Assembly: GCA_965199855.1 (NCBI GenBank)
Contig: OZ241326.1
Location: forward strand, 2,211,908 to 2,275,907
From: a bacterium
Lineage (GTDB): Bacteria > UBA8248
Length of the DNA: 64,000 nt
Direction of reading: 5' to 3'
The notes under the pieces: generated by a model
Database searches by the model: none
The model's input: the letters and a program-made list of their open reading frames with translations, nothing else
Told to the model about the DNA's origin: nothing
Shown here: in pieces, positions 1 through 64,000 of the stretch
How the letters are laid out: each line of letters begins with the position of its first letter
How positions within the stretch are numbered: position 1 is the first letter of the stretch
Made by a program: the position numbers and the translations under genes

Positions 1-465
1 CGCCATGCTCATGTTCTCGGCGCCCGTCCCCTTGGCGGCGAAGTAGAGCTTCAGGCGATCCCCGGCGACGACGCGGTAGTGGATGACGGCGGGCGTGTTG
101 TCCTTCGTGTTCACGCGCCGGAGCGGGTCGTTCACCACCGAGCCGCGCAGGTAGCCGTCCCGGTAGCCCTGGCGAATCCCCTCGTTGATGGCGTCCTCCA
201 GAAGCCCGCCCGTCACGCGGACGTCCTGCCCCAGCTCGACGAACACGATGGAGACGCCCGTGTCCTGGCAGTAGGGCACGCGCTCGGCGGAGGCGAGCGC
301 CGCGTTCTCGGTGATCTGGTCGAGCACCATGAGGCCGAGGGCGGAGGTCTCGCGGCCCTTCGCCTCCTCGACCTTCGCCACGTAGGCGGGATCGACGCGG
401 TAGTTCGACTCGATGGCCATCTCGCGGATCCTGGCCGTCACCTCGCCCGCGTCTATCGTTCGCAT
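1..465 (-). CDS. Fe-S (class I) fumarate hydratase / tartrate dehydratase alpha-type subunit, N-terminal 155 codons; 3' end lies beyond the window
   Basis: Not in the ORF track because it is open to the window edge. Own translation of the reverse strand from ATG (465-463): MRTIDAGEVTARIREMAIESNYRVDPAYVAKVEEAKGRETSALGLMVLDQITENAALASAERVPYCQDTGVSIVFVELGQDV... The PYCQDTG segment and overall pattern match what I recognise from class I fumarase/TtdA alpha domains. Same strand as icd-mdh and downstream of them. Confidence 0.75.
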   Translation of the reverse strand, partial: MRTIDAGEVTARIREMAIESNYRVDPAYVAKVEEAKGRETSALGLMVLDQITENAALASAERVPYCQDTGVSIVFVELGQDVRVTGGLLEDAINEGIRQGYRDGYLRGSVVNDPLRRVNTKDNTPAVIHYRVVAGDRLKLYFAAKGTGAENMSMA

Positions 466-514
466 GGCCCGCCCGTCCCCAAGGCGCTCGCCGCCCGCCG
501 CGGAGGCGGCGCGC

Positions 515-4133
<3,619 letters not shown>

Positions 4134-4259
4134 TCGATATTTCGATTGGGTTGTTGTTCTTTGATACGCCGCTATAATCGGATCGAGCCGATCCTCCAGC
4201 TCGCTTCGGCTGACCAGAAACGCCTTGTTTTCATCGCAGGACCGGCGAAGATTGAAGCC

Positions 4260-6392
4260 TCATGTCCCTCCCGCCTCGACGGCTTCAATGAAGCGGGCGA
4301 GCTCCTCGCCGATGCCTTCCAGCTCGTTATTGTCTGTCGGTCTCCCCGCGGCGTCATAGCCGATATCCCCGGCTACCGCCATGAATACCGGAGAATCGCC
4401 CAATACGCTTCGCTTTCGCTCCGCATATTCCCGCTCCATGGTTTCCCGGAGCGCATCGATTTTTCCCCGGCATTCGGCGCCGACCCGCTTTTTCCATTCC
4501 CTATAGTCTTCGGACAGGCTCAACGCTTTGCCTTCCAGCCCTTCCGGATTGTCAAAGCCTCTGAGTTCCTTGATCCGCCGCTTCTTCTCCGCGTCAATCT
4601 CCCGCAACTGCTCCGGAAAATCATGCTCTTCCCTGATTTCGTCCCGTATCTCCGCTTTCCGGTTGCGGATCTCGGCGGTTGCTTCCGAAGTCCGCTTTTT
4701 CAGGAACAGCACCGAGGTTTTCACCCCCGCCCCTTTCGCCTGAAACGCGGTTTGGGGCATGGACGCCACCGCCACGAGGCGGAAATTCTCCTCCATGCCC
4801 TCCCGCGCGTATTGGAGGCTGGAGTTGGTCAGGATGCCGTCGGGTATGACGATCGCCAGATAGCCTCCCTCGGCGAGAAACCTGTGGCATTGCTCGATAA
4901 ACAGAATTTCGGAGCTCTGGCTGTCCCGGACTGTTTCCTTGCTCTTCGGGTTCAGCCAGTCGGCTTTCTTGAGCGCGTAATCGTAGTGGCGCATGTAGGC
5001 TTGCTCGGTTCGCTTGATCTGGGAGCCGAACGGCGGATTCGTGATGATGAAGTGGAAGCGTCCGTAAACGAATCCGTTGTTTCTCGTGAGAGAAAAAATA
5101 TCGTCAGCGGACATCAGCCCGTCGGCGGCGATCACGTTCGTATGGCCGTCATCGTGGAGAATCATGTTCATCTTGGCGGTTCTGGCGATTCGATCGTTGA
5201 TTTCGATGCCGAATATGTTTTTTTCCGCGAAGCTGCGCCAGTGCCTGTCATAGTCTCTTGATTCCGCCAGATCTGCTTCAAAATTCGGATAGTATTCACT
5301 CGCCTGCCGCCTGACCTTGTCAAGCGCGTGAAGCAGAAACCCGCCGCTGCCGCAGGAGGTATCCAGAACCAGCGAGTCATTGGTTATCGGCAGCGCGTCC
5401 ACGATGAACTTCACGATGGGGCGAGGGGTGAAGAACTGCCCGAACTCTCCACGAAAATAAGAACCCATGAAAGTTTCAAAGGCCTTGCCCCTGCTGTCCA
5501 GATCGGTTTTTCCAAAATCGACGCCTTCCAGATAGCCGACGACGGTGCGCAACTTTTCGCAGCCGAGGCGAATATCCTCCTGAAAGACTTCGGGGTCTTT
5601 TTGCCGCCCCTCGGCATACAGGGCGCGGACGCGCTTTTGCAGTCCCTTGTTCGTCTTGTCTTCCGTGCTTTCGGTGAACACCTGAAAATCGTAGGGTTCC
5701 CCCTTTCTCCTGGGCTTTTTCTCGTCCCACATTTTGCAGAAAATCAGCTTGTTCAACTCGTCGAAGGCTAGCGAGGGGTCGAGTTGCCCACCCCCCCAAA
5801 GCGCCTGATGCGCCTGTCTGAACCTTCTCGTCAGCGCGTCTTCCGTTATGGCTTCGAGCTCGAACAGCCTTTGTCCGTTGGCGGAACCCCCGCCCCGGGC
5901 GTATTTGAACCTGGCGAGCCGGCTGACGCCGTATTGCGGGATATCGGGAATGGGCAAGCGCTTCTTCGGCTCTTTTTCGGGAATCTCGAAGCAGGCGTCT
6001 TTTATTCGGGAGGTTACCCAGAAATACCTGGCCCGGACTGTTCCCGTGGCGGCGTAGCTGAAAGCCTGGGCGACGGCCTGCTCGAACTCGGCTTCGGAGA
6101 CGTCCTCCGCCTTGCACTCGACGACGATATGGGCGGATTCACGCTCATCGTCGTTATAGACGATAATATCCGCCTCTCTGGTGTCCGCGCCGATTTTTAC
6201 CGGAACGAACTGCTCTATGCGCTCCGGGGCGTAGCGATAAACCAGAACCAGTTTGAGGAACGTCTCCGCCTGGACGGACTCTTCCGGCCGCGCGTAATTT
6301 CGCCTCTTGCCCTGGCGAACGTAGGTGATGTATTTCCCGTCGTCATCAAACGCGATCAAGCCTTTGTCTATTCCTTCGCGCAACAGATCCAT
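4260..6392 (-). CDS. hsdM: N6-adenine DNA methyltransferase (HsdM-like) with N-terminal HsdR_N / PD-(D/E)XK-like domain
   Basis: 710 aa. Has SAM motif I VLDTSCGSGGFL and catalytic motif IV IITNPPFG. The extra ~170-aa N-terminus carries a D...E-x-K signature (EADIIVY...HIVVECK). Directly upstream of hsdS and in the same reading frame. AT-richer than the flanks. Confidence 0.85.
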   Translation of the reverse strand: MDLLREGIDKGLIAFDDDGKYITYVRQGKRRNYARPEESVQAETFLKLVLVYRYAPERIEQFVPVKIGADTREADIIVYNDDERESAHIVVECKAEDVSEAEFEQAVAQAFSYAATGTVRARYFWVTSRIKDACFEIPEKEPKKRLPIPDIPQYGVSRLARFKYARGGGSANGQRLFELEAITEDALTRRFRQAHQALWGGGQLDPSLAFDELNKLIFCKMWDEKKPRRKGEPYDFQVFTESTEDKTNKGLQKRVRALYAEGRQKDPEVFQEDIRLGCEKLRTVVGYLEGVDFGKTDLDSRGKAFETFMGSYFRGEFGQFFTPRPIVKFIVDALPITNDSLVLDTSCGSGGFLLHALDKVRRQASEYYPNFEADLAESRDYDRHWRSFAEKNIFGIEINDRIARTAKMNMILHDDGHTNVIAADGLMSADDIFSLTRNNGFVYGRFHFIITNPPFGSQIKRTEQAYMRHYDYALKKADWLNPKSKETVRDSQSSEILFIEQCHRFLAEGGYLAIVIPDGILTNSSLQYAREGMEENFRLVAVASMPQTAFQAKGAGVKTSVLFLKKRTSEATAEIRNRKAEIRDEIREEHDFPEQLREIDAEKKRRIKELRGFDNPEGLEGKALSLSEDYREWKKRVGAECRGKIDALRETMEREYAERKRSVLGDSPVFMAVAGDIGYDAAGRPTDNNELEGIGEELARFIEAVEAGGT

Positions 6393-6742
6393 TCGCTTCT
6401 CATTTTCAGGAGGGGCTCGACACTATACGGGGGACGGGAGGGCGGATTCGACCATGCCATGAAAGCGAACCCGGTCGCCCCTTCCATATCACGTTCGCGC
6501 GGCTGACGCCAACCCGATCGGCGGAAATTTTCGATTCCGATGGAGTTTCGCCCCTCGGCTGTGGTAGGGTGGCCGCGCGTCAGCGGGAGGCGCCGCCCTT
6601 GCTCTCGTCACAGCCGCTTCCCGGTTCTTCGCCCGCGAAACGGCGAACCGGCCCGAAAGGCCCGCCGCCCGCGCGCCGATGAGCAAAGTCCGCAGAATCA
6701 ACCCGTTGCGCTCTCCTCCCCCGGCCCGAGGCACGGCCCGCC

Positions 6743-7573
6743 ATGACGCGCCCCGCCAGACGAAGGCTCGGCCAGCATTTCCTGCACGAGAAGAGGTATC
6801 TCTCGCAAATCATTGATTTGGCTGAAATCGCGCCTGGAGAGGACGTGCTGGAAATCGGCGTCGGCGAAGGGGCGCTCACGCGCTTCCTCCTTGACGCGGG
6901 CGCGCGCGTCCACGGCGTGGAGATAGACGACGCGCTCATCCCCCCCCTGCGCTCCCTCGAAGCCGCCAGCGAGCGCTTCCGCCTGATTCACGCAGACGCC
7001 CTCGCCCTCGACTACGACGCGTTGCCCGCCAGGATGAAGGTGGCGGCGAACCTTCCCTACCAAATCGCATCAGGCATCATCCTGCAACTCATTGAAAAAT
7101 ATGAGAAATTTCCCTTCATGATCCTCATGGCGCAGCGCGAGGCGGGCGAGCGGATCTGCGCGGAGCCGGGCGGGAAGGACTACGGCGCGCTCACCCTGCG
7201 GGTGGGCTACCGCTTCGAGGCGCGGCTGTGCGGGACGGTTCCTCCGGGGGCGTTCCGCCCCCCGCCCGGGGTGGATTCCGCCCTCGTCCGCCTCAAGGCG
7301 AGAGAAGCCCCCCAGGTGGAGGTGGGGGACGAGAGCCTCTATTTCCGGCTCATCCGGGCGGGCTTCGCCCACCGCAGAAAGACGCTGCTCAACAATCTCA
7401 GGTCGCTGGATTCGGGCGGGCTTGAGAAAGGAGAGCGCCGGGGCTTGCGCCCGGAGGACTGGCGAGGTCTCCTCGAAGGGCTGGGAATCGACCCCGGAAG
7501 GCGCGCCGAGACCCTCTCGGCCGGCGAGTTCGCGCGAATCGCCCGCGCCGTCGAGTCGAGGGGGCGGCCTTGA
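6743..7573 (+). CDS. rsmA: 16S rRNA (adenine1518/1519-N6)-dimethyltransferase
   Basis: 276 aa. Contains RRRLGQHFL and VLEIGVGEGALT (SAM motif), plus NLPYQIAS, all typical of KsgA/RsmA. Confidence 0.92.
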   Translation: MTRPARRRLGQHFLHEKRYLSQIIDLAEIAPGEDVLEIGVGEGALTRFLLDAGARVHGVEIDDALIPPLRSLEAASERFRLIHADALALDYDALPARMKVAANLPYQIASGIILQLIEKYEKFPFMILMAQREAGERICAEPGGKDYGALTLRVGYRFEARLCGTVPPGAFRPPPGVDSALVRLKAREAPQVEVGDESLYFRLIRAGFAHRRKTLLNNLRSLDSGGLEKGERRGLRPEDWRGLLEGLGIDPGRRAETLSAGEFARIARAVESRGRP

Positions 7574-8475
7574 GCGGCGGAATCCTGATCTACCGCATGG
7601 GGGCGTTCGGGGACACGCTCCTGCTCGCGCCGCTGCTCGGACGCCTGCGGGAGGCGCGCCCGGGCGTTCGCCTCACCCTGGCGGCGAACCCCGCATACGC
7701 CGCTCCCCTGCTCGACGCGGGGCTGGCGGAGGAGATTCTGGACGGGGGCGCGCCTCCCTTTCATCTTCTCTATGACGGGCGGCCATCGGAGAACGACGCG
7801 CTCGCCCGGCTCATCCGGCGGCATGACGCCTGCGTCTTCTACACCGCCGACCGCTCGGGAGAGCTGGCGAGGCGGCTGCGTTCATCGAGGCCGGAGAAAT
7901 GCCGCGTCCACCCCCCTTTCCCGCCGGAGGGGGAGAGCGTTCACGTCTGCGCGTGGATGACGCGGGCGTGGCCCGGCCTGAGCGCGTCCGCGCCTGAAAG
8001 CATGAAGCTGACGCCTTCGGAAAACAGCCTGTCTGAGGCGGACAACCTATTGAAAAAAAATGGCTTGCGACCTTCCCGCTTCTTCATCCTCCATCCCGGC
8101 GGAGGGGGCGAGAGAAAATGGCCGCCGCCCGACGTTCTCGCGGAGATGGGCCGCGCCCTCGCGCGCGAAACGGGGCATCAGCCGGTCGTGGCGGAAGGGC
8201 CGGCGGATTCGATCGCCAGCGAGAATTTCCAGAAGCTCCCGGGCGCGCCCCTGCCGGTCCTCAGGGAAACGCCGCCCGTCATCCTGGGCGCCCTGCTCTC
8301 GAGGTCGTCCGGGTATATCGGGGGCGATTCCGGCGTCTCCCATCTCGCCTCTCTCTACGCGCCGCGCGCCTCGATACTGTATGGCCCCCATTCCGACATG
8401 AGGGTCTGGCGACCGATAGGCTCCCGAACGCGCTGCCTGTCCTGGGAGGCGGAGCGGAGGAGCGCGTTCGGGTGA
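7570..8475 (+). CDS. glycosyltransferase family 9 (heptosyltransferase-like)
   Basis: 301 aa. The TTG start overlaps the rsmA stop (TTGA). N-terminus ILIYRMGAFGDTLLLAPLL and ILHPGGGGERKWP resemble the GT9 ADP-heptose transferase pattern. Confidence 0.75.
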   Translation: MSGGILIYRMGAFGDTLLLAPLLGRLREARPGVRLTLAANPAYAAPLLDAGLAEEILDGGAPPFHLLYDGRPSENDALARLIRRHDACVFYTADRSGELARRLRSSRPEKCRVHPPFPPEGESVHVCAWMTRAWPGLSASAPESMKLTPSENSLSEADNLLKKNGLRPSRFFILHPGGGGERKWPPPDVLAEMGRALARETGHQPVVAEGPADSIASENFQKLPGAPLPVLRETPPVILGALLSRSSGYIGGDSGVSHLASLYAPRASILYGPHSDMRVWRPIGSRTRCLSWEAERRSAFG

Positions 8476-8558
8476 CGGCGCGATCGGCGCGCGTCGGGAG
8501 ATTTCCCGTCCCGCGGCGTTCATTCCGGCGGGGAGAGACTGCCGCGGCGCGGCGGGCC

Positions 8559-9269
8559 TCAGCCGAGGATGTTCGCCAGCCTGCCCCAGCGCGGCGAGCC
8601 CGAATCCCCGTTCCATGACCAGTAGATCATGAAGGCGGAGCCCCGAATCTTGTCGTCCCAGCAGGGCGCGGACCACAGCGAGCAGGGAAAGGGCAGGCCG
8701 AAGGAGTAATCCCAAAAGCGTATGGGGATGTGATCCGCGCGCTCGCCCACCTTCAGAAAGCCCCAGAAGCGGCTGTCCTGGCTGTTGTTGCGGTTGTCGC
8801 CCAGCATGAAGAGGTGGCCCGGCGGGACCTTGCGGGGGCCCCATTCGCTCTCGAGGCTCCCGGCGGCGCCGTTGGGCTTGAAGCGCGCGTATTTCTCCTC
8901 CAGCGGCTCGCAGTTTCGGGGCGCGTCCGGCGTCGCGCAGTTGATGAAGACCCTTTTTCCGCGAACCATCACCACCTCGCCCGGCAGCGCGACCACCCGC
9001 TTGATGAAGTCCCGCCGCTCATCCTTGGGAAAGCGGAACACGATGATGTCCCCGCGCCTCGGCTTCCGCAGCCAGTAGATGAACTTGTTGACGAGTATGT
9101 GGTCTCCGACGAGGAGGGTGTTCTCCATGGAGCCGGAGGGTATCTTGAACGCCTGCACGACGAAGGCGCGCACGAACAGCGCCAGCAGCAGGGCGATGAC
9201 GATCGCCTCGGCGTATTCCCGAAAAACGGATTTCGACTTTCGCCCGCGCCCCGCCTTCTCGTCCGACAC
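8559..9269 (-). CDS. lepB: signal peptidase I
   Basis: 236 aa. Has a TM anchor, then the catalytic Ser box IPSGSMENTL, the Lys box RGDIIVFRFP...KRVVALPGE, and GDNRNNSQDSRFWGF. Confidence 0.93.
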   Translation of the reverse strand: MSDEKAGRGRKSKSVFREYAEAIVIALLLALFVRAFVVQAFKIPSGSMENTLLVGDHILVNKFIYWLRKPRRGDIIVFRFPKDERRDFIKRVVALPGEVVMVRGKRVFINCATPDAPRNCEPLEEKYARFKPNGAAGSLESEWGPRKVPPGHLFMLGDNRNNSQDSRFWGFLKVGERADHIPIRFWDYSFGLPFPCSLWSAPCWDDKIRGSAFMIYWSWNGDSGSPRWGRLANILG

Positions 9270-9273
9270 GCCC

Positions 9274-11076
9274 CTACTCCTTGCCCACGTCCAGAACCGC
9301 CATGAACGCCTCCTGGGGCACCTCGACGGTGCCGATGTTCTTCATGCGCTTCTTGCCCTCGCGCTGCTTTTCCAGCAACTTTCGCTTCCGCGTAATGTCG
9401 CCGCCGTAGCATTTCGCCGTAACGTCCTTCCGCAGCGCGCGAATCGTCTCCCGCGCGATCACCCGGTTGCCGACCGCCGCCTGAATGACCACCTCGAACA
9501 TCTGCTTCGGGATGATCTCCTTCATCTTCCGCACCAGCGCGCGGCCGTGATAATAGGCCTTCTCCTTGTGGATGATGGTGGAAAACGGGTCGATGGGCTG
9601 TCCGTTCAGCAGGACGTCCAGCTTCACCATCTCCGCCGGACGGTAGTCGAGGCGCTCGTAGTCGAAACTCGCGTATCCCCGGGAGGCGGACTTCAGCTTG
9701 TCGTAGAAATCGAAGAGTATCTCGCTGAAGGGCAGCTCATAGACGATCTGCACGGTATTCGTATCGATGTATTCCATGGAGCGCTGCGCGCCGCGCTTCT
9801 CCTGCGCCAGCCTGAGAACGCCGCCCACGTATTCGGCGGGCGCGAGGATGGTGCCCAGAATGAAGGGCTCCTCGATGGCCTCGATTCTCGACAGTTCGGG
9901 CAGCTTCGCGGGACTGTCGATTTCCGCGACCGTCGAATCGCTCAGCAGGACGCGGAAAATCACCGTCGGCGCCGTGATGATGAGCGTGAGGTCGTATTCG
10001 CGCTCGAGCCTCTCGCGGATGATCTCCATGTGCAGAAGCCCCAGGAACCCGCACCGGAAGCCGAACCCCAGAGCGACCGAGGTTTCCGGCTCGTAGGTGA
10101 AGGCCGAATCGTTGAGCCGGAGCTTCTCCAGCGCCGTCCTCAAGTCCTCATACTCGGCGCTGTCCGCCGCATACAGGCCGCTGTAGACCATCGCCTTCGG
10201 CTCCCGGAAGCCCTGAATGGCCTCGCGCGCGGGGTTTTTCGCCAGCGTGATGGTGTCGCCCACCCGGGTGTCGCTCACCTCCCGTATCGAAGCGGACAGG
10301 ATGCCCACCTCGCCCGGCCCGATTTCCTCTCTCCTGATCTCGCGGGGCGTGAACGCGCCCAGACTCAGCACCTGGTATTCCTTGCCGGTGGCCATGAAGC
10401 GGACGCCGTCGCCCTTGCGAATGGTTCCCTCGAACATGCGAAACAGCGGGATGGCGCCCTGGTAGGAATCATACCAGGAATCTATCACGAGCCCCCGCGG
10501 GGAGGCTTCCGGCTCTCCGCCCGGAGGCGGAATCCGCTCCACGATCGCCTCGAGGAGCGCGTCCACGCCCTCCCCCTGCTTCGCGCTCACCGTCAGGCAC
10601 TCCTCCGCGGCGATGCCGATGACGTCCTCCACCTGCCGCATCACGCGATCGGGGTCGGCCGCCGGCAGGTCGATCTTGTTGATCACCGGTATGATGACCA
10701 AGTCCTGCTCCAGCGCCAGATAGGCGTTCGCCATCGTCTGCGCCTGGATGCCCTGGGTGGCGTCAACGAGCAGCAGGGCGCCCTCGCAGGCCTGGAGGCT
10801 TCGGGAAACCTCGTAGCTGAAGTCCACGTGGCCGGGCGTATCGATGAGGTTGAAGACGTATTCCCCGCCCTTCGGCGACCTGTAGAGGATGCGGACCGTG
10901 GCCGCCTTGATGGTGATGCCCCGCTCCTGCTCCAGCGCCATCGAATCCAGCACCTGGGAGGACATCTCGCGCTCTGAAAGCGCTCCCGTCGTTTCGAGAA
11001 TGCGATCCGCCAGGGTGGATTTTCCATGGTCGATATGCGCGATGATGGAAAAGTTTCTGATTCTCTCGATGCTCAC
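9274..11076 (-). CDS. lepA: translation elongation factor 4
   Basis: 600 aa. Contains [22 protein letters not shown] (G1), DTPGHVDF (G3) and the LepA-specific C-terminus. Immediately upstream of lepB, the conserved lepA-lepB order. Confidence 0.96.
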
Positions 11077-11362
11077 GGCCGGGAAAAATCTCTCAGGGAA
11101 GGCGAATGGCGCGAATGCCGGAACCGCGTGACGTCAGCTGAAAGCACCGCCCCTCACCTTCGGTTCCCGCGCGGATGACGAAAAGCGACGCCGAAAGAGG
11201 CGCTGAACCCCCCGGCATCGGGCGAACACGCTATATCAGACTTCTCCGCGCCCGGTCAAATGGATTGCCCCCCGGGAACGCGCGGTGCTAGGATGCGCGA
11301 AGGGGCGCGCCTCGCTCACCCGCGCGCATTTCGCACCCGACGGAGCGGGATACCTTCAGCCC

Positions 11363-12760
11363 ATGCGTCGCCGCGGCCGAGACACCCTCATCCGCTTTTC
11401 CCTGCTGTCCGCCTTCGTCCTGTGCGCGCCGCCCGCGTCGGCGGAGAAGGAGCGCCCCTTCGGCGGACGCCTCATCATCGAAGCGGTCAGGAAGCTGCGG
11501 CCCTCCGTCGCGCATATCCGCGCGAAGCCGGGAGGCGCCGCGGCGAATCCCCTGCTCGACTTCTTCGGCAGGGGCAGGCGAAGGGAGGGCCCGCCCCGGT
11601 TCGATCAGGACGAGGCCGCCTACGGCGTAGGCGCGGGGATCATCGTCTCGAAAGAAGGGCACATCCTGACGAACCACCACGTCGTCAGGAACGCCCAGGA
11701 GATTCTGGTCAAACTCCACCGGGGCGAGGAATTCCCGGCCCGCCTGCTCGGCGTGGACGAGAAAACCGACCTCGCCCTCCTGAAGATCAAGCCTCCCGCG
11801 GACCTCCGGCCGGCAACTCTCGGCGATTCCGACAAAGCGGAGGTCGGCCAGTGGGTTCTGGCGATCGGCAGCCCTTTCGGCCTGGCGAATTCCGTATCCG
11901 TAGGCGTCATCAGCGGCAAGGAGCGGGATTTGAAGGAAGGCCCCTTTGACGAGTATCTCCAGACGGACGCCTCCATCAACCCGGGCAATTCCGGCGGGCC
12001 GCTCGCCGACGCGAAAGGCGCCGTCATCGGCGTCAACACGGCGATATTCTCCCGCGGCTCGCGCGCCTGGAGCCTGGGCGTCGGCTTCGCCATTCCGATA
12101 AACCAGGCCAGGGCCGTCATCGACTCCCTGCGCCACAGGGGCTATCCGATACGGGGCCGGCTGGGGGCGGCCGTGGCCGCCGTCCCCCCGAAGGAGGGGA
12201 AAGACCTGGGGCTGGCCCGCTCCCAGGGCGCGAAGCTCGCCGAGGTCGCGCGCGGCGGCCCCGCCCACCACGCCGGCCTGCGCCGGGGGGACGTGGTGGT
12301 CGAATTCGACGGCAAGCCGGTGAGCACCTGGCAGAGCCTTCCCCGCATCGTCGCCCGCGCGAAGCCGGATTCCCTCGTCCAGGTGAAGTTTTACCGCGAA
12401 AAGCGCCTGGAGAGCGTCTATGTCCGCCTGGGGAGCCGGCCCGAGGCGCCGCATTCCCGAAAGACGCCGGGCCGGACGAGCCTGGGCATGAAGGTCGAGG
12501 CGCTCACCCCGCACCTCGCCCGCCGCTTCGGGCTGGATTACGGCGAGAGCAAACTGGTGGTTTCCTCGATTCTGCGGGGCGGGGCGGCGGAGCGCGGCGG
12601 AATCAGGCCGGGCGACGAGATAGCGGAAGCGAACCACAAGCCCGTCCGGACGATAGAGGAGCTTCGGGAGGCCATCGACGCGTCCCGGCTCGACGGCTTC
12701 GTCCTCCTCCTTCTCAAGCGAAAAGGAACCAACCTCTTCGCCGCCCTCCAAATCAAATAG
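11363..12760 (+). CDS. periplasmic serine endoprotease, DegP/HtrA (Do) family
   Basis: ORF 11285..12760. I prefer ATG 11363 because it gives a signal peptide (MRRRGRDTLIRFSLLSAFVLCAPPASA). Catalytic triad contexts are HILTNHHVV, TDLALLKI and GNSGGPL, followed by two PDZ-like segments. Confidence 0.9.
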   Translation: MRRRGRDTLIRFSLLSAFVLCAPPASAEKERPFGGRLIIEAVRKLRPSVAHIRAKPGGAAANPLLDFFGRGRRREGPPRFDQDEAAYGVGAGIIVSKEGHILTNHHVVRNAQEILVKLHRGEEFPARLLGVDEKTDLALLKIKPPADLRPATLGDSDKAEVGQWVLAIGSPFGLANSVSVGVISGKERDLKEGPFDEYLQTDASINPGNSGGPLADAKGAVIGVNTAIFSRGSRAWSLGVGFAIPINQARAVIDSLRHRGYPIRGRLGAAVAAVPPKEGKDLGLARSQGAKLAEVARGGPAHHAGLRRGDVVVEFDGKPVSTWQSLPRIVARAKPDSLVQVKFYREKRLESVYVRLGSRPEAPHSRKTPGRTSLGMKVEALTPHLARRFGLDYGESKLVVSSILRGGAAERGGIRPGDEIAEANHKPVRTIEELREAIDASRLDGFVLLLLKRKGTNLFAALQIK

Positions 12761-12804
12761 CGCCTTCAGGACAGGCCCGGGCCGGCGCCCGCCGAACGGA
12801 CGGC

Positions 12805-13113
12805 TTTCGCAGGGACAACCCCCGTGGTTGTCCCTCGCCGCGTTCGCGTCCCGACGACGCGCAACCATCCCGTAGGGGGCGTTCGGGAACGCCCCGCCGC
12901 CGCCGATGCGAATCTTTCCTGAAAACGGGCGGCCCCGGGGCCCCGCCCTTGCGGAACCGGCGCCCATGGGCGACCCACCCAAACGGGCGGTTCCCGAATT
13001 GCGGGGCGGCCTCGGGGAGGGGTCGCCCCTACGGAACCGTCGCCATCTCCCGCCGTCATTCCGGCGAAGGCCGGAATCCAGGGGATTGTGATCGTTCCCC
13101 ATCGTCAATGAGA
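12805..13113. repeat. cluster of GC-rich REP-like hairpins (outside the large inverted repeat)
   Basis: Perfect short palindromes read directly: 12811-12835 AGGGACAACC-cccgt-GGTTGTCCCT; 12876-12895 GGGGCGTTC..GAACGCCCC; 13058-13077 ATTCCGGC-gaag-GCCGGAAT. Several are flanked by CGTAG/CTACG. No credible ORF. Confidence 0.7.
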
Positions 13114-13835
13114 GACAACCATAGGGGGTTGTTCCTGCGAAATGATGAAACCCGCGGCCCCATGCCGAAGGACGGGCGGGGCGCATGAATGCGCCCCCTA
13201 CGAAGGCGGGATCGCCGCCCGCCCCCGGAAAACCGGTTGCCTCGACCGTAGGGGACGCATTCATGCGTCCCGTTTCGATCGGTGGCCACGCGCGGGCGGT
13301 TCACGAACCGCCCCTACGGGAACCGTAGCCGCCCTCACCCATAGGGACGCCCCCCTGGGTCGCCCGACAATTCGGGAGCCGCCCGCGCGGGAAAATTCGC
13401 CGGGCGGAGGCGTTTCCCCGGGCGTTTGGAGAAGAACCGCCCGCTCGCCGAAAAGCCGCGCGTGAATGTCTACGAATTTCTGCAAAATCAGACAAATTCA
13501 CGGCCTTATCCCGCAAATAGAGAGCTGTTTTCCACCTTTTTAGAGACCCCTTTGACCATCCCGCCCGGTCCCCGATTCTTCCGTCTTCCTTCCCTCCGGA
13601 GGCGCAATTCCCCCACGCCGGAAATATAACCCGACCCGGCCGCCCCCGCGGAAGCGCAGATGCGCGCAAATGCGGGCAGGCGCGCGCGATTGTTCCACGT
13701 GGAACAATTCGGACGCGGAATTTTCGGAGGAAGCGTCCGGTTTTCGGCGCGGCCGCCGCTCCGCAAGCCTCGAAAAGGCGCGGTTCGCCCCGCCCGGCTC
13801 CGCTTTGCTGGCCATGCCCGCCGCCTACGCGCCGG
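13114..13835. repeat. left copy of 722-bp inverted repeat (non-coding; contains REP-like hairpins, an AT-richer core and parS)
   Basis: Reverse complement of 20005-20726. I checked both ends base by base and found one mismatch, at 13122/20718. Identical shadow peptides appear on opposite strands in the ORF track (13426..13629+ equals 20211..20414-; 13540..13815- equals 20025..20300+). Confidence 0.9.
13691..13706. other. parS-type ParB-binding palindrome TGTTCCACGTGGAACA
   Basis: Perfect 16-bp palindrome, extendable to 20 bp (13689-13708). Matches the parS consensus tGTTNCACGTGAAACa and is identical to the symmetric variant I recall from Pseudomonas parS sites. Confidence 0.7.
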
Positions 13836-13952
13836 GAGGCTTCCGTCCCGCGCGCGCCGCCTCCGCCTGATTGACATTCGGGCGTGGTGTCGTAATCTGC
13901 GGGGCGTTTCGGGGCTACACGGGAGCGGACGAACGGACGGCGGGGAGCGGAC

Positions 13953-14603
13953 ATGAAGATTTTCATCGATACGGCGAGTCTGGAGGAAATCGAGGAGGCG
14001 GCCTCCACCGGCATCCTGGACGGCGTGACGACGAACCCCTCGCTCATCGCGAAGGAAGGCGCCGACCACCACGCGAGAATCAGGGAAATCTGCGGGCTGG
14101 TGGACGGGCCGGTGAGCGCGGAGGTGATCGCCGTGAAGTGGGAGGAGATGGTCGAGGAGGGGCGGGCGCTGGCCGCCATCCACGAGAACGTGGTGGTGAA
14201 GGTTCCGGTGGGCGTGGAGGGGCTGCGCGCCGTCAAGGCGCTGCGCGAGGAGAGCGTCGACACGAACGTCACCCTCATCTTCAGCCCCGCCCAGGCCATG
14301 CTGGCGGCGAAGGCGGGCGCCTCGTTCGTGAGTCCCTTCGTGGGGCGGCTGGACGACGTCTCAAACCCCGGCATGGAGATGGTGAGCGACATCGCCCGGA
14401 TTTTTCACAACTACGACTACGCCGCCCAGGTTCTGGTGGCGAGCGTGCGCTCGCCGATTCACCTGCTCGAGGCGGCGAAGATGGGGGCGGACGCGGCGAC
14501 GGTTCCCTTTCAGGTCATCGCCCAGCTGCTCAAGCATCCGCTGACGGATATCGGGCTGGAGAAATTCCTGGCGGACTGGCGCCGCGCCGGCGAGATGCGC
14601 TGA
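13953..14603 (+). CDS. short-form transaldolase / fructose-6-phosphate aldolase family
   Basis: 216 aa. Contains [32 protein letters not shown] and [11 protein letters not shown]. Confidence 0.9.
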
Positions 14604-14625
14604 CTTTCAGGGAGGTTCAGGGATG

Positions 14626-14853
14626 ATGCCGATGTATGAATTTCTGTGCGGAAGCTGCGAGAAGGATTTTGAGAAAATCGTGGCGTCCGTCGAGGCCGCC
14701 GACCGCGTGGAGTGTCCCGAATGCGGCTCGCGCGAGGCGCGCCGGAAACTCTCCCTGTTCGCCAAATCCGCATCGGGCGCCGCGGCCCAGGCCTCGGCCT
14801 TCAGCGGCTACTCCGCCGGCGGCGGCTGCGGCGGGGCGTGCTCGTGCCACTAG
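14626..14853 (+). CDS. FmdB-family zinc-ribbon protein
   Basis: MPMYEFLCGSCEKDFE...VECPECGS gives a CxxC...CxxC ribbon, followed by an Ala/Gly/Cys-rich tail. The start could be 14623, 14626 or 14632. Confidence 0.75.
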   Translation: MPMYEFLCGSCEKDFEKIVASVEAADRVECPECGSREARRKLSLFAKSASGAAAQASAFSGYSAGGGCGGACSCH

Positions 14854-14937
14854 CCCCGCGGGGGCGCTGAATCCGCGCTTCCGCCGGGCCGATTCGCGCG
14901 CGATCCTTCGGGAATCTTTCAGCAGGGAGGAGAGACC

Positions 14938-16188
14938 ATGCCGCAAGAGGAGCAGGTCAGCGTCTTCGAGACCGCGAGCGCGCAGTTCGACGAGGCGGCG
15001 GCGCACGTCGATCTGGACGATGAGGTTCGCCACCTCCTCAAGACGCCCTTCCGCGAGGTGAAGGTAGAAATCCCCATCCGCAGGGACGACGGCTCTCTCG
15101 GCGTCTGGGAGGGATACCGCATCCAGTTCAACGGCGCGCGGGGGCCGTTCAAGGGCGGAATCCGCTACCACCACGAGGTGGACCCGGACGAGGTGCGCGG
15201 CCTCTCCGCGCTCATGGCGTGGAAGACGGCGCTCGTCAACATTCCGTTCGGGGGCGGCAAGGGCGGCATCTGCGTCAACGTGGGGGAGCTCAGCCGCTTC
15301 GAGCTGGAGCGGCTCACGAGAAAATACACCGCGCGCATCGGGCGCGTCCTGGGGCCCTACCGCGACATTCCCGCCCCCGACGTGAACACGAACGCGCAGG
15401 TGATGGCGTGGATTTTCGATGAATACAGCAGCCGCCACGGCTACGCGCCGGCCTGCGTCACGGGAAAGCCCGTGTCCATGGGCGGCTCCCCGGGGCGCGA
15501 GGCCGCCACCGGGCGGGGCGCCGTGATGGCGTTCGGGGAGGTCGCCAAAAAGGAGGGCTGGGAGCCCGCCACCATGACGGCGGCGATTCAGGGCTTCGGG
15601 AACGTGGGCGCCTTCGCCGCCAGGTTCATCGGCGATCTGGGGGTGAAGGTGGTGGCGATATCGGGCAGCCGGGGCGCCTGCTTCAACGGGGACGGCGTCG
15701 ACGTCGAGGCGGCCGCCGCCCACCGCAGGGAGCACGGGACGCTGGAGGGCCTCGCGGGAGCGGAGGAGATCACCAACGAGGAGCTTCTCGCCCTCGACGT
15801 GGACGTCCTGGTTCCGGCGGCTCTCGGCGGCGCGATTCACGCGGGCAACGCGGCGGACGTGAAGGCGCGCGTCATCGTGGAAGGGGCGAACGCTCCCGTA
15901 ACCGACCGGGGCGAGAAGACGCTGGCCGAGAGCGGCCGCGTCGTGGTGATACCCGACGTGCTGGCGAGCGCGGGCGGCGTCACGGTCTCCTACTTTGAAT
16001 GGGCGCAGAACATCCAGCAGTTCGCCTGGGACGAGGAGCGGGTGAACGCCGAGCTGGGCAGAATCATGGCGCGCGCCACGGCCGAGGTGCATGAGCTGGC
16101 GAAGGAGAAAGGCGTCTCGCTGCGCGCGGCGGCCTTCATCATCGCGATTGAAAGGGTGGCGGAGGCGGAGCGCCTTCGCGGCGTATAG
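14938..16188 (+). CDS. Glu/Leu/Phe/Val dehydrogenase (glutamate dehydrogenase-like)
   Basis: 416 aa. Contains KGGIRYHHEV, the catalytic Lys box IPFGGGKGGI and the GFGNVG dinucleotide fold. Confidence 0.9.
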   Translation: MPQEEQVSVFETASAQFDEAAAHVDLDDEVRHLLKTPFREVKVEIPIRRDDGSLGVWEGYRIQFNGARGPFKGGIRYHHEVDPDEVRGLSALMAWKTALVNIPFGGGKGGICVNVGELSRFELERLTRKYTARIGRVLGPYRDIPAPDVNTNAQVMAWIFDEYSSRHGYAPACVTGKPVSMGGSPGREAATGRGAVMAFGEVAKKEGWEPATMTAAIQGFGNVGAFAARFIGDLGVKVVAISGSRGACFNGDGVDVEAAAAHRREHGTLEGLAGAEEITNEELLALDVDVLVPAALGGAIHAGNAADVKARVIVEGANAPVTDRGEKTLAESGRVVVIPDVLASAGGVTVSYFEWAQNIQQFAWDEERVNAELGRIMARATAEVHELAKEKGVSLRAAAFIIAIERVAEAERLRGV

Positions 16189-16214
16189 CGTCCGCCGCCC
16201 CGCTGGAGCTTTCG

Positions 16215-17129
16215 TTGGCTGGTCTCGTCATAGACGCCCGGGGCATCGAAAAATCCTTCGGAACCCTCCGGGCCGTCGCCGGCGTCTCGCTCCAGGTGGA
16301 GCCCGGAGAGTGCTTCGGCATTCTGGGCCCCAACGGCGCGGGCAAAACCACGACAATCAAGATGCTGCACGGCGCCGTTCAGCCCGACGCGGGCGTCCTG
16401 CGGGTGCTCGGCCTCGACGTGGCGACCCAGAGCCGGCTCGTTCGGGAGGGGATGGGCGTCGTATCGCAGGAGGACACGCTGGACCGCGATTTGACGGTAT
16501 ATGAGAACCTCTGGGTCTATGCGGGATTTTTCGGCATCTCGAGGAAGGCGTCGCTCTCCCGCATCGAGCATCTGCTCGACTTCCTGCAGCTTCGGGAAAA
16601 GTGGGACTCGAAGATCAAGACCCTCTCGGGCGGAATGAAGCGCCGCCTCCACATCGCGCGCGCCCTGATCCATGAGCCGAAGTTCCTGATTCTGGACGAA
16701 CCCACCACGGGCCTCGATCCGCAGGCGAGGCATCTCGTCTGGCGCAGGCTCCGGGAGCTCGGCGACCGGGGGCTGACCATTCTTCTCACCACCCATTACA
16801 TGGAAGAGGCGGCGCGGATGTGCGATCGCATCGGCATCATGGACGGGGGGAGATTTCTTCTCGAAGGCGCGCCGCAGGCGCTGGTGCGCGAACATGTGGG
16901 CGATGAGGCGTATGAACTCAAGGGCGGCGCGCCGCGGGAACTGCTCGACTCCCTGAAAAGCCTCCACGTCGGCGCCGAGGTCGCCGCGGACAGGCTGTAT
17001 CTCTACAGCCGCAACGGAGCGGGGCTGATGGAGCGCCTGATCGCCTCGGGGCGGAAGGATTTTCTGAGAAGGCCCGCGACCCTGGAGGATTTGTTCCTGC
17101 GGCTCACGGGCAGGGAATTGAGGGATTGA
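16215..17129 (+). CDS. ABC transporter ATP-binding protein (ABC-2 / DrrA-NodI-like)
   Basis: Walker A GPNGAGKTT, signature LSGGMKRR, Walker B FLILDEPTTGLD. TTG start as in the track. Confidence 0.9.
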   Translation: MAGLVIDARGIEKSFGTLRAVAGVSLQVEPGECFGILGPNGAGKTTTIKMLHGAVQPDAGVLRVLGLDVATQSRLVREGMGVVSQEDTLDRDLTVYENLWVYAGFFGISRKASLSRIEHLLDFLQLREKWDSKIKTLSGGMKRRLHIARALIHEPKFLILDEPTTGLDPQARHLVWRRLRELGDRGLTILLTTHYMEEAARMCDRIGIMDGGRFLLEGAPQALVREHVGDEAYELKGGAPRELLDSLKSLHVGAEVAADRLYLYSRNGAGLMERLIASGRKDFLRRPATLEDLFLRLTGRELRD

Positions 17130-17902
17130 CGCTCCTCCCCCAGGCTCCGAGCCGCCGCGCCCTCCGCGTCTGGGTTCGCCATCTGGTCTATTACCGCTCC
17201 TTCTATCTGGCGGAATGGGCGGGCAATCTGGGGGAGCACGTTCTGTGGCTCGTGGCGTTCGGCTACGGGCTGGGCAGGCTGGTGCCGAGCCTGGACGGCG
17301 TCTCATACGCGCAGTTCATCGGCCCCGGGCTGATGGTTTCCGTCGCGATGTGGAACGCGACGTATGAATCCACCTACGGCGCCTATTCGAGAATGCGGAT
17401 TCAGAACATCTACGAGTCCATGCTGATGGCCCCGCTCACGGTGGGCGACATCGTGCTGGGCGATCTTCTCTGGTGCGCGAGCCGCGCGCTGATCGGCTCG
17501 ACGCTGATGCTGCTCGTCCTGAGCCTGTTCGGGCTGGTCGGCTCGTGGTGGGCGGCGGCGATCCTTCCGGTTCTGTTCGTCGAGGCGGTGATGTTCGCGG
17601 CCCTGGGGCTGATCGCGACCTCGCTGGCGCCCAGCTTCTCGTTCTTCAACTTTTACTTCTCCGCCGTCGTCATGCCCATGTTTTTCTTCGCGGGCGCCCT
17701 GTTTCCCATCAAGGGCCTGCCGGCGTGGGTGGAGCGCATATCCGACGCCCTCCCGCTGACCCACGCCGTGAGAATCTCGCGCGGCCTGTTCCTTTACGGG
17801 CGGGTCGAGCATTTTCTCTGGCACTTTTCCTTCCTGCTCGGCTTCACGCTCCTGTTTCTCGCGGTCGCCTGCTTTCTGGTGGGCAGGCGCATGGCGGAAT
17901 GA
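17126..17902 (+). CDS. ABC-2 type transporter permease
   Basis: 258 aa with about six hydrophobic segments. 4-nt overlap with the ATPase gene. Confidence 0.85.
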   Translation: MTLLPQAPSRRALRVWVRHLVYYRSFYLAEWAGNLGEHVLWLVAFGYGLGRLVPSLDGVSYAQFIGPGLMVSVAMWNATYESTYGAYSRMRIQNIYESMLMAPLTVGDIVLGDLLWCASRALIGSTLMLLVLSLFGLVGSWWAAAILPVLFVEAVMFAALGLIATSLAPSFSFFNFYFSAVVMPMFFFAGALFPIKGLPAWVERISDALPLTHAVRISRGLFLYGRVEHFLWHFSFLLGFTLLFLAVACFLVGRRMAE

Positions 17903-18870
17903 GCGTGGGCGCCGCGGCGAAAATCCTGCATCCGCCGGAGCCGTTCCTGTTCCATGAGAGTCTGCTGCGCTTTCGCGCGTCGAGCGGGGAGCTCGTCAAT
18001 TCCTACGCGGACGGGGCGTATCGCAGGGTGGTGGAGACCGCCGCCGGCGCGCTGGTTCTCCTGGAGGCCAGGAGCGGGGAGGAGGGGCGAGGCGGCCCGA
18101 TTCGGCTTCAGATGACCGCCGAGGGACGGATGAGCGAATCGCTCCAAGGCGCGGGGCTGGACGCCATCAGGCACATTCTGGCTTTTGATCTCGATTTGAA
18201 GCCGTTTTACGGGATGGCGGGGCGCGACGCCGACCTGGCGCCGATTGCGAGGAAATTCAGGGGTCTCAGGCCGGTGCGCTACCCGAGCGCGTTCGAGGCG
18301 CTCGTTACGGCGATTACGGCGCAGCAGGTGAACCTGACCTTCGCCGGGACGATACGCGGGCGCATGGTGAAGCGATGGGGCGGAAAGCTGCGCGTCGGCG
18401 GACGGACGCGCTACGCCTTTCCGCGCCCGGAGCGCCTGGCGCGGGCGCGCGTCTCCACCCTGCGCGCCATGCAGTTCTCGGAGCGAAAGTCGGAATACGT
18501 GATTGGCGTGGCGCGCGCCGCCCTGGAAGGACGGCTGGACGAGGGCGAGCTGCGCGCTCTGCCCGTTGAGGAGGCGGTGGCCCGGCTCGCCGGAATACGG
18601 GGCGTGGGCCGCTGGACGGCGGAGCAGACGCTGTTTCGGGCGCTTGGCCGCGTGGAGGTTTTCCCCGGGGGCGACCTGGGGGTGCGGAAGGTCGTGGCGC
18701 GCTATTGCTTCGGAGAGGAGCGCGTGGACGAGGAGCGCGCGCGCGGGCGGGCGGACGCATGGCATCCCTGGGCTTCGCTGGCGACGACCTATCTGTTCGC
18801 CGCGTGGCGCGCGGGCGTTGCGCCCGCGGGCGAAGCGAAACGGCGCATCGGGAATCGGGCGCGCGGATGA
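17899..18870 (+). CDS. HhH-GPD DNA glycosylase (AlkA / 3-methyladenine glycosylase II-like)
   Basis: In-frame part of ORF 17473..18870. ATG 17899 overlaps the permease stop (ATGA). Helix-hairpin-helix LAGIRGVGRWTAEQTL and the Asp region FPGGDLGVRK are present. Confidence 0.8.
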   Translation: MSVGAAAKILHPPEPFLFHESLLRFRASSGELVNSYADGAYRRVVETAAGALVLLEARSGEEGRGGPIRLQMTAEGRMSESLQGAGLDAIRHILAFDLDLKPFYGMAGRDADLAPIARKFRGLRPVRYPSAFEALVTAITAQQVNLTFAGTIRGRMVKRWGGKLRVGGRTRYAFPRPERLARARVSTLRAMQFSERKSEYVIGVARAALEGRLDEGELRALPVEEAVARLAGIRGVGRWTAEQTLFRALGRVEVFPGGDLGVRKVVARYCFGEERVDEERARGRADAWHPWASLATTYLFAAWRAGVAPAGEAKRRIGNRARG

Positions 18871-20015
18871 GCGGCTTTCGGGCCTCCATCGAACGGCGGG
18901 AAGAAGAGCTGCTGGCGCCCTGCGCGGCGCGCAGCGCCGAGAGTCTCGGGCGAAGGCACCCGGAAGCCGAGCACGGGATGCGGACGGCGTTTCAGCGCGA
19001 TCGCGACCGGATCATCCACACGCAGGCCTTCCGGAGGCTTGAATACAAGACCCAGGTCTTCGTGAACCACGAAGGGGACCATTACCGGACGCGCCTGACG
19101 CACACCATAGAGGTGAGCCAGATCGCGCGCTCCATCGCCCGCGCGCTCTCCCTGAACGAAGACCTCGCCGAAGCGGTCGCGCTCGCGCACGATTTGGGCC
19201 ACCCCCCCTTCGGCCACGCCGGGGAGAAGGTTCTGGACGCCCTCATGGAGGAGCGCGGCGGGTTCGAGCACAACCTGCAGGCGCTGCGGATCGTCGAGGC
19301 GCTGGAGAGGCGCTACCCCGCCTTTCCGGGCCTGAACCTGACGTGGGAGACGCGCGAGGGAATCATCAAGTATCTGGATCGCTATGACGGCCCGATGCCC
19401 CGGGGGCTGACGAACGCGATCGCCCCCGGCCTGGAGGCCCAGGTGGTCGACGCGGCGGACGAGATCGCCTACAACAACCACGACCTGGACGACGGCCTCT
19501 CCTCCCGGCTGTTCGGCCTTGAAGACTTGCGGGACGCCCGCCTTTGGCGCGAACACCACGAAAACTCGAAGAAAGCCTTTCCCGAAGCTCCCCGGCGGGA
19601 GCGCAAGCACGACGTCATCCGCCGCATCATCAACGCGCAGGTTCAGGACATCATCGCGTCCGCGCGCGAGCGCGTTCGGCGCCGGGGGCTGCGCCGCATC
19701 TCGGACGTGCGGGAAGGCGGGCATGACGCGGTTGTCTTCAGCGAGGAGATGCGCGGGAAGAACGCCGAGCTCAAGCGCTTCCTGATGGAGCGGATGTACC
19801 GGAACGAGCGGGTGCTGAGACTGGAGGAAAGCGCCCGGGAAACGCTGAGCGGGCTGTTTCGCCTCTACGTCGCCGAGCCTCGCAGGATACCGGAGCACGC
19901 CCGCAGGCGCGAGGAAACGGACGGCCGGCATCGAATGGTCTGCGACTACGTCGCCGGCATGACGGACCGCTACGCCCTCCAGCAGCACGAGCGGTGGCTG
20001 GGCGCCGGCGCGTAG
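18867..20015 (+). CDS. dgt: dGTP triphosphohydrolase-family HD-domain protein
   Basis: In-frame part of ORF 18705..20015. ATG 18867 overlaps the alkA-like stop (ATGA). Contains RTRLTHTIEVSQIARSIA...ALAHDLGHPPFGH. The last 11 nt, including the stop, lie inside the right inverted repeat. Confidence 0.88.
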   Translation: MSGFRASIERREEELLAPCAARSAESLGRRHPEAEHGMRTAFQRDRDRIIHTQAFRRLEYKTQVFVNHEGDHYRTRLTHTIEVSQIARSIARALSLNEDLAEAVALAHDLGHPPFGHAGEKVLDALMEERGGFEHNLQALRIVEALERRYPAFPGLNLTWETREGIIKYLDRYDGPMPRGLTNAIAPGLEAQVVDAADEIAYNNHDLDDGLSSRLFGLEDLRDARLWREHHENSKKAFPEAPRRERKHDVIRRIINAQVQDIIASARERVRRRGLRRISDVREGGHDAVVFSEEMRGKNAELKRFLMERMYRNERVLRLEESARETLSGLFRLYVAEPRRIPEHARRREETDGRHRMVCDYVAGMTDRYALQQHERWLGAGA

Positions 20016-20726
20016 GCGGCGGGCATGGCCAGCAAAGCGGAGCCGGGCGGGGCGAACCGCGCCTTTTCGAGGCTTGCGGAGCGGCGGCCGCGCCGAAAAC
20101 CGGACGCTTCCTCCGAAAATTCCGCGTCCGAATTGTTCCACGTGGAACAATCGCGCGCGCCTGCCCGCATTTGCGCGCATCTGCGCTTCCGCGGGGGCGG
20201 CCGGGTCGGGTTATATTTCCGGCGTGGGGGAATTGCGCCTCCGGAGGGAAGGAAGACGGAAGAATCGGGGACCGGGCGGGATGGTCAAAGGGGTCTCTAA
20301 AAAGGTGGAAAACAGCTCTCTATTTGCGGGATAAGGCCGTGAATTTGTCTGATTTTGCAGAAATTCGTAGACATTCACGCGCGGCTTTTCGGCGAGCGGG
20401 CGGTTCTTCTCCAAACGCCCGGGGAAACGCCTCCGCCCGGCGAATTTTCCCGCGCGGGCGGCTCCCGAATTGTCGGGCGACCCAGGGGGGCGTCCCTATG
20501 GGTGAGGGCGGCTACGGTTCCCGTAGGGGCGGTTCGTGAACCGCCCGCGCGTGGCCACCGATCGAAACGGGACGCATGAATGCGTCCCCTACGGTCGAGG
20601 CAACCGGTTTTCCGGGGGCGGGCGGCGATCCCGCCTTCGTAGGGGGCGCATTCATGCGCCCCGCCCGTCCTTCGGCATGGGGCCGCGGGTTTCATCATTT
20701 CGCAGGAACAACCCCCTGTGGTTGTC
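20005..20726. repeat. right copy of 722-bp inverted repeat
   Basis: Reverse complement of 13114-13835 (see the left copy). Confidence 0.9.
20134..20149. other. parS-type ParB-binding palindrome TGTTCCACGTGGAACA (second copy)
   Basis: Same 16-mer as at 13691-13706, at the mirrored position within the right repeat copy. Confidence 0.7.
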
Positions 20727-20760
20727 CTTCGCCGCGTTCGCCAGTCCGGGCGTTTCCCCC

Positions 20761-21042
20761 TTACCCGAACCGCCCGGCATTCAGCCGCCAATAGACCTCC
20801 GTCCCCTTGAGCGCGGCGTTCTCTTTGGCGTGATGCCACGGCGTCTTGCCCTCTTTATCCTCCGCCGCGGGATCGGCTCCGGCGGCGAGCAACGCTTCCG
20901 CGACCGCGGGGGTTTTGCTGAACTTCGCCGCCGCCACATGCAGGGGCGTCCGTCCATCCTTGATCCGCGCGTTCGGGTTCGCCCCGGCGGCGAGCAAGCC
21001 TCCTCCGCCGCCCGCTCCCCCGCCGAAGAAGAAGTAAGGCAT
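20761..21042 (-). CDS. small ankyrin-repeat protein (possibly truncated)
   Basis: 93 aa with two ankyrin-like units (DGRTPLHVAAAKFSKTPAVAEALLAAGADPAAEDKEGKTPWHHA). The Gly-rich N-terminus starts in mid-repeat. Confidence 0.5.
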   Translation of the reverse strand: MPYFFFGGGAGGGGGLLAAGANPNARIKDGRTPLHVAAAKFSKTPAVAEALLAAGADPAAEDKEGKTPWHHAKENAALKGTEVYWRLNAGRFG

Positions 21043-21084
21043 CCGGTTCGGGAGGCTGAAGGGAGGAAGAACGCCCCCGCCCCC

Positions 21085-21345
21085 CTACTCCTCCGGCGGG
21101 CCGCCCCTTCGGGCGAACTTCTCCGCGCAGGCGCCGCTGCAGAAGGCGCGCCTGCCGCCGCCCGCCCGTCTGGAGACGCCCATGCGGGAGGGGAAGAAGG
21201 TCGCGCATTCGGGGCAGTTCAGCATTTCGTCGTCCACGTCCTCCCCCGCTTCGGGGGCGACCGCGCTCCCCGCGCCGGCGAACAGGCCGCGGACGAGGCG
21301 GTAAATCCCCCAGGCCACCGCCATATAGAGCAGAAGTCGAAGCAT
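21085..21345 (-). CDS. PP0621-family small membrane/zinc-ribbon protein
   Basis: 86 aa. N-terminal TM helix (LLLYMAVAWGIYRLV) and C-terminal CPEC...CSGAC motif. Confidence 0.6.
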   Translation of the reverse strand: MLRLLLYMAVAWGIYRLVRGLFAGAGSAVAPEAGEDVDDEMLNCPECATFFPSRMGVSRRAGGGRRAFCSGACAEKFARRGGPPEE

Positions 21346-21475
21346 GGGCCTCAGCCTCGCCGCTTCTTCCGGGAACGGGGAGATTTCATCGCGCGTCCCG
21401 GCGTCCTCGGGCGGGCGGGGCCGCTCCGCGCGCGCTCCCTGAAAGGCGTTCGCCCCGGAAACTCCGGAAACCCTC

Positions 21476-21921
21476 TCATCGATACGTCTTTCCGCGATGG
21501 CGTATCCAGCCGCCCGCGCGCCCGCCCCTCGGGTCCCGGTGCGTCCAGTGGAGAACCCCGCCCTTGCGGTTCCACTCGTAGAGACCGCGCATCACCACCT
21601 CGCTGCCCGCTTCCACCGGAACGCGGGGCGCCAGGTCGATGTTGTGCGCGGCGAGCAGGGTATGTCCGTCGGCAAGGCGCACGATGAAGCGCTGGTGCCG
21701 CCTCCCCCGGAGGTCGTCCTTCAAGATTCTGACGACCTCCCCGCGCGCGGTGAGCCAGACGCGCGAGCGGCGCGCCTCGAAGAGCGCGCGGGCGCGGGAG
21801 ACTTCGCGCGCGGCGGGCGCGGCGGGAGGCTCGGCCGCCCGGGCGGGGTGAAGCGCGGCCGCCGACGCGAGAGCGAAGAGCAGGAGGCGCGCGGCGAGGC
21901 GGCCGGGGCTCGGAGGCGCCC

Positions 21922-21925
<4 letters not shown>
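21476..21925 (-). CDS. DUF3465-family secreted protein
   Basis: 149 aa. Signal peptide, then [27 protein letters not shown]...[19 protein letters not shown], which I recognise as the DUF3465 pattern. The ATG overlaps the carB stop (ATGA). Confidence 0.7.
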
Positions 21926-25173
<3,248 letters not shown>

Positions 25174-25279
25174 GGGCTACCTCCCCCCGGCCGGAGAGGA
25201 CGCGGAAGCCTCCCCGCCCGGAAGAGGCCTTCCCCGCCCCGGCTTCGTCGAACCCGCGCGCGTCCGCCCGCCCACGGGC

Positions 25280-26371
25280 TCACTCCCCCACGCAGAAGCT
25301 GAAGAATTCGTCGAACAGCGCGCCCGCGTCATGCGGGCCGGGGCGGGCCTCGGGGTGATACTGCACGCTGAAGACTTTGGGGGCGTCCGAGCGAAGCCCC
25401 TCGCAGGTTCCGTCGTTCAGGGAGGAATGCGTGACGGCGACGCCCGCCGGCAGGCTTTCGGGGTCCACGGCGAAGGAGTGGTTCTGGGAGGTGATGGCCA
25501 CCTTCCGCGTGGCCGCGTCCCGGACGGGGTGGTTCGCCCCGTGGTGGCCGAACTTGAGCTTGTAGGTTCTGCCGCCCAGCGCCCGGGCGAGGATTTGATG
25601 CCCCAGGCAGATGCCCACGACGGGAACCCGGCCGATGATGCGCCGCGCGCTCTCGACGACGTAGCCGAGGGCGGCGGGGTCTCCCGGGCCGTTCGAGAGG
25701 AAAACGGCCGCGGGCCTCCTCGCCAGGACGCTGTCCGCCTCCTCGGAGGCCGGCACGACCTCCAGGTCGAACCTTCGGCTGAGCTCCCGGAAGATGTTGT
25801 CCTTCGCGCCCAGGTCGTAGGCCACGCAGAGCGGGCGGCCCCTTCTCTCGCCGTAGGCGCGCGCGGCGGCGCAGGTCACGTCCTTCACCAGGTCGCGCCC
25901 GTCCAGCCCGGGGCTCTCCCTGGCGCGCCTGACGAGGCCGTCCTCGTCCGGCTCCCGCGTGGAGAGCGCGGCGCGCAGGGCGCCCGCCTCCCGGATGTGG
26001 CGCGTGAGCGCGCGGGTGTCCACGCCCTCGATGCCGGGGACGCCCTCCCTCTTCAGGTAGGCGTCCAGGCTCTCGCTCGCCCGGAAGTTGCTGTGCCGCC
26101 GGCAGACCTCCTTCACGATGAACGCCTCGACCCAGACGCGGCGGGATTCCCCGTCGCCCGGAATGACGCCGTAGTTCCCGACGTGGGGATAGGTCATCAC
26201 CACCATCTGGCCGCGGTAGGAGGGATCGGTGAGCGTCTCCTGATAGCCCGTCATCGCCGTGTTGAAGACGAGCTCGCCCTCGGCGTCCGCCTCCGCCCCG
26301 AAGCCCGCGCCCCGGAAGACCCTGCCGTCCTCCAGCGCCAGGAGCGCCGGCCTGGCTTTTCGCCCCCTCAT
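25280..26371 (-). CDS. carA: carbamoyl-phosphate synthase small (glutaminase) subunit
   Basis: In-frame end of ORF 25280..27418, starting at ATG 26371. Contains LVFNTAMTGYQETLTDPSY and the GATase Cys box GICLGHQ. 4-nt overlap with the pyrC stop. Confidence 0.95.
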   Translation of the reverse strand: MRGRKARPALLALEDGRVFRGAGFGAEADAEGELVFNTAMTGYQETLTDPSYRGQMVVMTYPHVGNYGVIPGDGESRRVWVEAFIVKEVCRRHSNFRASESLDAYLKREGVPGIEGVDTRALTRHIREAGALRAALSTREPDEDGLVRRARESPGLDGRDLVKDVTCAAARAYGERRGRPLCVAYDLGAKDNIFRELSRRFDLEVVPASEEADSVLARRPAAVFLSNGPGDPAALGYVVESARRIIGRVPVVGICLGHQILARALGGRTYKLKFGHHGANHPVRDAATRKVAITSQNHSFAVDPESLPAGVAVTHSSLNDGTCEGLRSDAPKVFSVQYHPEARPGPHDAGALFDEFFSFCVGE

Positions 26372-27690
26372 GGCGCGAGCGCCCCCCGCGCGGAGATTCG
26401 GAGCTCCCCGTCGAGCCGGCTCATCCGCACCTCTCCGCCGACGACGGCGGCCGCGGCGCAGCCCCTGAGCCTCCAGCCCGCGAAGGGCGTGTTCCTGCCG
26501 CGGCTCTCGAAGGCGTCCGGCTCCACGACCACCTCGCGCGCGGGGTCGAGCAGGGTCGCGTCCCCGGGCGCGCCCTCCCGCAGGGTGCCGTAGGGCAGGC
26601 CCAGCGCCTCGCAGGGCCCGGTGGTGAACTTCGCTATCATCTCGGCGAGGGTGAGCGCGCCCGCGCCCACCAGCCTGTCCAGGGCGAGGGAGACGGCCGT
26701 CTCCAGCCCCACGACGCCGAACGGCACGGCGTCGAACTCCCGCTGGGTCTCCGCCTCGTAGTGCGGGGCGTGGTCGGAGGCGATGACGGAGATGGTCCCG
26801 TCCTTCAGGCCCTCCAGGAGCGCGCGCCTGTCCTCCTCGCCGCGGAGCGGAGGCGCCATCTTCGCGGAGGAGTCGAACCCGCGCGTCGCCTCGTCCGTGA
26901 GGGAGAAGTGGTGCGGCGTCGCCTCGCCCGTCACCCGGAGGCCGCGCGCCCGCGCCCGGCGAACCATGTCCACCGCGCCGGCGGAGGAGAGATGCAGGAG
27001 GTGGAGCTTGCCCCCCGTCAGCTCCGCCAGCCGGATGTCCCGATAGACGCAGATGTCCTCGCTCGCCGCCGGGTTTCCGGCCAGGCCGAGCATGGTGGAC
27101 ACCGCGCCCTCGTTCATCACCCGGCCGGCCGAAAGCGAGGCGTCCTCCGCGTGGTCGAGCACGCTCACCCCCAGCATTCCGGCGTATTCGAGCGCGGAGC
27201 GCATGAGCGCGGCCGTCCGCACCGGCACGCCGTCGTCGCTGAAGGCCACCGCGCCGGCCTCCACCTGCTCGGCCATCTCGCTCAGCGCCTCTCCCTCCAG
27301 CCCCACCGAAACCGAGCCGACGGGAAACACGCGGCACGCCCCCACCTCGCGCGCGCGCTTGAGGATGCGCTCGGTGATCGAACTCGTGTCGTTCACCGGG
27401 TCGGTGTTCGCCATGCACGCCACGCCGGTGAAGCCGCCGGCGGCCGCGGCGCGGGTGCCGCTTTCGATGTCCTCCTTGTATTCCTGCCCCGGCTCGCGGA
27501 AGTGGACGTGCATGTCGATGAAGCCGGGCGCCACGACGAGGCCCGCGGCGTCGAGCACCTCGTCCCCCTCGCGCGGGGCGATGCTCCTCTCCCTGCGCGC
27601 GACCCTGCCCTCCTCTATCAGGAGGTCGCTCTCCTCATCGACACCCTGGGAGGGATCGACGACGCGCCCGCCCTTAATGAGCAACGGCAT
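26368..27690 (-). CDS. pyrC: dihydroorotase
   Basis: In-frame end of ORF 26368..28047. ATG 27690 gives MPLLIKGGRVVDPS...GFIDMHVHFREPG (HxH metal site). 440 aa. Confidence 0.93.
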   Translation of the reverse strand: MPLLIKGGRVVDPSQGVDEESDLLIEEGRVARRERSIAPREGDEVLDAAGLVVAPGFIDMHVHFREPGQEYKEDIESGTRAAAAGGFTGVACMANTDPVNDTSSITERILKRAREVGACRVFPVGSVSVGLEGEALSEMAEQVEAGAVAFSDDGVPVRTAALMRSALEYAGMLGVSVLDHAEDASLSAGRVMNEGAVSTMLGLAGNPAASEDICVYRDIRLAELTGGKLHLLHLSSAGAVDMVRRARARGLRVTGEATPHHFSLTDEATRGFDSSAKMAPPLRGEEDRRALLEGLKDGTISVIASDHAPHYEAETQREFDAVPFGVVGLETAVSLALDRLVGAGALTLAEMIAKFTTGPCEALGLPYGTLREGAPGDATLLDPAREVVVEPDAFESRGRNTPFAGWRLRGCAAAAVVGGEVRMSRLDGELRISARGALAP

Positions 27691-28693
27691 CCCGCGCCCC
27701 CCTTCGCGCCCTCTCCGGGGCGGCGTCCGCCTCCCCATCCGGCTCCGCCTCCTCCCGCTCCTCCTCCCTCCTGCCCGAGAGGAGATAGAGAATCGCCATG
27801 CGGCAGGCGACCCCGTATTCGACCTGCTCCAGAATGACGGAGAAGGGGCCGTCGGCCACGTCGGGAGCCATCTCCACCCCCCGGTTGATCGGCCCCGGGT
27901 GCATGATGAGCAGGTCCCGCCCGGCGTCCCGCAGCTTCTTCCTGGTGATCCCGTAGGAGCTGGCGTATTCGCGCTCGCTGGGAAAGGCGCCGCCGGCACC
28001 CCTCTCCAGCTGGATTCTGAGGGCGATGAGGACGTCCGCCCCGTCAATCGCCTCGTCGATCCGCGTCGTCGCGCGCGCGCCCAGGCATTCGACCTCGGCC
28101 GGCAGCATCGTGGAGGGGCCGCAGAAGGTGACCTCGGCGCCGAGCTTCAGGAGGCCGGCCGCGTTCGAGCGCGCCACGCGGCTGCGCGCGATGTCTCCCA
28201 CGATGGAGACGCGGAGCCCCTCGAACTTCTCCTTGTGCGCCCGGATGGTGTAGAGGTCGAGGAGCGCCTGGGTGGGATGCTCGTGGCAGCCGTCGCCCGC
28301 GTTCACGACGGCGCACCCGAGTTCGCGGCCCAGATAGGCGGGCGCGCCGGACGCCCAATGCCGCACGACGAGGACGTCCGTGGCCATCGCCTCGATGTTT
28401 CTCGCCGTGTCCCGCAGGGTCTCCCCCTTGCTCGCCGAGCTCGCGGCGACGGAGAGGTTGATGACGTCCGCCGAGAGGCGCTTGCCGGCGATCTCGAAGG
28501 AGGCGCGCGTCCTCGTGCTGTTCTCGAAGAACAGGTTGACGATCGTCTTGCCCCGCAGGGTGGGAACCTTCTTGACGGCGCGCTCGTTGATCTCGCGGAA
28601 GGAATCCGTCTGGTCGAGGAGAAACAATATCTCCCCGGGCTCGAGCTCCCGAATCGAGAGCAGATCCTTTCTCCGGTACGGCTCCGTTTTCAT
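27674..28693 (-). CDS. pyrB: aspartate carbamoyltransferase catalytic subunit
   Basis: ATG 28693 gives MKTEPYRRKDLLSIRELE. Contains FFENSTRTRASFE (carbamoyl-phosphate site) and HPTQ. The acidic C-terminal extension overlaps the pyrC start by 17 nt. Confidence 0.94.
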   Translation of the reverse strand: MKTEPYRRKDLLSIRELEPGEILFLLDQTDSFREINERAVKKVPTLRGKTIVNLFFENSTRTRASFEIAGKRLSADVINLSVAASSASKGETLRDTARNIEAMATDVLVVRHWASGAPAYLGRELGCAVVNAGDGCHEHPTQALLDLYTIRAHKEKFEGLRVSIVGDIARSRVARSNAAGLLKLGAEVTFCGPSTMLPAEVECLGARATTRIDEAIDGADVLIALRIQLERGAGGAFPSEREYASSYGITRKKLRDAGRDLLIMHPGPINRGVEMAPDVADGPFSVILEQVEYGVACRMAILYLLSGRREEEREEAEPDGEADAAPERARRGARDAVAH

Positions 28694-28715
28694 GGCGTCT
28701 CCCCCGCGGGCGTTT

Positions 28716-29252
28716 TCATTCCGGCTGCCGGAATCGCTTGAAGACGGCGTCCTCGCCGTCGGTCTCCTCAAGATGCACCCGCACCTCCTCGCCCCGCGCC
28801 GCCTCGACGTTCCTGCCGACGAAATCGGCGCGAATCGGCAGTTCGCGCCCCCCCCTGTCCACCAGAATCGCGAGCCGCGCCCTGCGGGGCCGGCCGAAGC
28901 TGACCAGCGCCGCCAGGGCGGCGCGCGCCGTCCGCCCCGTGCAGAGCACGTCGTCGACGAGAATCACGTCCTTCCCCTCGCAGGAGAAGGGAAGCTCCGT
29001 CTTCTTGAGCTTCGTCCGCGCGCCGCCGCCCCGGTTCAGGTCGTCCCGATAGAGGGTGACGTCGAGCGCGCCCACCGGCGGGCGCGAACCCGCCAGCGCG
29101 CGCAGCTCCCCGGCCAGCCTCTCGGCGAGCGGCGCGCCCCTCGTGCGGATGCCGATGAGCGCGAGCGCCGGCAGCTCCGCCGTCTGCTCGAGAATCTCGT
29201 GCGCGAGGCGCCTCAGCGTCCGCCTCAGCTGCCCGCCGTCGAGCTGCTTCAT
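28716..29252 (-). CDS. pyrR: bifunctional pyr operon regulator / uracil phosphoribosyltransferase PyrR
   Basis: ATG 29252 gives MKQLDGGQLRRTLRRLAHEILE. PRPP loop VILVDDVLCTGRTARAAL. 178 aa. First gene of the pyr operon, preceded by an attenuator. Confidence 0.92.
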   Translation of the reverse strand: MKQLDGGQLRRTLRRLAHEILEQTAELPALALIGIRTRGAPLAERLAGELRALAGSRPPVGALDVTLYRDDLNRGGGARTKLKKTELPFSCEGKDVILVDDVLCTGRTARAALAALVSFGRPRRARLAILVDRGGRELPIRADFVGRNVEAARGEEVRVHLEETDGEDAVFKRFRQPE

Positions 29253-29290
29253 CTTCGGGGCGAAGGCCGCCGGCCTGCCGGCCGCGCGCG

Positions 29291-29326
29291 AAAAAAAACG
29301 CCACGCCCCGGGGGGCATGGCGTTCG
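29291..29326 (-). terminator. intrinsic terminator of the pyrR leader (attenuator)
   Basis: On the minus-strand transcript the sequence reads ACGCCAUGCCCC-CC-GGGGCGUGGCGU followed by U8. This is a GC-rich stem with one G-U pair and then eight U. It sits about 40 nt upstream of the pyrR ATG. Confidence 0.7.
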
Positions 29327-29360
29327 GACGATGAGCGAAAAGACACCGGGCATCCGCGCT

Positions 29361-29398
29361 TCCTCCTTCGCCGCCTCACGGGACGGCATTAAAGGGGA
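29361..29398 (-). promoter_or_regulatory. PyrR-binding (anti-antiterminator) RNA hairpin
   Basis: The minus-strand transcript reads CCCCUUUAAUGCCGUCCCGUGAGGCGGCGAAGGAGG. The core UCCCGUGAGGC matches the PyrR loop consensus UCCAGAGAGGC at 9 of 11 positions. The flanking CCUUUAA...GAAGG lower stem fits the PyrR binding-site motif as I remember it. It lies directly upstream of the terminator. Confidence 0.6.
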
Positions 29399-29487
29399 AT
29401 CCCACGCTGTTCTCGTTCGGCGGCGGGCGCGCCGAGACTATTTGGCCGAACCTAGCAGTATTCTCCGCCGGGGGCAAGCGGAATTCC

Positions 29488-29802
29488 TTACGCGCGCTTC
29501 AGAAAATCCATCGCCTCGCCCGAAGCCTCCCCGCGCGCGTCCGCCGGGGGGGCGGATTCCTCCAGAATCTCGAACAGGGCGGCGGCTTCTTTCTTCGACA
29601 TCCGGCGTCCGGCCTCGCCCAGCACCCGAACGCGCAGCGTCCTGCTTTCGAGCCGCACCCTCAGCACGTCCCCGACCTCGACCCGCGAGGAGGCTTTCGC
29701 CGCCCTTCCGTCGATGAGAACGGCGCCCTCATCCACGAGGCTCCTGGCCGCCGAGCGCCGCTTCACCAGGCGGCTGTCGCGCAAAAAGCGATCCAGGCGC
29801 AT
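29488..29802 (-). CDS. S4-domain RNA-binding protein
   Basis: 104 aa. MRLDRFLRDSRLVKRRSAARSLVDEGAVLIDGRAAKASSRVEVGD is an S4 fold. Confidence 0.75.
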   Translation of the reverse strand: MRLDRFLRDSRLVKRRSAARSLVDEGAVLIDGRAAKASSRVEVGDVLRVRLESRTLRVRVLGEAGRRMSKKEAAALFEILEESAPPADARGEASGEAMDFLKRA

Positions 29803-29811
29803 CGCGCGCCG

Positions 29812-31290
29812 TCACCGGGAGATTGCTTTCGGGTCCGCCGAGATGCTGCGCGTCCTCTCCACCTCCGCCTCGAACTCGAACCGCGCGGAGCCGGTGTCCG
29901 TGCCGAACGCGAGATTCCTCTTTCCCTCGCCGTCGGCCCGCAGCGAGAACGCTTTGATGACGTCCGCGAAGCTTATCTTCCCCATATACGTGTTCGGCAG
30001 CAGGTAGCTGTGCCGGAACAGGTAGAGATTCGCGGCGGGGCTGGGGTTGACGAACAGCCGGTGCTTCGCGCCCAGCGCGTCGATGGCGTCCTTGTCCAGG
30101 CTGAGGGCGCGGCCCACGGTCAGCCTGTCGGACCGCCAGCGCGGGCTTTTCCGGTTCGAGCCATACGCCCAGAAAATCCTGCCCTGACCGAGAAGGGCCC
30201 CGCCCTTCGCCTCGGCGAGGGTGATTCCGACCAGACGGAAGGATATCTGCTCGCGCACGTCCCGGAAAAGGGAGGCGAGCCCGCCGCTCGCCGCGCCGGG
30301 GTCGTAGTTGATTTCCAGAAAGGCGCCCCGCCTGAGATCCGCCACCCACTCGCGGCGGCGCTTCGTGAATTTCTCGCCGAAAATCTTGCCGCGGATTTCG
30401 CCCGCCACGCGATCCAGGGTGACCGGCCGCCCCGGATTCACCTTCTCGACGCGGATGACGTGATAGCCGACCCTCGTTCTCGTGGGCCGGCTCGTCCCGC
30501 CCTCCTCCGTCGAGAAGACGAGCTGCTCCAGTTCCGGGAAAACCTCGCCCTTCTTCAGGGCGCCCAGCAGCCCGCCCCGGCTCGCGGCGGGGCCCTCGGA
30601 GGCCTTCCGCGCCACTTCGGCGAAATCCGCGCCGGGCGCGGCGGCCCGCTCGTAGGCGCGCTGCGCCTTCGCGCGCTGCGCCTCCGCGTCGGCGGCGGAG
30701 GCCCCCTCGGCGAGAGGAAAGAAAATCTGGCGCGCCACCCGGGTCTCGCCCTCGCGGTAGTCCTCCGAATGGGCGGCGTAGTAGTCCGCGACTTCCTGCT
30801 CGCCCACGGAGACGCGCGAGCCGACCTCCATGCGCTCCACCTTGCGCGCCAGCATCCTCCTGCGCATCTCCTCGCGGTATTTCTCGAACGACGTCCCCCG
30901 CGTCGAGAGGTAGCGGCGCAGCTGGGCGGTCGTCATCTTGTTCTTGCGGAGCATGTCCGCGATGGCGCTCTCGAGCTCCTTCTCATCGACCTCCGCGCGG
31001 ATGGCGGCGGCGCGCGCCAGGATGAGCTTGTTCTCCACCATGGCGTCGAGCGCCCGGAGCTCCAGTTCGCGGACGCGGCGGTTCAGCTCCTCTCCCTTGT
31101 AGGCTTTCTTCAGCTTGTCGGCGTTCGGCTTGACCAGATCCTGAAGCTCGGACAGCGTGATGATCTCGTCGTTCACCTTGGCGATGATCCTCTCGATCGT
31201 CACCAGCGCCGGCATCGCCGGCGCTGGCGCTCCCGCGAGAGCGCACATCGCCATCCCCAGAATCCGGAGCCGCCTAGCCCGATGCGCCAT
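29812..31290 (-). CDS. SurA-like chaperone / parvulin PPIase with an unassigned ~160-aa C-terminal domain
   Basis: 492 aa. Signal peptide, SurA_N-like helices (RIIAKVNDEIITLSELQDLV...) and a parvulin core (GGLLGALKKGEVFPELEQLVFS...GYHVIRVE). An extra C-terminal region (FRLVGITLAEAKGG...FEFEAEVERTRS) has no motif I recognise. An alternative start at 31254 is possible. Confidence 0.75.
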   Translation of the reverse strand: MAHRARRLRILGMAMCALAGAPAPAMPALVTIERIIAKVNDEIITLSELQDLVKPNADKLKKAYKGEELNRRVRELELRALDAMVENKLILARAAAIRAEVDEKELESAIADMLRKNKMTTAQLRRYLSTRGTSFEKYREEMRRRMLARKVERMEVGSRVSVGEQEVADYYAAHSEDYREGETRVARQIFFPLAEGASAADAEAQRAKAQRAYERAAAPGADFAEVARKASEGPAASRGGLLGALKKGEVFPELEQLVFSTEEGGTSRPTRTRVGYHVIRVEKVNPGRPVTLDRVAGEIRGKIFGEKFTKRRREWVADLRRGAFLEINYDPGAASGGLASLFRDVREQISFRLVGITLAEAKGGALLGQGRIFWAYGSNRKSPRWRSDRLTVGRALSLDKDAIDALGAKHRLFVNPSPAANLYLFRHSYLLPNTYMGKISFADVIKAFSLRADGEGKRNLAFGTDTGSARFEFEAEVERTRSISADPKAISR

Positions 31291-32260
31291 TTTCGAGATT
31301 TTCCCAATGATATTGAACGTTCGCGCTTCGCCTCAGTTTCCCGATCCAGTCCTTGAGCCTCTCCCTGCCCTTCTCGGCCAGCAGCCGCTTCCGGATATCC
31401 TCGCGCGCGGACGCCAGCGTCCGCAAGCTCGGCAGCCTTCTCTCCGAAACCTCCAGCAGGTGGAAGCCCAGGGGACTCTTGAATACCCGGCTCGTCCCGC
31501 CCTGCTTCAGGGACTTCACCACGCTTTCGATGTTCTCGGGCAACTCCCCTCTCTCAAAATACCCCAAATCGCCGCCCGCGTCACGCCCGGGGCCGCGGGA
31601 ATGCCTTCGCGCGAGAGAGGCGAACGACTCGCCATCCAGAATCCGCTTCCTCAATTCGGAAGCCACCTTGCGCGAGCCGACGATGATCTGGCGGATCCGC
31701 CAGCGCCGCCCGACCCGGAATTCCTCCCTGTTCCGCTCGTAGTAGGCCGCTATCTCGGCCTCGGAGACGCTCAGGCCGGAATACACCTCTCTCTCCAGGA
31801 GCTGCTCGATCTCCAGCGTCTCGCGCATGGCCCTGAGCCACCGCTCCCTGTCGATTCCCTCCTCCTTCATCACCGCGTCCAGGTTCCGGCCGCCATACTG
31901 GCGGCGAACGAACTCGACGAAGCGCTCCACTTTGCCCTCGCTCACGTATTCGCCCGTCTCCCGGAAGCGCTGAAGCAGAAGGCGCTTCTCCACGAGCTGC
32001 TCCACCGGGACCCTGGCGGCGGAGCCTCCGGCCGCGCCCGCGCGCCCGCCCCGCGCCATCAGGTGCGCGCGCACGTCCGCCCTGGTGATCGGCTCGCCGT
32101 TCACCTCCGCGACCAGCTCGCCCCCGCTCCCCGTCCGAAGCGGGGAGTCGCACCCGGCCAGCGCGAGCGGCGCCGCCAGGCAGAGGCGCGCCGCCCAGGC
32201 GCCGCCGCGCGAAAGCAGGCGCCGCGCGGCGATCCCGCCTTTCGATGACGCGATCCTCAT
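31274..32260 (-). CDS. peptidyl-prolyl cis-trans isomerase (PrsA/SurA-like, parvulin type)
   Basis: 328 aa. Lipoprotein-like N-terminus (LALAGCDS). Parvulin core GGDLGYFERGELPENIESVVKSLKQGGTSRVFKSPLGFHLLEV. The ATG overlaps the mfd stop (ATGA). Confidence 0.85.
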   Translation of the reverse strand: MRIASSKGGIAARRLLSRGGAWAARLCLAAPLALAGCDSPLRTGSGGELVAEVNGEPITRADVRAHLMARGGRAGAAGGSAARVPVEQLVEKRLLLQRFRETGEYVSEGKVERFVEFVRRQYGGRNLDAVMKEEGIDRERWLRAMRETLEIEQLLEREVYSGLSVSEAEIAAYYERNREEFRVGRRWRIRQIIVGSRKVASELRKRILDGESFASLARRHSRGPGRDAGGDLGYFERGELPENIESVVKSLKQGGTSRVFKSPLGFHLLEVSERRLPSLRTLASAREDIRKRLLAEKGRERLKDWIGKLRRSANVQYHWENLENGASG

Positions 32261-35200
32261 GCCTCCTCCGCCGCCAATTCCTCCCCGGAGACCCTGCGCA
32301 TCTCCAAAGCATCCATGACCTGGACGAGAAAGTCAAAATCCTCCGCCCAGCGCCCCCGGACGCCCGCGCGGAAGGCGCGCGCGTCGATGGGCTCCACCCC
32401 CGGCGCGTCCAGGAAGGCGGCCGCCAGCTCGTAGTCTCCCGGAAAAACCTCGAAGCGCGCCTCCTTCCCGCGCACGTGGATCGCCTTGATTCCGCAAAGG
32501 CGGGCGCGCAGGCGGATTTCCCCCAGCTGCAGGAGGTGGAGGGCGCGCGCGGGCAGCTCGCCGAACTTGTCCCGCAGCTCGACCGCCAGCTCCCGCAGCT
32601 CGCCCGGCGCTCGCGCGGACGCGATTCTCCGATAGACCTCCAGGCGCTCGGCCCGCGCCGGAATCCACGAGGAAGGCAGCGCGCCCGCCACCGGCGCGAC
32701 GACGTCGGGCTCGAGGCGCTCGACGGCCTCGCCCTTCGTCTCCTGAACGACCTCCTCCAGCAGCCGGCAATACATGTCGAACCCCACGGCCGAGATTTGC
32801 CCCGACTGCCGATGCCCCAGCAGATGCCCGGCGCCGCGAATCTCCAGATCGCGCATGGCGAGCCTGAAGCCGCCCCCCAGCTCGCTCAGCTCCTCGAGCG
32901 CGCGCAGCCGCTCCTTCGCCCGCCTCGTCAGGGATTCCGCCGCCGAGACCAGCAGATAGGCGTGCGCCTGGAACCTGTCGCGCCCCACCCGGCCGCGCAG
33001 CTGGTAGAGCTGCGCCATGCCGAAGGTGTCCGCCCGGTTGATCATGATGGTGTTCACCGAGGGAATGTCGAGGCCGCTCTCGATGATCGTCGTGCAGAGC
33101 AGGACGTCGGCCCGGCGGGTGACGAACCGCTCCATCACCTCCTCGAGCTCCTTTTCCTTCATCTGTCCGTGCCCCACCAGAATGCGCGCGTCCGGCAGAA
33201 GCCTCGCCAGAAGCCTGCGCATGGCGGGCAGGCTGGTCACCCGGTTGTGCACGAAAAACGCCTGGCCGCCGCGGTCGATCTCCTTCGTGATGGCCTCCCG
33301 TATCAGCTTCTCGCTGAAGCGCGAGATGTAGGTGCGCGGCGCGACCCTGTGGAGCGGGGGCGTTTCGATGACGCTCAGGTCCCGCGCGCCGGAAAGCGCC
33401 ATCTGCATGGTTCGGGGAATGGGCGTCGCGGTCAGGGTGAGAACGTCCACGGCCACGCGGAGCTTCTTGAGCTTCTCCTTGTGGGAGACGCCGAAGCGGT
33501 GCTCCTCGTCGACGATCAGCAGCCCCAGGTCGCGGAACGCCACGTCCTTCTGCAGGAGGCGGTGGGTGCCGATGACGATGTCCACGCTTCCATGGGCGAG
33601 GCCCTCCGCCACCTCCTTCTGCTCCTTCCGGCTCCGGAAGCGCGAGAGCGTCTCCACGCGGACGGGCAGCGGCTCGAAGCGCTTCCCGAAGGTTTCGCGG
33701 TGCTGATGCGCCAGCAGCGTCGTCGGCACGACGACGGCGACCTGCTTGCCCGCCGAAACCGCCCGGGCGGCGGCGCGGAGCGCCACCTCCGTCTTCCCGT
33801 AGCCCACGTCCCCGCAAACGAGGCGATCCATCGGCCGGGCGCGCTCCATGTCCTCGAGCACGTCGCGAATCGCCTGATCCTGATCCGGCGTCTCCTCGAA
33901 CTCGAAGCCGGCGGATATTTCCCGGTCGAACGCCCCCTCCCCCGAAAAGGCGTGCCCCCGGGCGGCGCTTCGCTCGGAGTAGAGGCGCACCAGGTCGCGC
34001 GCGATGCCCCGGAGCGACTTCTTGACGCTGTTCTTCGTCCTGCCCCAGCGGGTTCCCCCCAGCCTGTCCAGAGGCGGAGCGGCGCCCGCCCCGTGATACT
34101 TGTGGATGCGCTCCACGTCGTCCATCGGCACGTAGAGCCTGTCGCCGCCCGCGTATTGCAGGGTGAGAAACTCATCCTCCCCGTCCCGGTGCTCGATCAC
34201 GCGCGTGCCCACGTAGCGCCCCACGCCGTGCTCCGCGTGCACCACCAGGTCGTTCTCGCTCAAGTCCCTGAAGCCCTCGCCGGGCCTCAAGCGGGGCGCG
34301 CTGCGGGCGCTCCCCCCCGGGGCGCCGGCCAGCAAATCCTCCGCGCGGAAGAACACCCTCCCCTCGTCGGGCAGCCGGAAGCTGGCGCCGAGCCTGCCCT
34401 CGACCAGGGCGGCGTCGCGGCGCTCGTCCAGCAGCGGGGCGCCCCTGGGCAGAATCTCCACGCCCAGCTCGTGTTCGCGCAGGAGCGTCCGGACTCTCAG
34501 GGCGAGGGTCTTCTCCCCGGCCGCGATGACGACGCTTTCGTCCCGCTCGCGCCACGCGCGCAACTGCCGGACGAACGCCTCCACGCGCCCCCGGAAGGGA
34601 TTGATGATTTCCGCGGAAAAAGTCTCGCCCGCCTCCGGCGCCTCCTCCCCGCCGCCGGAGTCCAGCCCCAGGGAGTCGAACGCGAGGCGCGGCCAGATGG
34701 AGAGCTCCTCCCGAACCTCCTCCGGCCCGAGCCACAGGAGGCCCGGCTCGAAGGAGACGAGGCCCCGCTCGGGCGCGAGCCGCAGCTCCTCGTTCACCTC
34801 CTCCCACAGGCGCTCCACCGCCTCGTTCAGGCTTTCCGGCTCGTTCAGAACCCACAGCGCGTCGCCGGGCGCGGCGTCGAACAGCGTGCTCATCTCGGCG
34901 AGAAACATCGGCGCGAGGCCCTCGATGCCCGAAAAGCGCCCCTCCGCCTCCAGGTGATCGAGGAGGCGCTCTACCCTCGCGCCCGTCCCGGCGCCGGCGG
35001 CCTCCATGAGCGCGCGGCGGCCGTCTTCGAGCTCCTCCGGCGAGAGAACGATCTCCCGGGCGGGGAAAGCCTCGACGCTCCGCCGCGTGTTCAGGTTGCG
35101 CTGCGTCTGGGGATGGAAATCCCGCAGGGAGTCGAGCTCGTCGCCGCGAAACTCCAGGCGCGTCGGCCAGGCGCTCTGGGGGGAGAAGAAATCCAGAATG

Positions 35201-35727
35201 CCGCCCCTCACCGCGTATTCGCCGGGAGATTCCACGACCGATCTTCTCAGATACGTCAGCGACTCGAGCGAGCCGATGAACCCGTCGCGATCCAGCTCCA
35301 TCCCCTCGCGCAGGGGAATCACGGCGGCGTCCAGCCGGGCGGGCGGAGGGATGCGCGTCGCCATCGCGGCGGCCGTCGTCAGGACGACGCCCCGCCCCCC
35401 GCCGCGCAGAAGCCGCAACGCGGCCATCCTCGCGCCGACGACCTCGCTGGAGGGCGACAGCCTCGAAAACGGATACGCATCCCACGCCGGGAAGCTCGCC
35501 GCCGGCAGGCCGGGCGCGCCCGGGTCGCCCACGAACAGCCTCATGCCCGCCTCTATCGTCTTGAGGCGGCGCGCGTCCTCCTCCACGAAAACGACGGGGC
35601 CCTCGCGCTCGCGCGCGATTCCCGCCAGCCACCAGGCGATGGCCGCCCCGTTCGCCCCCCGCAGGCGAACGCGCTTCTCCCCCTCGAACGCCCACCGAGA
35701 GGCCGGGGGCTTATCCGCCACGCGCAT
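32257..35727 (-). CDS. mfd: transcription-repair coupling factor
   Basis: 1156 aa. CarD-like segment VVHAEHGVGRYVG, helicase motif I CGDVGYGKTEVAL and motif II LLIVDEEHRFG. The length is typical of Mfd. Confidence 0.96.
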   Translation of the reverse strand: MRVADKPPASRWAFEGEKRVRLRGANGAAIAWWLAGIAREREGPVVFVEEDARRLKTIEAGMRLFVGDPGAPGLPAASFPAWDAYPFSRLSPSSEVVGARMAALRLLRGGGRGVVLTTAAAMATRIPPPARLDAAVIPLREGMELDRDGFIGSLESLTYLRRSVVESPGEYAVRGGILDFFSPQSAWPTRLEFRGDELDSLRDFHPQTQRNLNTRRSVEAFPAREIVLSPEELEDGRRALMEAAGAGTGARVERLLDHLEAEGRFSGIEGLAPMFLAEMSTLFDAAPGDALWVLNEPESLNEAVERLWEEVNEELRLAPERGLVSFEPGLLWLGPEEVREELSIWPRLAFDSLGLDSGGGEEAPEAGETFSAEIINPFRGRVEAFVRQLRAWRERDESVVIAAGEKTLALRVRTLLREHELGVEILPRGAPLLDERRDAALVEGRLGASFRLPDEGRVFFRAEDLLAGAPGGSARSAPRLRPGEGFRDLSENDLVVHAEHGVGRYVGTRVIEHRDGEDEFLTLQYAGGDRLYVPMDDVERIHKYHGAGAAPPLDRLGGTRWGRTKNSVKKSLRGIARDLVRLYSERSAARGHAFSGEGAFDREISAGFEFEETPDQDQAIRDVLEDMERARPMDRLVCGDVGYGKTEVALRAAARAVSAGKQVAVVVPTTLLAHQHRETFGKRFEPLPVRVETLSRFRSRKEQKEVAEGLAHGSVDIVIGTHRLLQKDVAFRDLGLLIVDEEHRFGVSHKEKLKKLRVAVDVLTLTATPIPRTMQMALSGARDLSVIETPPLHRVAPRTYISRFSEKLIREAITKEIDRGGQAFFVHNRVTSLPAMRRLLARLLPDARILVGHGQMKEKELEEVMERFVTRRADVLLCTTIIESGLDIPSVNTIMINRADTFGMAQLYQLRGRVGRDRFQAHAYLLVSAAESLTRRAKERLRALEELSELGGGFRLAMRDLEIRGAGHLLGHRQSGQISAVGFDMYCRLLEEVVQETKGEAVERLEPDVVAPVAGALPSSWIPARAERLEVYRRIASARAPGELRELAVELRDKFGELPARALHLLQLGEIRLRARLCGIKAIHVRGKEARFEVFPGDYELAAAFLDAPGVEPIDARAFRAGVRGRWAEDFDFLVQVMDALEMRRVSGEELAAEEA

Positions 35728-35808
35728 TTTCGGATTCGGCGCGGCGGCGCGCGGGAAGAGAGAGCGGGCGGATCGTTTCTGGCGGCATGAAAATTTCCCG
35801 GAACCGGC

Positions 35809-36933
35809 CTAGTTCAGCGATTTTCTGGTGATGACGAAATCCCGAAGCACGTTGGAGGGGTTTTTGGGCAGGGCGACGTTCGCGCCGTTCAGCGATACCC
35901 GCGCTCCCGCGATGTTTCCCAGGGTGAGGGTGAATTTCCCGGACGCCCTCCAGCTCTTCTCCTCGCCCGCCAGCAAAAGGAATTCTTCCACGCCTTCCGC
36001 GTCGGCGATGATCCGCACCCACGTATCCCCGAGGGCGAAAATCCTCAGCGTGAGCGGAAAAGCGGCGGTCTCCGGGGTTCGACGCTCCCGCGGCGCGCCG
36101 GCAGCGGGAGGGTTCTCCCGCGTCGGGGGATTCCCGCCGGCCGGCGCGCTCGCCGCCGGGGGAGCGTCTTGAGCGGCAGGCGTCTTCTCCGCCGGGGCCC
36201 GCTCCGCGGGCGGAGAATTTCCCGGCGGGGCGCTTTCCCCGCCCGAAGCGTCCTCCCGCGCCCGCGGAGGCGCGCCGGGCGACGGGTTCTCCTTCTCCTC
36301 ACCAGGGGACGCCTGCGGCGCGGCCGGGAGGGAGGAGCGAGCCCGCTCCGGCGCCTGCTCCTTCACCACGGAGGCGGTCGCCTCCCGCTCCCGCGCGTCC
36401 CGGCCGCCGTCCGCCTTCGTCATCAAGGGGGGAGCGTTGGCGGCGGGCGTGAGCGCGGCCCTGATTCTGGCGGGGAGCGACCCGACGAAAGCGAGCGGGT
36501 TCGTCTCTCCCTTCACGAGCCAGAGAGCCCCGCCGCCGGCGAGAAGAAAAAGCAGCACGGGCAGGGCGGCCGCCACGAATTTGACGCGCTGCTGCCGGCG
36601 GGAAGGACTGAAGCGGGCCTGGAGGTCGGAATCCGCCCCCGGCCGGTTCAACGCGGGGCCGAGCCCGATTTCCCGCCTGAAGGCGGCGGCCGCGGCGTCG
36701 GCGTCCACGCCAATCTCCTCCGCGAAGGCGCGAACGAACCCCACGCCGACCGGGCCCCTCGGCAGTCGGTCGAAAGACCCGCTTTCGATGCCTTCGAGAT
36801 AATACGATCGGATTCGCGTCCGGTCGGATATGACGCGAAGGGACAGCGCCTTCTCCTCGCGGGCGCTCCGCAGGAAAGGCCCTATCCCCTCCTCTTCCAT
36901 CCGCGCCATGATTTCCGGGTCGGTTTCCGCCAT
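35809..36933 (-). CDS. RodZ-like cytoskeleton protein (HTH + TM + DUF4115)
   Basis: I prefer ATG 36933 (MAETDPEI). HTH segment LRSAREEKALSLRVISDRTRIRSYYLEGIESG, one TM helix (VAAALPVLLFLLAGGGALWLV), a Pro/Ala-rich linker, and a DUF4115-like C-terminus (LTLRIFALGDTWVRIIADA...LTLGNIAGARVSLNG). Confidence 0.75.
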   Translation of the reverse strand: MAETDPEIMARMEEEGIGPFLRSAREEKALSLRVISDRTRIRSYYLEGIESGSFDRLPRGPVGVGFVRAFAEEIGVDADAAAAAFRREIGLGPALNRPGADSDLQARFSPSRRQQRVKFVAAALPVLLFLLAGGGALWLVKGETNPLAFVGSLPARIRAALTPAANAPPLMTKADGGRDAREREATASVVKEQAPERARSSLPAAPQASPGEEKENPSPGAPPRAREDASGGESAPPGNSPPAERAPAEKTPAAQDAPPAASAPAGGNPPTRENPPAAGAPRERRTPETAAFPLTLRIFALGDTWVRIIADAEGVEEFLLLAGEEKSWRASGKFTLTLGNIAGARVSLNGANVALPKNPSNVLRDFVITRKSLN

Positions 36934-37081
36934 CACCCGTCCCCTCTTCTCGAAGCCCAACGAAACAAGTCGGGGCCGGAAGGAGCAGTATACGCGCAAG
37001 GAGGCCGAAAGTCAACGCTCGGGAGGCGCCGCCCCTTCGCGTCGGGGAGAATCCCCCCCGCGCGGCGCGCGAAGCGGCGGC

Positions 37082-37951
37082 TCAGGGAAGGATGGAGAGA
37101 ATCGCGGGCGTCACGTCGCGGATGCTGGGGTTCGCCGCGTCCGCGAGCAGGACGTCGGCGTGTTTGCCGTAGAGCAGTATCGGGACGGGGTTTTTCGTGT
37201 GGGAGGAGGTCGAGGCGTCCTCCACGTTTCCGTGATCGCTGCTCAGGACGAACGTATCCTCCCCCGCGTCGAGCCGCCGCAGCGCGGCGCGCAAAAACCC
37301 GTTCAAATCCCTTAAAACCTCGAAGGCGTCGTCCGCGCCTCCGCGGTGGCCGACGTGGTCGGTGTGAAAAAACTCGTAGATCAGCAAATCCCTTCTCTTC
37401 GCCAGTTTTCCGAGGCGATCGCCCGCCTCCGCGGCGTCGAGCCCCGCCACCTCGTGGCCCTGCTCCGCCGCGATCCCGTTCGTGTAGTCCCGATAGACGG
37501 CCTCTCCCCGCGCGAGATCCTCCAGGCGGTTCAGGGGGATTCCCGCGCTTTCGGCCATCACCGTGGTCACGGAGCGTCTGCGGGCGCGCCCGCGCGCGAA
37601 GAAAGGGGGCGTATAGGCGTTGGCGAACCCGACGAGCGCGCCCCGCTCCCGCGCGCGCCTGAGCAGGCCGCTTCGGCAGACGAGGCGGCGCAGGCGCTCG
37701 TTCGGCAGCCCCTGGCGGTGGCCGCCCTCCAGTTCGGGCGCGTTCGCGCCCGTGAACAGCGCGGCGCCTCCCGTCGCGCTCTGGGGAACGCCCCCGACGC
37801 CGAGGCGGGCGTCCGCCTCGATGAGCCTGAAGCCGGGCGCCCGCCCGCCGCGCAAAAGCGCCAGCGGCGGCTCCTCCAGCCCCGAGAGGGGATTGTCCGG
37901 CCCCGGCGGGGCGACGCCCAGGCCGTCCACGAACACGAAAAGAACGGCCAT
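37082..37951 (-). CDS. alkaline-phosphatase-superfamily metalloenzyme (iPGM/phosphopentomutase-like)
   Basis: 289 aa. Contains MAVLFVFVDGLG (metal-ligand Asp), FFHTDHVGH and SSDHGN. Confidence 0.6.
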   Translation of the reverse strand: MAVLFVFVDGLGVAPPGPDNPLSGLEEPPLALLRGGRAPGFRLIEADARLGVGGVPQSATGGAALFTGANAPELEGGHRQGLPNERLRRLVCRSGLLRRARERGALVGFANAYTPPFFARGRARRRSVTTVMAESAGIPLNRLEDLARGEAVYRDYTNGIAAEQGHEVAGLDAAEAGDRLGKLAKRRDLLIYEFFHTDHVGHRGGADDAFEVLRDLNGFLRAALRRLDAGEDTFVLSSDHGNVEDASTSSHTKNPVPILLYGKHADVLLADAANPSIRDVTPAILSILP

Positions 37952-37952
37952 G

Positions 37953-38972
37953 CTAGAGCGTTCGTCCGACGGCCTCTGCGAACGCCCGCAGCTCCCCGAG
38001 CAGGGCGGCGAACCGCTCGGGCTTGAGCGACTGCGGCCCGTCGCTCATCGCCTTTTCGGGCTCGGGGTGGAGTTCGAGCATCAGGCCGTCCGCCCCGACG
38101 GCCACGGCCGCCTTCGCCAGGGGCGCGACGAACCGCCAGGCACCCGCCGCGTGGCTCGGGTCCACCACCACCGGCAGGTGCGTCTGCTCCTTGAGCACCG
38201 GCACGGCGCTGATGTCCAGCGTGTTGCGCGTGGCCGTCTCGAAGGTTCGTATCCCCCGCTCGCACAGCACCACGTTCGGGTTTCCCTGGCTCATGACGTA
38301 TTCCGCCGACATCAGGAACTCCTCGATCGTCGTGGACATGCCGCGCTTGAGGAAGATGGTCTTGTTCGTCCGGCCGACCTTCTTCAGCAGGGAGAAGTTC
38401 TGCACGTTGCGCGCGCCGATCTGCAGGACGTCCGCGTAGGCGCAGCACGCCGCGATGTCCTCGGAGTCCATCACCTCCGTCTGGACGGGAAGCCCCGTCC
38501 TCTCGCGCGCCTCCGCGAGGAGCCTGAGGCCCTCCTCCGCCATGCCCTGGAAGCTGTAGGGCGAGGTGCGCGGCTTGTAGGCGCCGCCCCGCAGCACGTG
38601 GCCGCCGCCCGCCTTCACGGCCTCGGCGGACTTCAGTATCTGCTCCCGGTTCTCCACCGAGCACGGCCCGCCGATGACGACGATGCGCTCGCCGCCGATT
38701 TCCACCCCCTCGCCCATCGGCAGACGGCTGGGCTCGGACCTGCCCTCCGCGCTCGCCAGCTTGAAGGGCTTGAGAATGGGCGTCACGCTCTCCACGCCGT
38801 TCAGCGAGACGAGCGACTCCAGCATGTATTTTCCGCGCTCGTCCCCGATGGCGCCGATCACCGTGCGCTCCACCCCTTCCATGACGTGTTCCTTGTAGCC
38901 GAGTTCGTTGATGCTCCTGATGGCGTTTTTCACCTCATCCTTCGTCGCGCCGCGCTTCATCACGATAATCAA
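37953..38972 (-). CDS. aroF: 3-deoxy-7-phosphoheptulonate (DAHP) synthase, type I-beta with N-terminal regulatory domain
   Basis: End of ORF 37953..39305. TTG 38972 is preceded by GGAAGGAGG and gives (M)[17 protein letters not shown], the ACT/ferredoxin-like N-terminus seen in Thermotoga-type enzymes. The catalytic part contains [26 protein letters not shown] and [10 protein letters not shown] 38960 is an alternative start. Confidence 0.9.
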
Positions 38973-39195
38973 GCCGAACCTCCTTCCATCCGCGCGGAAC
39001 CCGCGCGCGTCTCCCCAAAAAAATCGCCGCGAGGCCGGAAGCCCACGGCGAACGTTCCTGCTCAGCGTCCGGTGGCGGGCGGCTCGTCCGCCCCCCGCCG
39101 CTCGGGTCTTACGAAACGGCGGGCGGACGGACGGTGATAAAGCCGAAAAAGAAGCGCCCGCCAATCGCCCGCATCGCGTCCGTCTCCCGGAAATT

Positions 39196-40566
39196 TCATC
39201 TTTCGCCGAAAAACAAGGGCTTACGATAATCCCGAAGGGAGGGAGCGTCAACCCCCGACGGCGGCGATTCCCGGATGGGCGGCGAGGGGGGCGATCCCCG
39301 GTCATCGCCCCGCGCCCGAGGAGCCGCCGGAAAAGAGACGGGTTCGGGAGAAAAGCCGCCCGCCCGCGCGTGAAAAAACGGTCGGACGCGCGAACCCCCG
39401 CGCGCTATTTCCTCGTTCTTCCCGCTCCGGCGGCTCCGCCCCGCCCGGGGCGGCCGGACGAGCCTGCCGCCCAGAACCACGTGCGCGGCCTCGAGCATCC
39501 GGCTCCCCGCGCGCCGCGCCCCCATGCAGTCCTCGAAGGAGAACCTGCCCTCCTTCATCCGGAACACGGCGACGTCGCCCCGGGCGCCCTTCTTGAGCGT
39601 CCCCACCTCGTCTTTCAGGCCAATCCACTCCGCCGCCGTCTGCGCGCTGAGCCGCACCACCTCGGAGAGGGGAAAGCCGAGCGCCAGAAACTTGCTCATC
39701 AGGGTCGGAAAGTCATACACCGGCCCATGAAGGCAGTGGGCATGGAGGTCGGTGCTCAGGTTGCCCGGCATGAGGCCCTGGGCCATGGCCCTCTCCAGAA
39801 TCTCGAAGCTGAAGCTCGAGCGCCCGTGGGCTACGTCGAGCAGGACGCCCGCATCCCGCGCCTCCCACACCGCGCGGCGCACCCGGCCCCGCCTGTCCAG
39901 AATGTTCTCGCGCCGGCCGTGAAACGCATGGGTGAGCACGTCGCCCGGGCGGAGTTTCCTGAGAATTCTCGAGAGGGGGACGGGCGTATCCCCCACGTGC
40001 GCCATGAGCGGAACCTTGAGGAACTCCGCCGCCTCGAGCGCCGCGTCCAGGGGCCTGGCGCCGCTGCCCTCCACCACGTTGCGGCTCAGGCGCACCTTCA
40101 TGCCGATGAGATGCTCGCGGTTCCTCTCGTAGCACTCCACCGCCCTGTCCACCCGAAGCGCGCGCATGTCGACGTTCTCGCCCAGGCCGTCGATGAGAAG
40201 CCCGCCCTCGGAGATGTTCAGATAGGCGCGAACCGTCGGCCGCGCCTTCTCCAGGAACCATTTCCGGAAGGCCGGATAGGTCTGCGCGCCGGCGCTGCCC
40301 GTGTCCACCGCCGTCGTCACCCCGCGCGCGAGCATCGCCGCCTCCAGGCTCACGCCGTAGTGGGTCACGCCCTCGTAGAAGTGGCAGTGGAGATCGACCA
40401 GGCCCGGTGTGACGATTTTCCCCGCGGCGTTCAGGGCGCGCCTCCCCGCGGGATCGATGCGGGGCGCCACCCTCCGCACGCGGCCGCCGGCGATTTCCAC
40501 GTCCATCGTCCCCTCCAGCCCCTGGGAGGGATCGATGACGTAGCCGCCGCGTATGACGATGTCCAT
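39196..40566 (-). CDS. amidohydrolase-superfamily metallohydrolase (deacetylase/dihydroorotase-like)
   Basis: ATG 40566 gives [16 protein letters not shown]...[10 protein letters not shown] (HxH). The roughly 70-aa basic, Pro-rich tail down to the stop at 39196 looks non-homologous. Confidence 0.75.
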
Positions 40567-40666
40567 CCCCGAAGCTCCCCGGAGAAGCGAGGCGCGCGCC
40601 GGAATCCCCGGCGAGGCCCGGCGCAATCCCGAATCGCCGGGACGCGGCGCCGCTCCGCCGGGCGCG

Positions 40667-40696
40667 TTGACACGCAATCGCCGCAGGGTGGATCAT
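40667..40696 (+). promoter_or_regulatory. candidate sigma70-type promoter of the acd-acd-selenoprotein operon
   Basis: TTGACA (40667-40672), an 18-nt spacer, then GATCAT (40691-40696), about 50 nt upstream of ATG 40749. Pattern match only. Confidence 0.35.
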
Positions 40697-40748
40697 GGCG
40701 GGCGTCGAGCGCAACCATCATCCCAAACCAGCCTGCGGGAGCCGCGAG

Positions 40749-41921
40749 ATGAGCCTGCAAACCGAAGCCGCGCTTCAGTTCGACCTGGACGACACGCAAA
40801 AGATGCTTCGCCGGACGGTGCGGGAGCTCTCCGAGCGCCACATCGCCCCGCGCGCCGCCGAAATCGACGAGAACGAGGAATACCCCGAAGACATCTATCA
40901 GATGCAGAAGGAGCACGGCCTCCTCGGCATCTTCTTCCCCGAGGAATACGGCGGCGGCGGAATGGGCTTTCTGGGCGGCTGCGTCGCCATCGAGGAGATC
41001 GCGCGCTTCTGCTCGAACTCCCCGCTCTTCATCGTGCTCAACATGCTCTCGAGCCGCGTCATCGACCTGAGCGGCACGCCGGAGCAGAAGACGCATTATA
41101 TGACGGGCCTCGCCAGGGGCGAACTTCGGGGCTCCTACGCCCTCACGGAGCCCCACGCGGGCTCCGACGCCGGGAACATCCGCACGCGCGCCGTCCGGGA
41201 GGGCGAGGAGTGGGTCATCAACGGGACGAAATGCTTCTGCACGGGACCCGACAAGGCGGACTTCATCACCGTCGCCGCCAAGACCGACCCCGGCGCGGGC
41301 GCGCGGGGCATCACCTACTACGTCGTCCCCACGGACGCGCCCGGCTTCAGCATCGACAAGCACGAGCGCAAGATGGGGATGCGCGGCATCTCGACCTGCA
41401 TGCTGCGCTTCGACAGCGTGGCCGTGCCCCTCGAGAACCAGATCGGCGAGCTGAACCAGGGCTTCAGAACCGCGATGATCGGCTTCAACCAGATGCGGCC
41501 CGCCATCGGCGCGCGCGCGGTCGGCCTCGCCCAGGGGTGCCTCGACTACGCCGCGGGCTACGCGAAGGAGCGCGAGGCCTTCGGGAAGCCCATCGCCCGC
41601 CACCAGGCCGTCCAGTTCATGCTCGCCGACATGTTCATGGACATCGAGGCGTCGCGCCTGCTCGTCTATCGCGCCGCCTCGATGGTGGACGCCGGACAAA
41701 TCGGCAAGGAGAACGCCCGGTATTTCTCGACGGCCAAGACCTACGCGGCCGACATGGCGATGAAGTGCGCGATAGACGGCATCCAGGTGCTGGGCGGGGC
41801 GGGCTACATGAAGGATCACCCGCTCGAGCGCTTCATGCGCGACGCCAAGCAGATCCAGATCGTCGAGGGGACGAGCCAGATTCAGCGGATCATCATCGCC
41901 CGCAACCTGCTCGACCTCTAG
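40749..41921 (+). CDS. acyl-CoA dehydrogenase
   Basis: I prefer ATG 40749. Contains YALTEPHAGSDAG and GGAGYMKDHPLERFMRDAKQIQIVEGTSQIQR (catalytic Glu region). Confidence 0.92.
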   Translation: MSLQTEAALQFDLDDTQKMLRRTVRELSERHIAPRAAEIDENEEYPEDIYQMQKEHGLLGIFFPEEYGGGGMGFLGGCVAIEEIARFCSNSPLFIVLNMLSSRVIDLSGTPEQKTHYMTGLARGELRGSYALTEPHAGSDAGNIRTRAVREGEEWVINGTKCFCTGPDKADFITVAAKTDPGAGARGITYYVVPTDAPGFSIDKHERKMGMRGISTCMLRFDSVAVPLENQIGELNQGFRTAMIGFNQMRPAIGARAVGLAQGCLDYAAGYAKEREAFGKPIARHQAVQFMLADMFMDIEASRLLVYRAASMVDAGQIGKENARYFSTAKTYAADMAMKCAIDGIQVLGGAGYMKDHPLERFMRDAKQIQIVEGTSQIQRIIIARNLLDL

Positions 41922-41933
41922 GAGCGCGCGGAG

Positions 41934-43103
41934 GTGGGGCCGGGGGCGGAGCCGCCCGCCGCGTTCGGGCTGAGCCGGGCGCAGCGAGCGCTGGGAGAGA
42001 GGGTCTATGCGCTGAGCCGCCGCCGCGTCGCGCCCCGCGCCGCCGACATCGACGAAAGCGGGGAATACCCCGAGGATATTTTCCAGCTCCTGAAGTCCCG
42101 CGGCCTCCTCGGCCTCTACGTCCCCGAAGAATACGGCGGGGCGGGCCTCGGCGTCCTGGAGACGTGCGTCGCCATCGAGCAGATGGCGCGCTTCTGCTCG
42201 AACTCTCCCCTTTTCTTCTCCGTCCACCTGCTCGCCACCCGCGCCGTCGCCATAGGCGGAACCGGGGCGCAGAAGAGCGTCTGGCTCCGCGGCGTAGCCC
42301 GGGGCGAGCTGCGCCCCGCCTTCTCGCTCACCGAGCCGCACGCGGGCTCCGACGCCGCGAACATATCGGCGCGCGCGGCGCGGGAGGGGGACTCGTGGGT
42401 CATCAACGGCCAGAAGTGCTACTGCACCGGCGCGAGCGTCGCCGACTTCCTCACCGTGGCGGCGAAGACCGAGGCCGGGGCGGGGGCGCGCGGCGTCTCC
42501 TTCTTCATCGTTCCCAAGGGCGAATTCCGGGTGGGCCGCCGCGAGAGGAAGATGGGGATGCGGGGAATCCCCACCTGCGAGGTGTTTTTGGAGAACGCCC
42601 ACGTCCCCCTCGAAAACATCATCGGCGATCGGGCGACGGGCTTCAGAACCGCCATGCTCGGCTTCAACCAGGCGCGGCCCGCCATCGGCGCGCGCGCGGT
42701 CGGCCTCGCCCAGGGGTGCCTCGACCACGCCGCGGGCTACGCCAAGGAGCGCGAGGCCTTCGGGAAGCCCATCGCCCGCCATCAGGCCGTCCAGTTCATG
42801 CTCGCCGACATGTTCATGGACGTCGAGGCGTCGCGCCTGCTCGTTTACCGCGCCGCCTCGATGGTGGATAATGGGCGCTATCAAAAGGAGGACGCGCATT
42901 TCATCTGCGCCGCGAAGTGCTTCGCGTCCGACGCGGCCATGAAGGCGGCCGTGGACGCGGTTCAGACCCTGGGCGGGGCGGGCTATACGAGGGATCACCC
43001 GCTCGAGCGGTTTATGAGAGACGCCAAGCAGCTGCAAATCATCGAGGGGACGAACCAGATTCAGCGCATGGCGATCGCCCGGAATCTGCTGGGCCTGAAC
43101 TGA
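41934..43103 (+). CDS. acyl-CoA dehydrogenase (tandem paralog)
   Basis: 389 aa with a GTG start. Contains FSLTEPHAGSDAA and GGAGYTRDHPLERFMRDAKQLQIIEGTNQIQR. Long stretches are identical to the upstream paralog (REAFGKPIARHQAVQFMLADMFMD). Confidence 0.92.
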   Translation: MGPGAEPPAAFGLSRAQRALGERVYALSRRRVAPRAADIDESGEYPEDIFQLLKSRGLLGLYVPEEYGGAGLGVLETCVAIEQMARFCSNSPLFFSVHLLATRAVAIGGTGAQKSVWLRGVARGELRPAFSLTEPHAGSDAANISARAAREGDSWVINGQKCYCTGASVADFLTVAAKTEAGAGARGVSFFIVPKGEFRVGRRERKMGMRGIPTCEVFLENAHVPLENIIGDRATGFRTAMLGFNQARPAIGARAVGLAQGCLDHAAGYAKEREAFGKPIARHQAVQFMLADMFMDVEASRLLVYRAASMVDNGRYQKEDAHFICAAKCFASDAAMKAAVDAVQTLGGAGYTRDHPLERFMRDAKQLQIIEGTNQIQRMAIARNLLGLN

Positions 43104-43133
43104 CGCCTCGCTTCCCGCCGCCGGAGGTTACGG

Positions 43134-43754
43134 ATGAGCCGGACCATTGAAATTCTCACGCCCACCTCGTTCGTCCGCGCGGGCGATCATCCCCTGGCGG
43201 CGCGGCCGGGAGAGCTCGGCGGACTCAGAATCGGCTTTTTCCACAACAACAAGCCGAACGCCGACGCCCTCCTGGAGCGCATCGAGGAGCTCCTCGCGCG
43301 GGAGGACGAAACCCTCCGCTTCGTCCGCTGGGGAAAGCCGAACCCGACGCTGCCGGAGGCGCGCCTCGGCGAGTTCATCAAGCAGGTGGACGCGGCCGTC
43401 TGCGCGGTGGGCGACTGAGGCAGCTGCACGTCGTGGAGTATCCACGACGCGGTGGAGATGGAGAAAGCGGGGATTCCGACGGCCACGTTCTGCTCCAGCG
43501 AATTCTCCGCCCTGGGCGCGAACGAGCGGGTCGCCCTGGGGATGCCGGGCCTTCCGATAGTCGTCGTGCCGCACCCCGTGGGGGGGATTCCGCCCGAACG
43601 GGCGCGCGCCCTGGGGGACGCGGCGCTGGACGAGGTTCGGCGCGTCCTCACGGAGGACGCGGAATCGCTGCGAAGGGAATACCGCGAGCGCGCCTACGCC
43701 CCGCCCCGCCGGACGGTGCGCCACAAGGCGCTTTTCGCCCGGGGGTCGGCGTGA
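43134..43754 (+). CDS. UGSC-type selenoprotein (in-frame UGA = Sec at codon 95)
   Basis: Track ORFs 43134..43418 and 43452..43754 share one frame. They are separated only by TGA (43416-43418) and 11 sense codons. The joined reading is ...QVDAAVCAVGD-U-GSCTSWSIHDAVEMEKAGIPTATFCSSEF... The U-x-x-C motif and the SECIS-like hairpin directly downstream support Sec decoding. Confidence 0.8.
43416..43449 (+). other. UGA codon plus bacterial SECIS-like hairpin
   Basis: UGA at 43416-43418. Ten nt later there is a perfect 8-bp stem CGUCGUGG / CCACGACG (43429-43436 / 43442-43449) with apical loop AGUAU (G at the second loop position). The loop is centred about 21 nt after the UGA. Confidence 0.7.
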
Positions 43755-43800
43755 GACGCCGGACGGACGGGAGCGCGCGCGGCGCAAGCGGGAGCGCGGC

Positions 43801-44892
43801 ATGAGCGATCCCTCCTCCGAAGCGCCTCCAGAAGCGGCGTCCCTCCCGAGCGAGCGGGTGAAGGTTCGGGACGCGCCCGAGGCGCTCGCGCGTCTCCTCG
43901 AGGCGAGGGGATGGGGCGACGGCCTGCCCGTCGTTCCCCCCACGCCCGGGCGCGTCGCCCGCATGGTGGAGGGGGCGGGGCTGGCCGCTGGGGAGGAAAT
44001 CGGCCGGATGCCGCCCCGCCAGGGAGTCGTCACGGTCGAGGCGCTCGCCGTCAACGCCGTGATGGCCGGATGCCTCCCGGCCTACATGCCCGTTCTCGTG
44101 GCGGCGGCGCGGGGGGCGCTCCAGCCGGAATTCTCGCTCCACGCGCTCCAGGCGACGACCCACCCGGTGGCGCCCCTGATCATCGTGAACGGCCCCGTCG
44201 CCGCGAGAATCGACATGAACGCGGCGTATGGATGCTTCGCCCCCGGAAACCGGGCGAACGCGACGATTGGCCGCGCGATGCGCCTGACGCTCCTGAACGT
44301 AGGCGGGGCGAGCCCGGGCGTTCTGGATCGCGCCACCCAGGGCTCGCCCGCGAAATACGCATTCTGCATCGCCGAGAACGAGGAGGAATCCCCCTGGGAG
44401 CCGCTGCACGTCGAGCGCGGCTTCGCGCCCGGGGAGAGCGCCGTCACGGTCGTGGGCTGCGAGGGGCCCCACAACGTCAACGATCACGTGAGCCACGCGG
44501 CGGAGGGCATTCTCGCCGCCGCCGCCGACACGATGTCCGTCATGGGCGGCAACAACTTCTATCTGAGGGGCGAGCCGCTCCTCGCGCTCGGCCCCGAGCA
44601 CGCGGCGACGATAGCGGGGGACGGGCTGTCGAAGGCGGACGTGAAGCGAAGGATTTTCGAGCTCGCCCGAAAGCCCGCGCGCCAGCTCCGGCGCGGCGCC
44701 ATGTGGGGGATGCAGACCTGGGGGGAGGAGATAGCGAGAAACGAGGGAGATGACGACTACGAGATTCCGCTTCTGGATCGGCCCGAAGACCTCATCGTCA
44801 TCGTGGCGGGCGGCGCCGGCAAGCACTCCTCCTACCTGCCGACGTTCGGCCCCACGCGCTCGGTGACCACCCGGGTCGATTCGCCGGCCTGA
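43801..44892 (+). CDS. conserved hypothetical protein (363 aa), operon partner of the selenoprotein
   Basis: Clean 363-aa ORF 46 nt after the selenoprotein stop. Codon usage is like its neighbours. Distinctive segments are RGWGDGLPVVPPTPGRV, AVNAVMAGCLPAYMP, YGCFAPGNRANATIGRA and VVGCEGPHNVNDH. I recognise no family. Confidence 0.7.
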   Translation: MSDPSSEAPPEAASLPSERVKVRDAPEALARLLEARGWGDGLPVVPPTPGRVARMVEGAGLAAGEEIGRMPPRQGVVTVEALAVNAVMAGCLPAYMPVLVAAARGALQPEFSLHALQATTHPVAPLIIVNGPVAARIDMNAAYGCFAPGNRANATIGRAMRLTLLNVGGASPGVLDRATQGSPAKYAFCIAENEEESPWEPLHVERGFAPGESAVTVVGCEGPHNVNDHVSHAAEGILAAAADTMSVMGGNNFYLRGEPLLALGPEHAATIAGDGLSKADVKRRIFELARKPARQLRRGAMWGMQTWGEEIARNEGDDDYEIPLLDRPEDLIVIVAGGAGKHSSYLPTFGPTRSVTTRVDSPA

Positions 44893-45005
44893 GCGAAAGC
44901 GGGAAAACGAGGCTTCGTCCCCGCCGGGAGCGCCCCCCCTCTCGCCCGGCTTCACGGATTCCCCAAAATCCCGCTCCGCGCGCGGCCCGCGAATTGCGTC
45001 TTCGC

Positions 45006-45035
45006 GTTGCCCGCGGCTTCGCCTCCGTGCTAGAT
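45006..45035 (+). promoter_or_regulatory. candidate sigma70-type promoter of the ridA-yqeB...xdhC operon
   Basis: TTGCCC (45006-45011), an 18-nt spacer, then TAGATT (45030-45035), in the 177-nt gap upstream of ridA. GAGGGAG SD lies before ATG 45070. Pattern match only. Confidence 0.35.
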
Positions 45036-45069
45036 TCCCGCTTCCGTAGAGCCTCAGAGGGAGAAAGCC

Positions 45070-45471
45070 ATGCCGAAGCAGCAGATCGACTCGGAGAAGG
45101 TGAGGCCGGTGGCCGCGTATTCCACGGGCTGGAAGGTGTCGAACGGGCATCTCGTCATGCTGGCGGGCCAGGTGGCGACCGACACGGAGGGCCGCACCGT
45201 CGGCGGAGACGACATCAAGGCCCAGGCGCGGCAGGTCTATGAGAACGTCAAGGCCGCGCTCGAGGCCGCCGGCGCCGGAATGGAGGACGTCATCCGCCTC
45301 ACCGTCTATCTCACGGATCGGGCGAATTTTCCGGGAAGCGCGGAGGTGCGGCAAGCCTACTTCAGCCCGCCCTATCCGGCGAGCACGCTCCTCATCGTGA
45401 GCGGACTGGCGAACCCGGAATGGCTCATCGAAATCGACGCCGTCGCCTTCGTGGAGGACGGGACGCCGTGA
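45070..45471 (+). CDS. RidA-family (YjgF/UK114) protein
   Basis: 133 aa. Contains LVMLAGQVA, AQARQVYENVKAALEAAGAGMEDVIRLTVYL and IEIDAVA. Confidence 0.88.
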   Translation: MPKQQIDSEKVRPVAAYSTGWKVSNGHLVMLAGQVATDTEGRTVGGDDIKAQARQVYENVKAALEAAGAGMEDVIRLTVYLTDRANFPGSAEVRQAYFSPPYPASTLLIVSGLANPEWLIEIDAVAFVEDGTP

Positions 45472-46325
45472 GAGGCGGCAGGGCGGTTTCCGAGACGCTC
45501 GTTCTCGTGAAGGGGGGCGGCGACCTCGCCACCGGCGCGGCGCACCGCCTGCGCCGCTCGGGCTTTCCCGTGATGATGACGGAAATCGAGCGTCCGACCA
45601 TGGTCCGCCGCGCCGTCTCCTTCGCCGAATGCCTCTACGCCGGCGAATGGCGGGTGGAGGGCGTGGCTTCCGCGAGGGCGGAGGGCGGCTCCCTGGAGGA
45701 GAAAATCGCCGGCGCGCGCGCGCTGATGGAGGCGGGCGCCGTTCCCGTGATGGTCGATCCGCGCGCCGAGGCGGTCGCCCGCGTCCGGCCCGCCGTCGTG
45801 ATCGACGCGATTCTCGCCAAGCGAAACCTCGGCACCCGCATCGAGGACGCCGAGGTGGTCATCGGCCTGGGGCCCGGCTTCACGGCGGGGGTCGATTGCC
45901 ACGCCGTCATCGAGACCGCCCGGGGGCACGACCTGGGGCGGGTGATACTCGAAGGGGCGGCGAAGCCGGACACGGGCGCGCCGGGCGCCATCGCGGGCTA
46001 CGCCGCCGAGCGGCTGCTGCGCGCCCCGCGCGCCGGCGCGTTCGCCTCCGCCGCCCGCATCGGGGACGCGGTGCGGGCGGGACAGGCCGTCGCCCGGGTG
46101 GACGGGGAGGAGGTGACGGCCCGCATCGACGGCGTCCTGCGCGGCCTGCTCAGGGACGGCATCGAGGTGAGCGCGGGCTTCAAGGTGGGCGACGTCGACC
46201 CCAGGGCCGAGCCTTCCCACTGCGTGACGATATCGGACAAGTCGCGCGCCGTCGGCGGCGGCGCGCTCGAGGCCGTCATGATGTTCCTGTTCGGCGTCTC
46301 CCCGGCCGCGGAGCGCGCGAATTGA
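45468..46325 (+). CDS. yqeB: YqeB/EF2563-family selenium-dependent molybdenum hydroxylase system protein
   Basis: In-frame part of ORF 45420..46325. GTG 45468 overlaps the ridA stop (GTGA). LVLVKGGGDLATGAAHRLRRSGFPVMMTEIERPTMVRRAVSFAE...VIDAILAKRNLGT...GLGPGFTAGVDCHAVIETARGHDLGRVI...IDGVLRGLLRDG...VTISDKSRAVGGGALEA matches my memory of the YqeB/EF2563 family closely. Confidence 0.8.
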   Translation: MRGGRAVSETLVLVKGGGDLATGAAHRLRRSGFPVMMTEIERPTMVRRAVSFAECLYAGEWRVEGVASARAEGGSLEEKIAGARALMEAGAVPVMVDPRAEAVARVRPAVVIDAILAKRNLGTRIEDAEVVIGLGPGFTAGVDCHAVIETARGHDLGRVILEGAAKPDTGAPGAIAGYAAERLLRAPRAGAFASAARIGDAVRAGQAVARVDGEEVTARIDGVLRGLLRDGIEVSAGFKVGDVDPRAEPSHCVTISDKSRAVGGGALEAVMMFLFGVSPAAERAN

Positions 46326-47206
46326 GTCCCGACATTCTGGCGGAAACGGTGGAAAGCGGCGCCTACCGCATCGGGCGCAGCGAAATCCCGATCAACCAGG
46401 CGAACGGCAACGCCTTCGTCCCCCCCGCGCAGTTCTATCTGGCGGCGGGCGACGCGCTCGAGCGCATCGCGTGGGCGGTGAGCCAGAACCTCCCCGTCCT
46501 GCTCGTCGGAGAGACCGGCGTCGGCAAGACGCTCTCGGTGCGCTACCTCGCCCACATGACGAACAACGGCTTCAGGCGCGTGAACCTCAACGGCATGACC
46601 ACGGTCGATGAATTCGTGGGCAAGCTGATGATCAACGAGCAGGGCACCTACTGGGTGAACGGCATCCTGATCGACGCGATGCAGTCGGGAGACTGGCTGC
46701 TCATCGACGAGATCAACGCCTGCCTGCCCGAAATCGCCTTCTGCCTCCACAGCCTGCTCGACGACGACCGCATGATCGTCCTCTCGGAGTATGACGGCCG
46801 CGTCGTCAAGCCCCATCCGGACTTCAGGCTCTTCGCCAGCATGAACCCCCACGAGGACAGGAGATACGGCGGCACGAAGCCCCTGAACGAGGCGCTTCTG
46901 GATCGCTTCCCCGTCACCGTGAGGATGGACTACCTGCCCTTCGAGGCGGAGGTCGAGGTCATCATGCGGCAGAGCGGGAACGGCGACGAGGAGCTCGTCC
47001 GGCGCATGGTGCGCGTGGGCCACGACGCGCGCGAGGCCATGAGGAACGAAAAGGTGTTCTGCACCTTCAGCACCCGGCGCCTGATTGACTGGGCGCGCAT
47101 GGCGGCGCGGTTCGACCCCATGGAGGCCGCCGTCTCGACCATCTTCAGCAAGGTCAACTCGTTCGACGCCAAGGTGCTCGAGGACATCGTGGACAACCAC
47201 TTCTAG
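46322..47206 (+). CDS. CobS-like AAA+ ATPase (AAA_5 / MoxR-type)
   Basis: In-frame end of ORF 45629..47206. TTG 46322 overlaps the yqeB stop (TTGA). Walker A LLVGETGVGKT, Walker B DWLLIDEINA, then FRLFASMNP...LNEALLDRFPV. 294 aa. Confidence 0.8.
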   Translation: MSPDILAETVESGAYRIGRSEIPINQANGNAFVPPAQFYLAAGDALERIAWAVSQNLPVLLVGETGVGKTLSVRYLAHMTNNGFRRVNLNGMTTVDEFVGKLMINEQGTYWVNGILIDAMQSGDWLLIDEINACLPEIAFCLHSLLDDDRMIVLSEYDGRVVKPHPDFRLFASMNPHEDRRYGGTKPLNEALLDRFPVTVRMDYLPFEAEVEVIMRQSGNGDEELVRRMVRVGHDAREAMRNEKVFCTFSTRRLIDWARMAARFDPMEAAVSTIFSKVNSFDAKVLEDIVDNHF

Positions 47207-47221
47207 CCGGGAGACGCAGGC

Positions 47222-48991
47222 ATGGAGCGCCGACGCGCCCGCCTCGAGACCCTCGCGCAGGTGACGGCGCGCGACTACGGCCTCGCCCTGCTGTTCGGCT
47301 CCCGGACGGAGACCGGGGACGACGCCGTCCTCGTCGAGGACCCGGAGCGGACCCTGGCGCGCCTGGGCGGCGGCCTCGACGACGAGCGCGTCCTGCGATA
47401 CCAGAAGGGCATGACGCTCATCGAGGTGGCCCGCAGGCTCCAGGGGACGCTTCGCTGGGCGGGCCGCGCGGCCCTCGCCAACCGGGAGACGCCGGGCCTT
47501 TTCCACCTCTGGCGCGCCCTCGAGGACGCCAGATGCGAGAACCGCCTCGCCGAGTCGCTGCCCGGCACGAGAAAGAATTTCCGCGCCTTCGTCCGTCCCG
47601 CGATCGAGGACGCCGAGCGAAGCCACGCGCGGGGGGAGCTCCCCCTGCTTCTCCAGATTCAATGGGGCATCTACCTCGCCGGCGTCGGCCAGACGCCCGG
47701 CGCCGCCTCCTCAAGGCCCGGGGATTTGCCCTCGGCCTGGTTCGATTCCGTCATCGCCCAGATTCTTCAGAGGCTCGTCCCGATCATCGACCGCGCCTGC
47801 GCGGCCAAAGAGCCGAAGACCGCCTTCGACTGCGCGAACGAAATCTACGACGCCGTGCGGCGCTTCCTCACCGAGGAGCAGCTCGCGCAGATGCGCGAGA
47901 GCGAGGAGCTCTCGGAGCTTCCGGATGAAATTCTGGAGAAAATCGAGAACCAGAAACTCCAGGGGGAGGAGTCCGAGTCGCCGGAGGCGCTCCACCCGGA
48001 GGCGCTCGACGAGGTGGACGCGGACGAGGGCGAGCAGGTCGAGCTCACGCCCGAGGAGCTCGCCGCCCTGGGCCGCTGGGCGTCTCCCTGGTTCGAGATG
48101 GAGGGCGGCGGGAAGGAAGTCCACCCGACGGCGGAGCATCCCGACGAGCGCACCATCGTCCTGCCCCCGGAGGGCAAGGCGGAGGAATACGCGGCGATCA
48201 TGGACGGCGCGGGCAGCCACATCAAGGTGCTGGCGTGGAAGCTCACGCAGATCATTCAGGAGAGAGCCTACGCCCGCTTCAGCGGCTCGCACCGCTCCGG
48301 CAAGCTGAACGTCCCGAAGCTCTGGAAGCAGCGCCTGGGCAAATTTCATCTTTTTCACCGCAAGGAGGAGCCCGAGAAGCTCGACGTCTGCTTCACCCTC
48401 CTCGTGGACGAGAGCGGCAGCATGAACCGCGAATCGAAATACGTAGCCGCCAGGGAGGCGACCGTGTTCTTCGCGGAAGTCCTCGACCGGCTGGACGTGC
48501 CCTTCGAGGTGATCGGCTACTCCACCGAGAGCTCGGAGGCGGCCATGGCGGCCGCGCTCGGCCACATCCCCGCCTTCAAGTTCAGGCACATCCGGCACTC
48601 CCCCCTTCAGCACCGCATCTACAAGGGCTTCGAGGACGCCTTCCCCCAGGTCAAGAACCGTCTCGTCAACATTTATCCGCGCTTCAACAACTGGGACGAG
48701 GAGCATCTGCTGTTCGCCTACCGAAGGCTCAGCCAGCGGCCCGAGGAGGAGAAGATCATCATCATCACCTCGGACGGCCAGCCCAACGGCGACGCGGCCC
48801 ACCTCGTGAGCGCGGTCGGCCGCCTCCAGGCGCTCGGCGTGCGGATCATCGGCGTCGGCGTGGTGGACCCCTTCGTCGAGCAGATCTACCCGAACCACAT
48901 CGTGGTGCAGGACCTCTCCCAGCTCTCCACGGAGCTGGTGAACATTCTGCGGCGCGAGCTGCTCGGGGGGGCGGAGGGCCGCCCTTGGTAG
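47222..48991 (+). CDS. CobT-like protein with C-terminal von Willebrand factor A domain
   Basis: 589 aa. Helical N-terminal part, acidic linker, then a VWA domain with MIDAS motif LLVDESGSM...IIITSDGQPNG. Begins 15 nt after the AAA+ gene. Confidence 0.8.
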   Translation: MERRRARLETLAQVTARDYGLALLFGSRTETGDDAVLVEDPERTLARLGGGLDDERVLRYQKGMTLIEVARRLQGTLRWAGRAALANRETPGLFHLWRALEDARCENRLAESLPGTRKNFRAFVRPAIEDAERSHARGELPLLLQIQWGIYLAGVGQTPGAASSRPGDLPSAWFDSVIAQILQRLVPIIDRACAAKEPKTAFDCANEIYDAVRRFLTEEQLAQMRESEELSELPDEILEKIENQKLQGEESESPEALHPEALDEVDADEGEQVELTPEELAALGRWASPWFEMEGGGKEVHPTAEHPDERTIVLPPEGKAEEYAAIMDGAGSHIKVLAWKLTQIIQERAYARFSGSHRSGKLNVPKLWKQRLGKFHLFHRKEEPEKLDVCFTLLVDESGSMNRESKYVAAREATVFFAEVLDRLDVPFEVIGYSTESSEAAMAAALGHIPAFKFRHIRHSPLQHRIYKGFEDAFPQVKNRLVNIYPRFNNWDEEHLLFAYRRLSQRPEEEKIIIITSDGQPNGDAAHLVSAVGRLQALGVRIIGVGVVDPFVEQIYPNHIVVQDLSQLSTELVNILRRELLGGAEGRPW

Positions 48992-49011
48992 CGGAAGGCG
49001 GCCTCGCGCGG

Positions 49012-49812
49012 ATGATCGGCGCCCGAGCGGGGCGGATCGTCGCGGCGGTCGGGGCGGGGGGGAAAACGAGCCTGCTCACGGCGCTCGCCCGGGAGTTTCA
49101 CGCCCGAAGCGGCGCGCCCGCCCTCCTCACGACGACCACCAGAATTTTCGCGCCCCTGCCGGAGGAGGGGATTCCCCTCGCCCTGGGCGACGCCGCCGCC
49201 CTCTCGAGGAGGCTGCGCCCCTACATGAGAGCCTGCGGCGTCTCCTGGCTCGCCCGCGGACGCGAGGGCCGCGCGCCGGTTCCGGGCCGGGAGGGCGAGC
49301 GCCGCATGAAGCTGCGCGGCTTCGCGCCCTCCGAAATCGAGGGATTGCGTCTCGCGGAGGGCCTCACCCTCATCGAGGCGGACGGGGCGAGGCGCCTGCC
49401 CGTCAAGGCGCCCGGCGCGCGGGAGCCCGTCCTGCCCGAAGGCGTGGACGCCGTGCTGGGCGTCGTGGGGCTGGACGCCCTGGGCGCGCCCCTGGACGAG
49501 GCCCATGCGTTCCGCCCGGAGCTGCTCTCGCGGATATGCCGCCTGGACGCCGGCGCGGAGATCACGGCGGAGGCGATCGGGGCGCTGTGCGCGCACCCCG
49601 AGGGGCTGTTTCGCAAGGCGGACGGCGGCGCGCGCAGGTGGATCGTCCTCAACAAGGCCGATTTGGAAGCCTCGCTGGAAAAACGAAGAAAGATCGCCTA
49701 TACTATCCGGGAAATGGCGGGAAAGCCCCATGGGCCGGCGGACGGGGTTCTCCTGACCTCCTGCCTGAAGAACAGGCCGGAAGTTTTGCTGCGAATCGGG
49801 CCGGACGCCTGA
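49012..49812 (+). CDS. yqeC: YqeC-family selenium-dependent hydroxylase accessory protein
   Basis: In-frame end of ORF 48235..49812, starting at ATG 49012 (alternative TTG 48985). VAAVGAGGKTSLLTALA (P-loop), LLTTTTRIFAP, LIEADGARRLPVKAPGAREPVLP and HPEGLFRK...WIVLNKADL match the YqeC pattern I remember. Confidence 0.8.
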   Translation: MIGARAGRIVAAVGAGGKTSLLTALAREFHARSGAPALLTTTTRIFAPLPEEGIPLALGDAAALSRRLRPYMRACGVSWLARGREGRAPVPGREGERRMKLRGFAPSEIEGLRLAEGLTLIEADGARRLPVKAPGAREPVLPEGVDAVLGVVGLDALGAPLDEAHAFRPELLSRICRLDAGAEITAEAIGALCAHPEGLFRKADGGARRWIVLNKADLEASLEKRRKIAYTIREMAGKPHGPADGVLLTSCLKNRPEVLLRIGPDA

Positions 49813-49842
49813 GAGGAGGCGGCCCGCCTGCGCGGAGGAGAG

Positions 49843-50988
49843 ATGAGCGAGGACGTTTTCAGGGAAATGGCGAGGATGAAGGAGAAGGGGCAGGCGGGCG
49901 CGCTCGCCACCGTCGTGGCCCGCAAGGGCTCCGCGCCCATGAGCGGCGACGCGAAGATGCTCGTGCGCGAGGACGGCAGCGCCGAGGGCACCGTCGGGGG
50001 CGGCTGCCTGGAGGCCGAGGTCTGGGAGACCGCGATGAGCGTCCTCGAAACGGGCGCGCCCGAGAAGCTCTCCTTCGACCTCACCCAGAAGGAGGCGGAG
50101 GACAGCGGCCACATCTGCGGCGGCGTGGTGGAGATACTGGTGGAGCCGCTCCGGGCGTTTCCCCGGGAGCTGCTCGATGAGATCAACCGCGTGAAAAACC
50201 GGGGCGGAAGTGCCGCGCTGGCGACCATCGTCCAGCCGGGGGCGCTCGACATCCCGAAGCCCGAGGCCGGGAAAATGCTCTTCAGGCGCGACGGCAGCTC
50301 CGTGGGGGAAATTCCGCGCTATTCGGCGGAAGTCTGGGCGGAGAGCGCGCAGGTGATTCGCCAGGGCAGCCCCACCCTCCTGCACTTCAGCCAGGGCGCC
50401 GCGCGCGGCGGAGGAAAGAAGCCCGCGCCCGGCGAGGCGACCGAAATTTTCGTGGAGCCCATCTCCGGCCAGCCGCTCGTCTATATCTTCGGCGGCGGGC
50501 ACGTATCCTTCTGCGTCGCGCAGGCGGCCTGGCTCGCCGGCTTCCGGGTCGCCATCGTGGAGGACAGACCCTCCTTCGCCAACAAGGAGCGCTTCCCGAT
50601 GGCCGAGGCGTTCCACGTGGGCGATTTCCCGGAAGTTTTCAGGGAAATTCCGGTGGACGAGGCGGACTACCTGGCCATCATCACCCGGGGCCACGCGAAC
50701 GACGAGGTCGTCCTCGAATGGGCGATGAAGACGAAGGCGCGCTACATCGGGATGATCGGCTCGAAGAGCAAGGTGCTGCTCACCTACCGCCATCTTCAGG
50801 AGAAGGGCTTCGCGCGGAGCGAGCTCATCGAGCGCGTCCACGCGCCCATCGGCCTGGACATCGGCGCCGACACGCCGGGCGAGATCGGAATCGCCATCGC
50901 CGCCGAGTTCGTCCGCCATCGCCGCCGGGGCGAGGCGGAAAGCGAGGGCGCGGGCAGCAAGCGGGTGCGCCTGGGAAGAAAGGCGTAA
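49843..50988 (+). CDS. XdhC/CoxI-family molybdenum-cofactor insertion chaperone
   Basis: 381 aa. N-terminal XdhC_CoxI segment ALATVVARKGSAPMSGDAKMLV...GTVGGGCLEAEV. C-terminal Rossmann part LVYIFGGGHVSFCVAQAA...IITRGHANDEVVLEWAM...YIGMIGSKSK. Confidence 0.88.
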   Translation: MSEDVFREMARMKEKGQAGALATVVARKGSAPMSGDAKMLVREDGSAEGTVGGGCLEAEVWETAMSVLETGAPEKLSFDLTQKEAEDSGHICGGVVEILVEPLRAFPRELLDEINRVKNRGGSAALATIVQPGALDIPKPEAGKMLFRRDGSSVGEIPRYSAEVWAESAQVIRQGSPTLLHFSQGAARGGGKKPAPGEATEIFVEPISGQPLVYIFGGGHVSFCVAQAAWLAGFRVAIVEDRPSFANKERFPMAEAFHVGDFPEVFREIPVDEADYLAIITRGHANDEVVLEWAMKTKARYIGMIGSKSKVLLTYRHLQEKGFARSELIERVHAPIGLDIGADTPGEIGIAIAAEFVRHRRRGEAESEGAGSKRVRLGRKA

Positions 50989-51032
50989 AAGCCTCTCGCC
51001 TCCGGCCCCCGAGCGGGATTCGCCCGAACGCC

Positions 51033-51845
51033 ATGAGCCACCTGCGCGCGCTCGCCGCGGCGGCGACGGACTTCCTCATCCCCCCGAAATGCCTTTTGTG
51101 CGCGAGCGCCCTGGAAATCGGCGGCGCGCGGACGATATGCGCGCCCTGCGACGAGGCGCTCGATCGCTTCGAGCCGCCCTGGTGCCCCAGGTGCGGCGCG
51201 CCCTTCCCCTCCCACGCCGCCCTGTCGCACTCCCCCGCCCACCACTGCGCGGAGTGCGCGGAAAACGTCTTTCACTTCGACGGGGCGCGCGCCGTCGGCG
51301 CCTTCAAGGGCTCTCTCCGGGAGCTGGTCCACCTGTTCAAATACGGAGGCGTCACCAAGCTGGCGCACGAGTTCGCCCCCCGGCTCGCCGCGCTCGCCGC
51401 GGACGAGCTGGGCGTCGGGCGGGACGATCCGGACGTGATCGTAACCCACGTGCCGATAGCGTCCGCGCGCTGGCGGGAGCGGGGCTTCGATCAAACGCGC
51501 CTGCTCGCGCTCCGGACGGCGAAGAGCCTCGGAGCGCCGCACGCGGACTGTCTGGAGCGCGCGAAGGAGACCCGTCCGCAAACCGGGCTCTCCGCGAGCG
51601 AGCGGCGCCGCAACGTACGGGGCGCCTTCCGGGCGCGCCCGAAGGCGGCGCGGATGCTCGAAGGGAAGACGTGCATCCTCCTCGACGACGTCATCACCAC
51701 CGGCTTCACCGCCTCGGCCTGCGCCCGCGAGCTCAAGCGGGCGGGCGCCGCCGCCGTGCACGCGCTCACCATCTGCCGCTCGCGAGGGCCCGCGCCCCCG
51801 CCGCGCGCGGAGGGGGTCAACGAGAGGGCTACGCATAACCTGTAA
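51033..51845 (+). CDS. ComF-family phosphoribosyltransferase-domain protein
   Basis: In-frame part of ORF 50718..51845, starting at ATG 51033. N-terminal paired Cys motifs (PPKCLLCA...CAPC, CPRCG...CAEC). PRTase loop CILLDDVITTGFT. Confidence 0.85.
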   Translation: MSHLRALAAAATDFLIPPKCLLCASALEIGGARTICAPCDEALDRFEPPWCPRCGAPFPSHAALSHSPAHHCAECAENVFHFDGARAVGAFKGSLRELVHLFKYGGVTKLAHEFAPRLAALAADELGVGRDDPDVIVTHVPIASARWRERGFDQTRLLALRTAKSLGAPHADCLERAKETRPQTGLSASERRRNVRGAFRARPKAARMLEGKTCILLDDVITTGFTASACARELKRAGAAAVHALTICRSRGPAPPPRAEGVNERATHNL

Positions 51846-51873
51846 TTTTTCCCGCCCGTCAGGAGGAGCAAAA

Positions 51874-52680
51874 ATGCAGGATCGATACACGGGCGACGTA
51901 GGGGATTTCGGCAAATACGGACTGCTCCGCGCCATCACCCGGCCCGGGATTACGAAAAAAGACGGCCAGGAGACATTGAGCCTCGGCGTCGTGTGGTATC
52001 GCCATCCCGACGAGAAAGACACGAACGACGGCGAGCATATCGACTATCTCGGCCCTTCCGGGCGCGAGAATTTTCGGAAGTGCGATCCTGAACTATATGA
52101 TTGCCTGAGCAAGATCGTCAGATATGACTCCAAAACCAGGAAGGCAAAGGGTCGCAGGGCGATATCGAAGATCGAGAATAGCGAGATACTCGGTTCGCAA
52201 ACTCGTTTTTTCGGCAGGCGATGTCCTTATGACGCGGATGCTCGTAAAAAATGGCGCCGAGAAGCGTTGAACGAAATGAAGGGATGCGATTTGGTATTCC
52301 TCGACCCGGACAACGGGCTCAGGTGCAACCAGAACCTTGACAGCGGAAAACACGCCTACCTTGAGGAAGTCTTGAGCTTTGTTCTTCAAGGCAGCGCAGT
52401 AATTTTCTATCATCATCCTGACAGGTGAAAAACGCATAATGAACAAATCAGAAAACTCGCTCAATATATTGCTCGCAAGTTGGATAAAAATCACCGCGTA
52501 TCCGCTTTCCGTTACCGCAGAGGGAACTCCCGGGCGTTTTTCATCATTTGGCCGCGGGATCGGCAGAAAGTATTCAAGCCCCGCATGAAGGCGATTCGTG
52601 ATGGCCTGTGGGGCCGGGAATGTCGCTTTGAACTCACGGCGCGTTCCATCTCCGGCAAAAGCAGGGGCAACCCGAGTTAG
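51874..52680 (+). pseudogene. AT-rich gene of unknown function interrupted by one in-frame TGA (52426-52428)
   Basis: Track ORFs 51874..52428 and 52480..52680 share one frame, with only TGA plus 17 sense codons between them (…VIFYHHPDR-*-KTHNEQIRKLAQYIARKLDKNHRVSAFRY…). A strong SD (AGGAGG) precedes ATG 51874. The region is visibly lower in GC than comF and pdxA on either side. Confidence 0.6.
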
Positions 52681-52704
52681 ATAAAGGGTTCCGCGCGTTT
52701 CCCC

Positions 52705-53739
52705 TCACCTCCTCCCGCTCCCGGCCATGCGGGCGGCGAGGAGGAGGGCGTCCACCATGCTGGCGTGATCCGCCGCGCCCTCCCCCGCGATGGGAAACCC
52801 CGTCCCGTGCTCCACCGAGGTTCTGACGATGGGCAGGCCCAGCGTCACGTTGACGCCGCGCACGGCGGCGCGCCCGCTCGCGTCGAAGCGAAAGCACATG
52901 AGCTTGCCGGGAATGTGTCCCTGGTCGTGATACATGGCCACGACGCCGTCGTAGCGTCCGCCCCGCAGCTCCGCGAAAATCGTGTCCGGCGGCGCGGGGC
53001 CATGCGCGTCAACCCCCGCCTCCCGCAAATCCGAGACGGCGGGGGCTATCTCCCGCGCCTCCTCCTCCCCGAACAGGCCGGATTCCCCCGCGTGGGGGTT
53101 GAGGCCCGCGACGCCGACGCGGGGCGCCCTGCGATCCAGCCGGCGCAGGGCGTCGGCCAGAACCCGCCCCACGTGGACGATTCGCTTCCTCTTCACGCGC
53201 CTGATCGCCTCCCGGAGCGGGCAGTGGGTGGAGAGGTGGGCGATGCGCATCCTCCCGCGCGCCAGCATCATGACGGGGCGCCCGCCGCCGCACAGGTCGG
53301 CGAGCATCTCGGTATGCCCCGGATAGTCGTAGCCGCCGGCGCGCAGGGCCTCCTTGCTTATCGGCGCGGTCGCCACGGCGTCCGCCAGACCCGCGCGCGC
53401 CATCGAGACGGCCGCCTCGACGCATTCTCCCGCCGCCCTGCCCAGTTCGGGCAGGACTTTTCCGAAAACCCGGCTCCCGGCGGGGACGTTCCCCAGGTCC
53501 ACCACCGGCGTCCGCGCGGACGCCGGACGCGGGGCGCGCGCCTCCTCGCGCGCGATGGATTCCAGCCGCGCGGGAATCCCCATCCTGCGGGCGTGCCTGC
53601 GAAGCGCCGCCACGTCGCCGACGATGAGGGGCGCGCATCTCTTCCGAACGCGGGGTTCGAGGACGGCTTTCAGGCACACCTCCGGCCCCACGCCCGCCGG
53701 ATCGCCCATGGTCATCGCTATGACGGGTCGTCCCTTCAC
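52705..53739 (-). CDS. pdxA: 4-hydroxythreonine-4-phosphate dehydrogenase family (PdxA-like)
   Basis: ORF 52705..53823. I prefer GTG 53739, which is preceded by GGGAGGGAAGGGG and gives (M)KGRPVIAMTMGDPAGVGPEV. Also GYDYPGHTEML, GLNPHAGE and YHDQGHIP. Confidence 0.88.
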   Translation of the reverse strand: MKGRPVIAMTMGDPAGVGPEVCLKAVLEPRVRKRCAPLIVGDVAALRRHARRMGIPARLESIAREEARAPRPASARTPVVDLGNVPAGSRVFGKVLPELGRAAGECVEAAVSMARAGLADAVATAPISKEALRAGGYDYPGHTEMLADLCGGGRPVMMLARGRMRIAHLSTHCPLREAIRRVKRKRIVHVGRVLADALRRLDRRAPRVGVAGLNPHAGESGLFGEEEAREIAPAVSDLREAGVDAHGPAPPDTIFAELRGGRYDGVVAMYHDQGHIPGKLMCFRFDASGRAAVRGVNVTLGLPIVRTSVEHGTGFPIAGEGAADHASMVDALLLAARMAGSGRR

Positions 53740-53876
53740 GGCGGCCCCTTCCCTCCCTTCGCCCCCTCGGCTCCGGGAGCGCATCGGGGGAAACCCTTGA
53801 CTTCGGCGGCGCGTCCTCCCCAAGATGCGCCTCGCACTATGAAGGCATCCGAAGCCCCCATCAAGAGGAAAACCCC

Positions 53877-54386
53877 TTGGGAGAGAAGGGCGCGAGCGCG
53901 CGGAGGACGACGCGCAAACTCCATGAGCTCGGCTTCACGCACGTCCTGATGATTCCGGACAGCGAGAGCCGGCTCCTTTACGAGGCGCTGGAGCGCGACG
54001 AGAGGATCGACCTCATCACCCCCTGCCGGGAGGGCGAGTCCGTCGCCATCGCCGCGGGGCTCTGGACGGGCGGCCAAAAGCCCCTGCTCGTGATTCAGAA
54101 CACCGGGCTGATGGAGGCGGGAGACGCCCTGCGGGGCTGCGGGACGGGCCCCGGGGCGCCTTTGCGGATGATGGTCGGCTGGCGGGGATACGGCGGGGCG
54201 ACCGCCGGAAAGCTGCCGATTGATTCGGCCTACGCCTTCACGGAGCCCCTGCTTGAGGCTTGGAGAATCCCGACCTGGCGGCTCATGTCCGACGACGACC
54301 TGGGGGCGCTCGACCTGATGGACGAGGCGGCGGCGTCCGCCTCCTACCCGGCGGCCGTCCTCACCGGCTACGGGTTCAGACCATGA
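53877..54386 (+). CDS. TPP-dependent decarboxylase, alpha (pyrimidine-binding) subunit; sulfopyruvate/phosphonopyruvate decarboxylase-like
   Basis: 169 aa. GFTHVLMIPDSESRLLYEAL...REGESVAIAAGLWTGGQKPLLVIQNTGL. The N-terminal module of a TPP enzyme is encoded here as a separate small protein. Confidence 0.7.
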   Translation: MGEKGASARRTTRKLHELGFTHVLMIPDSESRLLYEALERDERIDLITPCREGESVAIAAGLWTGGQKPLLVIQNTGLMEAGDALRGCGTGPGAPLRMMVGWRGYGGATAGKLPIDSAYAFTEPLLEAWRIPTWRLMSDDDLGALDLMDEAAASASYPAAVLTGYGFRP

Positions 54387-54399
54387 GGGGCGAATCCTC

Positions 54400-54984
54400 T
54401 TGATAGAGCGCATGGAGCTGTTCCGGGCGCTGGCCGCGCGCAGGACGGACGAAATCGTGGTGATGACCATGACCGCCACCCTCCAGTGGCCGCTGGTCTC
54501 GAAGAGCGACCTCGATTTCGACTTTCTGGCGTTCGGCATGGGCCACGCCGCCGACTTCGGCCTGGGTCTCGCCCTCGCGCGTCCCGAGCGGAAGACCATC
54601 GTCTGGAAAGGGGACGGGGGACTCCTGATGAGCCTGGGTTCGCTGGTGACGCTGGCGCGCTACGCGCCGGGAAACCTCGTCGTCTTCCTGCTCGAGAACA
54701 GGAGCTACGAGATGGTGGGCGGGCAGGCGCTTCCGCCCCGCGCCGATTTCGTGGAGCTGGCGCGCGCCTCGGGCTTCGAGGGCGGCGGCGCGACGGGCGC
54801 GGGCAAGGTCGCGCGCGTTGACTCTCTCGAAGGGTTTCAGGACGCCCTGCCGCGGATGCTCGCCGAGCAAGGCCCCCATTTCATCGTTCTTCCGGTCAAG
54901 AACAGCGAGGAGCTCCCGCCCGTGAACCATTCCGACCACGCCGGGAGAATCAGGACGCTGAGAGGGGCGCTGGGCGTCCAGTGA
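54400..54984 (+). CDS. TPP-dependent decarboxylase, beta (diphosphate-binding) subunit
   Basis: 194 aa. GMGHAADFGLGLALARPERKTIVWKGDGGLLMSLGSLVTLA...NLVVFLLENRSYE carries the GDG...N TPP motif. ATG 54412 is an alternative start. Confidence 0.7.
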   Translation: MIERMELFRALAARRTDEIVVMTMTATLQWPLVSKSDLDFDFLAFGMGHAADFGLGLALARPERKTIVWKGDGGLLMSLGSLVTLARYAPGNLVVFLLENRSYEMVGGQALPPRADFVELARASGFEGGGATGAGKVARVDSLEGFQDALPRMLAEQGPHFIVLPVKNSEELPPVNHSDHAGRIRTLRGALGVQ

Positions 54985-55027
54985 TCGGCGCGGGCGGAGA
55001 AAGCGCCCGGACCCGCGAGCCTGCGCC

Positions 55028-55717
55028 TCAGTCGAGAGTCAGGACGCTCTCCAGCTCGTCGAGCGAGCGGATTTCCGCGTCGATCTCGTGGGGAACGCGC
55101 TCTTTTTTCTGCGCGAGGCGATTCACCCAGACCACGCGGAACCCGAAGCAGGACGCGCCCGCAACGTCCCACCCGTTCGAGGAGAAGAAGCAGATTCTCC
55201 CGGCGGGAACGCCGAGCCTGTCCGCCGCCAGCCGATAGGCGTCGGGATGCGTCTTGAAAACGCCCGCCTCCTCCACGGAGAGGACGGCTTCGAGGTATTC
55301 CCCGATTCCGGCGCTTTCCACCGCGCTGGCGAGCATTTCGGGCGATCCGTTCGAGAGAATCGCCGCCCGCGCCCGCTTCTCCCTCAGCCTTTCCAGGACG
55401 CCCCGCACCTCGGGATACGCGCTCAGCCGCCCGTAGAGCGCCATGAGCTCCTCCCGAAGCTTCGGGTCGCCCACGTCCAGCGCGTCCAGGGCGAAATCGA
55501 GCGCGTCGCCCGTCACCCGCCAGAAATCCGCGTGGCGGCCCATCAGGCTCCTCAGCCACGAGTACTCGATCTGCTTCGCGCGCCAGAGCGAGGAGAGCTC
55601 CCGCCACCGCTCGCCCAGCTCCGCCCGCTTTTCCTCCGCCGCCGCGGATACGTCGAACAGCGTGCCGTAGGCGTCGAACACGCAGGCGTCAACTTCATGC
55701 TCGCCCAGCAGGATCAT
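55028..55717 (-). CDS. haloacid dehalogenase type II (HAD superfamily)
   Basis: 229 aa. FDAYGTLFDV (nucleophile Asp), AILSNG, and FFSSNGWDVAGA...VVWVNR. Confidence 0.85.
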   Translation of the reverse strand: MILLGEHEVDACVFDAYGTLFDVSAAAEEKRAELGERWRELSSLWRAKQIEYSWLRSLMGRHADFWRVTGDALDFALDALDVGDPKLREELMALYGRLSAYPEVRGVLERLREKRARAAILSNGSPEMLASAVESAGIGEYLEAVLSVEEAGVFKTHPDAYRLAADRLGVPAGRICFFSSNGWDVAGASCFGFRVVWVNRLAQKKERVPHEIDAEIRSLDELESVLTLD

Positions 55718-55751
55718 CTCGTCCTCCCCGCGTCGAGGCGCGCGCGCCCTC

Positions 55752-56726
55752 TCAAGGCGTCAGATTCACCTTGCCCAGAAACTTTTCGCCCAGCAGAAGC
55801 TCGTGGGAATCGTTCGCCCGCTCCAGGGGAAGTTCCCGCCCGACGTGGGGCTTGACGGCGCCTCTCTCCAGCAGGGGACGCAGGCGCTTGAGGATGCCCG
55901 GGACGAGCGGATTCAGATTCCCCGAGGAGAGCGCGAGAATCCTGGCGTCGCGGCCCATGGCCGCCGGCAGGGAAATCGCCGCGTCGGGCCCCTTGCCCGT
56001 CCCCGTTCCGACGACGACGATTCGGCCGTTGACGGCGATGAGCTCCAGGTCCGCGGGCAGGTTCTCGCAGGCCGCGGTTTCGACGACCACGTCCGCGCCG
56101 CGTCCGGCACTCAGCTCCATGACGCGCCCGGGGACGCTCTCCTCCCTGTAGTTGACGACCGCCCCGGCGCCCGCCGCGAGGCAGAAATCCGCCTTCTCCT
56201 TCGAGCTCGCGGTGGCGAATACCCGGCAGCCCATCGCGCGCGCCAGCTGAATCGCCAGGTGGCCCACGCCGCCCGCGCCCCCCTGGACGAGGACGCAGTC
56301 GCCCGGCGCCGCCTCTCCCTTGACGACCAGGGCGTTCCAGGCCGTGAGAAGCGGGATGGGCAGGGCGGCGCCCTCGGCGAAGGACATCGCGTCCGGGAGC
56401 CTCCCCGTGGAGGCCGCGGACAGGAGCGCCTTCCCGGCGTATGCCCCCGTCAGGGCGCGGCCCCACACCCGATCCCCCGGGGCGAACGCATCGACGCCCT
56501 CGCCCACCGCCTCCACCTCGCCGGCTACGTCCGTCCCGCACGTGTAGGGCGGGCGCATCTCGCGGGCGCGCGGATGCTTCCCCGAACGAATGGCGATTTC
56601 CAGGGGATTCACCCCGGCGGCCGCCACGCGCGCGAGAATTTCGCCCGCGCCGGGCCGCGGCTCCTCCGCGTCTTCGAGAACCATGGGATGCTCAAGTCCG
56701 AACCGCGTCACCCGCACCGCCTTCAT
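55752..56726 (-). CDS. NADPH:quinone oxidoreductase (zeta-crystallin / MDR family)
   Basis: 324 aa. Starts MKAVRV, then GVNPLEIAIRSG and VLVQGGAGGVGHLAIQLARAMGCRVFAT. Confidence 0.85.
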   Translation of the reverse strand: MKAVRVTRFGLEHPMVLEDAEEPRPGAGEILARVAAAGVNPLEIAIRSGKHPRAREMRPPYTCGTDVAGEVEAVGEGVDAFAPGDRVWGRALTGAYAGKALLSAASTGRLPDAMSFAEGAALPIPLLTAWNALVVKGEAAPGDCVLVQGGAGGVGHLAIQLARAMGCRVFATASSKEKADFCLAAGAGAVVNYREESVPGRVMELSAGRGADVVVETAACENLPADLELIAVNGRIVVVGTGTGKGPDAAISLPAAMGRDARILALSSGNLNPLVPGILKRLRPLLERGAVKPHVGRELPLERANDSHELLLGEKFLGKVNLTP

Positions 56727-56758
56727 GCCGCTCTCCTCATCGCGCCCGGCGCCGCGCC

Positions 56759-57733
56759 TTAGGGGATCAGGACGACCTTCCCGACGAACCGGCCCTCCAG
56801 CACGTGGTCGTGCGCCTCGTTCGCCTCCTCGAAGCGCGCCGTCCTGTCAACGTGGACGCGGAACGCGCCCTCGCGCAGCAGGGGCGCGAAGCGGCGCACC
56901 AGCTCCGGCAGCTTGGGAAACAGGTTCACCACGGCCAGCCCCAGCACCACGGCGTCCTTCGTCATCACGGCCGGAACCCGGAACTCCGCGCCCGGCCCCT
57001 TGCCCGTGCCCGTGCCGATGACGATGATTCTTCCGTCCACGCGGATGGCGTCCAGGTCCCTGTCGAAATTGTCGCACGCGCAAAGCTCGACGATGACGTC
57101 AACGCCGCGCCCGCCGGTGAGCTCCAGGCAGCGCGCGGCGAAGTCCTCCTCGCGGTAGTTGATCACCGCGTCCGCGCCCAGGCTCCGGCAGAATTCCGCC
57201 TTCTCCTCCGAGCTCACCGTCGCGAAAACGCGGCACCCCAGACGCCTGGCGAGCTGAATCGCCGCCATGCCGACGCCTCCCGCCCCGCCCTGCACCAGCA
57301 CCGTCTCGCCGGGGCCCGCCGCCGCCTTGATGACGAGCGCGTTCCAGGCCGTATAGAACGCCACCGTGACGCACGCTCCCTCCTCCCAGGAATAGGCGTC
57401 GGGCAGCTCCGCCGCGGCGTCGGCCGCAAGCCGGACGCGCTCGGCGTAGCTTCCGCCGACGGCGCGGCCATAGACGCGCTGGCCGACTCGCCAGTTCTCC
57501 ACCCCCTCGCCCAGGGCGATGACCTCCCCCGCCGCCTCGGCGCCGGGAACGTAGGGCGGCGAAACCAGTTTGGCGTAGGGGTGCCGGGCGGCGCGGATGG
57601 CCAGGTCCACCGGATTGACGCCCACTGCGCCGGTTCGTATCAGCACCTCGCCGGGCTGGGGCGCGGCGTCCTCCACGTCATCCACCCGCATGGGAACGTC
57701 CAGGTTGAATTCATGTACGCGCACCGCTTTCAT
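56759..57733 (-). CDS. NADPH:quinone oxidoreductase (tandem paralog)
   Basis: ATG 57733 gives MKAVRVHEF, then GVNPVDLAIRAA and VLVQGGAGGVGMAAIQLARRLGCRVFAT. Clearly paralogous to the gene downstream. Confidence 0.85.
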   Translation of the reverse strand: MKAVRVHEFNLDVPMRVDDVEDAAPQPGEVLIRTGAVGVNPVDLAIRAARHPYAKLVSPPYVPGAEAAGEVIALGEGVENWRVGQRVYGRAVGGSYAERVRLAADAAAELPDAYSWEEGACVTVAFYTAWNALVIKAAAGPGETVLVQGGAGGVGMAAIQLARRLGCRVFATVSSEEKAEFCRSLGADAVINYREEDFAARCLELTGGRGVDVIVELCACDNFDRDLDAIRVDGRIIVIGTGTGKGPGAEFRVPAVMTKDAVVLGLAVVNLFPKLPELVRRFAPLLREGAFRVHVDRTARFEEANEAHDHVLEGRFVGKVVLIP

Positions 57734-57829
57734 CAGCCGCTTCGCTCCTCCGTTCGGGAAATCGCCCCGCAAGCCGCCGGACGACAAAAGAGACCTGAAC
57801 CATATCCCATAACCGCGCGCGGGCGAAGC

Positions 57830-58699
57830 CTAGAACGCATCCGACCAGCTTCCGCGGCGGCGCTCGCCCGCGTCGCACGGCGGCGCCGCTCTCGACGCGG
57901 GGAGCGCTCCCGCCGCGGCCGCCGCTCCCGAAGCGAGAAGGGGGGTTCGCTTCGCGCTCCGCGCCGGGCGCGGAGCCGGCGCGCCGACGATCTCCAGCGC
58001 CAGCTTTCTCCTGACGGCGCGCCCGAAGGACCCGAAGCCGTCGGCGACCACCAGAAAGGAGCGCCTGCCCCCGATGACGCATTTTCGATAATACAAATCC
58101 AGGTTCGGCATCGGGGCTCTCCCCCAGGGGCTGGGCCGGCCGTTCATGATGGGGAGTCCGTTGATCGTCACCCCCGCGCGCAGGGCCTTCGCGCGCGCCG
58201 CGGTCACGAAGTCCCCGCTGTTGTTGGGGCCGTCGCCGGAGATGTCGATGACGCGGCGCTCCCCCCTGAAGCCGCTGCCCTCGAACAGCGTCAGCGCGAA
58301 CTCTATCGCGCCGCTTATGGAGGTGTAGGGCCCCCTGCCCACCGGCCTGCGGGCGAGGAGAGCGGCGAACGCCTCGGCACTCGCCCTGTCGTGAATCCCC
58401 CGCCAGCCCACCACGCTGGTCTGAAAATCGTAGCCTGCCCACTCCACGTAGGTCGCCGCGATGCGCTTTCGCCTGCCCGAGCGGATGGCGCGCAGGACGG
58501 AGGGGGAGCGAAAGGCGCTCACGTATCCCATGCGCTGGAGCTTCCCCTCTTCTTCGTCCACGCTGCCGGAGACGTCGATGGCGAGAACCAGCTCCAGGTC
58601 CACGGCGACCTCGGCGGAGCGCGCGAGACCCGCGTGAAGGGAGACAGCGAGCGCCGCCGCCAAAGCCGCCGGAGCGATTCGCGTGAAGGAGCGAGCCAT
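57830..58699 (-). CDS. DUF1194-family (VWA-like) secreted protein
   Basis: 289 aa. Signal peptide, then VDLELVLAIDVSGSVD (DxSxS), IDISGDGPNN and GVTINGLPI. Confidence 0.7.
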   Translation of the reverse strand: MARSFTRIAPAALAAALAVSLHAGLARSAEVAVDLELVLAIDVSGSVDEEEGKLQRMGYVSAFRSPSVLRAIRSGRRKRIAATYVEWAGYDFQTSVVGWRGIHDRASAEAFAALLARRPVGRGPYTSISGAIEFALTLFEGSGFRGERRVIDISGDGPNNSGDFVTAARAKALRAGVTINGLPIMNGRPSPWGRAPMPNLDLYYRKCVIGGRRSFLVVADGFGSFGRAVRRKLALEIVGAPAPRPARSAKRTPLLASGAAAAAGALPASRAAPPCDAGERRRGSWSDAF

Positions 58700-58863
58700 C
58701 GCCTCTCCTGAAGCCTGCGCCTTTCCGCGCCGCGCGGGAACGGCCCGCTCCCCGCGGCGCGCCCCCGGCCGGACGCGGCGCCGGAGGCGCCCGGTTCGCT
58801 CGCGCCCGGAACCGGGCTATCGTAATATGAAACGCTGGGTTGCTTCACCATGGAGAGTTGGCG

Positions 58864-60255
58864 ATGCTCGACCTCAAGCCTCCCGACGCGGCGATCGAAA
58901 TCCTCCGCGCCCTGCGCGCCGCGGGCCACCGGGCGCTTCTCGCGGGAGGCTGCGTGCGCGACGCCCTCCTCGGCCGCGAGCCCAGGGACTGGGACATCGC
59001 CACGGACGCGGGCCCCGAAGCCGCGCGGACCCTCTTCGAGAAGACCGTGGCCGTGGGCGCGCGGTTCGGCGTCTCGCGCGTCCTGCTGGACGGCCGGGAG
59101 TTCGAGGTGGCGCAGTTCCGGCGGGACGGCGCCTACGAGGACGGCAGGCGGCCCGCCTCGGTTCTTCCCACCAGCGAGGAGGAGGACGCGAGGCGGCGCG
59201 ACTTCACCATCAACGGAATGTTCTACGACCCGTTCGAGCGCCGCGCGCTCGACTACGTCGGCGGCCTGCGCGACCTCGACGGAAAAATCATCCGCGCCAT
59301 CGGGGACCCGAACCTCCGCTTCCGGGAAGATCATCTGCGGATGATGCGGGCGGCGCGCTTCTCGGCGCGGTTCGGCTTCGACATCGAGCCGGCGACCGCC
59401 GCCGCCGTCCGCGCCAACGCCGGGCGCATCTCCAGAATAAGCCCCGAGAGGATTCAGGAGGAGCTGACGGCGATGCTCACCGGGGAGAATCCCCATCGCG
59501 CCCTCGCCGCGCTGGATTCGCTCGGACTCCTCGAATGCGTCCTGCCCGAGGTCGCCGCCATGAAGGGGGTGGCGCAGCCGCCGGAATTCCACCCCGAGGG
59601 CGACGTCTGGACGCACGTCCTCCTCATGCTGGCGCTCATGCGCGCCCCCTCGCCCGCGCTCGCCTGGGGCGTCCTGCTCCACGACGTCGGAAAGCCCGCC
59701 ACCTACGCGGAGGCCGACCGCATCCGCTTCAACGGGCACGACAGGGCGGGGGCGGAGATGAGCGCGAACGTCTGCGGCAGGCTGCGCATGTCCGGCGCGC
59801 GCGCGTCGAGGATTCGGGAGCTGGTCGCCAACCACATGCGCTTCATGCGCGTGGAGAAGATGCGGGAGAGCCGCCTGAAGCGGCTGCTCCGCGAGCCCTG
59901 CTTCGAGGAGCTCCTGGAGCTGCACCGCCTCGACTGCCTCGCCAGCCACGGCGATTTGAGAACCCATGAATTCTGCGTCCGGAAACGGCGCGCGCTCCGG
60001 GAGGAGGCCCTCCGCCCGCCGCGCCTGCTGGACGGCCGCGAACTGATGAAAATGGGCTATCCGCCGGGGCCGGGGCTGGGGGAGATTCTCGCCGCCATCG
60101 AGGACGCGCAGCTCGAGGGCCGCGTCTCCACCGCCGCGCAGGCCAGGGATTTCACGAGGCGAAACTTCGCCCTTCCGGAGACTCGCCCCTCCGGAAAGCC
60201 GCGCGCTCCCGCGCGGGCCGACCCGCCTCCCGGCGACCGCGGGGAGCGGCCATGA
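58864..60255 (+). CDS. cca: CCA tRNA nucleotidyltransferase (pol-beta NTase + HD domain)
   Basis: ORF 58840..60255; I prefer ATG 58864. LLAGGCVRDALLG...DWDIAT (NTase motif), FRRDG...RRDFTINGMFYD, and the HD region VLLHDVGKP. Confidence 0.85.
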   Translation: MLDLKPPDAAIEILRALRAAGHRALLAGGCVRDALLGREPRDWDIATDAGPEAARTLFEKTVAVGARFGVSRVLLDGREFEVAQFRRDGAYEDGRRPASVLPTSEEEDARRRDFTINGMFYDPFERRALDYVGGLRDLDGKIIRAIGDPNLRFREDHLRMMRAARFSARFGFDIEPATAAAVRANAGRISRISPERIQEELTAMLTGENPHRALAALDSLGLLECVLPEVAAMKGVAQPPEFHPEGDVWTHVLLMLALMRAPSPALAWGVLLHDVGKPATYAEADRIRFNGHDRAGAEMSANVCGRLRMSGARASRIRELVANHMRFMRVEKMRESRLKRLLREPCFEELLELHRLDCLASHGDLRTHEFCVRKRRALREEALRPPRLLDGRELMKMGYPPGPGLGEILAAIEDAQLEGRVSTAAQARDFTRRNFALPETRPSGKPRAPARADPPPGDRGERP

Positions 60256-60785
60256 CGCGAACCTCCATCATGACGGCGCGCGAGCTCGAAATCTCCCTCG
60301 GAAGAATCGCTTCCGAGATGGCGGAGGCGCGCGCGGCGGACGCGGGTCTCGCCCTCGTCGGAATCCTCACGCGCGGCGAGCCGCTGGCGCGGAGGCTCCG
60401 CAGGCGCATTCAGGAGCTCGAGAACGTCGCGCCCGCCCTCGGCGCCCTCGACATCGGAATTCACCGCGACGACGCGGGACACCCCGCGAAGGGGCGCGGC
60501 TTCGAGCCGACGCTCATCGACTTCGACATCACCGACCGCCACGTCTTCCTGGTGGACGACGTGTTCTTCACGGGCCGAACCGCGCGCGCCGCCCTGGACG
60601 CCCTGATGGAGCTGGGGCGGCCGAAGCGCATCTGGCTCGCCGTCCTGATAGATCGGGGACACCGGGAGCTGCCCTTCCGCCCCGACTTCATCGGCAAGAG
60701 CGTGCCCACCTCGCTCGATGAGCGCGTCCAGGTGCGGATGCGGGAGGTGGACGGCGAGGACGGGGTATGGCTCGCGAAAGGATGA
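60252..60785 (+). CDS. second PyrR/uracil phosphoribosyltransferase paralog
   Basis: 177 aa. LALVGILTRGEPLARRL...HVFLVDDVFFTGRTARAALDAL...AVLIDRGHRELPFRPDFIGK. The ATG overlaps the cca stop (ATGA). No leader or attenuator. Confidence 0.85.
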   Translation: MTRTSIMTARELEISLGRIASEMAEARAADAGLALVGILTRGEPLARRLRRRIQELENVAPALGALDIGIHRDDAGHPAKGRGFEPTLIDFDITDRHVFLVDDVFFTGRTARAALDALMELGRPKRIWLAVLIDRGHRELPFRPDFIGKSVPTSLDERVQVRMREVDGEDGVWLAKG

Positions 60786-60854
60786 GCCGCTGCGGGGGAG
60801 AGGCGGCCGCGCTTCCCCAGGTTGCCTTTTTTATATTTTGAAGTCCAGGTCGAT

Positions 60855-60962
60855 TTACGCACCCTCAATGCCCTGCAACCTGTCTCGCAGGGCCGCTCGC
60901 TGTTCAGGGGACATAGCCGCCGCTAACTTCTTGAATTCATGTATTTCTTTATCCTTTTTCAT
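60855..60962 (-). CDS. possible 35-aa small ORF at the end of the AT-rich islet
   Basis: Own translation: MKKDKEIHEFKKLAAAMSPEQRAALRDRLQGIEGA*. It overlaps the 3' end of the 157-aa gene by 14 nt and has no clear SD. Too short for the ORF track. Confidence 0.25.
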   Translation of the reverse strand: MKKDKEIHEFKKLAAAMSPEQRAALRDRLQGIEGA

Positions 60963-61422
60963 CCGAATAGGGCATTCTATCGAATCTCTTCAGTTCGACG
61001 TTGATCTTATCAATACGGAGGCAGTCTCCGCGCGATCTGACCATAAACTGATACTGATTTTCTCCTCCTAGTGGAGCTCGAGAAAATTCGTTTCTCGCAT
61101 TTACGAATGGAGCCAAACGTCCGCAGAACGCCTCAAGACTCCGCGTTTTAAGCTGGGCGATGACGAGCCTTCCCTCAATACGCGCTTGTTCTTCATCTTT
61201 CATCATCTCTTCTGGTATGCCGTGCCAATCCTTCTTTCCACCCAGAACCCACCAGTTTCGGCCTGATTCATCTTGCAACCACTTTTGGCGTTTCCCTACT
61301 GGCGTCAGGGTGACGTCGAATTTTGCGTGAATAGCATCTATGACGGGCCGCCTATCAAAATTGTTGAATTTTTCCGATGACTTCTTCATGCTTTCCTCTC
61401 CCAAGCGGCTTGAAAGCTCCAT
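60949..61422 (-). CDS. hypothetical protein (157 aa), AT-rich islet
   Basis: AGGAGGA SD lies 7 nt before ATG 61422, two nt after the stop of the upstream gene. Lys/Glu-rich with a WWVLGGKKDWHGIPEEMM segment. No recognisable family. Confidence 0.6.
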   Translation of the reverse strand: MELSSRLGEESMKKSSEKFNNFDRRPVIDAIHAKFDVTLTPVGKRQKWLQDESGRNWWVLGGKKDWHGIPEEMMKDEEQARIEGRLVIAQLKTRSLEAFCGRLAPFVNARNEFSRAPLGGENQYQFMVRSRGDCLRIDKINVELKRFDRMPYSDEKG

Positions 61423-61424
61423 CG

Positions 61425-61955
61425 CTAGTCCTCCTGTCTCTCTTCGTCCTCCTCTCCGGATTGATTGAGGGTCGCCGCGTCCAGCCCCGCTCCCAGGTTG
61501 TCGGCCAGCTCACCCCAGCCGTCCATAAAATCTCTTGCATCGTTGAACACGACGAAGGCAGCGCCGCCAGCCTCATAGAGCTGAGGAGCCGCCGCGAGTA
61601 GAGCGGCATCATCAAGGCTGGATATGTTGTCCGCCACAATCCGACCGACTGGCCCTTGAGTGTCGCAGACGGAATAGCTGGCCCCATTTTTGACGGGGAT
61701 CCAGCTCCGGGGCGGCCGTATGGATCGGCTCAACAGGACGCCGAACGCGAGCTTGGCCAGCACCGGAATCTTCTTGCCCGGCTTGAACCAACCGTTTATA
61801 GTGGTTTCGGGCACATCCAGAACCGCGCTGAGATTGCGTTGCCAGCCGCGTCGCCCGTATCTCCGCTCGAAAGCGGACCTGAGATCCATATCTTTCACAT
61901 AGTTGGTCAGCCCTTCCCGGAAATCAGCGTCGGCGATCATTCTCAAGTTGCCCAT
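61425..61955 (-). CDS. hypothetical protein (176 aa) with probable N-terminal HTH and acidic tail, AT-rich islet
   Basis: WQRNLSAVLDVPETTINGWFKPGKKIP looks like a Cro/C1-type HTH. The C-terminal DDAALLAAAPQLYEA resembles the AAAPELLEA motif common in small phage proteins. The tail reads EEDEERQED. An AT-rich upstream region contains TTGACA (62029-62024, minus strand). Confidence 0.6.
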   Translation of the reverse strand: MGNLRMIADADFREGLTNYVKDMDLRSAFERRYGRRGWQRNLSAVLDVPETTINGWFKPGKKIPVLAKLAFGVLLSRSIRPPRSWIPVKNGASYSVCDTQGPVGRIVADNISSLDDAALLAAAPQLYEAGGAAFVVFNDARDFMDGWGELADNLGAGLDAATLNQSGEEDEERQED

Positions 61956-62101
61956 TCCATCAATCTCCCGCGTAAAATTACGAATCTCATTCTAAAAACT
62001 CTTGTAATACACGAAATTAAGTTTGTCAAGAATTAAAATAACATTTATTTAAGGAATTTCGGGTTTCAAGGGATTCCCCGGAATGAAATCAAAGATTTCC
62101 C

Positions 62102-63007
62102 CTACGCGCTCGCCCAGGCGATCATGATCGTGGCGAAGAACAGCAGGGCCGCCCCCGCCCACTTCTGCCAGGTCAGCCGCTCCTCCTCCCCCAGCCAGAC
62201 GCGCGCCAACGCGAGCGAGAACAGCGGCGCCGTATAGCTCAGGGGCATGACGACGAACACCTCCCCATACTGAAACGCCGAGAAGAACGCCAGATAGGCC
62301 GCGGCGTTGACGGCGCCCGCGACGAGGAGCCACCTCAGCCCGGCCGCGTCCATCCGGAAGCGCTCGGCGGCGGGCAGGGCGGGAGCGAGCAGCAGGAGCG
62401 TGGGCAACGAGACGGCGTTGGCGATGGTCGCGCCGATGAGGGGGTCGCCGTAGAGGAGCAGCCCGTAGCGCCGCAGGGTGGAGGCGAGCGCCATGACGAG
62501 GGCGTGAAGCAGGGGGAAGATCATGTGCGCGCGCCGCCAGTCGGCGTCTCCTTCCGGCTTCATGGTCAGGAACGCGCAGCCCGCCATCACGAAAAAAATG
62601 GCGATCCACGCCGCCGCGCCCGGCTCCTCTCCGAGCCACGCGATGGCCGCCAGGGTCGAGAGAAACGGGGTAATCGTCACCAGGGGCATGGTGCGGCCGA
62701 CGCCTATCGTCCTGAAGCCCAGAAAGAGGAGGAAGCGGCTGAACCCGGGCGCCAGGACGCCGCCGACGACGAACCAGAGCGCCGCCCGGGGCGAGAGCGC
62801 CCCCCAGTCCGAGAAGGCGAGAGAGAGGCCCCCCAGAAGCGGAATCCCCAGCCCCAGGCCGATGAGGGCGCCCACGTAGGGCGAGGTTCCCCCCAGCCCC
62901 TTGCGCGCGACGACGCTGAAGACGGCGAACAGAACCGAGGACGCCAGGCTCAGGCCCACGGCGAGATAATGCTCCAAGGCGTCCCCCTGCGGCGCGCGGG
63001 CGTCCAA
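62102..63007 (-). CDS. DMT-superfamily (EamA-type) transporter
   Basis: 301 aa with about ten hydrophobic helices in two similar halves. Confidence 0.85.
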   Translation of the reverse strand: MDARAPQGDALEHYLAVGLSLASSVLFAVFSVVARKGLGGTSPYVGALIGLGLGIPLLGGLSLAFSDWGALSPRAALWFVVGGVLAPGFSRFLLFLGFRTIGVGRTMPLVTITPFLSTLAAIAWLGEEPGAAAWIAIFFVMAGCAFLTMKPEGDADWRRAHMIFPLLHALVMALASTLRRYGLLLYGDPLIGATIANAVSLPTLLLLAPALPAAERFRMDAAGLRWLLVAGAVNAAAYLAFFSAFQYGEVFVVMPLSYTAPLFSLALARVWLGEEERLTWQKWAGAALLFFATIMIAWASA

Positions 63008-63090
63008 AAAAGCCGGGGCGGAAGGCTCGCCCCTCCGCCCCGGCGCGTCAAACGCTCAGGCTTCCGCCCGATTCGGCGATTCCCGCTCCC

Positions 63091-64000
63091 CTAGTAATAC
63101 GCCTGCCCGGGCGCCACCGGCGGCGTCCACTCGCAATCGCCGAAGGGCCCGTCCCCGTTCTCCTTCACGTAGGCGACGCGCGCGTCGCTCACGCTCTCAT
63201 CCATCAGGGCGCGGCGGAGCCAGTCCAGGATGTACTGGTGATTGTCCATGCCGCCCAGGTTCGTGAGGCTCACCAGGGGATGAAACTGGTTCTCGAACAC
63301 CCACAGCTCTTTCCTGCAGGTGAGGTCCTCATACACCTCGATGGCGTCCTCGAGCGGGCAAAGCGGGTCGAACTCGCCCGTCACCAGCAGGGTGGGGCAC
63401 TGTATCTTGTCCATGTAGCCCTTGACGGTCATCGCGCGCGCCATCTCGTCGAACTCGTCCTCATCCTTCATGCCCGCCATGTACATGAAAATCTGCTTGA
63501 AGCGCGGCGAGGACTGCGTGAAGATGGTGTTGTTGGGGTTGAAGCAGGCCACCGCGCTCGCCACCGCCGCCGCCCGGTGGTCGTAGCTCGCCAGACGAAG
63601 CGACCAGAAGCTGCCCATGCTGATGCCGTAGATGCCGATTTTCGTCGGCTCGACTTCCTCGCGGCCCAGCAGGTGGTCGATCACCGCGGCGCCGGCGCGC
63701 TCGTAGTTGTCCCCGACGGCGCGTATCTTCTGCATGTTGGAGTTGCCCTGCCCCGGGCCGTCCATCGCCAGCACGTGAAAGCCCCGCTCGGCGGCGACGT
63801 TGCGCCTCGCGTGGGGAAACACCTCTTTCGTCTGGTCCATGCCCGGCACGTAGATCACGCAGGGCGCCTTTCGGCGATCCGGCAGAAGGTGCAGGAGGCA
63901 CGAGATGGTCTTGCCGTCGTCGAAGGGAACCTCGACGCGCTCGATGGGGTAGGCGGCCGTCTCGGATCGCCTGTCCACCATCTCCCCGAGCTTGTTGTTG
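63091..64000 (-). CDS. alpha/beta hydrolase (dienelactone-hydrolase / prolyl-oligopeptidase-like); 5' end probably beyond the window
   Basis: ORF 63091..63981. The frame stays open to the window edge (…NNKLGEM…). Nucleophile elbow GISMGS, later TGEFDPLCP (Asp) and QFHPL (His). Confidence 0.75.
   Translation of the reverse strand, partial: NNKLGEMVDRRSETAAYPIERVEVPFDDGKTISCLLHLLPDRRKAPCVIYVPGMDQTKEVFPHARRNVAAERGFHVLAMDGPGQGNSNMQKIRAVGDNYERAGAAVIDHLLGREEVEPTKIGIYGISMGSFWSLRLASYDHRAAAVASAVACFNPNNTIFTQSSPRFKQIFMYMAGMKDEDEFDEMARAMTVKGYMDKIQCPTLLVTGEFDPLCPLEDAIEVYEDLTCRKELWVFENQFHPLVSLTNLGGMDNHQYILDWLRRALMDESVSDARVAYVKENGDGPFGDCEWTPPVAPGQAYY

Follow-up and report, generated by a model that had tools for sequence, protein, structure and literature searches.

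What is a pair of long and almost identical inverted repeats doing around a set of housekeeping genes, and have the repeats ever turned these genes around? The question is raised by a 64,000-nt stretch of DNA (here called the window) from an uncultured Nitrospinota bacterium. Repeat finding and base-by-base comparison identified a left arm (IR-L, 13114 to 13835, plus strand) between htrA and tal and a right arm (IR-R, 20005 to 20726, minus strand) between dgt and ank, which are reverse complements of 722 nt each, separated by 6,169 nt. They match at 721 of 722 positions, the sole mismatch being T at 13122 versus C at 20718, so that both the reverse complementarity and the single mismatch claimed by an initial sequence-only reading are confirmed. 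The borders are sharp, with identity collapsing at once outside both of them, and self-BLAST of the 64-kb window detected no further long repeat involving this region and no third copy.

The segment between the arms carries seven genes, all on the plus strand, which were assigned by Pfam: tal (transaldolase/fructose-6-phosphate aldolase family, 13953 to 14603), an FmdB-type zinc-ribbon protein (Zn_ribbon_8, 14623 to 14853), gdh (glutamate dehydrogenase, 14938 to 16188), an ABC transporter ATPase (16215 to 17129), an ABC-2 permease (17126 to 17902), an HhH-GPD (AlkA-like) DNA glycosylase also found by the gene calls in related contigs (17899 to 18870), and a dgt-like HD phosphohydrolase (HD plus HD_assoc, 18867 to 20015). 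Neighboring genes overlap by ATGA at 17899 and 18867 and by TTGA at 17126, and the gene list proposed earlier, with its partial ATGA joining, agrees with Pfam and the related-contig gene calls. The proposed borders were also correct on the checked coordinates: the tal ATG lies 117 nt past the end of IR-L, and IR-R includes the final 11 nt of dgt, CCGGCGCGTAG, of which the stop and the last two codons (20007 to 20015) are repeat derived. The unique 117 bp contain a candidate promoter for the tal operon (TTGACA-16 nt-TAATCT, 13871 to 13898, plus strand), 36 nt inside the IR-L border, which travels along with the cassette. It was recognized by motif conservation upstream of tal in the window, in the scaffold L001 and in 21 of 22 relatives (L011 has TTGATC), although a generic promoter scan made no call at 13871 to 13898. 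Judging from these features, the inverted unit appears to be exactly one transcription unit, from ca. 35 nt upstream of the candidate promoter to the dgt stop.

Synteny, a comparison that the sequence-only reading had proposed, was examined in 22 related Nitrospinota species (L011 to L032). In all of them pyrC-carB-(DUF3465)-h86-(ank)-tal…dgt lie on one strand, followed by a convergent htrA and then lepA and lepB, and none has a repeat of at least 60 nt at the locus. The order in the window is lepB-lepA-htrA, then tal…dgt, then ank-h86-DUF3465-carB; that is, the cassette alone is flipped with respect to the order of the 22 relatives. The left-flank gene htrA/degP (11285 to 12760, plus strand, Pfam), ancestrally convergent with dgt, is now codirectional with tal, while the small ankyrin-repeat gene ank on the right flank (20761 to 21042, minus strand, Pfam and gene order in relatives), ancestrally upstream of and codirectional with tal, is now convergent with dgt. 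One breakpoint falls within dgt, in its final native codon. On the coding strand, the seven cassette genes have a mean GC skew of 0.078, which resembles that of the minus-strand genes of the window (0.072) and differs from that of the other plus-strand genes (0.019), the latter difference being marginally significant (Mann-Whitney P = 0.049).

The anatomy of the junctions gives some indication of where the repeat came from. We think it quite likely that it is an inverted duplicate of the spacer upstream of tal, with the second copy placed at the dgt end. In 12 relatives the Dgt protein ends in ERWLG[x], while it ends in ERWLGAGA in the window and its closest strains and in ERWLGVGA in other lineages of this species; the second copy seems to have overwritten the dgt stop, changing a WLGA end into WLGAGA. 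At its other end, on the htrA side, the second copy appears to cut a hairpin element, REP-a. A three-copy alignment places a truncated REP-a at the outer end of IR-L (13110 to 13142, plus strand), where it would mark the duplication breakpoint; its stem has 6 bp compared to 9 to 10 bp in the intact copies. A 44-nt REP-a spans the outer border of IR-R intact (20698 to 20741), and an independent intact one in the htrA spacer (12805 to 12847, plus strand) defines the consensus. Since the dgt tail is altered and REP-a is truncated on the htrA side but intact on the ank side, copying would have gone from upstream of tal to the dgt side. From the htrA stop to IR-L extends a REP-rich spacer of 353 bp (12761 to 13113), compared to ca. 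100 bp for the dgt-htrA spacer in most relatives. The presumed original, which we call x, had no detectable similarity to the ank-tal spacer of the relatives beyond the 86 nt nearest the promoter and short REP fragments, so that its native status is read from junction anatomy alone.

The repeat looks noncoding, as had been claimed: no ORF inside it has coding-like GC3, gene callers found no genes within it in L001 and L183, and an Rfam search returned only noise-level matches. The hairpins attributed to its outer half are there as REP-like elements; the one at 13176 to 13273 (plus strand) is 98 nt long and consists of two REP-like units in inverted orientation (−40.4 kcal/mol, z = −5.1), and its mirror lies at 20567 to 20664. 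A motif search also verified the parS-type palindrome noticed before, TGTTCCACGTGGAACA, at 13691 to 13706 in IR-L and 20134 to 20149 in IR-R and nowhere else in the window (chance expectation, 0.09), invariant in all the repeat copies seen that cover its position. It is identical to the experimentally studied parS2/parS3 of Pseudomonas aeruginosa (PMC4368675) and one base off the ParB-bound consensus of Myxococcus xanthus (PMC3899335). It thus resembles chromosomal parS sites of ParABS systems in being a nearly canonical 16-bp palindrome but differs in that it is putative here, known from sequence, and absent from the syntenic locus of all 22 relatives. We infer a parS function for it, and because the relatives lack it at this locus, part of x could derive from elsewhere in the genome.

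A long, noncoding, hairpin-rich unit that carries a parS and is missing from the relatives at this position might suggest a mobile element, with the two arms being MITE- or IS-derived copies or the ends of a composite transposon carrying the cassette. We consider this highly implausible. The scanned ORFs include no transposase, the repeat listing shows no conspicuous terminal inverted repeats of the unit, a third copy is missing from the 64 kb, and searches of plasmid, phage, and viral collections gave no match to the repeat. Moreover, REP-a continues past the border on the ank side, and the inner border leads into the tal promoter region; transposition would give two novel junctions per copy, and here one end of each is native. 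The cassette also remains in its ancestral chromosomal neighborhood.

How old is the duplication? The junctions of the window recur in L001 (97.6% identical) and L183 (ca. 99%), and L201, with a cassette identity of 94.3%, shares the junction on the dgt side and the dgt tail, while the repeat is missing from the lineage at 87 to 88% identity (L186 and L011). Because the same junctions are common to lineages down to ca. 94% cassette identity, the duplication is old, and a recent duplication is ruled out as the cause of the near-perfect identity of the arms. These shared junctions also bear on whether the second copy, the near-perfect identity, or the cassette orientation in the window might be artefacts of assembly. 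Same-species short-read assemblies fail to resolve the repeat, and several of their contigs stop exactly at both borders (L005 to L007 are contigs of 6,171 to 6,173 nt matching 13835 to 20004); in addition, the repeat sequence of the near-identical strain L200 departs from that of the window, and one scaffold contradicts the orientation. However, the dgt-to-repeat junction was independently assembled in L001, L003, L004, L183, and L201, and several samples independently yielded both copies and all four junctions. The contig of the window (3.04 Mb, from which its long-read origin is deduced) crosses regions where every short-read assembly breaks, and its orientation recurs in L183 (a 3.03-Mb contig at 118× coverage, designated circular in its name) and, for L200, at the junction of htrA and tal. 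Contig size and naming suggest that the window, L183, and L200 are all long-read assemblies, and a collapsed consensus would be unexpected where long reads fully span the copies. An artefact is therefore very improbable; the repeat is not a misjoin, which the independent junctions and the contigs ending at the borders both contradict.

If the duplication is old, the identity of the arms has to be maintained in some other way. The repeat of the window differs from those of L001 and L002 by 5 to 7% plus indels, and the two copies of L183 are only ca. 86% identical to each other. With the window haplotype as reference, 26 differences were counted in the left copy of L183, every one of them between repeat positions 9 and 111, and 108 in the right copy, of which 100 lie at position 117 or beyond (Fisher P = 5e−21). 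The differences switch from one copy to the other at positions 112 to 116, the same place as the apex of the 98-nt hairpin (ca. 13225 to 13230). The copies form a reciprocal mosaic, as expected from exchange between them, although a pair of gene conversions that happened to end at the same point, or recombination between strains, could in principle have produced the same pattern without a crossover. Among the repeat copies, each outer haplotype is found with each inner one, giving all four combinations. A smaller event can be traced in L200, which differs from the window by one substitution in ca. 10 kb outside the repeat but by seven substitutions and clustered indels within a ca. 60-nt patch of IR-L (13164 to 13224), where the IR-L of the window carries the sequence of its own IR-R; this is a conversion patch. 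Given the old shared duplication, the diverged copies of L183, and the L200 patch, the near-perfect identity in the window is recent gene conversion. The sequence-only reading had offered two causes, of which ongoing gene conversion holds and recent duplication does not; its view of the segment as a substrate for homologous inversion holds as well, in keeping with the inverted cassette and the mosaic of L183.

The same data bear on whether a dedicated invertase acting within the repeats might flip the unit as a programmed site-specific inverton or phase-variation switch. A complete transcription unit bracketed by inverted repeats and reported in two orientations would fit such a system, but we regard it as most improbable. 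Repeats of 722 bp are far from the tens of base pairs typical of invertase sites, and exchange end points at different repeat positions (ca. 112 to 116 in L183 and 51 to 111 in the patch between the window and L200) indicate a homology-driven rather than a site-specific process. With the candidate promoter inside the unit, flipping would give no on/off switching. The Pfam-scanned ORFs (ca. 20 kb on either side and most of the larger ones elsewhere in the window) include no invertase, integrase, recombinase, or transposase, which, together with the returned annotations, bears out the earlier remark that none is nearby. Finally, the three long-read-style assemblies (window, L183, and L200) all share the htrA-repeat-tal junction and hence one orientation. 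The other one, with both repeats present, is found only in a single short-read scaffold (L001/L177), whose order ank-repeat-tal…dgt-repeat-htrA is ancestral; its copies are identical at 727 of 728 positions, and the assembler may have threaded this 728-nt repeat arbitrarily.

Inversion and repeat might also have arisen together, through a template switch during replication or through staggered breaks, with one breakpoint spanning the 722 bp in front of the tal promoter and the other lying at the dgt stop, the repeats being a scar rather than a cause and homologous exchange between them arising later. Each copy in the window has one native junction (ank-x, outer, in IR-R; x-tal, inner, in IR-L) and one novel junction, which is the signature of inversions with inverted breakpoint duplications in the Drosophila melanogaster group, explained by staggered breaks (PMC1885836). 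The novel junctions show at most ca. 2 nt of microhomology, and the inverted order is found in three of three long-read-style assemblies. Nevertheless, insertion of the duplicate (x′) in the ancestral order followed by a crossover flip predicts the same four junction sequences, so that the junctions cannot separate the two models. The L001 scaffold has the ancestral order with both copies, the four haplotype combinations demand at least one exchange between copies under either model, and a staggered break unwinding 722 bp is mechanistically awkward, a difficulty raised in the Drosophila study itself (PMC1885836). We consider the single-step origin unlikely. The resemblance to Drosophila extends to a repeat that duplicates otherwise single-copy breakpoint sequence and to breakpoints without a transposable element. 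There, however, the duplicates simply decay, while the copies here keep recombining and ancestral order with both copies is reported (in one short-read scaffold), and a bacterial mechanism would need to be replication or repair based.

Plastid inverted repeats are 10 to 30 kb long and carry genes, in contrast to the 0.7-kb noncoding repeat described here. They resemble it (PMC7145664) in that a long inverted pair flanks a single-copy segment, evolves in concert by gene conversion, and reverses the enclosed segment upon exchange, but plastid isomers are about equally frequent within one cell, while the second orientation here is seen in one scaffold and homogenization is intermittent, as seen in the 86% identity of the copies in the sister genome. 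In Saccharomyces, a 24-kb "flip/flop" region on chromosome XIV (PMC9731477) is reported to have inverted paralogous gene copies that are recurrently homogenized and sustain an inversion polymorphism, with conversion restoring the identity that re-enables crossover; that system is eukaryotic and meiotic, with coding repeats, and both of its orientations are well documented, compared to one scaffold for the second orientation here. Among bacteria, chromosomal inversions arise by homologous recombination between long inverted repeats such as rrn operons, IS copies, or prophages, reported examples being unstable Staphylococcus aureus inversions (PMC6778178) and prophage-mediated rearrangements of Escherichia coli O157:H7 (PMC8743559). 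They share with our locus two long inverted copies, exchange within the repeats with no dedicated recombinase, and alternative orientations among close relatives. The differences are that the repeat here is a 722-bp duplicate of a noncoding spacer instead of an rRNA operon, IS, or prophage, that the segment is only 6.2 kb, exactly one operon, and placed asymmetrically around the origin or terminus, and that the case is known from sequence comparison alone.

Taken together, an old inverted spacer duplication acted on by homologous recombination, which both flips and homogenizes, probably explains the locus. The spacer x would be native between ank and the tal promoter and x′ its old inverted duplicate between dgt and the htrA spacer; these long inverted copies would be substrates for general (RecA-type) homologous recombination, and a reciprocal exchange between them would have flipped the whole tal-dgt transcription unit. 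Gene conversion would keep overwriting one copy with the other, having left here one mismatched base near the outer edge. The comparisons show directly the repeat, the inversion with respect to the relatives, the native and the novel junctions, the diverged and mosaic copies of the sister genome, and the conversion patch, while the RecA dependence, the order of events, and any present-day switching are what we infer. With a canonical parS in each copy, the operon would have a putative ParB loading site on either side. The locus is a clear and mechanistically ordinary repeat-mediated inversion. Because its own candidate promoter lies inside the unique segment, the operon would stay expressed in either orientation, and the flip would alter only its direction relative to the neighboring genes and to replication.

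The sequence-only reading had described a near-perfect, noncoding inverted repeat around seven plus-strand genes, with 117 nt between the left copy and the tal ATG, the last 11 nt of dgt inside the right copy and no recombinase nearby, and all of these points were borne out. The stretches at 13114 to 13835 and 20005 to 20726 are reverse complements over 722 nt with a single mismatch (T versus C at 13122), and the similarity ends sharply at either border of the two arms, which are separated by 6169 nt. With 721 matching positions, the copies are long and alike enough for general recombination. Pfam searches and independent gene calls agreed on the content of the cassette, namely, tal, an FmdB-type zinc ribbon, gdh, an ABC ATPase, an ABC-2 permease, an HhH-GPD glycosylase and a dgt-like HD hydrolase. 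The repeat itself contained no coding-like ORF and no gene calls in other assemblies, and an Rfam search at gathering and E-value thresholds gave no credible match. No recombinase, invertase or transposase was found among the Pfam-scanned ORFs, which reach ca. 20 kb to either side. The outer third of the repeat is made of hairpin (REP-like) units, including a 98-nt hairpin at 13176 to 13273, and units with the tail GCCCC(C)TACG are, within the window, confined to this outer third and the htrA spacer. Short GC-rich hairpins of this REP-like family cluster at 12761 to 13310 and 20522 to 20741; related pieces occur dispersed through the variable ank-tal region in several related species (L012, L013, L016 to L019 and L029) and, in another, within an expanded 1.2-kb dgt-htrA spacer (L030:15397-15904).

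To establish the ancestral gene order, we used a search with GDH, keeping one genome per species, which provided 22 loci at 78 to 90% protein identity. Those with a taxonomic label were Nitrospinota MAGs, and several isolate names resemble those of sponge metagenome bins. All 22 loci had the same order on one strand, pyrC-carB-(DUF3465)-h86-(ank)-tal-Zn ribbon-gdh-ABC-ABC2-HhH-dgt, followed downstream of dgt by a convergent htrA and then lepA, lepB, a GT9 gene and ksgA, and none had an inverted repeat of at least 60 nt at the locus. In the window, a PyrR binding site (RF00515, 56 bits; 29291 to 29399, minus strand) lies upstream of a pyrR-pyrB-pyrC-carA-carB run directed towards the repeat locus. 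The window has the flanks of these relatives with the tal-dgt block reversed between them, and the cassette is therefore inverted with respect to a deeply conserved order. In L001, a single short-read scaffold of the same species, it has the opposite orientation to that of the window. The GC skew of the cassette coding strand (0.078) was close to that of the minus-strand genes of the window (0.072) and differed from that of the other plus-strand genes (0.019; P = 0.049). This agrees weakly with a recent flip and, the significance being marginal, we take it as supportive only.

The unit that moved can be delimited from its upstream region. The motif TTGACA-16 nt-TAATCT (13871 to 13898), 36 nt inside the repeat border, is kept in the window, in L001 and in 21 of the 22 relatives in an alignment of the region upstream of tal; a generic sigma-70 and terminator scan returned nothing, and the tal promoter was recognized from this conservation. 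Across the family, this motif (or its variant ending in TCATCT) is accompanied by a purine-rich ribosome-binding site. Given a promoter inside the border, the moving unit begins shortly before that promoter and stops where its last gene ends. Homology gave no answer as to which copy is ancestral, since BLAST of the repeat against the 22 loci matched only the 86 nt adjoining tal and short REP fragments, apart from which the ank-tal spacers of the relatives showed no detectable similarity to it, and for this reason we used the anatomy of the junctions. In 12 relatives, Dgt ends in ...ERWLG[x] followed by the stop, while in the species of the window it ends in ...ERWLGAGA or ...ERWLGVGA; the two added codons and the stop are repeat sequence, which begins within the last native codon. 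A 44-nt hairpin element, REP-a, is intact across the ank-side border (20698 to 20741) and truncated at the base of the stem on the htrA side; an independent copy lies at 12805 to 12847. Hence, with the original spacer denoted x and its second copy x', the junctions ank|x and x|tal are native, and dgt|x' and x'|htrA spacer are novel.

On this anatomy, the repeat is most simply the spacer preceding the tal promoter, duplicated locally. It does not have the look of imported DNA, as judged from the two copies being the only ones in the 64-kb window, the absence of similarity to known mobile DNA in plasmid, phage and viral-contig collections and the lack of recombinase or transposase genes in the scanned ORFs. 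A composite transposon or a cassette flanked by IS or MITE elements would also have to accommodate a repeat devoid of coding potential and one junction per copy that is continuous with native sequence, and we consider such an origin very improbable. Elsewhere in the window, tandem paralogues were observed for acyl-CoA dehydrogenases (40695 to 41921 and 41934 to 43103, 78% nucleotide identity) and zinc-type alcohol dehydrogenases (55752 to 56726 and 56759 to 57787, ca. 75% over 374 nt). Relatives without the second copy, together with window copies that each keep one native junction, form a breakpoint-duplication signature. An inversion that duplicated its own breakpoint, as put forward for Drosophila (PMC1885836), would produce it in one step, with the duplicate being single copy at the ancestral breakpoint, and predicts the same junctions as insertion of a copy followed by a flip. 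We regard the one-step origin as unlikely. L001 has the ancestral order with both copies, though in a short-read scaffold; the haplotypes described below need at least one later exchange under the one-step and insertion models alike.

The two window copies are 99.86% identical, versus 92.8 to 94.9% between the window repeat and those of L001 and L002 (5 to 7% difference plus several indels). They are thus more alike than repeats of lineages that share the duplication, the pattern of concerted evolution. The clearest picture of exchange between copies came from L183, a 3,033,334-bp contig ca. 99% identical to the window and with the same gene order, whose name (ctg…_118.19x_c) is in the style of a long-read assembler and marks it as circular. 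Its two repeat copies are only ca. 86% identical, with an unalignable middle stretch. Counting from the outer end inward, the htrA-tal copy has 26 differences from the window haplotype, all at repeat positions 9 to 111, while 100 of the 108 differences of the dgt-ank copy are at position 117 or beyond (Fisher P = 5e-21), so that the haplotype changeover falls at positions 112 to 116, the apex of the 98-nt hairpin. Labeling the outer haplotypes O1 and O2 and the inner ones I1 and I2, both window copies are O1-I1, both L001 copies are O2-I2, the left copy of L183 is O2-I1, as is L200 (a low-coverage long-read-style contig from another assembly), and the right copy of L183 is O1-I2. All four combinations therefore occur. 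A single crossover between diverged inverted copies would be expected to leave two reciprocal recombinants such as these in one genome, and a crossover between inverted copies necessarily inverts the segment they enclose.

A conversion patch was seen as well. L200 has one substitution with respect to the window in ca. 10 kb outside the repeat, compared with seven substitutions and an indel cluster at 13164 to 13224, where L200 carries the O2 sequence and the window that of its own right copy. This difference is a gene-conversion tract of ca. 60 nt (repeat positions 51 to 111). A private T at position 9 of the window repeat is common to L200. Furthermore, I2 is found at tal and an I1-like sequence at dgt in contig L004, opposite to the arrangement in L183; inner haplotypes thus swap sides between strains, which conversion can produce and crossovers cannot. 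In the window, L001 and L183 alike, the flanks retain the outer ends of the repeats and the cassette retains the inner ends. Of the two explanations first offered for the high identity, gene conversion is supported by the diverged copies of L183 and the L200 patch, while recent duplication does not hold, the duplication being old and shared with a lineage at ca. 94% identity. The idea that the repeats are a substrate for homologous inversion is supported by the inverted cassette relative to the 22 relatives and by the reciprocal mosaic of L183. A dedicated invertase switch of the Hin/Gin/Fim type would call for repeats of tens of base pairs rather than 722, a fixed exchange point instead of the variable ones found inside these repeats (112 to 116 in the L183 mosaic, 51 to 111 in the window-L200 patch) and an invertase or recombinase gene, missing from the ORFs scanned over ca. 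20 kb on either side; it can be given hardly any credence.

Exact-protein look-ups recovered many conspecific contigs (97.6 to 99.7% identity), while a scan of JGI metagenomes with Tal gave no conspecific contigs, the top match being 76% identical. Short-read contigs either comprised exactly the unique 6.17 kb (L005 to L007) or ended within the repeat, the ankyrin region or the htrA spacer. By comparison, 17.5 kb were assembled straight through the locus in L186, a repeat-free sister species (87 to 88% identical) from the same sample series. Tal variant P0015 belongs not to the species of the window but to one ca. 88% identical to it, with the ancestral order and no repeat, and was of use only as an outgroup from the same assembly pipeline. 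Breaks at the repeat together with uninterrupted assembly in L186 indicate a genuine repeat with two copies in many samples, and an assembly artefact is a very unlikely explanation. In contig L201, whose cassette is 94.3% identical, Dgt likewise ends in WLGAGA and x' comes next, parS included. The duplication is therefore old; it arose after the split from the ca. 88% lineage and before the ca. 94% split.

Orientation is the same in the window, L183 and L200, the last for the htrA-tal junction only. L001 (also L177), a 15-kb short-read scaffold without Ns from the most divergent conspecific (97.6%), reads ank-repeat-tal…dgt-repeat-htrA, the ancestral order with both copies; these are identical at 727 of 728 positions, and the path taken by the assembler cannot be checked from the sequence. 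We lean towards taking this arrangement as real, in which case it is either a pre-inversion stage or a re-inversion. Exact look-ups of the window Ank and HtrA proteins (HtrA with either V or M as first residue) found no record, and those of h86, LepA and a DUF3465 variant found flank contigs that all end in the ankyrin region, the REP-rich htrA spacer or the outer repeat and are uninformative about orientation. The ankyrin region, a frequent break point of short-read contigs, is itself variable: the ankyrin gene (20761 to 21042, minus strand) differs among conspecifics in repeat number and length (80 to 141 aa; contigs L091, L093 to L096 and L183:11862-13278), and L183 and some other contigs have there an extra insert of ca. 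1.1 kb with a 45-aa ORF and a DUF6338 gene. Strains also differ in a restriction-modification module made of an N6_Mtase/Eco57I/HSDR_N protein and a specificity subunit (window 2841 to 6392, minus strand; L178:6474-10001; L179:5164-8037). The specificity subunit has 430 aa in the window but 381 aa in L178, and in L179 it forms part of a fused protein of 957 aa.

Each repeat copy carries one TGTTCCACGTGGAACA, which is absent from the rest of the 64 kb. This 16-bp palindrome fits the parS consensus TGTTNCACGTGNAACA and is identical to parS2 and parS3 of Pseudomonas aeruginosa (PMC4368675), a match that upholds the earlier proposal of a parS in the repeat; the consensus bound by ParB in Myxococcus xanthus is one base away (PMC3899335). 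No parAB, dnaA or further parS was found within the window, nor any parS at the syntenic locus of the 22 relatives. L201 keeps the palindrome although identity to the window over the 111 nt around it is only 86%. This Logan contig of a more distant lineage stops exactly on it (L201:6336-6351), probably because the assembler broke at a perfect palindrome. Two putative ParB sites 6.4 kb apart would flank the operon. If parS is functional, the locus would be a duplicated centromere-like site outside its usual context and a possible natural experiment.

Overall, the locus is likely accounted for by a spacer upstream of tal that was long ago duplicated in inverted orientation and by general homologous recombination between the two copies. 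The second copy may have come about by insertion of an inverted copy, after which a crossover, presumably of the RecA type, would have inverted the operon. Conversion would homogenize the copies intermittently, and those of the window would have just been made identical in this way, save for the private T. The flipped operon would keep its own promoter, converge on the ank operon instead of on htrA, run codirectionally with htrA and reverse its direction relative to replication. A more speculative and rather doubtful extension is a true two-state locus in the symbiont population, where both orientations would persist, as they do in plastid genomes, through RecA-driven flip-flop between the parS-bearing repeats, with seven metabolic and DNA-repair genes alternately codirectional and head-on to replication, ParB loaded on both sides of the unit and intermittent homogenization serving as the clock that re-arms the switch.

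The locus works like repeat-mediated (nonallelic homologous) inversions and not like site-specific invertons or composite transposons. It resembles the rrn-, IS- and prophage-mediated inversions of bacteria (PMC6778178, PMC8743559), the flip-flop of plastid inverted repeats with copy correction (PMC7145664) and the flip/flop region of yeast chromosome XIV, whose inverted copies are recurrently homogenized (PMC9731477). It is well documented and instructive, if mechanistically unsurprising. Two cautions follow: near-perfect repeat identity can reflect recent homogenization of an old duplication and not recent duplication, and short-read metagenome assemblies break at such structures or may thread them arbitrarily. 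Repeat-free ancestral order, diverged mosaic copies, a fresh conversion patch and homogenized copies are all found in public assemblies, making this a clean natural example of an operon-scale inversion from a noncoding inverted duplication in an uncultured bacterial lineage.

Follow-up and report, generated by a model that had tools for sequence, protein, structure and literature searches.

A pair of predicted chromosomal parS sites on an apparently recombining, species-specific inverted repeat in a Nitrospinota bacterium

Chromosomal parS sites are commonly regarded as old fixtures linked to the origin, and in many bacteria they form clusters larger than two. Large inverted repeats are a separate and equally familiar feature of genomes, and flip-flop inversion between them is known from the plastid IR and from rrn- or IS-flanked inversions in bacteria. 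Among the characterized parS sites, parS2 and parS3 of Pseudomonas aeruginosa consist of the 16 letters TGTTCCACGTGGAACA (PMC4368675), Pseudomonas putida parS is exactly the same sequence, and the parS of Myxococcus xanthus is one base off (PMC7022226). In Pseudomonas, the DNA enriched in ParB around such sites spans more than 20 kb (PMC4368675, PMC7022226, PMC5098823), and the consensus obtained by ParB ChIP-seq in P. aeruginosa is TGTTCCACGTGGAACM; in the same bacterium, parS supports correct segregation only within ~650 kb around oriC (PMC5098823).

Here we describe a locus within a 64-kb stretch of bacterial DNA (hereafter, the window, that is, the whole of the DNA analysed; ~68% G+C), the nearest homologues of which are named Nitrospinae or Nitrospinota bacterium. 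The window contains two copies of the same 16-mer that, on balance, are probably two genuine chromosomal parS sites, the predicted nucleation and loading sites of ParB, carried by a species-specific, recombining inverted repeat of ~0.72 kb. The biology of a parS site is itself of a standard, well-known kind. The features of the locus are collected in Table 1.

Table 1. Features of the parS-bearing inverted repeat and its surroundings, in window positions.
Feature	Position	Strand	Remarks
Left parS-like 16-mer, TGTTCCACGTGGAACA	13691-13706	.	core of the 20-nt palindrome 13689-13708
Right parS-like 16-mer, TGTTCCACGTGGAACA	20134-20149	.	mirror image of the left site, inside the repeat
Left arm of the 722-nt inverted repeat	13114-13835	.	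non-coding
Right arm of the 722-nt inverted repeat	20005-20726	.	inner 11 nt are the end of dgt
Segment between the arms	13836-20004	+	6169 nt, tal to dgt
25-nt motif adjoining parS, TGCGCGCAAATGCGGGCAGGCGCGC	13661-13685	.	mirror copy at 20155-20179
A+T-rich core of the element	13474-13537	.	mirror copy at 20303-20366; identical in four full-length arms
Putative tal promoter, TTGACA-16 nt-TAATCT	13871-13898	+	outside the repeat, inside the invertible segment
Hairpin motif, GGGACAACC...GGTTGTCCC + TCGCCGCGTTCGC	12805-12847	.	downstream of degP

The first-pass annotation of this DNA had reported two perfect parS-type sites 6.4 kb apart and had matched the 16-mer to the perfectly palindromic parS of Pseudomonas. 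Both statements are borne out: the two copies are exact, no other match occurs in the window at up to 3 mismatches (0.09 expected; none of 100 shuffled sequences reaches 2), and the letters are those of P. aeruginosa parS2/parS3 and P. putida parS throughout (PMC4368675, PMC7022226). A search with the degenerate consensus TGTTNCACGTGNAACA, allowing up to 2 mismatches, returns the same two window sites only. All 16 positions agree with the parS consensus tGTTNCACGTGNAACa, the 16-mer fits the P. aeruginosa ChIP-seq consensus (PMC5098823), and the palindrome around it, 20 nt in full (ATTGTTCCACGTGGAACAAT), has 50% G+C and no loop. From base composition, an exact copy is expected ~5e-6 times per window and ~4e-4 times per 5-Mb genome. 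Across the 196 loci fetched for comparison (2.36 Mb, many phyla), matches to the parS consensus with at most 1 mismatch are confined to the element of one species, so that a chance origin of the 16-mer is very unlikely. The two copies count as one observation and are not independent, both being located inside one inverted repeat.

The sites also lie, as had been stated, within a duplicated non-coding element. The two arms are identical at 721 of 722 positions (the sole mismatch is 13122/20718, and the match is perfect over 13123-13835 and 20005-20717), and no ORF in them has a coding-like GC3. The outer half of the left arm is rich in REP-like G+C hairpins and is followed by the A+T-rich core and then by parS near the inner end. 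The core sequence of the 722-nt element includes TTCTGCAAAATCAGACAAATTCACGGCC, and the 25-nt motif that adjoins parS is the sole long non-REP stretch of the element seen in a relative (a 24-nt match in the dgt-degP spacer of locus L192). The outer boundary of the repeat falls inside a REP-like hairpin. Downstream of degP, this hairpin occurs again, as a motif 93% like 20698-20741, the sequence straddling the outer end of the right arm. At the opposite, inner end of the right arm, Dgt terminates in ...WLGAGA-stop, the final two codons and the stop coming from the 11 nt of the arm; the Dgt proteins of the relatives end in ...WLGA-stop, ...WLEA-stop or ...WLDA-stop, which implies that the arm replaced the original stop codon. 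The inner end of the left arm lies ~35 nt upstream of the TTGACA box of the putative tal promoter, which was identified by reading the sequence and scores below the threshold of the consensus scan; the box and its context are kept in L011 and L188. A consensus scan of the left arm for promoters and terminators found none.

Other roles for the element were considered and rejected. As a small RNA or riboswitch, it reaches the gathering score of no Rfam family (the best match is a miRNA model, with 29 of 84 bits), and the REP hairpins account for its DNA fold z-score of -4.1. As an oriC, the A+T-rich core offers only weak look-alikes of DnaA boxes; neither dnaA nor dnaN is present, and the skew has no turning point when the effect of the inversion is set aside.

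The gene labels assigned in the first-pass annotation, with degP and tal on the left and dgt and an ankyrin gene on the right, are correct. By Pfam domains and gene calls on matching contigs, the left flank consists of lepB (-), lepA (-) and degP (+), followed by the left arm. The segment between the arms encodes, all on the plus strand, tal, a Zn-ribbon gene, gdh, an ABC ATPase, an ABC-2 permease, an HhH-GPD glycosylase and dgt, and the right arm is followed by the ankyrin gene (-), DUF3465 (-), carB (-), the pyr genes, surA, mfd, rodZ and further genes. The ankyrin-repeat gene (20761-21042, minus strand), which adjoins the right arm, is 89.8% identical between strains, and its neighbours are at least 98% identical.

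No ParA, ParB or DnaA domain is present among the window ORFs scanned, in agreement with the earlier statement that the window contains no parAB or origin genes. An outward walk by exact-protein matches, ~10 kb on each side, likewise reached no parAB, dnaA or further parS in the window or past either end (L091 on the left, L100-L107 on the right), and across the roughly 85 kb of the species that were covered, only two parS sites occur. Past the right end, the walk terminated at a gene for a TRAP transporter permease (DctM-domain), and homologue searches with this permease and with Dgt led to related megabase-scale contigs; neither the last gene nor the Ank allele of the window has an exact match among the records looked up. 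The cumulative GC skew across the window has no turning point except the inverted block; the per-gene skew weakly suggests that the origin is located to the right of the window. In that direction, same-species contigs L101, L102 and L104 contain the right part of the window and extend a further 34-127 kb (the right-extending contigs are ENA scaffolds of 76-84 kb and the 152-kb JGI contig Ga0100159_100020); the left end of the L101 scaffold is at about window 20.6 kb, that is, at the right arm.

Several features elsewhere in the window are recorded here in their own right. The UGSC-family (PF24696) gene at 43134-43754 (+) contains an in-frame TGA at 43416-43418 (...AVGD-U-GSCTSW...), and 11 nt downstream of this codon there is a hairpin, CGTCGTGG-AGTAT-CCACGACG, that resembles a bacterial SECIS element; the gene probably encodes a selenoprotein and is reported by ORF finders as two pieces. 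An island of low G+C (54-56%) at 2719-6742 separates icd from ksgA, which abut in the relatives, and on matching contigs encodes a 710-aa N6_Mtase/Eco57I-type enzyme and a 381-aa specificity (Methylase_S) subunit. A second low-G+C patch, at 60900-62000, has two minus-strand ORFs (157 and 176 aa) of unknown type and is strain-dependent in content, with a 288-aa ORF in L102 and L103. A PyrR-binding leader (RF00515, 56 bits) lies at 29291-29399 (-), upstream of the pyrR-pyrB-pyrC-carA-carB operon, and tandem pairs of paralogues are present in 40695-43103 and 55752-57787 (two acyl-CoA dehydrogenases, with blocks up to 87% identical, and two Zn-dependent alcohol dehydrogenases).

The arrangement of the locus differs among assemblies of the species. 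In the window, the block has tal on the degP side and dgt on the side of the ankyrin gene. The degP-arm-tal junction is also spanned by contig L093, which is collinear with window 1-14702 (99.77% identity over 14.7 kb). Judging by its name and by frameshifts in its gene calls, L093 is apparently a low-coverage long-read assembly, and because its arm is ~2% different from that of the window, it represents another strain or sample. In L001, the order is Ank-arm-tal..dgt-arm-degP, with a 728-nt repeat of its own and in agreement with all relatives, although L001 is a short-read scaffold, the path of which through the repeat may be arbitrary. These gene orders strongly indicate that the 6-kb block occurs in both orientations and that the arms recombine. 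By the same comparison, the L001-type order is the apparent ancestral state and the window orientation is derived. The derived state of the window orientation is supported by the base composition of the block: the coding-strand GC skew of its genes reaches +0.17 (mean ~+0.08), like that of the minus-strand genes of the window, whereas the other plus-strand genes have a skew near zero. The occurrence of the segment between the arms in both orientations had been overlooked in the first-pass annotation.

No recombinase or transposase was found near the repeat among the window ORFs scanned and the putative tal promoter is inside the block, which points to ordinary homologous recombination and not to a regulatory switch. 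Compared with a site-specific invertase switch, the arms are 722 nt long, there is no recombinase domain, and the tal promoter moves with the segment. Given a palindromic parS in two mirror-image copies, an inversion of the block would leave the geometry of ParB loading unchanged; with the promoter travelling along, the inversion thus looks like a by-product of the repeat rather than a switch.

The age of the element can be approached by comparison with eleven related loci (L011, L012, L188-L196; Dgt identity 77-88%), several of which are on contigs of 0.8-4.5 Mb; a scan of GTDB genomes for copies of the element or close genomes found only relatives, with Dgt identity up to 80%. In all relatives that reach past dgt (all but L189), tal..dgt converges on degP-lepA-lepB, and those that reach upstream of tal have carB and a short ORF before it. 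The inverted repeat and parS are absent from all eleven loci, including L189, which ends before degP and is also without both. The dgt-degP spacers of the relatives are ~90-180 nt long, with the exception of L192, where this spacer (L192:11144-12371) is a REP-rich stretch of 1.2 kb without parS. The L192 spacer has in common with the element the family-wide REP hairpins, the 24-nt motif (GCGCGCCTGCCCGCATTTG.GCGCA) and an A+T-rich stretch, and may be a diverged counterpart of part of it. The position upstream of tal is, in the relatives, a variable island with Ank, ParDE, HigB, HEPN, Mrr and ORF6N genes. Because the genes are the same in the related loci while the repeat and parS are both missing there, a recent, species-specific gain of the element together with parS is strongly indicated. 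Conservation of the site stops at the species boundary, which leaves no basis for invoking long-term selection.

The species itself is represented in many metagenome assemblies, with genes 99.1-99.8% identical at the nucleotide level. The 16-mer is found in further same-species assemblies (six, given as L001 twice, L002, L003 twice and L093), and parS is seen in every same-species contig that extends far enough (L001, L002, L003, L093). Short-read contigs mostly end at the arms (6171-6871 nt), so the repeat is hard to assemble. Between strains, the element is 89.6-92.8% identical, compared with 98-100% for the flanking genes and other spacers; no DNA nearby varies more. Within the window and within L001, the two arms are virtually identical to each other; those of L003 are 94% identical over 201 nt and those of L004 85% over 99 nt, with the caveat that metagenome contig ends could mix strains. 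This mosaic, with nearly identical arms in some strains and diverged arms in others, suggests intermittent gene conversion between the arms. In an alignment of six distinct arms, 40 of the 202 columns vary, and positions 13690-13709 are invariant and flanked by variable sites at 13686-13689 and 13710-13717; the 20-mer is retained in both non-identical arms of L003. The invariance amid variable flanks suggests that parS is under constraint. The argument is modest: other blocks of the element, runs of 64 and 116 nt, are as invariant as parS.

How, then, do the alternatives fare against the reading of the 16-mers as genuine parS sites? The sites could be competent for ParB binding yet idle, that is, ectopic parS located far from the origin, tolerated or mildly harmful, and with no role in segregation. 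Such a reading is consistent with the absence of parS from all sister genomes, with the lack of parAB, dnaA and other parS within ~10 kb beyond the window and with a very young acquisition. However, the 20-mer is intact in every arm while the flanks vary, and, as parS of P. aeruginosa works only near oriC, an idle distal site has no obvious reason to persist; we consider this reading unlikely. The 722-nt element could, furthermore, be a non-autonomous mobile or REP-associated element that copies parS to new sites, as would befit two copies at sites that in the relatives are short, element-free spacers, an insertion that replaced the dgt stop codon, an outer boundary in a REP-like hairpin with a further occurrence downstream of degP, and a load of REP-like palindromes common to the family. 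What makes such mobility quite improbable is that the features of MITE- or IS-like elements are missing: the arm ends have neither terminal inverted repeats nor target-site duplications, no transposase or recombinase is nearby, the two copies are the only ones in the window and the same-species extension contigs L091-L107, and searches of plasmids, phages, IMG/VR and JGI metagenomes gave no match. In addition, the diverged counterpart in L192 suggests local descent, not import. The suggestion of the first-pass annotation that the element is a vehicle that spreads parS is therefore retained in part: parS did come on a non-coding element of ~0.7 kb, but the lack of terminal repeats, target duplications, a third copy and matches in the collections speaks against the spread.

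It appears very unlikely that the palindrome serves as operator for an unrelated transcription factor, one that reads a CACGTG core and controls the tal-dgt operon: the left copy is intergenic, ~165 nt upstream of the putative -35 box of tal, but no regulator gene is adjacent, the second copy is downstream of dgt, the relatives have the same operon and promoter without the site, and all 16 positions match the parS consensus. The variable island upstream of tal in the relatives, with its toxin-antitoxin, HEPN, Mrr and ORF6N genes, could be taken to indicate that the sites are the remnant of an integrated plasmid or phage partition locus. Nevertheless, the arms are flanked by neither parA/parB nor other mobile-element genes, such as would accompany a plasmid or phage partition site, nor is there any similarity to the plasmid and phage records searched, and the sequence is of the chromosomal parS type, so that we regard such a remnant as highly improbable. 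Finally, the breakage of short-read contigs at the arms (6171-6871 nt) might raise the suspicion of an assembly artefact, with a collapsed or chimeric repeat producing a false duplicate. This is hardly credible: the arms of the window differ at one base and accordingly were not collapsed by the assembler, the independent contig L093 spans an arm, and L003 and L004 read from the unique interior into two non-identical arms.

Under the preferred reading, in which the two palindromes are chromosomal parS sites, each palindrome would be bound by ParB dimers, which would form closed, CTP-dependent clamps and slide outwards. With outward-sliding clamps loaded 6.4 kb apart, the two sites would be expected to seed a single, merged ParB domain over the 6-kb block and its flanks, and this domain would serve ParA-driven segregation and SMC loading. 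The parS pair itself apparently arose by inverted duplication of a young, fast-evolving intergenic element. The outer boundary in a REP-like hairpin and the putative L192 counterpart favour local, REP-associated duplication over an imported mobile element.

The contrast with the view of parS as a fixture is that a perfect parS is present in one species and missing at the same locus in eleven related loci, having seemingly arrived on a 0.7-kb non-coding insertion and become at once a recombining mirror-image pair. If the window is origin-proximal, the locus would be a dated example of the growth of a parS cluster; if it is distal, it would be a natural ectopic-parS experiment in an uncultured bacterium. 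A more ambitious proposition, which we hold to be a long shot, is that a non-coding, repeat-rich cassette acts as a duplicative carrier and has seeded two ParB loading sites away from the ancestral parS cluster. Were it true, the locus would capture the birth and movement of bacterial centromere sites in progress, with the seeding accomplished within the lifetime of one species and the resulting repeat flipping a 6-kb housekeeping block. The practical consequences are small, namely, a ParB domain over tal-dgt and a repeat that breaks assemblies.

With respect to known systems, the window shares with P. aeruginosa parS2/parS3 and P. putida parS an identical 16-nt sequence and, with Pseudomonas parS in general, the presence of several copies a few kilobases apart. 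The Pseudomonas sites, however, are within ~15 kb of oriC, close to parAB and outside any long inverted repeat, whereas the two sites of the window belong to one duplicated element gained in a single species, with no parAB or origin in the window. The parS cluster of M. xanthus (TGTTCCACGTGGAACG) is similar in its GGAAC-type half-sites, with one base different, and in having multiple sites for one ParB complex, but comprises ~22 sites clustered near parAB, as opposed to the two sites found here without a nearby parAB. The outer half of the arm, a string of G+C-rich hairpins with variants nearby and in the relatives, resembles REP/BIME elements; the differences are that parS is loopless, has 50% G+C and fits a protein-binding consensus, and that the whole element is 722 nt long with an A+T-rich core. 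The inversion has its counterpart in the flip-flop systems, with which the locus shares long, near-identical inverted arms, a segment that apparently occurs in both orientations, probable gene conversion and no need for a dedicated recombinase, and from which it differs in that the arms are non-coding, span just 0.72 kb and carry a centromere-like site.

Follow-up and report, generated by a model that had tools for sequence, protein, structure and literature searches.

The 'UGSC-containing protein' was recorded in 2007 as a selenoprotein of unknown function (PMC1976440), and in the aquatic GOS metagenomes UGSC ranked among the most abundant selenoprotein families, being represented by 255 Sec forms and 21 Cys forms and enriched in non-marine samples (PMC2398784). 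The literature groups UGSC with the thioredoxin-like folds, and reviews of 2022 and 2026 still describe it as uncharacterised. The gene that we describe here, at 43134..43754 on the forward strand of a 64-kb window (the whole stretch of DNA that was analysed), shares with the published family (NF041046, PF24696; PMC1976440, PMC2398784) the U-G-S-C motif, the Cys/Sec pairing, the position of the SECIS and a high abundance in environmental bacteria, and it does not differ from that family in any essential respect. Since UGSC has been known since 2007-2008, the window holds a mis-called new member of an already-known family, and neither the selenoprotein nor its SECIS is new as such. What is new is the recognition of the gene that follows, 43801..44892, as an obligate UGSC partner, together with a flavodoxin-like model of the UGSC domain and downstream YqeB and YqeC genes that make SelD probable in this genome. 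We consider it very likely that 43134..43754 is a single UGSC selenoprotein gene, that its UGA is decoded via a SECIS and that its product works with this partner.

The gene comprises 206 codons plus a TGA stop and is preceded by a Shine-Dalgarno-like GGAGG (43123..43127, forward strand), which can be read directly from the sequence 6 nt 5' of the ATG. A single in-frame TGA (43416..43418, forward strand) interrupts 43134..43754 at codon 95, within the D-U-G-S-C motif, and the two resulting ORFs, 43134..43418 and 43452..43754, belong to one frame and are set apart by this TGA (43416-43418) and 11 sense codons (43419-43451). Read through, 94 residues, U and a further 111 residues form a continuous protein of 206 residues, with U95 in the context ...CAVGD-U-GSCTSWSIHD.... 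A sequence-only reading of the window had described the same layout, a split ORF pair in a common frame with a 206-residue read-through product and U95, and we reproduced it from the sequence. It had also anticipated that standard gene callers miss or truncate the gene, and they do split it: public gene calls on two contigs with the same locus consist of a 94-aa and a 98-aa piece, each matching PF24696. Moreover, a database entry that is 99% identical to the gene product ends exactly at D94, and dozens of UGSC half-proteins of 94-98 aa are present in the protein database. Three more matches were considered as in-frame TGA candidates in the window and were rejected, all of them being merely adjoining genes in a common frame.

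Profile searches with the 206-residue read-through protein, in which U was written as C, gave 136.4 bits against NCBIfam NF041046 'UGSC family (seleno)protein' (curated cut-off 125) and 161.8 bits against Pfam PF24696 (cut-off 25; model positions 1-171 of 172 covered). The UGSC assignment of the sequence-only reading is thus upheld by both curated cut-offs. D94, C95, G96, S97 and C98 are invariant in an alignment of 25 homologs. The in-frame UGA aligns with the first Cys of the CGSC motif: Cys-form homologs have C-G-S-C at position 95, with TGY at the codon corresponding to the UGA, and the protein is uninterrupted beyond this point. Cys at position 95 with continuation downstream is what the homolog alignment was expected to reveal if the split pair were one gene, and termination at residue 94 is not the rule. 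The named database fragments nearest to the window protein derive from Nitrospinota and Tectomicrobia MAGs.

One genome per species was scanned with the nucleotide pattern GGN GAY TGA GGN WSN TGY ACN WSN TGG, which returned at least 120 loci (121 matches). Among the matches listed, 120 of 121 are genuine UGSC homologs (E between 1e-12 and 1e-119), and in these 120 TGA homologs the frame stays open for at least 80 codons beyond the TGA wherever the locus permits. The hosts of the TGA form, among the matches listed, include Betaproteobacteria, Acidobacteriota, Binatia, Chloroflexota, Nitrospinota, Bacillota and other groups. When the window gene is compared with that of its relative L035, substitutions at the three codon positions number 7/12/32 upstream of the TGA and 11/10/28 downstream. 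The same third-position excess on both sides is seen with L051 and L083, which together with L035 are the three closest relatives. This bias on either side of the TGA shows that both halves are translated in frame. TGA is also the stop of 15 of the 27 family-supported genes in the window, where it is the commonest stop codon, and UGA is therefore not reassigned genome-wide.

The window contains no tRNA gene within its 64 kb, tRNA-Sec included, and SelA, SelB and SelD were not found among the approximately 43 window ORFs scanned. It does encode YqeB (45420..46325, forward strand; TIGR03309, 347.6 bits versus a cut-off of 220) and YqeC (within 48994..49812, forward strand; TIGR03172, 164.9 bits versus 73), whose joint presence is the published hallmark of the selenium-cofactor trait that depends on SelD (PMC5029168). 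On the basis that both are present, the genome probably encodes SelD, and the host very probably activates selenium. YqeB and YqeC, both within about 6 kb of UGSC, flank an AAA_5/CbbQ-type ATPase, a CobT-like VWA protein and XdhC in a selenium-cofactor maturation cluster 1.7-7 kb downstream of the UGSC gene (further cluster ORFs at 45629..47206, 47222..48991 and 49843..50988); no molybdenum hydroxylase gene was found near the cluster among the ORFs scanned. YqeB occurs near UGSC in one of the 120 listed Sec loci, and the linkage is not conserved.

Elsewhere in the window, two tandem acyl-CoA dehydrogenase genes (40695..41921 and 41934..43103, forward strand) directly precede UGSC, from which 30 nt separate them, and have a promoter-like site in front (40667-40696); this pair is probably in one operon with UGSC here. 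A PyrR-binding leader (29291..29399, reverse strand; RF00515, 56.3 bits) is located upstream of a pyrimidine operon with an aspartate carbamoyltransferase gene (27674..28771), and pyrR itself (60252..60785, forward strand) adjoins a CCA-adding enzyme gene about 31 kb from this leader. A 710-aa DNA methyltransferase (4260..6392, reverse strand) resembles the MAD2 protein of the MADS defence system (NF047738), with 288.8 bits well under the cut-off of 720, so that membership is not confirmed.

A hairpin, CGUCGUGG-AGUAU-CCACGACG (43429..43449, forward strand), begins 10 nt past the UGA. Its 8-bp stem (43429-43436 / 43442-43449) encloses the 5-nt loop A-G-U-A-U (43437-43441), in which G occupies loop position 2; alternatively, the stem has 9 bp and the loop 3 nt if the A-U pair closes. 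The spacing from UGA to loop is 18 nt and the hairpin alone folds with -13.5 kcal/mol. In the published bSECIS model (PMC13188914, Fig. 2) the loop has 3-9 nt and the upper stem 4-16 bp, a G lies at loop position 1 or 2 (most often N1-G-[G|U]-N-N2), 16-37 nt separate the UGA from the apical loop and the MFE is -7.5 kcal/mol or lower. The 43429-43449 hairpin falls within all four of these published constraints, in agreement with the SECIS-like geometry first attributed to it. Like the fdhF-type SECIS of E. coli and the bSECISearch consensus it lies within the coding sequence directly after the UGA; the E. coli fdhF element is longer and more complex. Rfam searches found no SECIS, whether over the entire window with gathering thresholds or over 43300-43600 with E <= 10. 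Folded as a single sequence, the hairpin gives z = -1.39, with 15 of 200 shuffles equally stable; because such a fold is unremarkable by itself in DNA of 68% G+C, the argument rests on comparison across genomes.

That comparison bears directly on the possibility that the hairpin has no function as RNA and only reflects how the conserved T-S-W...H-D peptide is encoded in G+C-rich DNA, as might be supposed from a stem made of conserved codons and from single-sequence folding that is not significant. Among the matches listed, the hairpin lies at the same offset across 111 distinct Sec-form sequences and the loop is N-G-U in 106 of them. In the ungapped alignment of the Sec forms listed, 88% of the stem cells are paired, versus 18-58% in controls with shifted 3' partners; double-sided stem changes number 43 where 6.5 are expected, and the observed covariation score was reached by 0 of 500 shuffles, a figure that, given the kinship of the sequences, overstates their independence. 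Because the stem consists of conserved T-S-W and H-D codons, we retrieved a Cys-form control with the same nucleotide pattern, TGY replacing TGA. Stem pairs average 6.98 of 8 in Sec forms and 4.27 in Cys forms (all sequences among the matches listed). When the peptide is matched (T-S-W-x-[I/V]-H-D), the full 7-bp core stem is present in 74/79 of the Sec forms listed versus 2/14 Cys forms, with the reservation that the two sets come from separate collections of phylogenetically related sequences, so that the Fisher figure likewise overstates independence and p-values are indicative only. With an identical peptide, the Sec forms listed encode the stem Ser by UCG or UCA only, UCA always being paired with CAU (L035 and L083, the closest relatives, are examples), whereas the Ser codons of Cys forms include UCC, UCU and AGC. 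In the sub-families T-T-W-C-S-H-V and T-W-W-G-S-H-D the peptide itself differs, yet both arms of the stem have changed so that pairing is maintained. AGU, the Ser codon in the loop, accounts for 1.8% of Ser codons in window genes. A mere by-product of the peptide is accordingly highly improbable, and the conservation of the hairpin in TGA orthologs, on which the claim of a SECIS had been made to depend, is borne out by its covariation there and by its weaker pairing in Cys forms. These data support 43429-43449 as a predicted bacterial SECIS that is conserved with compensatory synonymous changes. As a separate case, the Sec-form gene L078 (on the reverse strand, with its TGA at index 6129 in reverse-complement numbering) is without the standard stem and has another 8-bp hairpin, GGCUGGUC-guu-GACCAGUC, displaced a few nt downstream, which may be an independently re-evolved SECIS.

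Two other explanations concern the UGA itself. If the TGA were a genuine stop, the locus would represent a pseudogene, a sequencing error or two small genes (94 aa and 100 aa), as the two pieces annotated by gene callers, the status of TGA as the usual stop codon of the genome and the lack of Sec machinery among the window ORFs scanned might suggest. We regard this as extremely improbable in view of the recurrence of this TGA across many phyla (at least 120 confirmed homologs carry the identical TGA, and their frame continues for 80 or more codons beyond it), the equal third-position substitution pattern in both halves, the continuous proteins of the Cys-form homologs, the curated full-length models that bridge the junction and the covarying SECIS stem. 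It is also very unlikely, albeit to a slightly lesser degree, that the UGA is read through without Sec, for example as near-cognate Trp or Cys, by a host whose Sec machinery has been lost: lineages that lose Sec normally have TGY at this codon, as in the Cys-form loci, YqeB together with YqeC implies selenophosphate production, and the upkeep of a SECIS by compensatory synonymous changes, including those in L035 and L083, would be pointless without SelB, while what speaks for such read-through is that selA, selB and tRNA-Sec were not seen in the 64-kb window. A single selenoprotein encoded by the split pair, as the sequence-only reading had it, is the interpretation that stands, since the family cut-offs are passed, the TGA homologs read through and the hairpin covaries.

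The partner gene (43801..44892, forward strand), which starts 46 nt downstream of the UGSC gene, encodes 363 aa. Neither Pfam nor NCBIfam returned a match to it even at E <= 1, and it has no sequence relative in the PDB and no solved structural relative; its AF2 model is nonetheless confident (pTM 0.90). The partner is homologous to the C-terminal extension of fused UGSC ORFs (43/121 of the Sec-form ORFs listed, E down to 1.6e-115). UGSC/Unknown_1 fusions were noted in the GOS selenoproteome (PMC2398784, Figure S1A), and the partner is evidently this 'Unknown_1' fusion domain, with the difference that UGSC and partner are separate genes, 46 nt apart, in the window. By tblastn the partner was detected at 106/106 Sec loci (among those listed) and 75/75 Cys loci with enough room, nearly always fused to UGSC or immediately downstream of it. 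Conversely, two partner homologs that had been picked blind to UGSC both have a TGA-type UGSC gene directly upstream. When the neighbouring ORFs of the 207 listed loci were clustered, the partner was found at 195, MmgE/PrpD at 14 and acyl-CoA dehydrogenase at 11, and no third gene was consistently conserved beside UGSC and partner. The acyl-CoA dehydrogenases, RidA, YqeB and amidohydrolase of the window were rejected as conserved neighbours, occurring at 5, 1, 1 and 3 of the 120 listed Sec loci, respectively. Judged from this gene linkage, the association of UGSC with its partner is obligate, for Sec and Cys forms alike.

The partner family comprises at least 7,991 sequence clusters, every one of them annotated as 'hypothetical', and has many invariant polar residues as well as two invariant Cys (C91 and C189). 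Within L121-L228, 28 low-G+C Cys-form UGSC+partner loci (e.g. L163, L173 and L217) share synteny that includes ORFs which, judged by eye from their sequences, resemble class I lysyl-tRNA synthetase and ThiC. This group looks archaeal; if so, archaea would have the module in its Cys form.

The UGSC fold was modelled (AF2) on the Cys homolog P0009, standing in for the window protein. The P0009 model is a (beta-alpha)5 flavodoxin-like domain (pLDDT 94.8) that had no thioredoxin-fold matches and does not show the beta-alpha-beta-alpha-beta-beta-alpha arrangement of thioredoxin-fold selenoproteins. The UGSC domain thus models as flavodoxin-like and not as a thioredoxin fold. In the P0009-based model the Sec position is in the turn before a helix, and the resolving Cys of U-G-S-C in the first turn of that helix.

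A remote likeness links UGSC to selenoprotein B of the glycine, sarcosine, betaine and D-proline reductases (GrdB/GrdF/PrdB), with which it has in common the U-x-x-C arrangement and a weak similarity over the Sec-bearing C-terminal region: UGSC residues 84-176 match TIGR01917 positions 336-416 (E 1.3e-4), and 5 of 25 family members likewise gave a match to TIGR01917. The scores (21 bits versus a cut-off of 602 for TIGR01917 and 15 bits versus 65 for TIGR01918) are far under the cut-offs and the C-terminal 80 model positions alone align, and we therefore rejected membership in the GrdB/PrdB-type selenoprotein B family in favour of remote similarity only. GrdB has an N-terminal part of about 335 residues that the UGSC protein is without, the UGSC partner has no similarity to GrdE/PrdA, and no grdA/grdC-type genes lie near UGSC. 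UGSC is found mostly in aerobic environmental lineages, whereas GrdB belongs to Stickland fermenters. The pairing of selenoprotein B with a second catalytic polypeptide is an arrangement that we likewise propose for UGSC and its partner.

We envisage that, during translation, codon 95 (UGA) directs the insertion of selenocysteine, with SelB-GTP-Sec-tRNA(Sec) binding the G-U apical loop of the hairpin and bringing Sec to the ribosome; we infer SelB-mediated insertion because it is the standard bacterial mechanism and the required sequence features are present. The Sec would then serve as a redox-active or nucleophilic selenol, for which the modelled motif geometry is the usual one, and could close a selenenylsulfide with Cys98. 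On the basis of gene linkage, motif geometry and the weak GrdB similarity, a two-part enzyme of UGSC and the 363-aa partner, with the partner holding the substrate, is the most likely arrangement: a small substrate would be bound and converted by the partner, which is rich in invariant polar residues and has two invariant Cys, and the nucleophile or reducing equivalents would come from the U-x-x-C domain, in the manner of selenoprotein B in the glycine and proline reductases. A faint hint that the substrates are small carboxylic acids comes from weak structural matches and from MmgE/PrpD or acyl-CoA dehydrogenase genes that occasionally lie nearby. The more specific proposal that UGSC and partner form a widespread two-component selenoenzyme of aerobic bacteria and archaea, a distant analogue of GrdB/PrdB acting on a small substrate of the carboxylic-acid type, is speculative, and we rate it as rather unlikely in this full form. 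If it were true, the catalytic fold of the partner would be a new one, served by a selenol/thiol U-x-x-C arm.

Recognition of the Sec codon restores the full-length protein, and many such genes are stored as fragments of 94-98 aa. The partner family, in turn, is a sizeable hole in the domain databases. With a constant unannotated partner, a flavodoxin-like fold and a resemblance to the Sec region of GrdB, the function of UGSC becomes more approachable, and the UGSC-partner module is the most useful lead.

Follow-up and report, generated by a model that had tools for sequence, protein, structure and literature searches.

The product of gene X and the UGSC selenoprotein encoded next to it probably (at roughly 60%) act as subunits of the same enzyme; in many organisms, they are domains of a single polypeptide. 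Most likely, the two make up a single selenium-dependent reductase in two parts, which would be supplied with electrons by thioredoxin reductase (TrxR). Lists of the most abundant environmental selenoprotein families have included the UGSC-containing protein since the mid-2000s, and it is the most frequent selenoprotein family in the non-marine GOS samples. The literature, up to a 2026 review, assumes a thioredoxin-like fold for it and assigns it no function. Because UGSC hardly ever occurs apart from X and is often fused to it, because each of the two is also found fused to TrxR-type reductases, and because its selenocysteine (Sec) segment is probably related to that of GrdB and PrdB, the orphan now becomes part of a testable system of two or three components.

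The window, i.e., the whole 64-kb stretch of DNA that was analysed, contains both genes in a string preceded by two acyl-CoA dehydrogenase (ACAD) genes (Table 1). The layout proposed in an earlier sequence-only reading was confirmed: X is an open reading frame encoding 363 aa and the fourth gene of an ACAD-ACAD-UGSC-X string, in which all genes lie on the same strand and are separated by spacers of 12, 30, and 46 nt. The first in-frame ATG of ACAD 1 is at 40695; the start at 40749 was adopted from a close relative (L081), where the gene starts at the equivalent position, giving a 390-aa product. No terminator-like site was seen from the UGSC gene to the end of X, and neither additional copies of X or UGSC nor tRNA genes were found within the 64-kb window.

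Table 1. Features of the window around gene X (coordinates are those of the window)
Feature	Coordinates	Strand	Remarks
Sigma-70-like promoter match	40667..40696	+	Upstream of ACAD 1; 10 of 12 consensus positions; consensus match only
Acyl-CoA dehydrogenase 1 (ACAD 1)	40749..41921	+	First gene of the string; Pfam Acyl-CoA_dh N, M, and C domains
Acyl-CoA dehydrogenase 2 (ACAD 2)	41934..43103	+	Assigned by Pfam/NCBIfam
UGSC selenoprotein gene	43134..43754	+	~206 aa across an in-frame TGA; stop codon at 43752-43754
Sec-encoding UGA	43416..43418	+	In-frame TGA; motif D-U-G-S-C (VGD-U-GSC)
SECIS-like hairpin	43429..43449	+	Perfect 9-bp stem, GUA loop, 10 nt 3' of the UGA
Gene X	43801..44892	+	ATG start; assigned by ORF and translation
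RidA/YjgF-family gene	45070..45471	+	PF01042, TIGR00004; 177 nt 3' of X
YqeB and YqeC genes	45468-49809		Confirmed; downstream of X

Judged by its sequence, the gene directly upstream of X encodes a genuine UGSC selenoprotein. Both halves flanking the in-frame TGA matched Pfam PF24696 and NCBIfam NF041046; when joined, they scored 161.8 bits against PF24696. The hairpin downstream of the TGA has a minimum free energy of −18 kcal/mol, with a z-score of only −1.7 relative to shuffled sequences in this GC-rich context; we take its position and shape to suit a bacterial SECIS element. Among 84 UGSC/X pairs of other species in which the two genes are adjacent, 79 have a TGA at the Sec position and five have a Cys codon; this retention argues that Sec is needed for catalysis. 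The predicted UGSC model is flavodoxin-/Rossmann-like, with Sec at the N-terminus of a helix, and does not have the beta-alpha-beta-alpha-beta-beta-alpha topology of a thioredoxin fold.

X belongs to a very large family. At least 8000 homologous clusters at 90% identity were retrieved, all of them unnamed or "hypothetical"; at 50% identity, the family comprised 7569 representatives with E ≤1e-3, of which 2287 had E ≤1e-30. Matches spanned 90-100% of the length at E-values between 1e-237 and 1e-120, and such homologues came from many phyla; since, in addition, the mean column identity over 36 homologues was 64%, X is a real gene and not a chance frame in GC-rich DNA. The closest named homologue among the matches listed was a protein from a Nitrospinota MAG (70% identity). 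Bacterial members were found in Acidimicrobiia, Chloroflexota, Binatia, Rokubacteria/Methylomirabilota, Proteobacteria, Acidobacteriota, and Actinomycetota (including Blastococcus and Mycobacterium gordonae), and archaeal ones include Natrialba, Methanobacterium, and Nitrosocosmicus. No match to Pfam or NCBIfam was obtained either with X alone or when each of 36 homologues was scanned, and PDB sequences were matched neither by the single sequence nor by the profile. The AF2 model of X is that of a confidently predicted, compact globular protein (pLDDT 87.5, pTM 0.88), for which no solved structural homologue was found. In parts of the model, a weak likeness was seen to the alpha subunit of class I (Fe-S) fumarate hydratase and to other proteins composed of beta-alpha-beta units of the YjgF/chorismate-mutase type (TM 0.25, ~140 residues aligned), which is below the level of homology.

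By its full-length homology over ~340 aa, X is a member of a UGSC-partner family that can be recognised by the motifs GWxDGLPxxPPT, AGCxP, NATIGRA, and AENE..PW. Residue conservation was computed over 145 diverse members. The following positions were conserved in at least 95% of them: D40, G41, P43, A83, A89, G90, P93, G131, N153, G157, R158, A159, G181, E192, P198, W199, G207, and G337. G90 was invariant (100%), and the GWxDGLPxxPPT motif (D40 98%, G41 99%, P43 97%) can serve as the family signature. Position 147, Gly in 98% of the members, is Ala in the protein from the window. The Cys-containing motifs singled out in the sequence-only reading as conserved-looking were all present, but their conservation was uneven, as cysteines C91 (MAGC) and C189 (FCIAENE) occurred in 94% and 87% of the members, and C145 and C220 in only ~32% and ~7%. 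An obligate C91-C189 disulfide was rejected, since the two residues vary independently across the family. A metal site made of invariant histidines was likewise rejected, as H121 and H224 were found in only 41% and 47% of the members. H267 was conserved in 86%. An Fe-S hydro-lyase of the class I fumarate hydratase type was also rejected; X has one near-universal Cys versus the three ligands of a 4Fe-4S cluster. With its strongly conserved polar residues and its confidently predicted globular model, X looks like an enzyme. Since the family counts thousands of sequences and has neither a Pfam model nor a solved relative, X is a worthwhile target for structural and functional work.

The pairing of X with UGSC was examined at 80 X loci from different species, taken with 10-kb flanks and representing the best matches to the subfamily of the window. 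A UGSC homologue lay beside X on the same strand in 76 loci, within 1.5 kb in 75 of them and ~5 kb away in one (L075); it was mostly directly upstream of X and sometimes downstream. At the four remaining loci, the contig ends 175 nt or less from the start (5' end) of the X match. Counted per copy, UGSC was found within 400 nt of X for 84 of 105 X copies, and X was present for 83 of 90 UGSC copies; most exceptions were due to contig ends, to a single DUF6282 gene lying between the two (L015, L020, and L046), or to X-X-X arrays. A search started from UGSC led to the same partner: the next gene was an X homologue in Microbacterium neimengense (39% identity) and in a metagenome contig (52% identity). 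The proposal of the sequence-only reading that X is the catalytic or substrate-binding partner of the selenoprotein therefore gains strong support from an adjacent same-strand UGSC at all loci except those truncated by a contig end, from the search in the opposite direction, and from the fusions described below; the conserved co-occurrence across genomes on which that proposal depended was indeed found. For distant members of the X family, the pairing is seen from fusions only.

Fusions were surveyed in 150 X representatives with less than 50% identity to one another. UGSC was fused to X in 55 of them, in the order UGSC-X in 51 cases and X-UGSC in four. Since the TGA is read as a stop by gene callers, the entries of 35 of the 51 UGSC-X fusions start just past the Sec codon. 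The nucleotide sequence leads from the post-Sec part of UGSC into X without a stop codon at 18 of 64 loci. X-X fusions were found in five representatives, and in one representative (P0154), X continues into a genuine low-molecular-weight TrxR whose active site reads CAVC. A single reading frame of Blastococcus sp. CT_GayMR19 (L031) combines a TrxR-like domain with UGSC and extends across the Sec TGA, and X and an MFS transporter gene come next; the TrxR-like domain contains a CAGC motif and scored 181 bits against TIGR01292, under the model's cut-off of 343 bits. The gene order TrxR-like, UGSC, DUF6282, X was observed in L046, where the TrxR-like and DUF6282 assignments were confirmed by Pfam, and, by tblastn and clustering, in L015, where the TrxR-like gene is represented by its C-terminal end alone; in L060, the order is UGSC, X, TrxR-like. 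Links of TrxR to X or UGSC were seen in a handful of loci only. These fusions and shared strings suggest that electrons pass from NAD(P)H via FAD to a CxxC pair and on to the UxxC pair of UGSC. Together with the U-x-x-C motif itself, they liken the system to thioredoxin/TrxR relays with Sec or Cys clients. Glycine reductase receives its electrons from thioredoxin and TrxR.

A relationship of UGSC to the selenoproteins GrdB and PrdB was evaluated by comparing profiles with hhalign. The UGSC profile was built from 30 proteins, and the comparison set comprised 17 GOS selenoprotein sequences annotated as "proline reductase" or "GrdB" in Dataset S1 of PMC2398784, which are partial environmental reads; three of four such sequences tested passed the Pfam GRDB model. 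Against these partial reads, UGSC gave a probability of 80% (P 1.4e-5, score 42.1, 90 columns), with Sec aligned on Sec, Cys on Cys, and an E..GIPT motif in common. Reversed and 20 column-shuffled alignments scored 16.9 or less, versus 42.1 for the real one. As in the GrdB/PrdB family, U-x-x-C is followed in UGSC by a conserved helix and an E..G-I-x-T strand. From this profile comparison, the Sec segment of UGSC is probably related to GrdB/PrdB and not to thioredoxin. The relation becomes visible only in profile-profile comparison with sequences that cover the Sec region; scanning UGSC against the Pfam GRDB model was negative because that model ends just before Sec. The ~340-residue GRDB N-terminal domain (PF07355) gave no match in 30 UGSC proteins (~200 aa) at E ≤10. 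Two further candidate relationships were rejected: X is not a relative of GrdE/PrdA (no match to PF09338 for X at E ≤1 or for 36 homologues at E ≤5), and a diverged GRDB N-terminal domain gave no signal in X (hhalign P 0.37).

In glycine/sarcosine/betaine and D-proline reductases, GrdE or PrdA holds the substrate, and a small selenoprotein, GrdB or PrdB, acts on it; in proline reductase, Sec attacks the alpha-carbon of the substrate, an electron-transfer protein then regenerates the enzyme, and the Prd system is reduced via PrdC (PMC11229817). The arrangement described here is similar in that a small protein with a U-x-x-C motif is encoded beside a larger partner, that the Sec segments align Sec to Sec, and that the proposed thiol/selenol cycle would be fed by a pyridine-nucleotide disulfide reductase. 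It differs in that X has no similarity to GrdE/PrdA or to the N-terminal domain of GRDB, that UGSC lacks the latter domain, and that genes for GrdA, GrdC/D, or PrdH are missing beside the pair. A further difference lies in the hosts, as X-UGSC pairs occur mostly in aerobes of many phyla and also in archaea. By analogy, X-UGSC may be viewed as a two-component selenoenzyme of the GrdB/PrdB style with an unrelated partner, the closest working counterpart of the pair being the substrate-specific component ("protein B") of the Grd and Prd systems.

The preferred two-part reductase could operate as follows. X would be the substrate-binding or catalytic subunit and would carry the substrate pocket, in which the near-universal polar residues D40, C91, N153, R158, and E192 may take part; the near-invariance of R158 suggests a carboxylate ligand. 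UGSC would provide the Sec of the U-x-x-C redox pair, placed at a helix N-terminus of its flavodoxin-like domain. The selenolate would attack either the substrate bound to X or an adduct formed on Cys91 of X, and the neighbouring Cys of UGSC would resolve the intermediate, leaving a selenenylsulfide that a TrxR-type flavoprotein could re-reduce at the expense of NAD(P)H. Overall, a small polar substrate, probably a carboxylate, would undergo two-electron reduction or reductive bond cleavage. The many paralogues suggest that substrates differ. By analogy to T420-C421 of PrdA, near-invariant G90-C91 could be a site of cysteinolysis, i.e., of pyruvoyl formation; alternatively, C91 could be a plain catalytic thiol or one forming an Se-S bond. 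As C91 is absent in ~6% of the family, and an X protein without it is nevertheless paired with a Sec-type UGSC (L044), the mechanism should not be made to depend on this residue alone.

The main rival has the same components as the two-part reductase but assigns them different roles. UGSC would be a thioredoxin-like carrier, a "selenoredoxin", and X a self-contained thiol reductase of the 1-Cys type that uses Cys91 and is recycled by the U-x-x-C pair. Methionine sulfoxide and arsenate reductases are examples of 1-Cys type thiol-dependent reductases. This model is favoured by the likeness of U-x-x-C to the C-x-x-C of thioredoxin, by the high conservation of C91, and by L031, where TrxR is directly fused to UGSC as it might be to a substrate. 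However, the fold predicted for UGSC is unlike that of thioredoxin, its Sec segment resembles that of proteins in which Sec is the catalytic nucleophile, retention of Sec in 94% of the pairs would be unusual for a mere carrier, and X proteins devoid of C91 are still found with Sec-containing UGSC. We consider a carrier role for UGSC rather unlikely. It is improbable that X is instead a maturation, modification, or scaffolding factor of UGSC, or that UGSC is a redox regulator of X. A dedicated accessory factor, too, could be strictly paired with its client and fused to it, and a precedent is provided by PrdA, whose maturation requires the dedicated PrdH (PMC11229817). Yet one-to-one fusion with the client in a third of lineages is rare for accessory factors; X is larger than UGSC, more conserved (64% mean column identity versus 38%), and rich in invariant polar residues, and the X-X tandems and arrays are suggestive of subunits of an oligomeric enzyme.

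Going back to the two-part reductase, one may tentatively extend it, with considerably less confidence than is attached to the two-subunit enzyme itself, to an unrecognised class of Sec-dependent reductases that is widespread among aerobic bacteria and archaea. Such enzymes would combine Sec chemistry of the GrdB/PrdB type with a structurally new substrate-binding subunit, perhaps bearing a Cys-derived cofactor at G90-C91, and a direct TrxR-type electron feed; each paralogue family might reduce a different small carboxylate, e.g., by reductively stripping it of an alpha-substituent ahead of CoA-dependent catabolism. If the reductase interpretation is true, Stickland-type selenium chemistry would reach beyond strict anaerobes to common aerobic bacteria of soil and freshwater. 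Cultured hosts are available for both forms of UGSC: Blastococcus sp. CT_GayMR19 for the Sec form, with its TrxR fusion, and Microbacterium neimengense, Mycobacterium gordonae, and Natrialba asiatica for the Cys form.

A link between the two proteins has probably been noticed before. A supplementary figure of the 2008 report by Zhang and Gladyshev includes a "UGSC/Unknown_1 fusion", and Unknown_1 is said to be a conserved domain that contains a conserved Cys and also exists as a separate protein (PMC2398784). Going by this description, Unknown_1 is probably X. Compared with that report, the pairing observed here is near-universal and not an occasional fusion. The near-universal pairing, the TrxR fusions, and the size of the X family, with no curated model or structural relative, appear to be new; so do the non-thioredoxin fold predicted for UGSC and the relation to GrdB/PrdB suggested by its Sec segment.

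Apart from UGSC, X had no constant neighbour among the 80 loci. The Pfam-type neighbours found within 3 kb of X were TctC/Bug binding proteins (17 loci), CoA-transferase III (10), SDR (9), ACAD (8), DUF6282 (6), MmgE/PrpD (6), Amidase (4), and Enoyl-CoA hydratase (3), and three further X contexts with precomputed Pfam labels all differed from each other. Since the neighbours other than UGSC vary this much, the substrate cannot be read off the gene context. The sequence-only reading had suggested a reductase acting on an acyl-CoA-derived substrate. Its reductase part is indirectly favoured by the TrxR fusions and strings. The acyl-CoA part fared less well, because the ACAD-ACAD-UGSC-X order of the window recurs in no more than two loci, those of the close relatives L001 and L002 (X 81-84% identical), and the proposed co-occurrence of X with ACAD genes extends to just one locus in ten; catabolic genes for CoA compounds and carboxylates do, however, recur loosely. 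X as a conserved component of an ACAD operon was accordingly rejected.

The neighbours also bear on two remaining explanations. X might be an ordinary non-redox enzyme of acyl-CoA or organic-acid metabolism, such as a lyase, hydratase, or isomerase, and have no more in common with UGSC than a gene string. Such an enzyme would be at home behind two ACAD genes and near the CoA-transferase III, enoyl-CoA hydratase, SDR, MmgE/PrpD, and AcnX genes that recur around the pair, and the partial, weak resemblance of the X model to class I fumarate hydratase and YjgF-like folds points the same way; we nonetheless regard this explanation as improbable, about as much so as an accessory role of X. The least probable explanation is that X is a client of, or a participant in, maturation of selenium-dependent molybdenum hydroxylases (YqeB, YqeC, XdhC), as the sequence-only reading had also suggested. 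It was prompted by the closeness of YqeB and YqeC to X in the window, but YqeB or YqeC was found near X in only two of the 80 loci (L001 and L002) and an XdhC-like gene in three, and no molybdopterin-binding family matches X; membership of X in such a system was rejected on this co-occurrence. The entire downstream set of RidA, YqeB, CobS/CobT-like, YqeC, and XdhC genes recurs only in L001 and L002. The ACAD and Se/Mo-maturation neighbours of X are therefore lineage-specific. The RidA gene accompanies X in just three of the loci (L001, L002, and L023, where it is on the opposite strand); it belongs to the context and lies outside the conserved X-UGSC pair.

Strong paralogue expansion was observed in the fetched loci. 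The UGSC-X pair occurs three times in tandem in locus L080, an X-X-X array occupies positions 3081-6202 of locus L075, and some arrayed X copies lack a UGSC gene of their own. A single groundwater Chloroflexi MAG contains at least four multi-copy loci (L040, L070, L078, and L080). X-X fusion proteins were also found (representatives P0126, P0147, and P0150).

UGSC itself can be part of a larger polypeptide. In Blastococcus sp. CT_GayMR19 (L031, ~8460-9900), a single reading frame runs through the TGA and contains both a thioredoxin-reductase-like domain, with the motif CAGC, and a UGSC module of the Sec type; X (10001-10966) and an MFS transporter gene follow downstream. This strain is cultured and fit for experiments. 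Checking against GOS GrdB/PrdB-like sequences revealed that the Pfam GRDB model (PF07355) stops just short of the selenocysteine. The Sec segment of GrdB/PrdB thus falls outside the model, and its likeness to UGSC is therefore hidden from routine domain scans.

Additional genes accompany the pair in some genomes. A gene encoding a DUF6282 (PF19799) protein of ~290 aa lies either between UGSC and X or 3' of X in at least six loci, and some UGSC/X systems may have its product as a third component. In Microbacterium neimengense (L086, 5001-8625), a Cys-type UGSC gene is followed by X, an ORF of 82 aa, and the genes for both subunits of aconitase X (AcnX), the large before the small. Upstream, the opposite strand encodes an acyl-CoA ligase, an SDR, a MaoC dehydratase, and a zinc alcohol dehydrogenase. 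This context could provide a lead to a substrate in a cultured host.

Downstream of X in the window, plus-strand genes at 45468-50985 look like a complete set of maturation genes for a selenium-dependent molybdenum hydroxylase. Outside the window, L001 and L002, both close relatives, are the only loci in which the set adjoins X. The RidA/YjgF gene near X is kept only in the same two loci, where another 1.1-1.5 kb separates it from X, and in L023, where it lies on the other strand.

Neither of the two long plus-strand ORFs upstream of the ACAD genes had a Pfam match. Because, in addition, the gene called directly upstream of the ACADs in the near-identical contig L081 is amidohydrolase-like and lies on the minus strand, these ORFs probably only shadow a GC-rich gene on that strand.

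Features in the window and DUF6282 genes in other loci
Feature	Location	Strand	Remark
Long ORF	window 37620-39137	+	505 aa
Long ORF	window 38908-40752	+	614 aa
RidA/YjgF-family enamine/imine deaminase	window 45070-45471	+	177 nt 3' of X
YqeB	within window 45468-50985	+	TIGR03309, 348 bits (cut-off 220)
CobS-like AAA_5 ATPase	within window 45468-50985	+	
CobT-like VWA protein	within window 45468-50985	+	
YqeC	within window 45468-50985	+	TIGR03172, 165 bits (cut-off 73)
XdhC-related aldehyde-oxidoreductase maturation factor	within window 45468-50985	+	
DUF6282	L046 5803-6681		between UGSC and X
DUF6282	L015 and L020		between UGSC and X
DUF6282	L013 and L087 4208-5068		after X

Follow-up and report, generated by a model that had tools for sequence, protein, structure and literature searches.

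A CobS/CobT-like AAA+/VWA pair in a yqeB-yqeC-xdhC operon, a probable maturation machine for a molybdenum hydroxylase encoded elsewhere

AAA+/VWA cofactor maturases have precedents in CobST, CoxD and NorQD, to which the gene pair described here would add a further member. Closest in sequence to both of its proteins are CobS and CobT of CobNST (9ujv, 9uka; bioRxiv 10.64898/2026.07.21.739949), where CobST drives CobN. As in CobS/CobT, the two genes are adjacent, and the VWA protein is built like CobT, with a helical N-terminal domain, an acidic disordered linker of approximately 50-90 residues, helices and a 'shaft', and finally the MIDAS-bearing VWA domain. Contrary to CobS and CobT, both proteins fall far below the equivalog cut-offs, and the pair has yqeB/yqeC/xdhC or the genes of a Mo hydroxylase as its genomic partners, the presumed client being a molybdoenzyme instead of CobN and a corrinoid.

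A second related system is formed by CoxD (AAA+) and CoxE (VWA) from Oligotropha carboxidovorans, which are encoded together with a Mo hydroxylase of the XDH family, and where CoxD is needed for the ATP-dependent sulfuration of Mo in folded apo-CO dehydrogenase (PMC4240915). CoxD is the best functional precedent for the pair. CoxD/CoxE had been named as the closest analogy in the initial annotation of this DNA, which stands as far as function is concerned, but the lineage is a different one: an assignment of the pair to CoxD/CoxE was rejected with a VWA_CoxE (PF05762) score of 15.9 bits against a cut-off of 26.4. Also unlike the Cox system, neither CoxF nor a copper step is involved here, and CoxE has been described as membrane-bound, whereas the VWA protein of the pair has the soluble layout of CobT.

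NorQ/NorD and CbbQ/CbbO share the AAA_5 and CbbQ_C domains with the ATPase of the pair. NorQD inserts FeB into cNOR by a mechanism that involves a finger in the pore and remodelling of the client via a linker (PMC13036017), and CbbQ/CbbO is a Rubisco activase. Their clients differ from the one presumed for the pair, and the N-terminal domain of the putative adaptor is here CobT-like, neither NorD- nor CbbO-like.

Regarding selenium, the canonical accessory module is arranged as xdhC-yqeB-yqeC(-mocA/ygfJ) (Haft & Self 2008, PMC2276186), and in C. difficile genetics shows that the selD-dependent use of purines also requires yqeB (PMC11448449). The present locus holds bona fide YqeB and YqeC with XdhC adjoining, although in the order yqeB-[AAA-VWA]-yqeC-xdhC instead of xdhC-yqeB-yqeC, and mocA was not found among the clustered genes. 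All selenium accessory loci described so far lack the AAA+/VWA pair, and the claim that the combination is undescribed agrees with the selenium-cofactor literature consulted, in which no account of it was found. The structurally defined Mo=Se enzyme is the nicotinate dehydrogenase NdhFSLM from Eubacterium barkeri (3hrd). Its four-subunit design with a split large subunit is common to the hydroxylases found beside the pair in the loci termed type C below, and has no counterpart in the window, the whole 64-kb stretch of DNA that was analysed.

Organization of the operon and families of its products

The locus is, on balance, probably a Mo-cofactor/selenium maturation operon (yqeB, yqeC, xdhC) with an acquired CobS/CobT-derived machine, whose client would be a Mo hydroxylase encoded elsewhere. 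Six genes, from ridA to xdhC, run head to tail at positions 45070-50988 (Table 1). The ridA and yqeB genes overlap by GTGA, yqeB and the AAA+ gene by TTGA, and a 15-nt spacer containing GGGAGA separates the AAA+ and VWA genes. The yqeC gene can start at ATG 49012 or at TTG 48985; the latter overlaps the VWA stop codon and is the start picked by gene callers in a 99%-identical contig (L001). Re-inspection of the sequence recovered the gene order, overlaps and motifs as first annotated.

Table 1. Genes of the operon and its neighbours, with positions in the window
Feature	Position	Strand	Description
UGSC-family selenoprotein gene	43134..43754	+	in-frame TGA 43416-43418; neighbour outside the core
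ridA-family gene	45070..45471	+	133 aa, PF01042; first in the coupled run
yqeB	45468..46325	+	285 aa, TIGR03309; selenium-cofactor trait marker
CobS-like AAA+ ATPase	46322..47206	+	294 aa, AAA_5 + CbbQ_C; putative motor
CobT-like VWA protein	47222..48991	+	589 aa, CobT_C + VWA; putative adaptor
yqeC	48985..49812	+	266-275 aa depending on the start; P-loop protein, TIGR03172 + PF19842
xdhC-family Moco insertion factor	49843..50988	+	381 aa, PF02625 twice + PF13478
comF-like phosphoribosyltransferase	51060..51845	+	DZR_2 + Pribosyltran; doubtful member of the system

The initial assignments of YqeB, YqeC and XdhC to their families hold, the first two above NCBIfam cut-offs. YqeB reaches 347.8 bits with TIGR03309 (cut-off 220) over model positions 1-255 of 256; its AF2 model (pLDDT 90.6) predicts a Rossmann-like domain and a biotinyl/lipoyl-like barrel, and Cys252 is invariant. 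YqeC scores 165 bits with TIGR03172 (cut-off 73) and 118 bits with PF19842 (cut-off 27.6), and has a P-loop-like N terminus with the Walker-A-like motif AVGAGGKTS. In XdhC, the N-terminal domain PF02625 (XdhC_CoxI) is matched in two stretches and followed by the Rossmann domain PF13478 (XdhC_C), all above cut-offs. At the equivalog level, this protein remains below both its closest model, the aldehyde oxidoreductase maturation factor NF045664 (303.8 vs 350), and XdhC proper, TIGR02964 (111.8 vs 161.6). RidA matches PF01042 with 95.8 bits and is under the cut-off of TIGR00004.

The ATPase combines AAA_5 (98.6 bits) with a CbbQ_C lid, and among single-domain PDB matches CobS (9ujv) ranks first, ahead of CbbQ and NorQ. 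Walker A (GETGVGKT, residues 63-70), Walker B (LLIDEIN, residues 126-132) and the sensor-1 residue Asn175 are invariant in 68 out of 68 sequences. With this domain architecture, the intact motifs and an adjoining MIDAS-bearing VWA protein, the pair has the features of the MoxR class. The VWA protein matches CobT_C with 63.5 bits in addition to VWA, and the profile of its family aligns with CobT (9uka_G) across residues 100-620 of 637. Its AF2 model predicts a helical N-terminal domain (1-232), a disordered acidic linker (245-289), a long helix (320-356), a low-confidence 'shaft' (354-383) and the VWA domain (389-580), with NorD VWA and midasin MIDAS domains as the top Foldseek matches. The MIDAS motif VDESGSM occupies residues 395-401, and D396, S398, S400 and T435 are invariant in all 70 VWA sequences.

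Family scores and layout thus bear out the description of the pair as CobS/CobT-like, with scores far from the equivalogs themselves: 85.2 bits against a cut-off of 558.55 for CobS (TIGR01650) and 51.4 against 759.05 for CobT (TIGR01651). The pair is thus a diverged CobS/CobT paralogue that keeps their domain layout.

Distribution of the pair and the hydroxylase client

Around 107 non-redundant loci with the pair, belonging to two phyla, fall into three neighbourhood types, each of them monophyletic for both proteins, and ATPase identity across the types is 60-72%. Type A (yqeB-AAA-VWA-yqeC-xdhC) is found in Nitrospinota/Tectomicrobia-like organisms and includes the window. Here yqeB lies immediately 5' of the ATPase gene in 44/44 loci and yqeC immediately 3' of the VWA gene in 40/41, so that the wedging of the pair between yqeB and yqeC, first noticed in the window, is conserved; ridA is present in most type A loci, not all. 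Type B consists of yqeB-AAA-VWA only, with yqeB directly upstream in all seven loci and XDH-family genes 4-5 kb downstream in three of them. Type C, from Chloroflexota, has the order FAD-Fer2-MoL-MoM-AAA-VWA in each of the 39 loci with sufficient flank, often with xdhC approximately 6 kb downstream, and its pair scores 98.7 and 79.6 bits with the CobS and CobT equivalog models.

A search of 5.8 billion proteins yielded 64 full-family clusters of the VWA protein, all from metagenomes or MAGs. Among 65 proteins within the E-value threshold, P0065 was the weakest and was left out; JGI annotates it as CobT, and it is 29% identical over 29% of the query. The pair was not found outside MAG lineages, and E. 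coli, E. faecalis and C. difficile, models of the selenium trait, do without it; the pair is known so far solely from uncultured lineages. The closest YqeB homologues outside the family of loci belong to xdhC-yqeB-yqeC(-mocA) modules lacking the pair.

This distribution bears on the idea that the two proteins are the cobaltochelatase subunits CobS and CobT proper, serving a cobN elsewhere and encoded in the operon by chance. Such a role would fit the equal domain layout and the fact that CobS and CobT head the sequence matches in both NCBIfam and PDB. It is nevertheless extremely improbable, given the deficits of 85 vs 558 bits (CobS) and 51 vs 759 bits (CobT), and given that the pair makes up a small family of its own whose linkage to yqeB or a Mo hydroxylase is kept in ~107 loci of two phyla. 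In addition, no cobN or other B12 gene is present in the Pfam-annotated gene calls of seven representative loci.

No hydroxylase gene accompanies the operon in the window, as had been annotated. Queries with FAD, 2Fe-2S and Mo subunits gave no tblastn match in the 64 kb, and only housekeeping functions are encoded by the ORFs scanned with Pfam, which include all but a few around 26.4-28.1 and 60-64 kb, and by the genes called in contigs L001-L003, which are syntenic with the window or nearly identical to it. An XDH-family Mo hydroxylase next to the pair, the situation known from CoxD/CoxE, occurs in 39/39 type C and 3/7 type B loci and in 0/45 of type A within about 7-10 kb; for two complete type A genomes, no hydroxylase was assigned to them among the 120 matches listed. 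The absence of the client, first considered unusual, is not so, since canonical xdhC-yqeB-yqeC-mocA modules can also stand apart from the hydroxylase (L083) and yqeB of C. difficile is isolated (PMC11448449).

In type C, the pair immediately follows the genes of an NdhFSLM-like hydroxylase, which has four subunits, including split Mo subunits of 434 and 336 aa. These best match NdhL and NdhM from E. barkeri (3hrd_A/B) with 246 and 237 bits, compared with 163 and 161.5 bits for the next-best matches, and the position of the split coincides. The type C hydroxylases reach no equivalog cut-off, selenium-specific ones included, and the genes around them in the inspected loci do not make up a nicotinate pathway. 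Membership of the pair in Mo-hydroxylase maturation is thus supported by context. Because in another phylum it is encoded directly behind a nicotinate-dehydrogenase-like Mo enzyme, the pair makes a good candidate for a maturation step that is energy-driven and so far undescribed.

A putative maturation step and the question of selenium

The assembly of ring and adaptor is inferred by analogy with CobST and NorQD, and so far the nature of the client and the chemistry of the step are inferences too. Six copies of the 294-aa AAA+ protein would assemble into a ring driven by ATP, with the 589-aa VWA protein as its adaptor. The N-terminal domain of the latter may dock on the ATPase lid, while the finger or shaft preceding the VWA domain would enter the pore of the ring, and the client would be held by the MIDAS face and the N-terminal domain. 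The likeliest client is an apo form of an XDH-family Mo hydroxylase encoded elsewhere in the genome or, alternatively, this hydroxylase in complex with XdhC-bound cofactor. Remodelling by the motor would then allow the cofactor or the terminal chalcogen ligand to be installed, with YqeB and YqeC presumably supplying selenium in the type A lineage.

That the pair acts in the selenium step itself can be proposed tentatively. The core of the initial annotation, a motor for Mo-hydroxylase maturation with its client elsewhere, is supported by context (type C, 39/39), and its selenium-specific part is a different matter, for which the only evidence is the adjacency to yqeB. Within 10 kb, type C loci contain no yqeB, yqeC or selD, and therefore the pair may not be specific for selenium; selenium-specific action is plausible but unproven. 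In its strongest form, the pair would be the first ATP-driven 'selenium insertase', opening the apo hydroxylase or XdhC-Moco so that selenium delivered by YqeB/YqeC takes the place of the terminal ligand (oxo or sulfido) on Mo. This is a rather doubtful reading; if true, Chloroflexota would harbour selenium-dependent hydroxylases that had gone unrecognised, namely their NdhFSLM-like enzymes.

The pair could also serve one clade of Mo hydroxylases as a general chaperone of assembly or Moco insertion, involved in CoxD-like sulfuration, subunit assembly or XdhC handover without any selenium-specific role, and its adjacency to yqeB would then reflect mere clustering of maturation genes. The type C loci, where the pair is linked to hydroxylase and xdhC without the selenium genes, speak for this, as do the role of CoxD in sulfuration and hydroxylases scoring below every selenium-specific equivalog cut-off. 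However, the TTGA-coupled yqeB-AAA junction is retained in 44/44 type A and 7/7 type B loci, the type C enzyme is nearest to NdhFSLM, the only Mo=Se hydroxylase defined by a structure, and close YqeB homologues (62% identity) occur in Chloroflexota, an overlap with type C shown at the level of the phylum. A purely general chaperone is accordingly considered unlikely.

Neighbouring genes

Upstream of the operon, the UGSC gene scores 136 bits with NF041046 (cut-off 125) and 161.8 bits with PF24696, and a hairpin is found at 43429-43449, 3' of its in-frame TGA. With this codon the organism evidently decodes Sec and, by established knowledge, should make selenophosphate, which implies SelD; selD itself was found neither in the 64 kb nor in the 155 loci. 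The Sec gene that had been annotated as abutting the operon is thus real, as judged by its in-frame TGA and NF041046 score. UGSC and ridA are set apart by a 363-aa gene plus a gap of 177 nt. The adjacency is not conserved in type A, where L003/L011 and several further loci, some of them otherwise syntenic, lack both UGSC and the 363-aa gene. Throughout type A, two acyl-CoA dehydrogenase (ACAD) genes also precede the operon.

These neighbours raise the option of a nearby non-molybdenum client, either UGSC with its 363-aa partner or the two ACADs, or else of an unrelated role in mobile elements or defence. The constancy of the ACAD genes in type A, the presence of UGSC and the 363-aa gene in many of these loci, and the occurrence of distant CobS/T-like pairs in prophage-like contexts (L080) would be compatible with it. 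Nonetheless, it is very improbable, as neither type B nor type C loci contain UGSC, the 363-aa gene or the ACADs, several type A loci lack the first two as well, and the flanks have no mobile-element features; yqeB and XDH-family genes are the only partners common across types. On the other side of the operon, the comF-like gene follows xdhC in most type A loci.

The yqeB-yqeC operon

The G+C content of the window is about 69%, and its plus strand carries, between 45070 and 50988, six tightly packed genes, among which those of a 294-aa AAA+ ATPase and a VWA protein (together, the pair) lie between yqeB and yqeC. The stop of ridA and the start of yqeB overlap in GTGA, yqeB and the ATPase gene overlap in TTGA, and a 15-nt spacer bearing a GGGAGA ribosome-binding site separates the ATPase gene from that of the VWA protein. 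A promoter and terminator scan of the operon interior was uninformative: it gave two weak sites resembling promoters and, on the plus strand, no terminator.

Features of the operon and of other parts of the window
Feature	Coordinates	Strand	Evidence or remark
Low-G+C stretch	2001-6392		54-56% G+C
710-aa N6-DNA methylase/HSDR_N_2 fusion	4263-6392	-	inside low-G+C stretch
Two tandem acyl-CoA dehydrogenase (ACAD) genes	40695-43103	+	upstream of operon
UGSC-family selenoprotein gene	43134-43754	+	in-frame TGA 43416-43418, context GD-U-GSC
9-bp hairpin	43429-43449		~11 nt 3' of the TGA
363-aa ORF	43801-44892	+	no family match
ridA	45070-45471	+	PF01042
yqeB	45468-46325	+	TIGR03309, 347.8 bits (cut-off 220)
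AAA+ ATPase	46322-47206	+	AAA_5 plus CbbQ_C
VWA protein, 589 aa	47222-48991	+	CobT_C plus VWA
yqeC	49012 (ATG) or 48985 (TTG) to 49812	+	TIGR03172, 165 bits (cut-off 73); PF19842
xdhC	49843-50988	+	two XdhC_CoxI stretches plus XdhC_C
comF-like gene	~51060-51845	+	next after xdhC
PdxA-like dehydrogenase	52705-53823		divergently oriented
TPP_enzyme_N	53877-54386		split thiamine-diphosphate enzyme
TPP_enzyme_C	54400-54984		split thiamine-diphosphate enzyme

Profile searches bore out the YqeB and YqeC identities proposed in the initial annotation, both proteins scoring above their NCBIfam cut-offs. XdhC is matched at the level of its domains but reaches the equivalog cut-off of neither NF045664 (303.8 against 350) nor TIGR02964. 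The Walker A (GETGVGKT), Walker B (LLIDEIN) and MIDAS (VDESGSM) motifs ascribed to the pair are likewise present. The AF2 model of YqeB (pLDDT 90.6) comprises a Rossmann-like domain and a biotinyl/lipoyl-like barrel. Cys252, inside the motif C(F/V)TISDKSR, is invariant, and a second motif, GLGPGFTAG.DCHAVIET.RGH, is also conserved, both being candidate chalcogen- or cofactor-binding features.

The ATPase and its VWA adaptor

The nearest solved relatives of the two proteins by sequence are CobS and CobT. The ATPase matches CobS (9ujv) at 98 bits, followed by CbbQ and NorQ, and the VWA family profile matches CobT (9uka_G) at 100.7 bits, covering residues 100-620 of 637. The AlphaFold model of the VWA protein, the putative adaptor, has a pLDDT of 76. 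In it, residues 1-232 form a helical N-domain that includes a small sheet, 245-289 a disordered linker of acidic character and 320-356 a long helix; after a low-confidence segment (354-383) comes the VWA domain (389-580). This predicted layout is that of CobT, where an M48C-like N-domain and a linker of ~90 residues precede helices α0'-α0, a shaft reaching into the pore of the CobS ring, and a MIDAS-bearing VWA domain, and where the CobN client is gripped between the two domains of CobT close to the MIDAS site (bioRxiv 10.64898/2026.07.21.739949). Foldseek places the VWA part beside NorD of NorQD complexes and midasin MIDAS domains.

All 68 ATPases compared keep Walker A, the Asp-Glu of Walker B and the sensor-1 residue Asn175 unchanged. 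In the adaptor, the MIDAS residues D396, S398, S400 and T435 are invariant (70/70), D518 is kept in 68 of the 70, and the N-domain motif W-H-A-L-E-D-A-R-x-E-N is nearly invariant, as is an NNWDEEH motif. Identity between locus types is unusually high for the ATPase (60-72%) compared with the adaptor (30-48%), and a search of 1.84 billion representatives puts all ATPases in one 50%-identity cluster. This search returned a single single-domain representative (P0189, 75% identity), the other matches being mostly multi-AAA midasins. Beyond the ATPase's own cluster, the best-scoring relatives are giant midasins of eukaryote type, in which 6-11 AAA domains match at 33-43% identity; these matches underline the common ancestry of CobS, midasin and the window ATPase.

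Despite their likeness to CobS and CobT, the two proteins score 85 against the CobS equivalog cut-off of 558 and 51 against the CobT cut-off of 759, and the genomic context contradicts a genuine cobaltochelatase. That reading, which the initial annotation had named as one that would undo its proposal, was therefore rejected as extremely improbable. Its description of the pair as CobS/CobT-like holds, and the analogy drawn with CoxD/CoxE is one of function only: CoxD/CoxE membership is ruled out by a VWA_CoxE score of 15.9 against a cut-off of 26.4 and by the genomic context.

Weak matches in Lachnospiraceae (loci L079 and L080) were also rejected as family members, representing a prophage-like CobS/T-like pair unrelated to this family. 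In L080, a 604-aa AAA_5 protein and a 689-aa CobT_C/VWA protein are encoded in a prophage-like region (6424-10549), with SSB, an ECF-type sigma factor, a DNA methylase and a MazE-like gene as neighbors. The L080 pair forms its own mobile-element branch within the superfamily that it shares with the window pair.

Locus types and the link to molybdenum hydroxylases

In a set of 5.8 billion proteins, the VWA family amounts to no more than 64 full-family clusters; of the 65 that passed the E-value threshold, the weakest (P0065) is a JGI-annotated CobT. The members of the family come without exception from metagenomes or MAGs. An exact-sequence look-up of the window VWA protein gave no record, and contexts were taken from homologues. 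Scanning GTDB genomes and JGI metagenomes and adding exact look-ups yielded 155 loci, and the pair is carried by about 107 after duplicate removal. These fall into three neighborhood types (A, B and C), each monophyletic for both proteins in neighbor-joining trees.

Type A, to which the window belongs, includes 45 loci labeled 'bacterium', Nitrospinota or Candidatus Tectomicrobia, with a VWA identity to the window of 53-99% and the order (ACAD-ACAD-[UGSC-363aa])-[ridA]-yqeB-AAA-VWA-yqeC-xdhC-[comF]. The placement first noticed in the window, with yqeB on one side of the pair and yqeC on the other, is conserved in the type, yqeB lying immediately 5' in 44 of 44 loci and yqeC immediately 3' in 40 of 41. 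The closest YqeB homologues outside this family (~60% identical) sit in canonical xdhC-yqeB-yqeC(-mocA) modules that lack the pair, so the insertion is lineage-specific. Some of these modules lie beside hydroxylase genes (L084) and others stand alone (L083).

No xanthine-dehydrogenase-family (XDH-family) subunit was found in any of the 45 type A loci, whose mean flanks are ~7.3 and 7.7 kb. Within the 64-kb window, tblastn with the FAD, 2Fe-2S and Mo subunits gave no match, and all other directly scanned ORFs (a set excluding a few near 26.4-28.1 kb and 60-64 kb) are housekeeping genes such as icd, ksgA, lepA/B, htrA, carB, pyrB, mfd and rodZ. The window thus lacks a client, as initially reported, but this is less of an oddity than it was taken for, since yqeB/yqeC modules also stand without an adjoining client in L083 and in C. 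difficile (PMC11448449). Two complete type A genomes gave no match to the type B hydroxylase large subunit among the best 120 of 1,990. No selD was detected in the window or the 155 loci by tblastn with an E. coli SelD query.

Type B (7 loci, VWA identity to the window 42-47%) has the order yqeB-AAA-VWA only. Its YqeB also exceeds the TIGR03309 cut-off (376.9 bits), and three of the seven loci have an XDH-family enzyme, here unsplit, 4-5 kb 3' of the pair. In one of them, L047, a DMSO-reductase-family molybdopterin oxidoreductase between the VWA and XDH-family genes is split into three ORFs (13530-15873), possible causes being a Sec codon in frame or a frameshift from long-read sequencing. The related locus L004 has a rhodanese gene ~2 kb away from the pair.

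Type C comprises 55 loci from Chloroflexota (Anaerolineales, Chloroflexia), with identities of 33-41% for the VWA protein and 61-71% for the ATPase. Wherever 1.5 kb or more of sequence is available upstream (39 of 39 loci), the order is FAD-Fer2-MoL(434 aa)-MoM(336 aa)-AAA-VWA, where MoL and MoM are split Mo subunits, and xdhC is often found ~6 kb downstream. The hydroxylase reaches no NCBIfam equivalog cut-off. MoL and MoM match NdhL and NdhM of the Eubacterium barkeri nicotinate dehydrogenase (3hrd_A/B) at 246 and 237 bits, against only 163 and 161.5 bits for the next solved structure, and the point of division is the same in both enzymes. The E. barkeri enzyme (3hrd) is the structurally defined Mo=Se hydroxylase. 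The proposed service of the pair to a Mo hydroxylase is favored by its place directly behind one in type C; the selenium specificity is not, as yqeB, yqeC and selD are all absent there within 10 kb.

Three systems serve as precedents for the role of the pair. CobS is an ATP-dependent ring into which CobT inserts its shaft, presenting CobN (bioRxiv 10.64898/2026.07.21.739949); NorQ twists and stretches the NorD linker, permitting FeB insertion (PMC13036017); and CoxD is needed for [MoO3] to be turned into [MoO2SH] by MgATP-dependent reductive sulfuration within folded CO dehydrogenase (PMC4240915). Because of these precedents, and starting from the observed genomic linkage and architecture, we infer an assembly, a client and a chemical step: the pair would be a motor and adaptor remodelling an apo XDH-family hydroxylase, or such a hydroxylase complexed with XdhC-bound cofactor, and allowing the cofactor or terminal chalcogen to be installed. 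In types A and B, selenium would be supplied by YqeB and YqeC. The pair probably acts in Mo-hydroxylase maturation, and its participation in the selenium step itself is a tentative suggestion, less likely than not. The type C loci without yqeB favor a selenium-independent hydroxylase chaperone, a reading that we consider rather unlikely. A service to neighboring non-Mo genes, or an unrelated role, seems very improbable, given that those neighbors are not conserved.

It is already known that AAA+/VWA pairs mature metal cofactors, including a Mo hydroxylase cofactor via CoxD/E; what is new is the recruitment of a CobS/CobT-derived lineage to yqeB/yqeC and to NdhFSLM-like hydroxylases. In line with the initial suspicion that the gene combination is undescribed, the selenium-cofactor literature examined mentions no AAA+ or VWA partner (PMC2276186, PMC5322559, PMC11448449), and a full-text search for selenium-dependent molybdenum hydroxylase and AAA+ returned nothing. 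Labile-selenium delivery to molybdenum hydroxylases is the least understood biological selenium route (PMC11448449). Maturation by a conserved pair that is tied to yqeB by translational coupling in one phylum, and is part of an NdhFSLM-like hydroxylase operon in another, would bear on this route. To our knowledge, genetic support exists there for yqeB only, and we know of no energy-requiring step. The hydroxylase, XdhC, YqeB, YqeC and the pair form a co-expressible set of parts with which cofactor or chalcogen installation and its need for ATP become testable. The CobS/CobT lineage would also reach past tetrapyrrole chelation, strengthening the emerging view of MoxR-class AAA+/VWA pairs as general metal-cofactor installers (CobST, NorQD, CoxDE). 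The pair is not a universal mechanism, since model selenium-trait organisms lack it and its members all belong to uncultured lineages; though so confined, it offers a testable handle on the open question of selenium installation.

Other genes around the operon

In every type A locus, even where VWA identity is as low as 53%, the ACAD genes lie directly 5' of the operon; types B and C lack them. This adjacency may be synteny and no more, or the genes may be linked in function, the putative hydroxylase perhaps acting on a CoA ester.

The UGSC gene, with its in-frame Sec codon, implies that the organism makes selenophosphate, and the hairpin next to its TGA could be a SECIS element. It is always accompanied by the 363-aa ORF, which has no sequence match in Pfam, NCBIfam or PDB, and this two-gene unit is found in many, not all, type A loci. 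As the adjacency is not conserved, the UGSC gene was ruled out as a component of the system, and the abutting Sec gene loses the weight initially given to it.

No tRNA genes were found in the window. The low-G+C stretch with the methylase fusion is probably a horizontally acquired restriction-modification island. On the other side of the operon, the PdxA-like dehydrogenase gene adjoins the split thiamine-diphosphate enzyme, which presumably resembles sulfopyruvate or phosphonopyruvate decarboxylase-type pairs.
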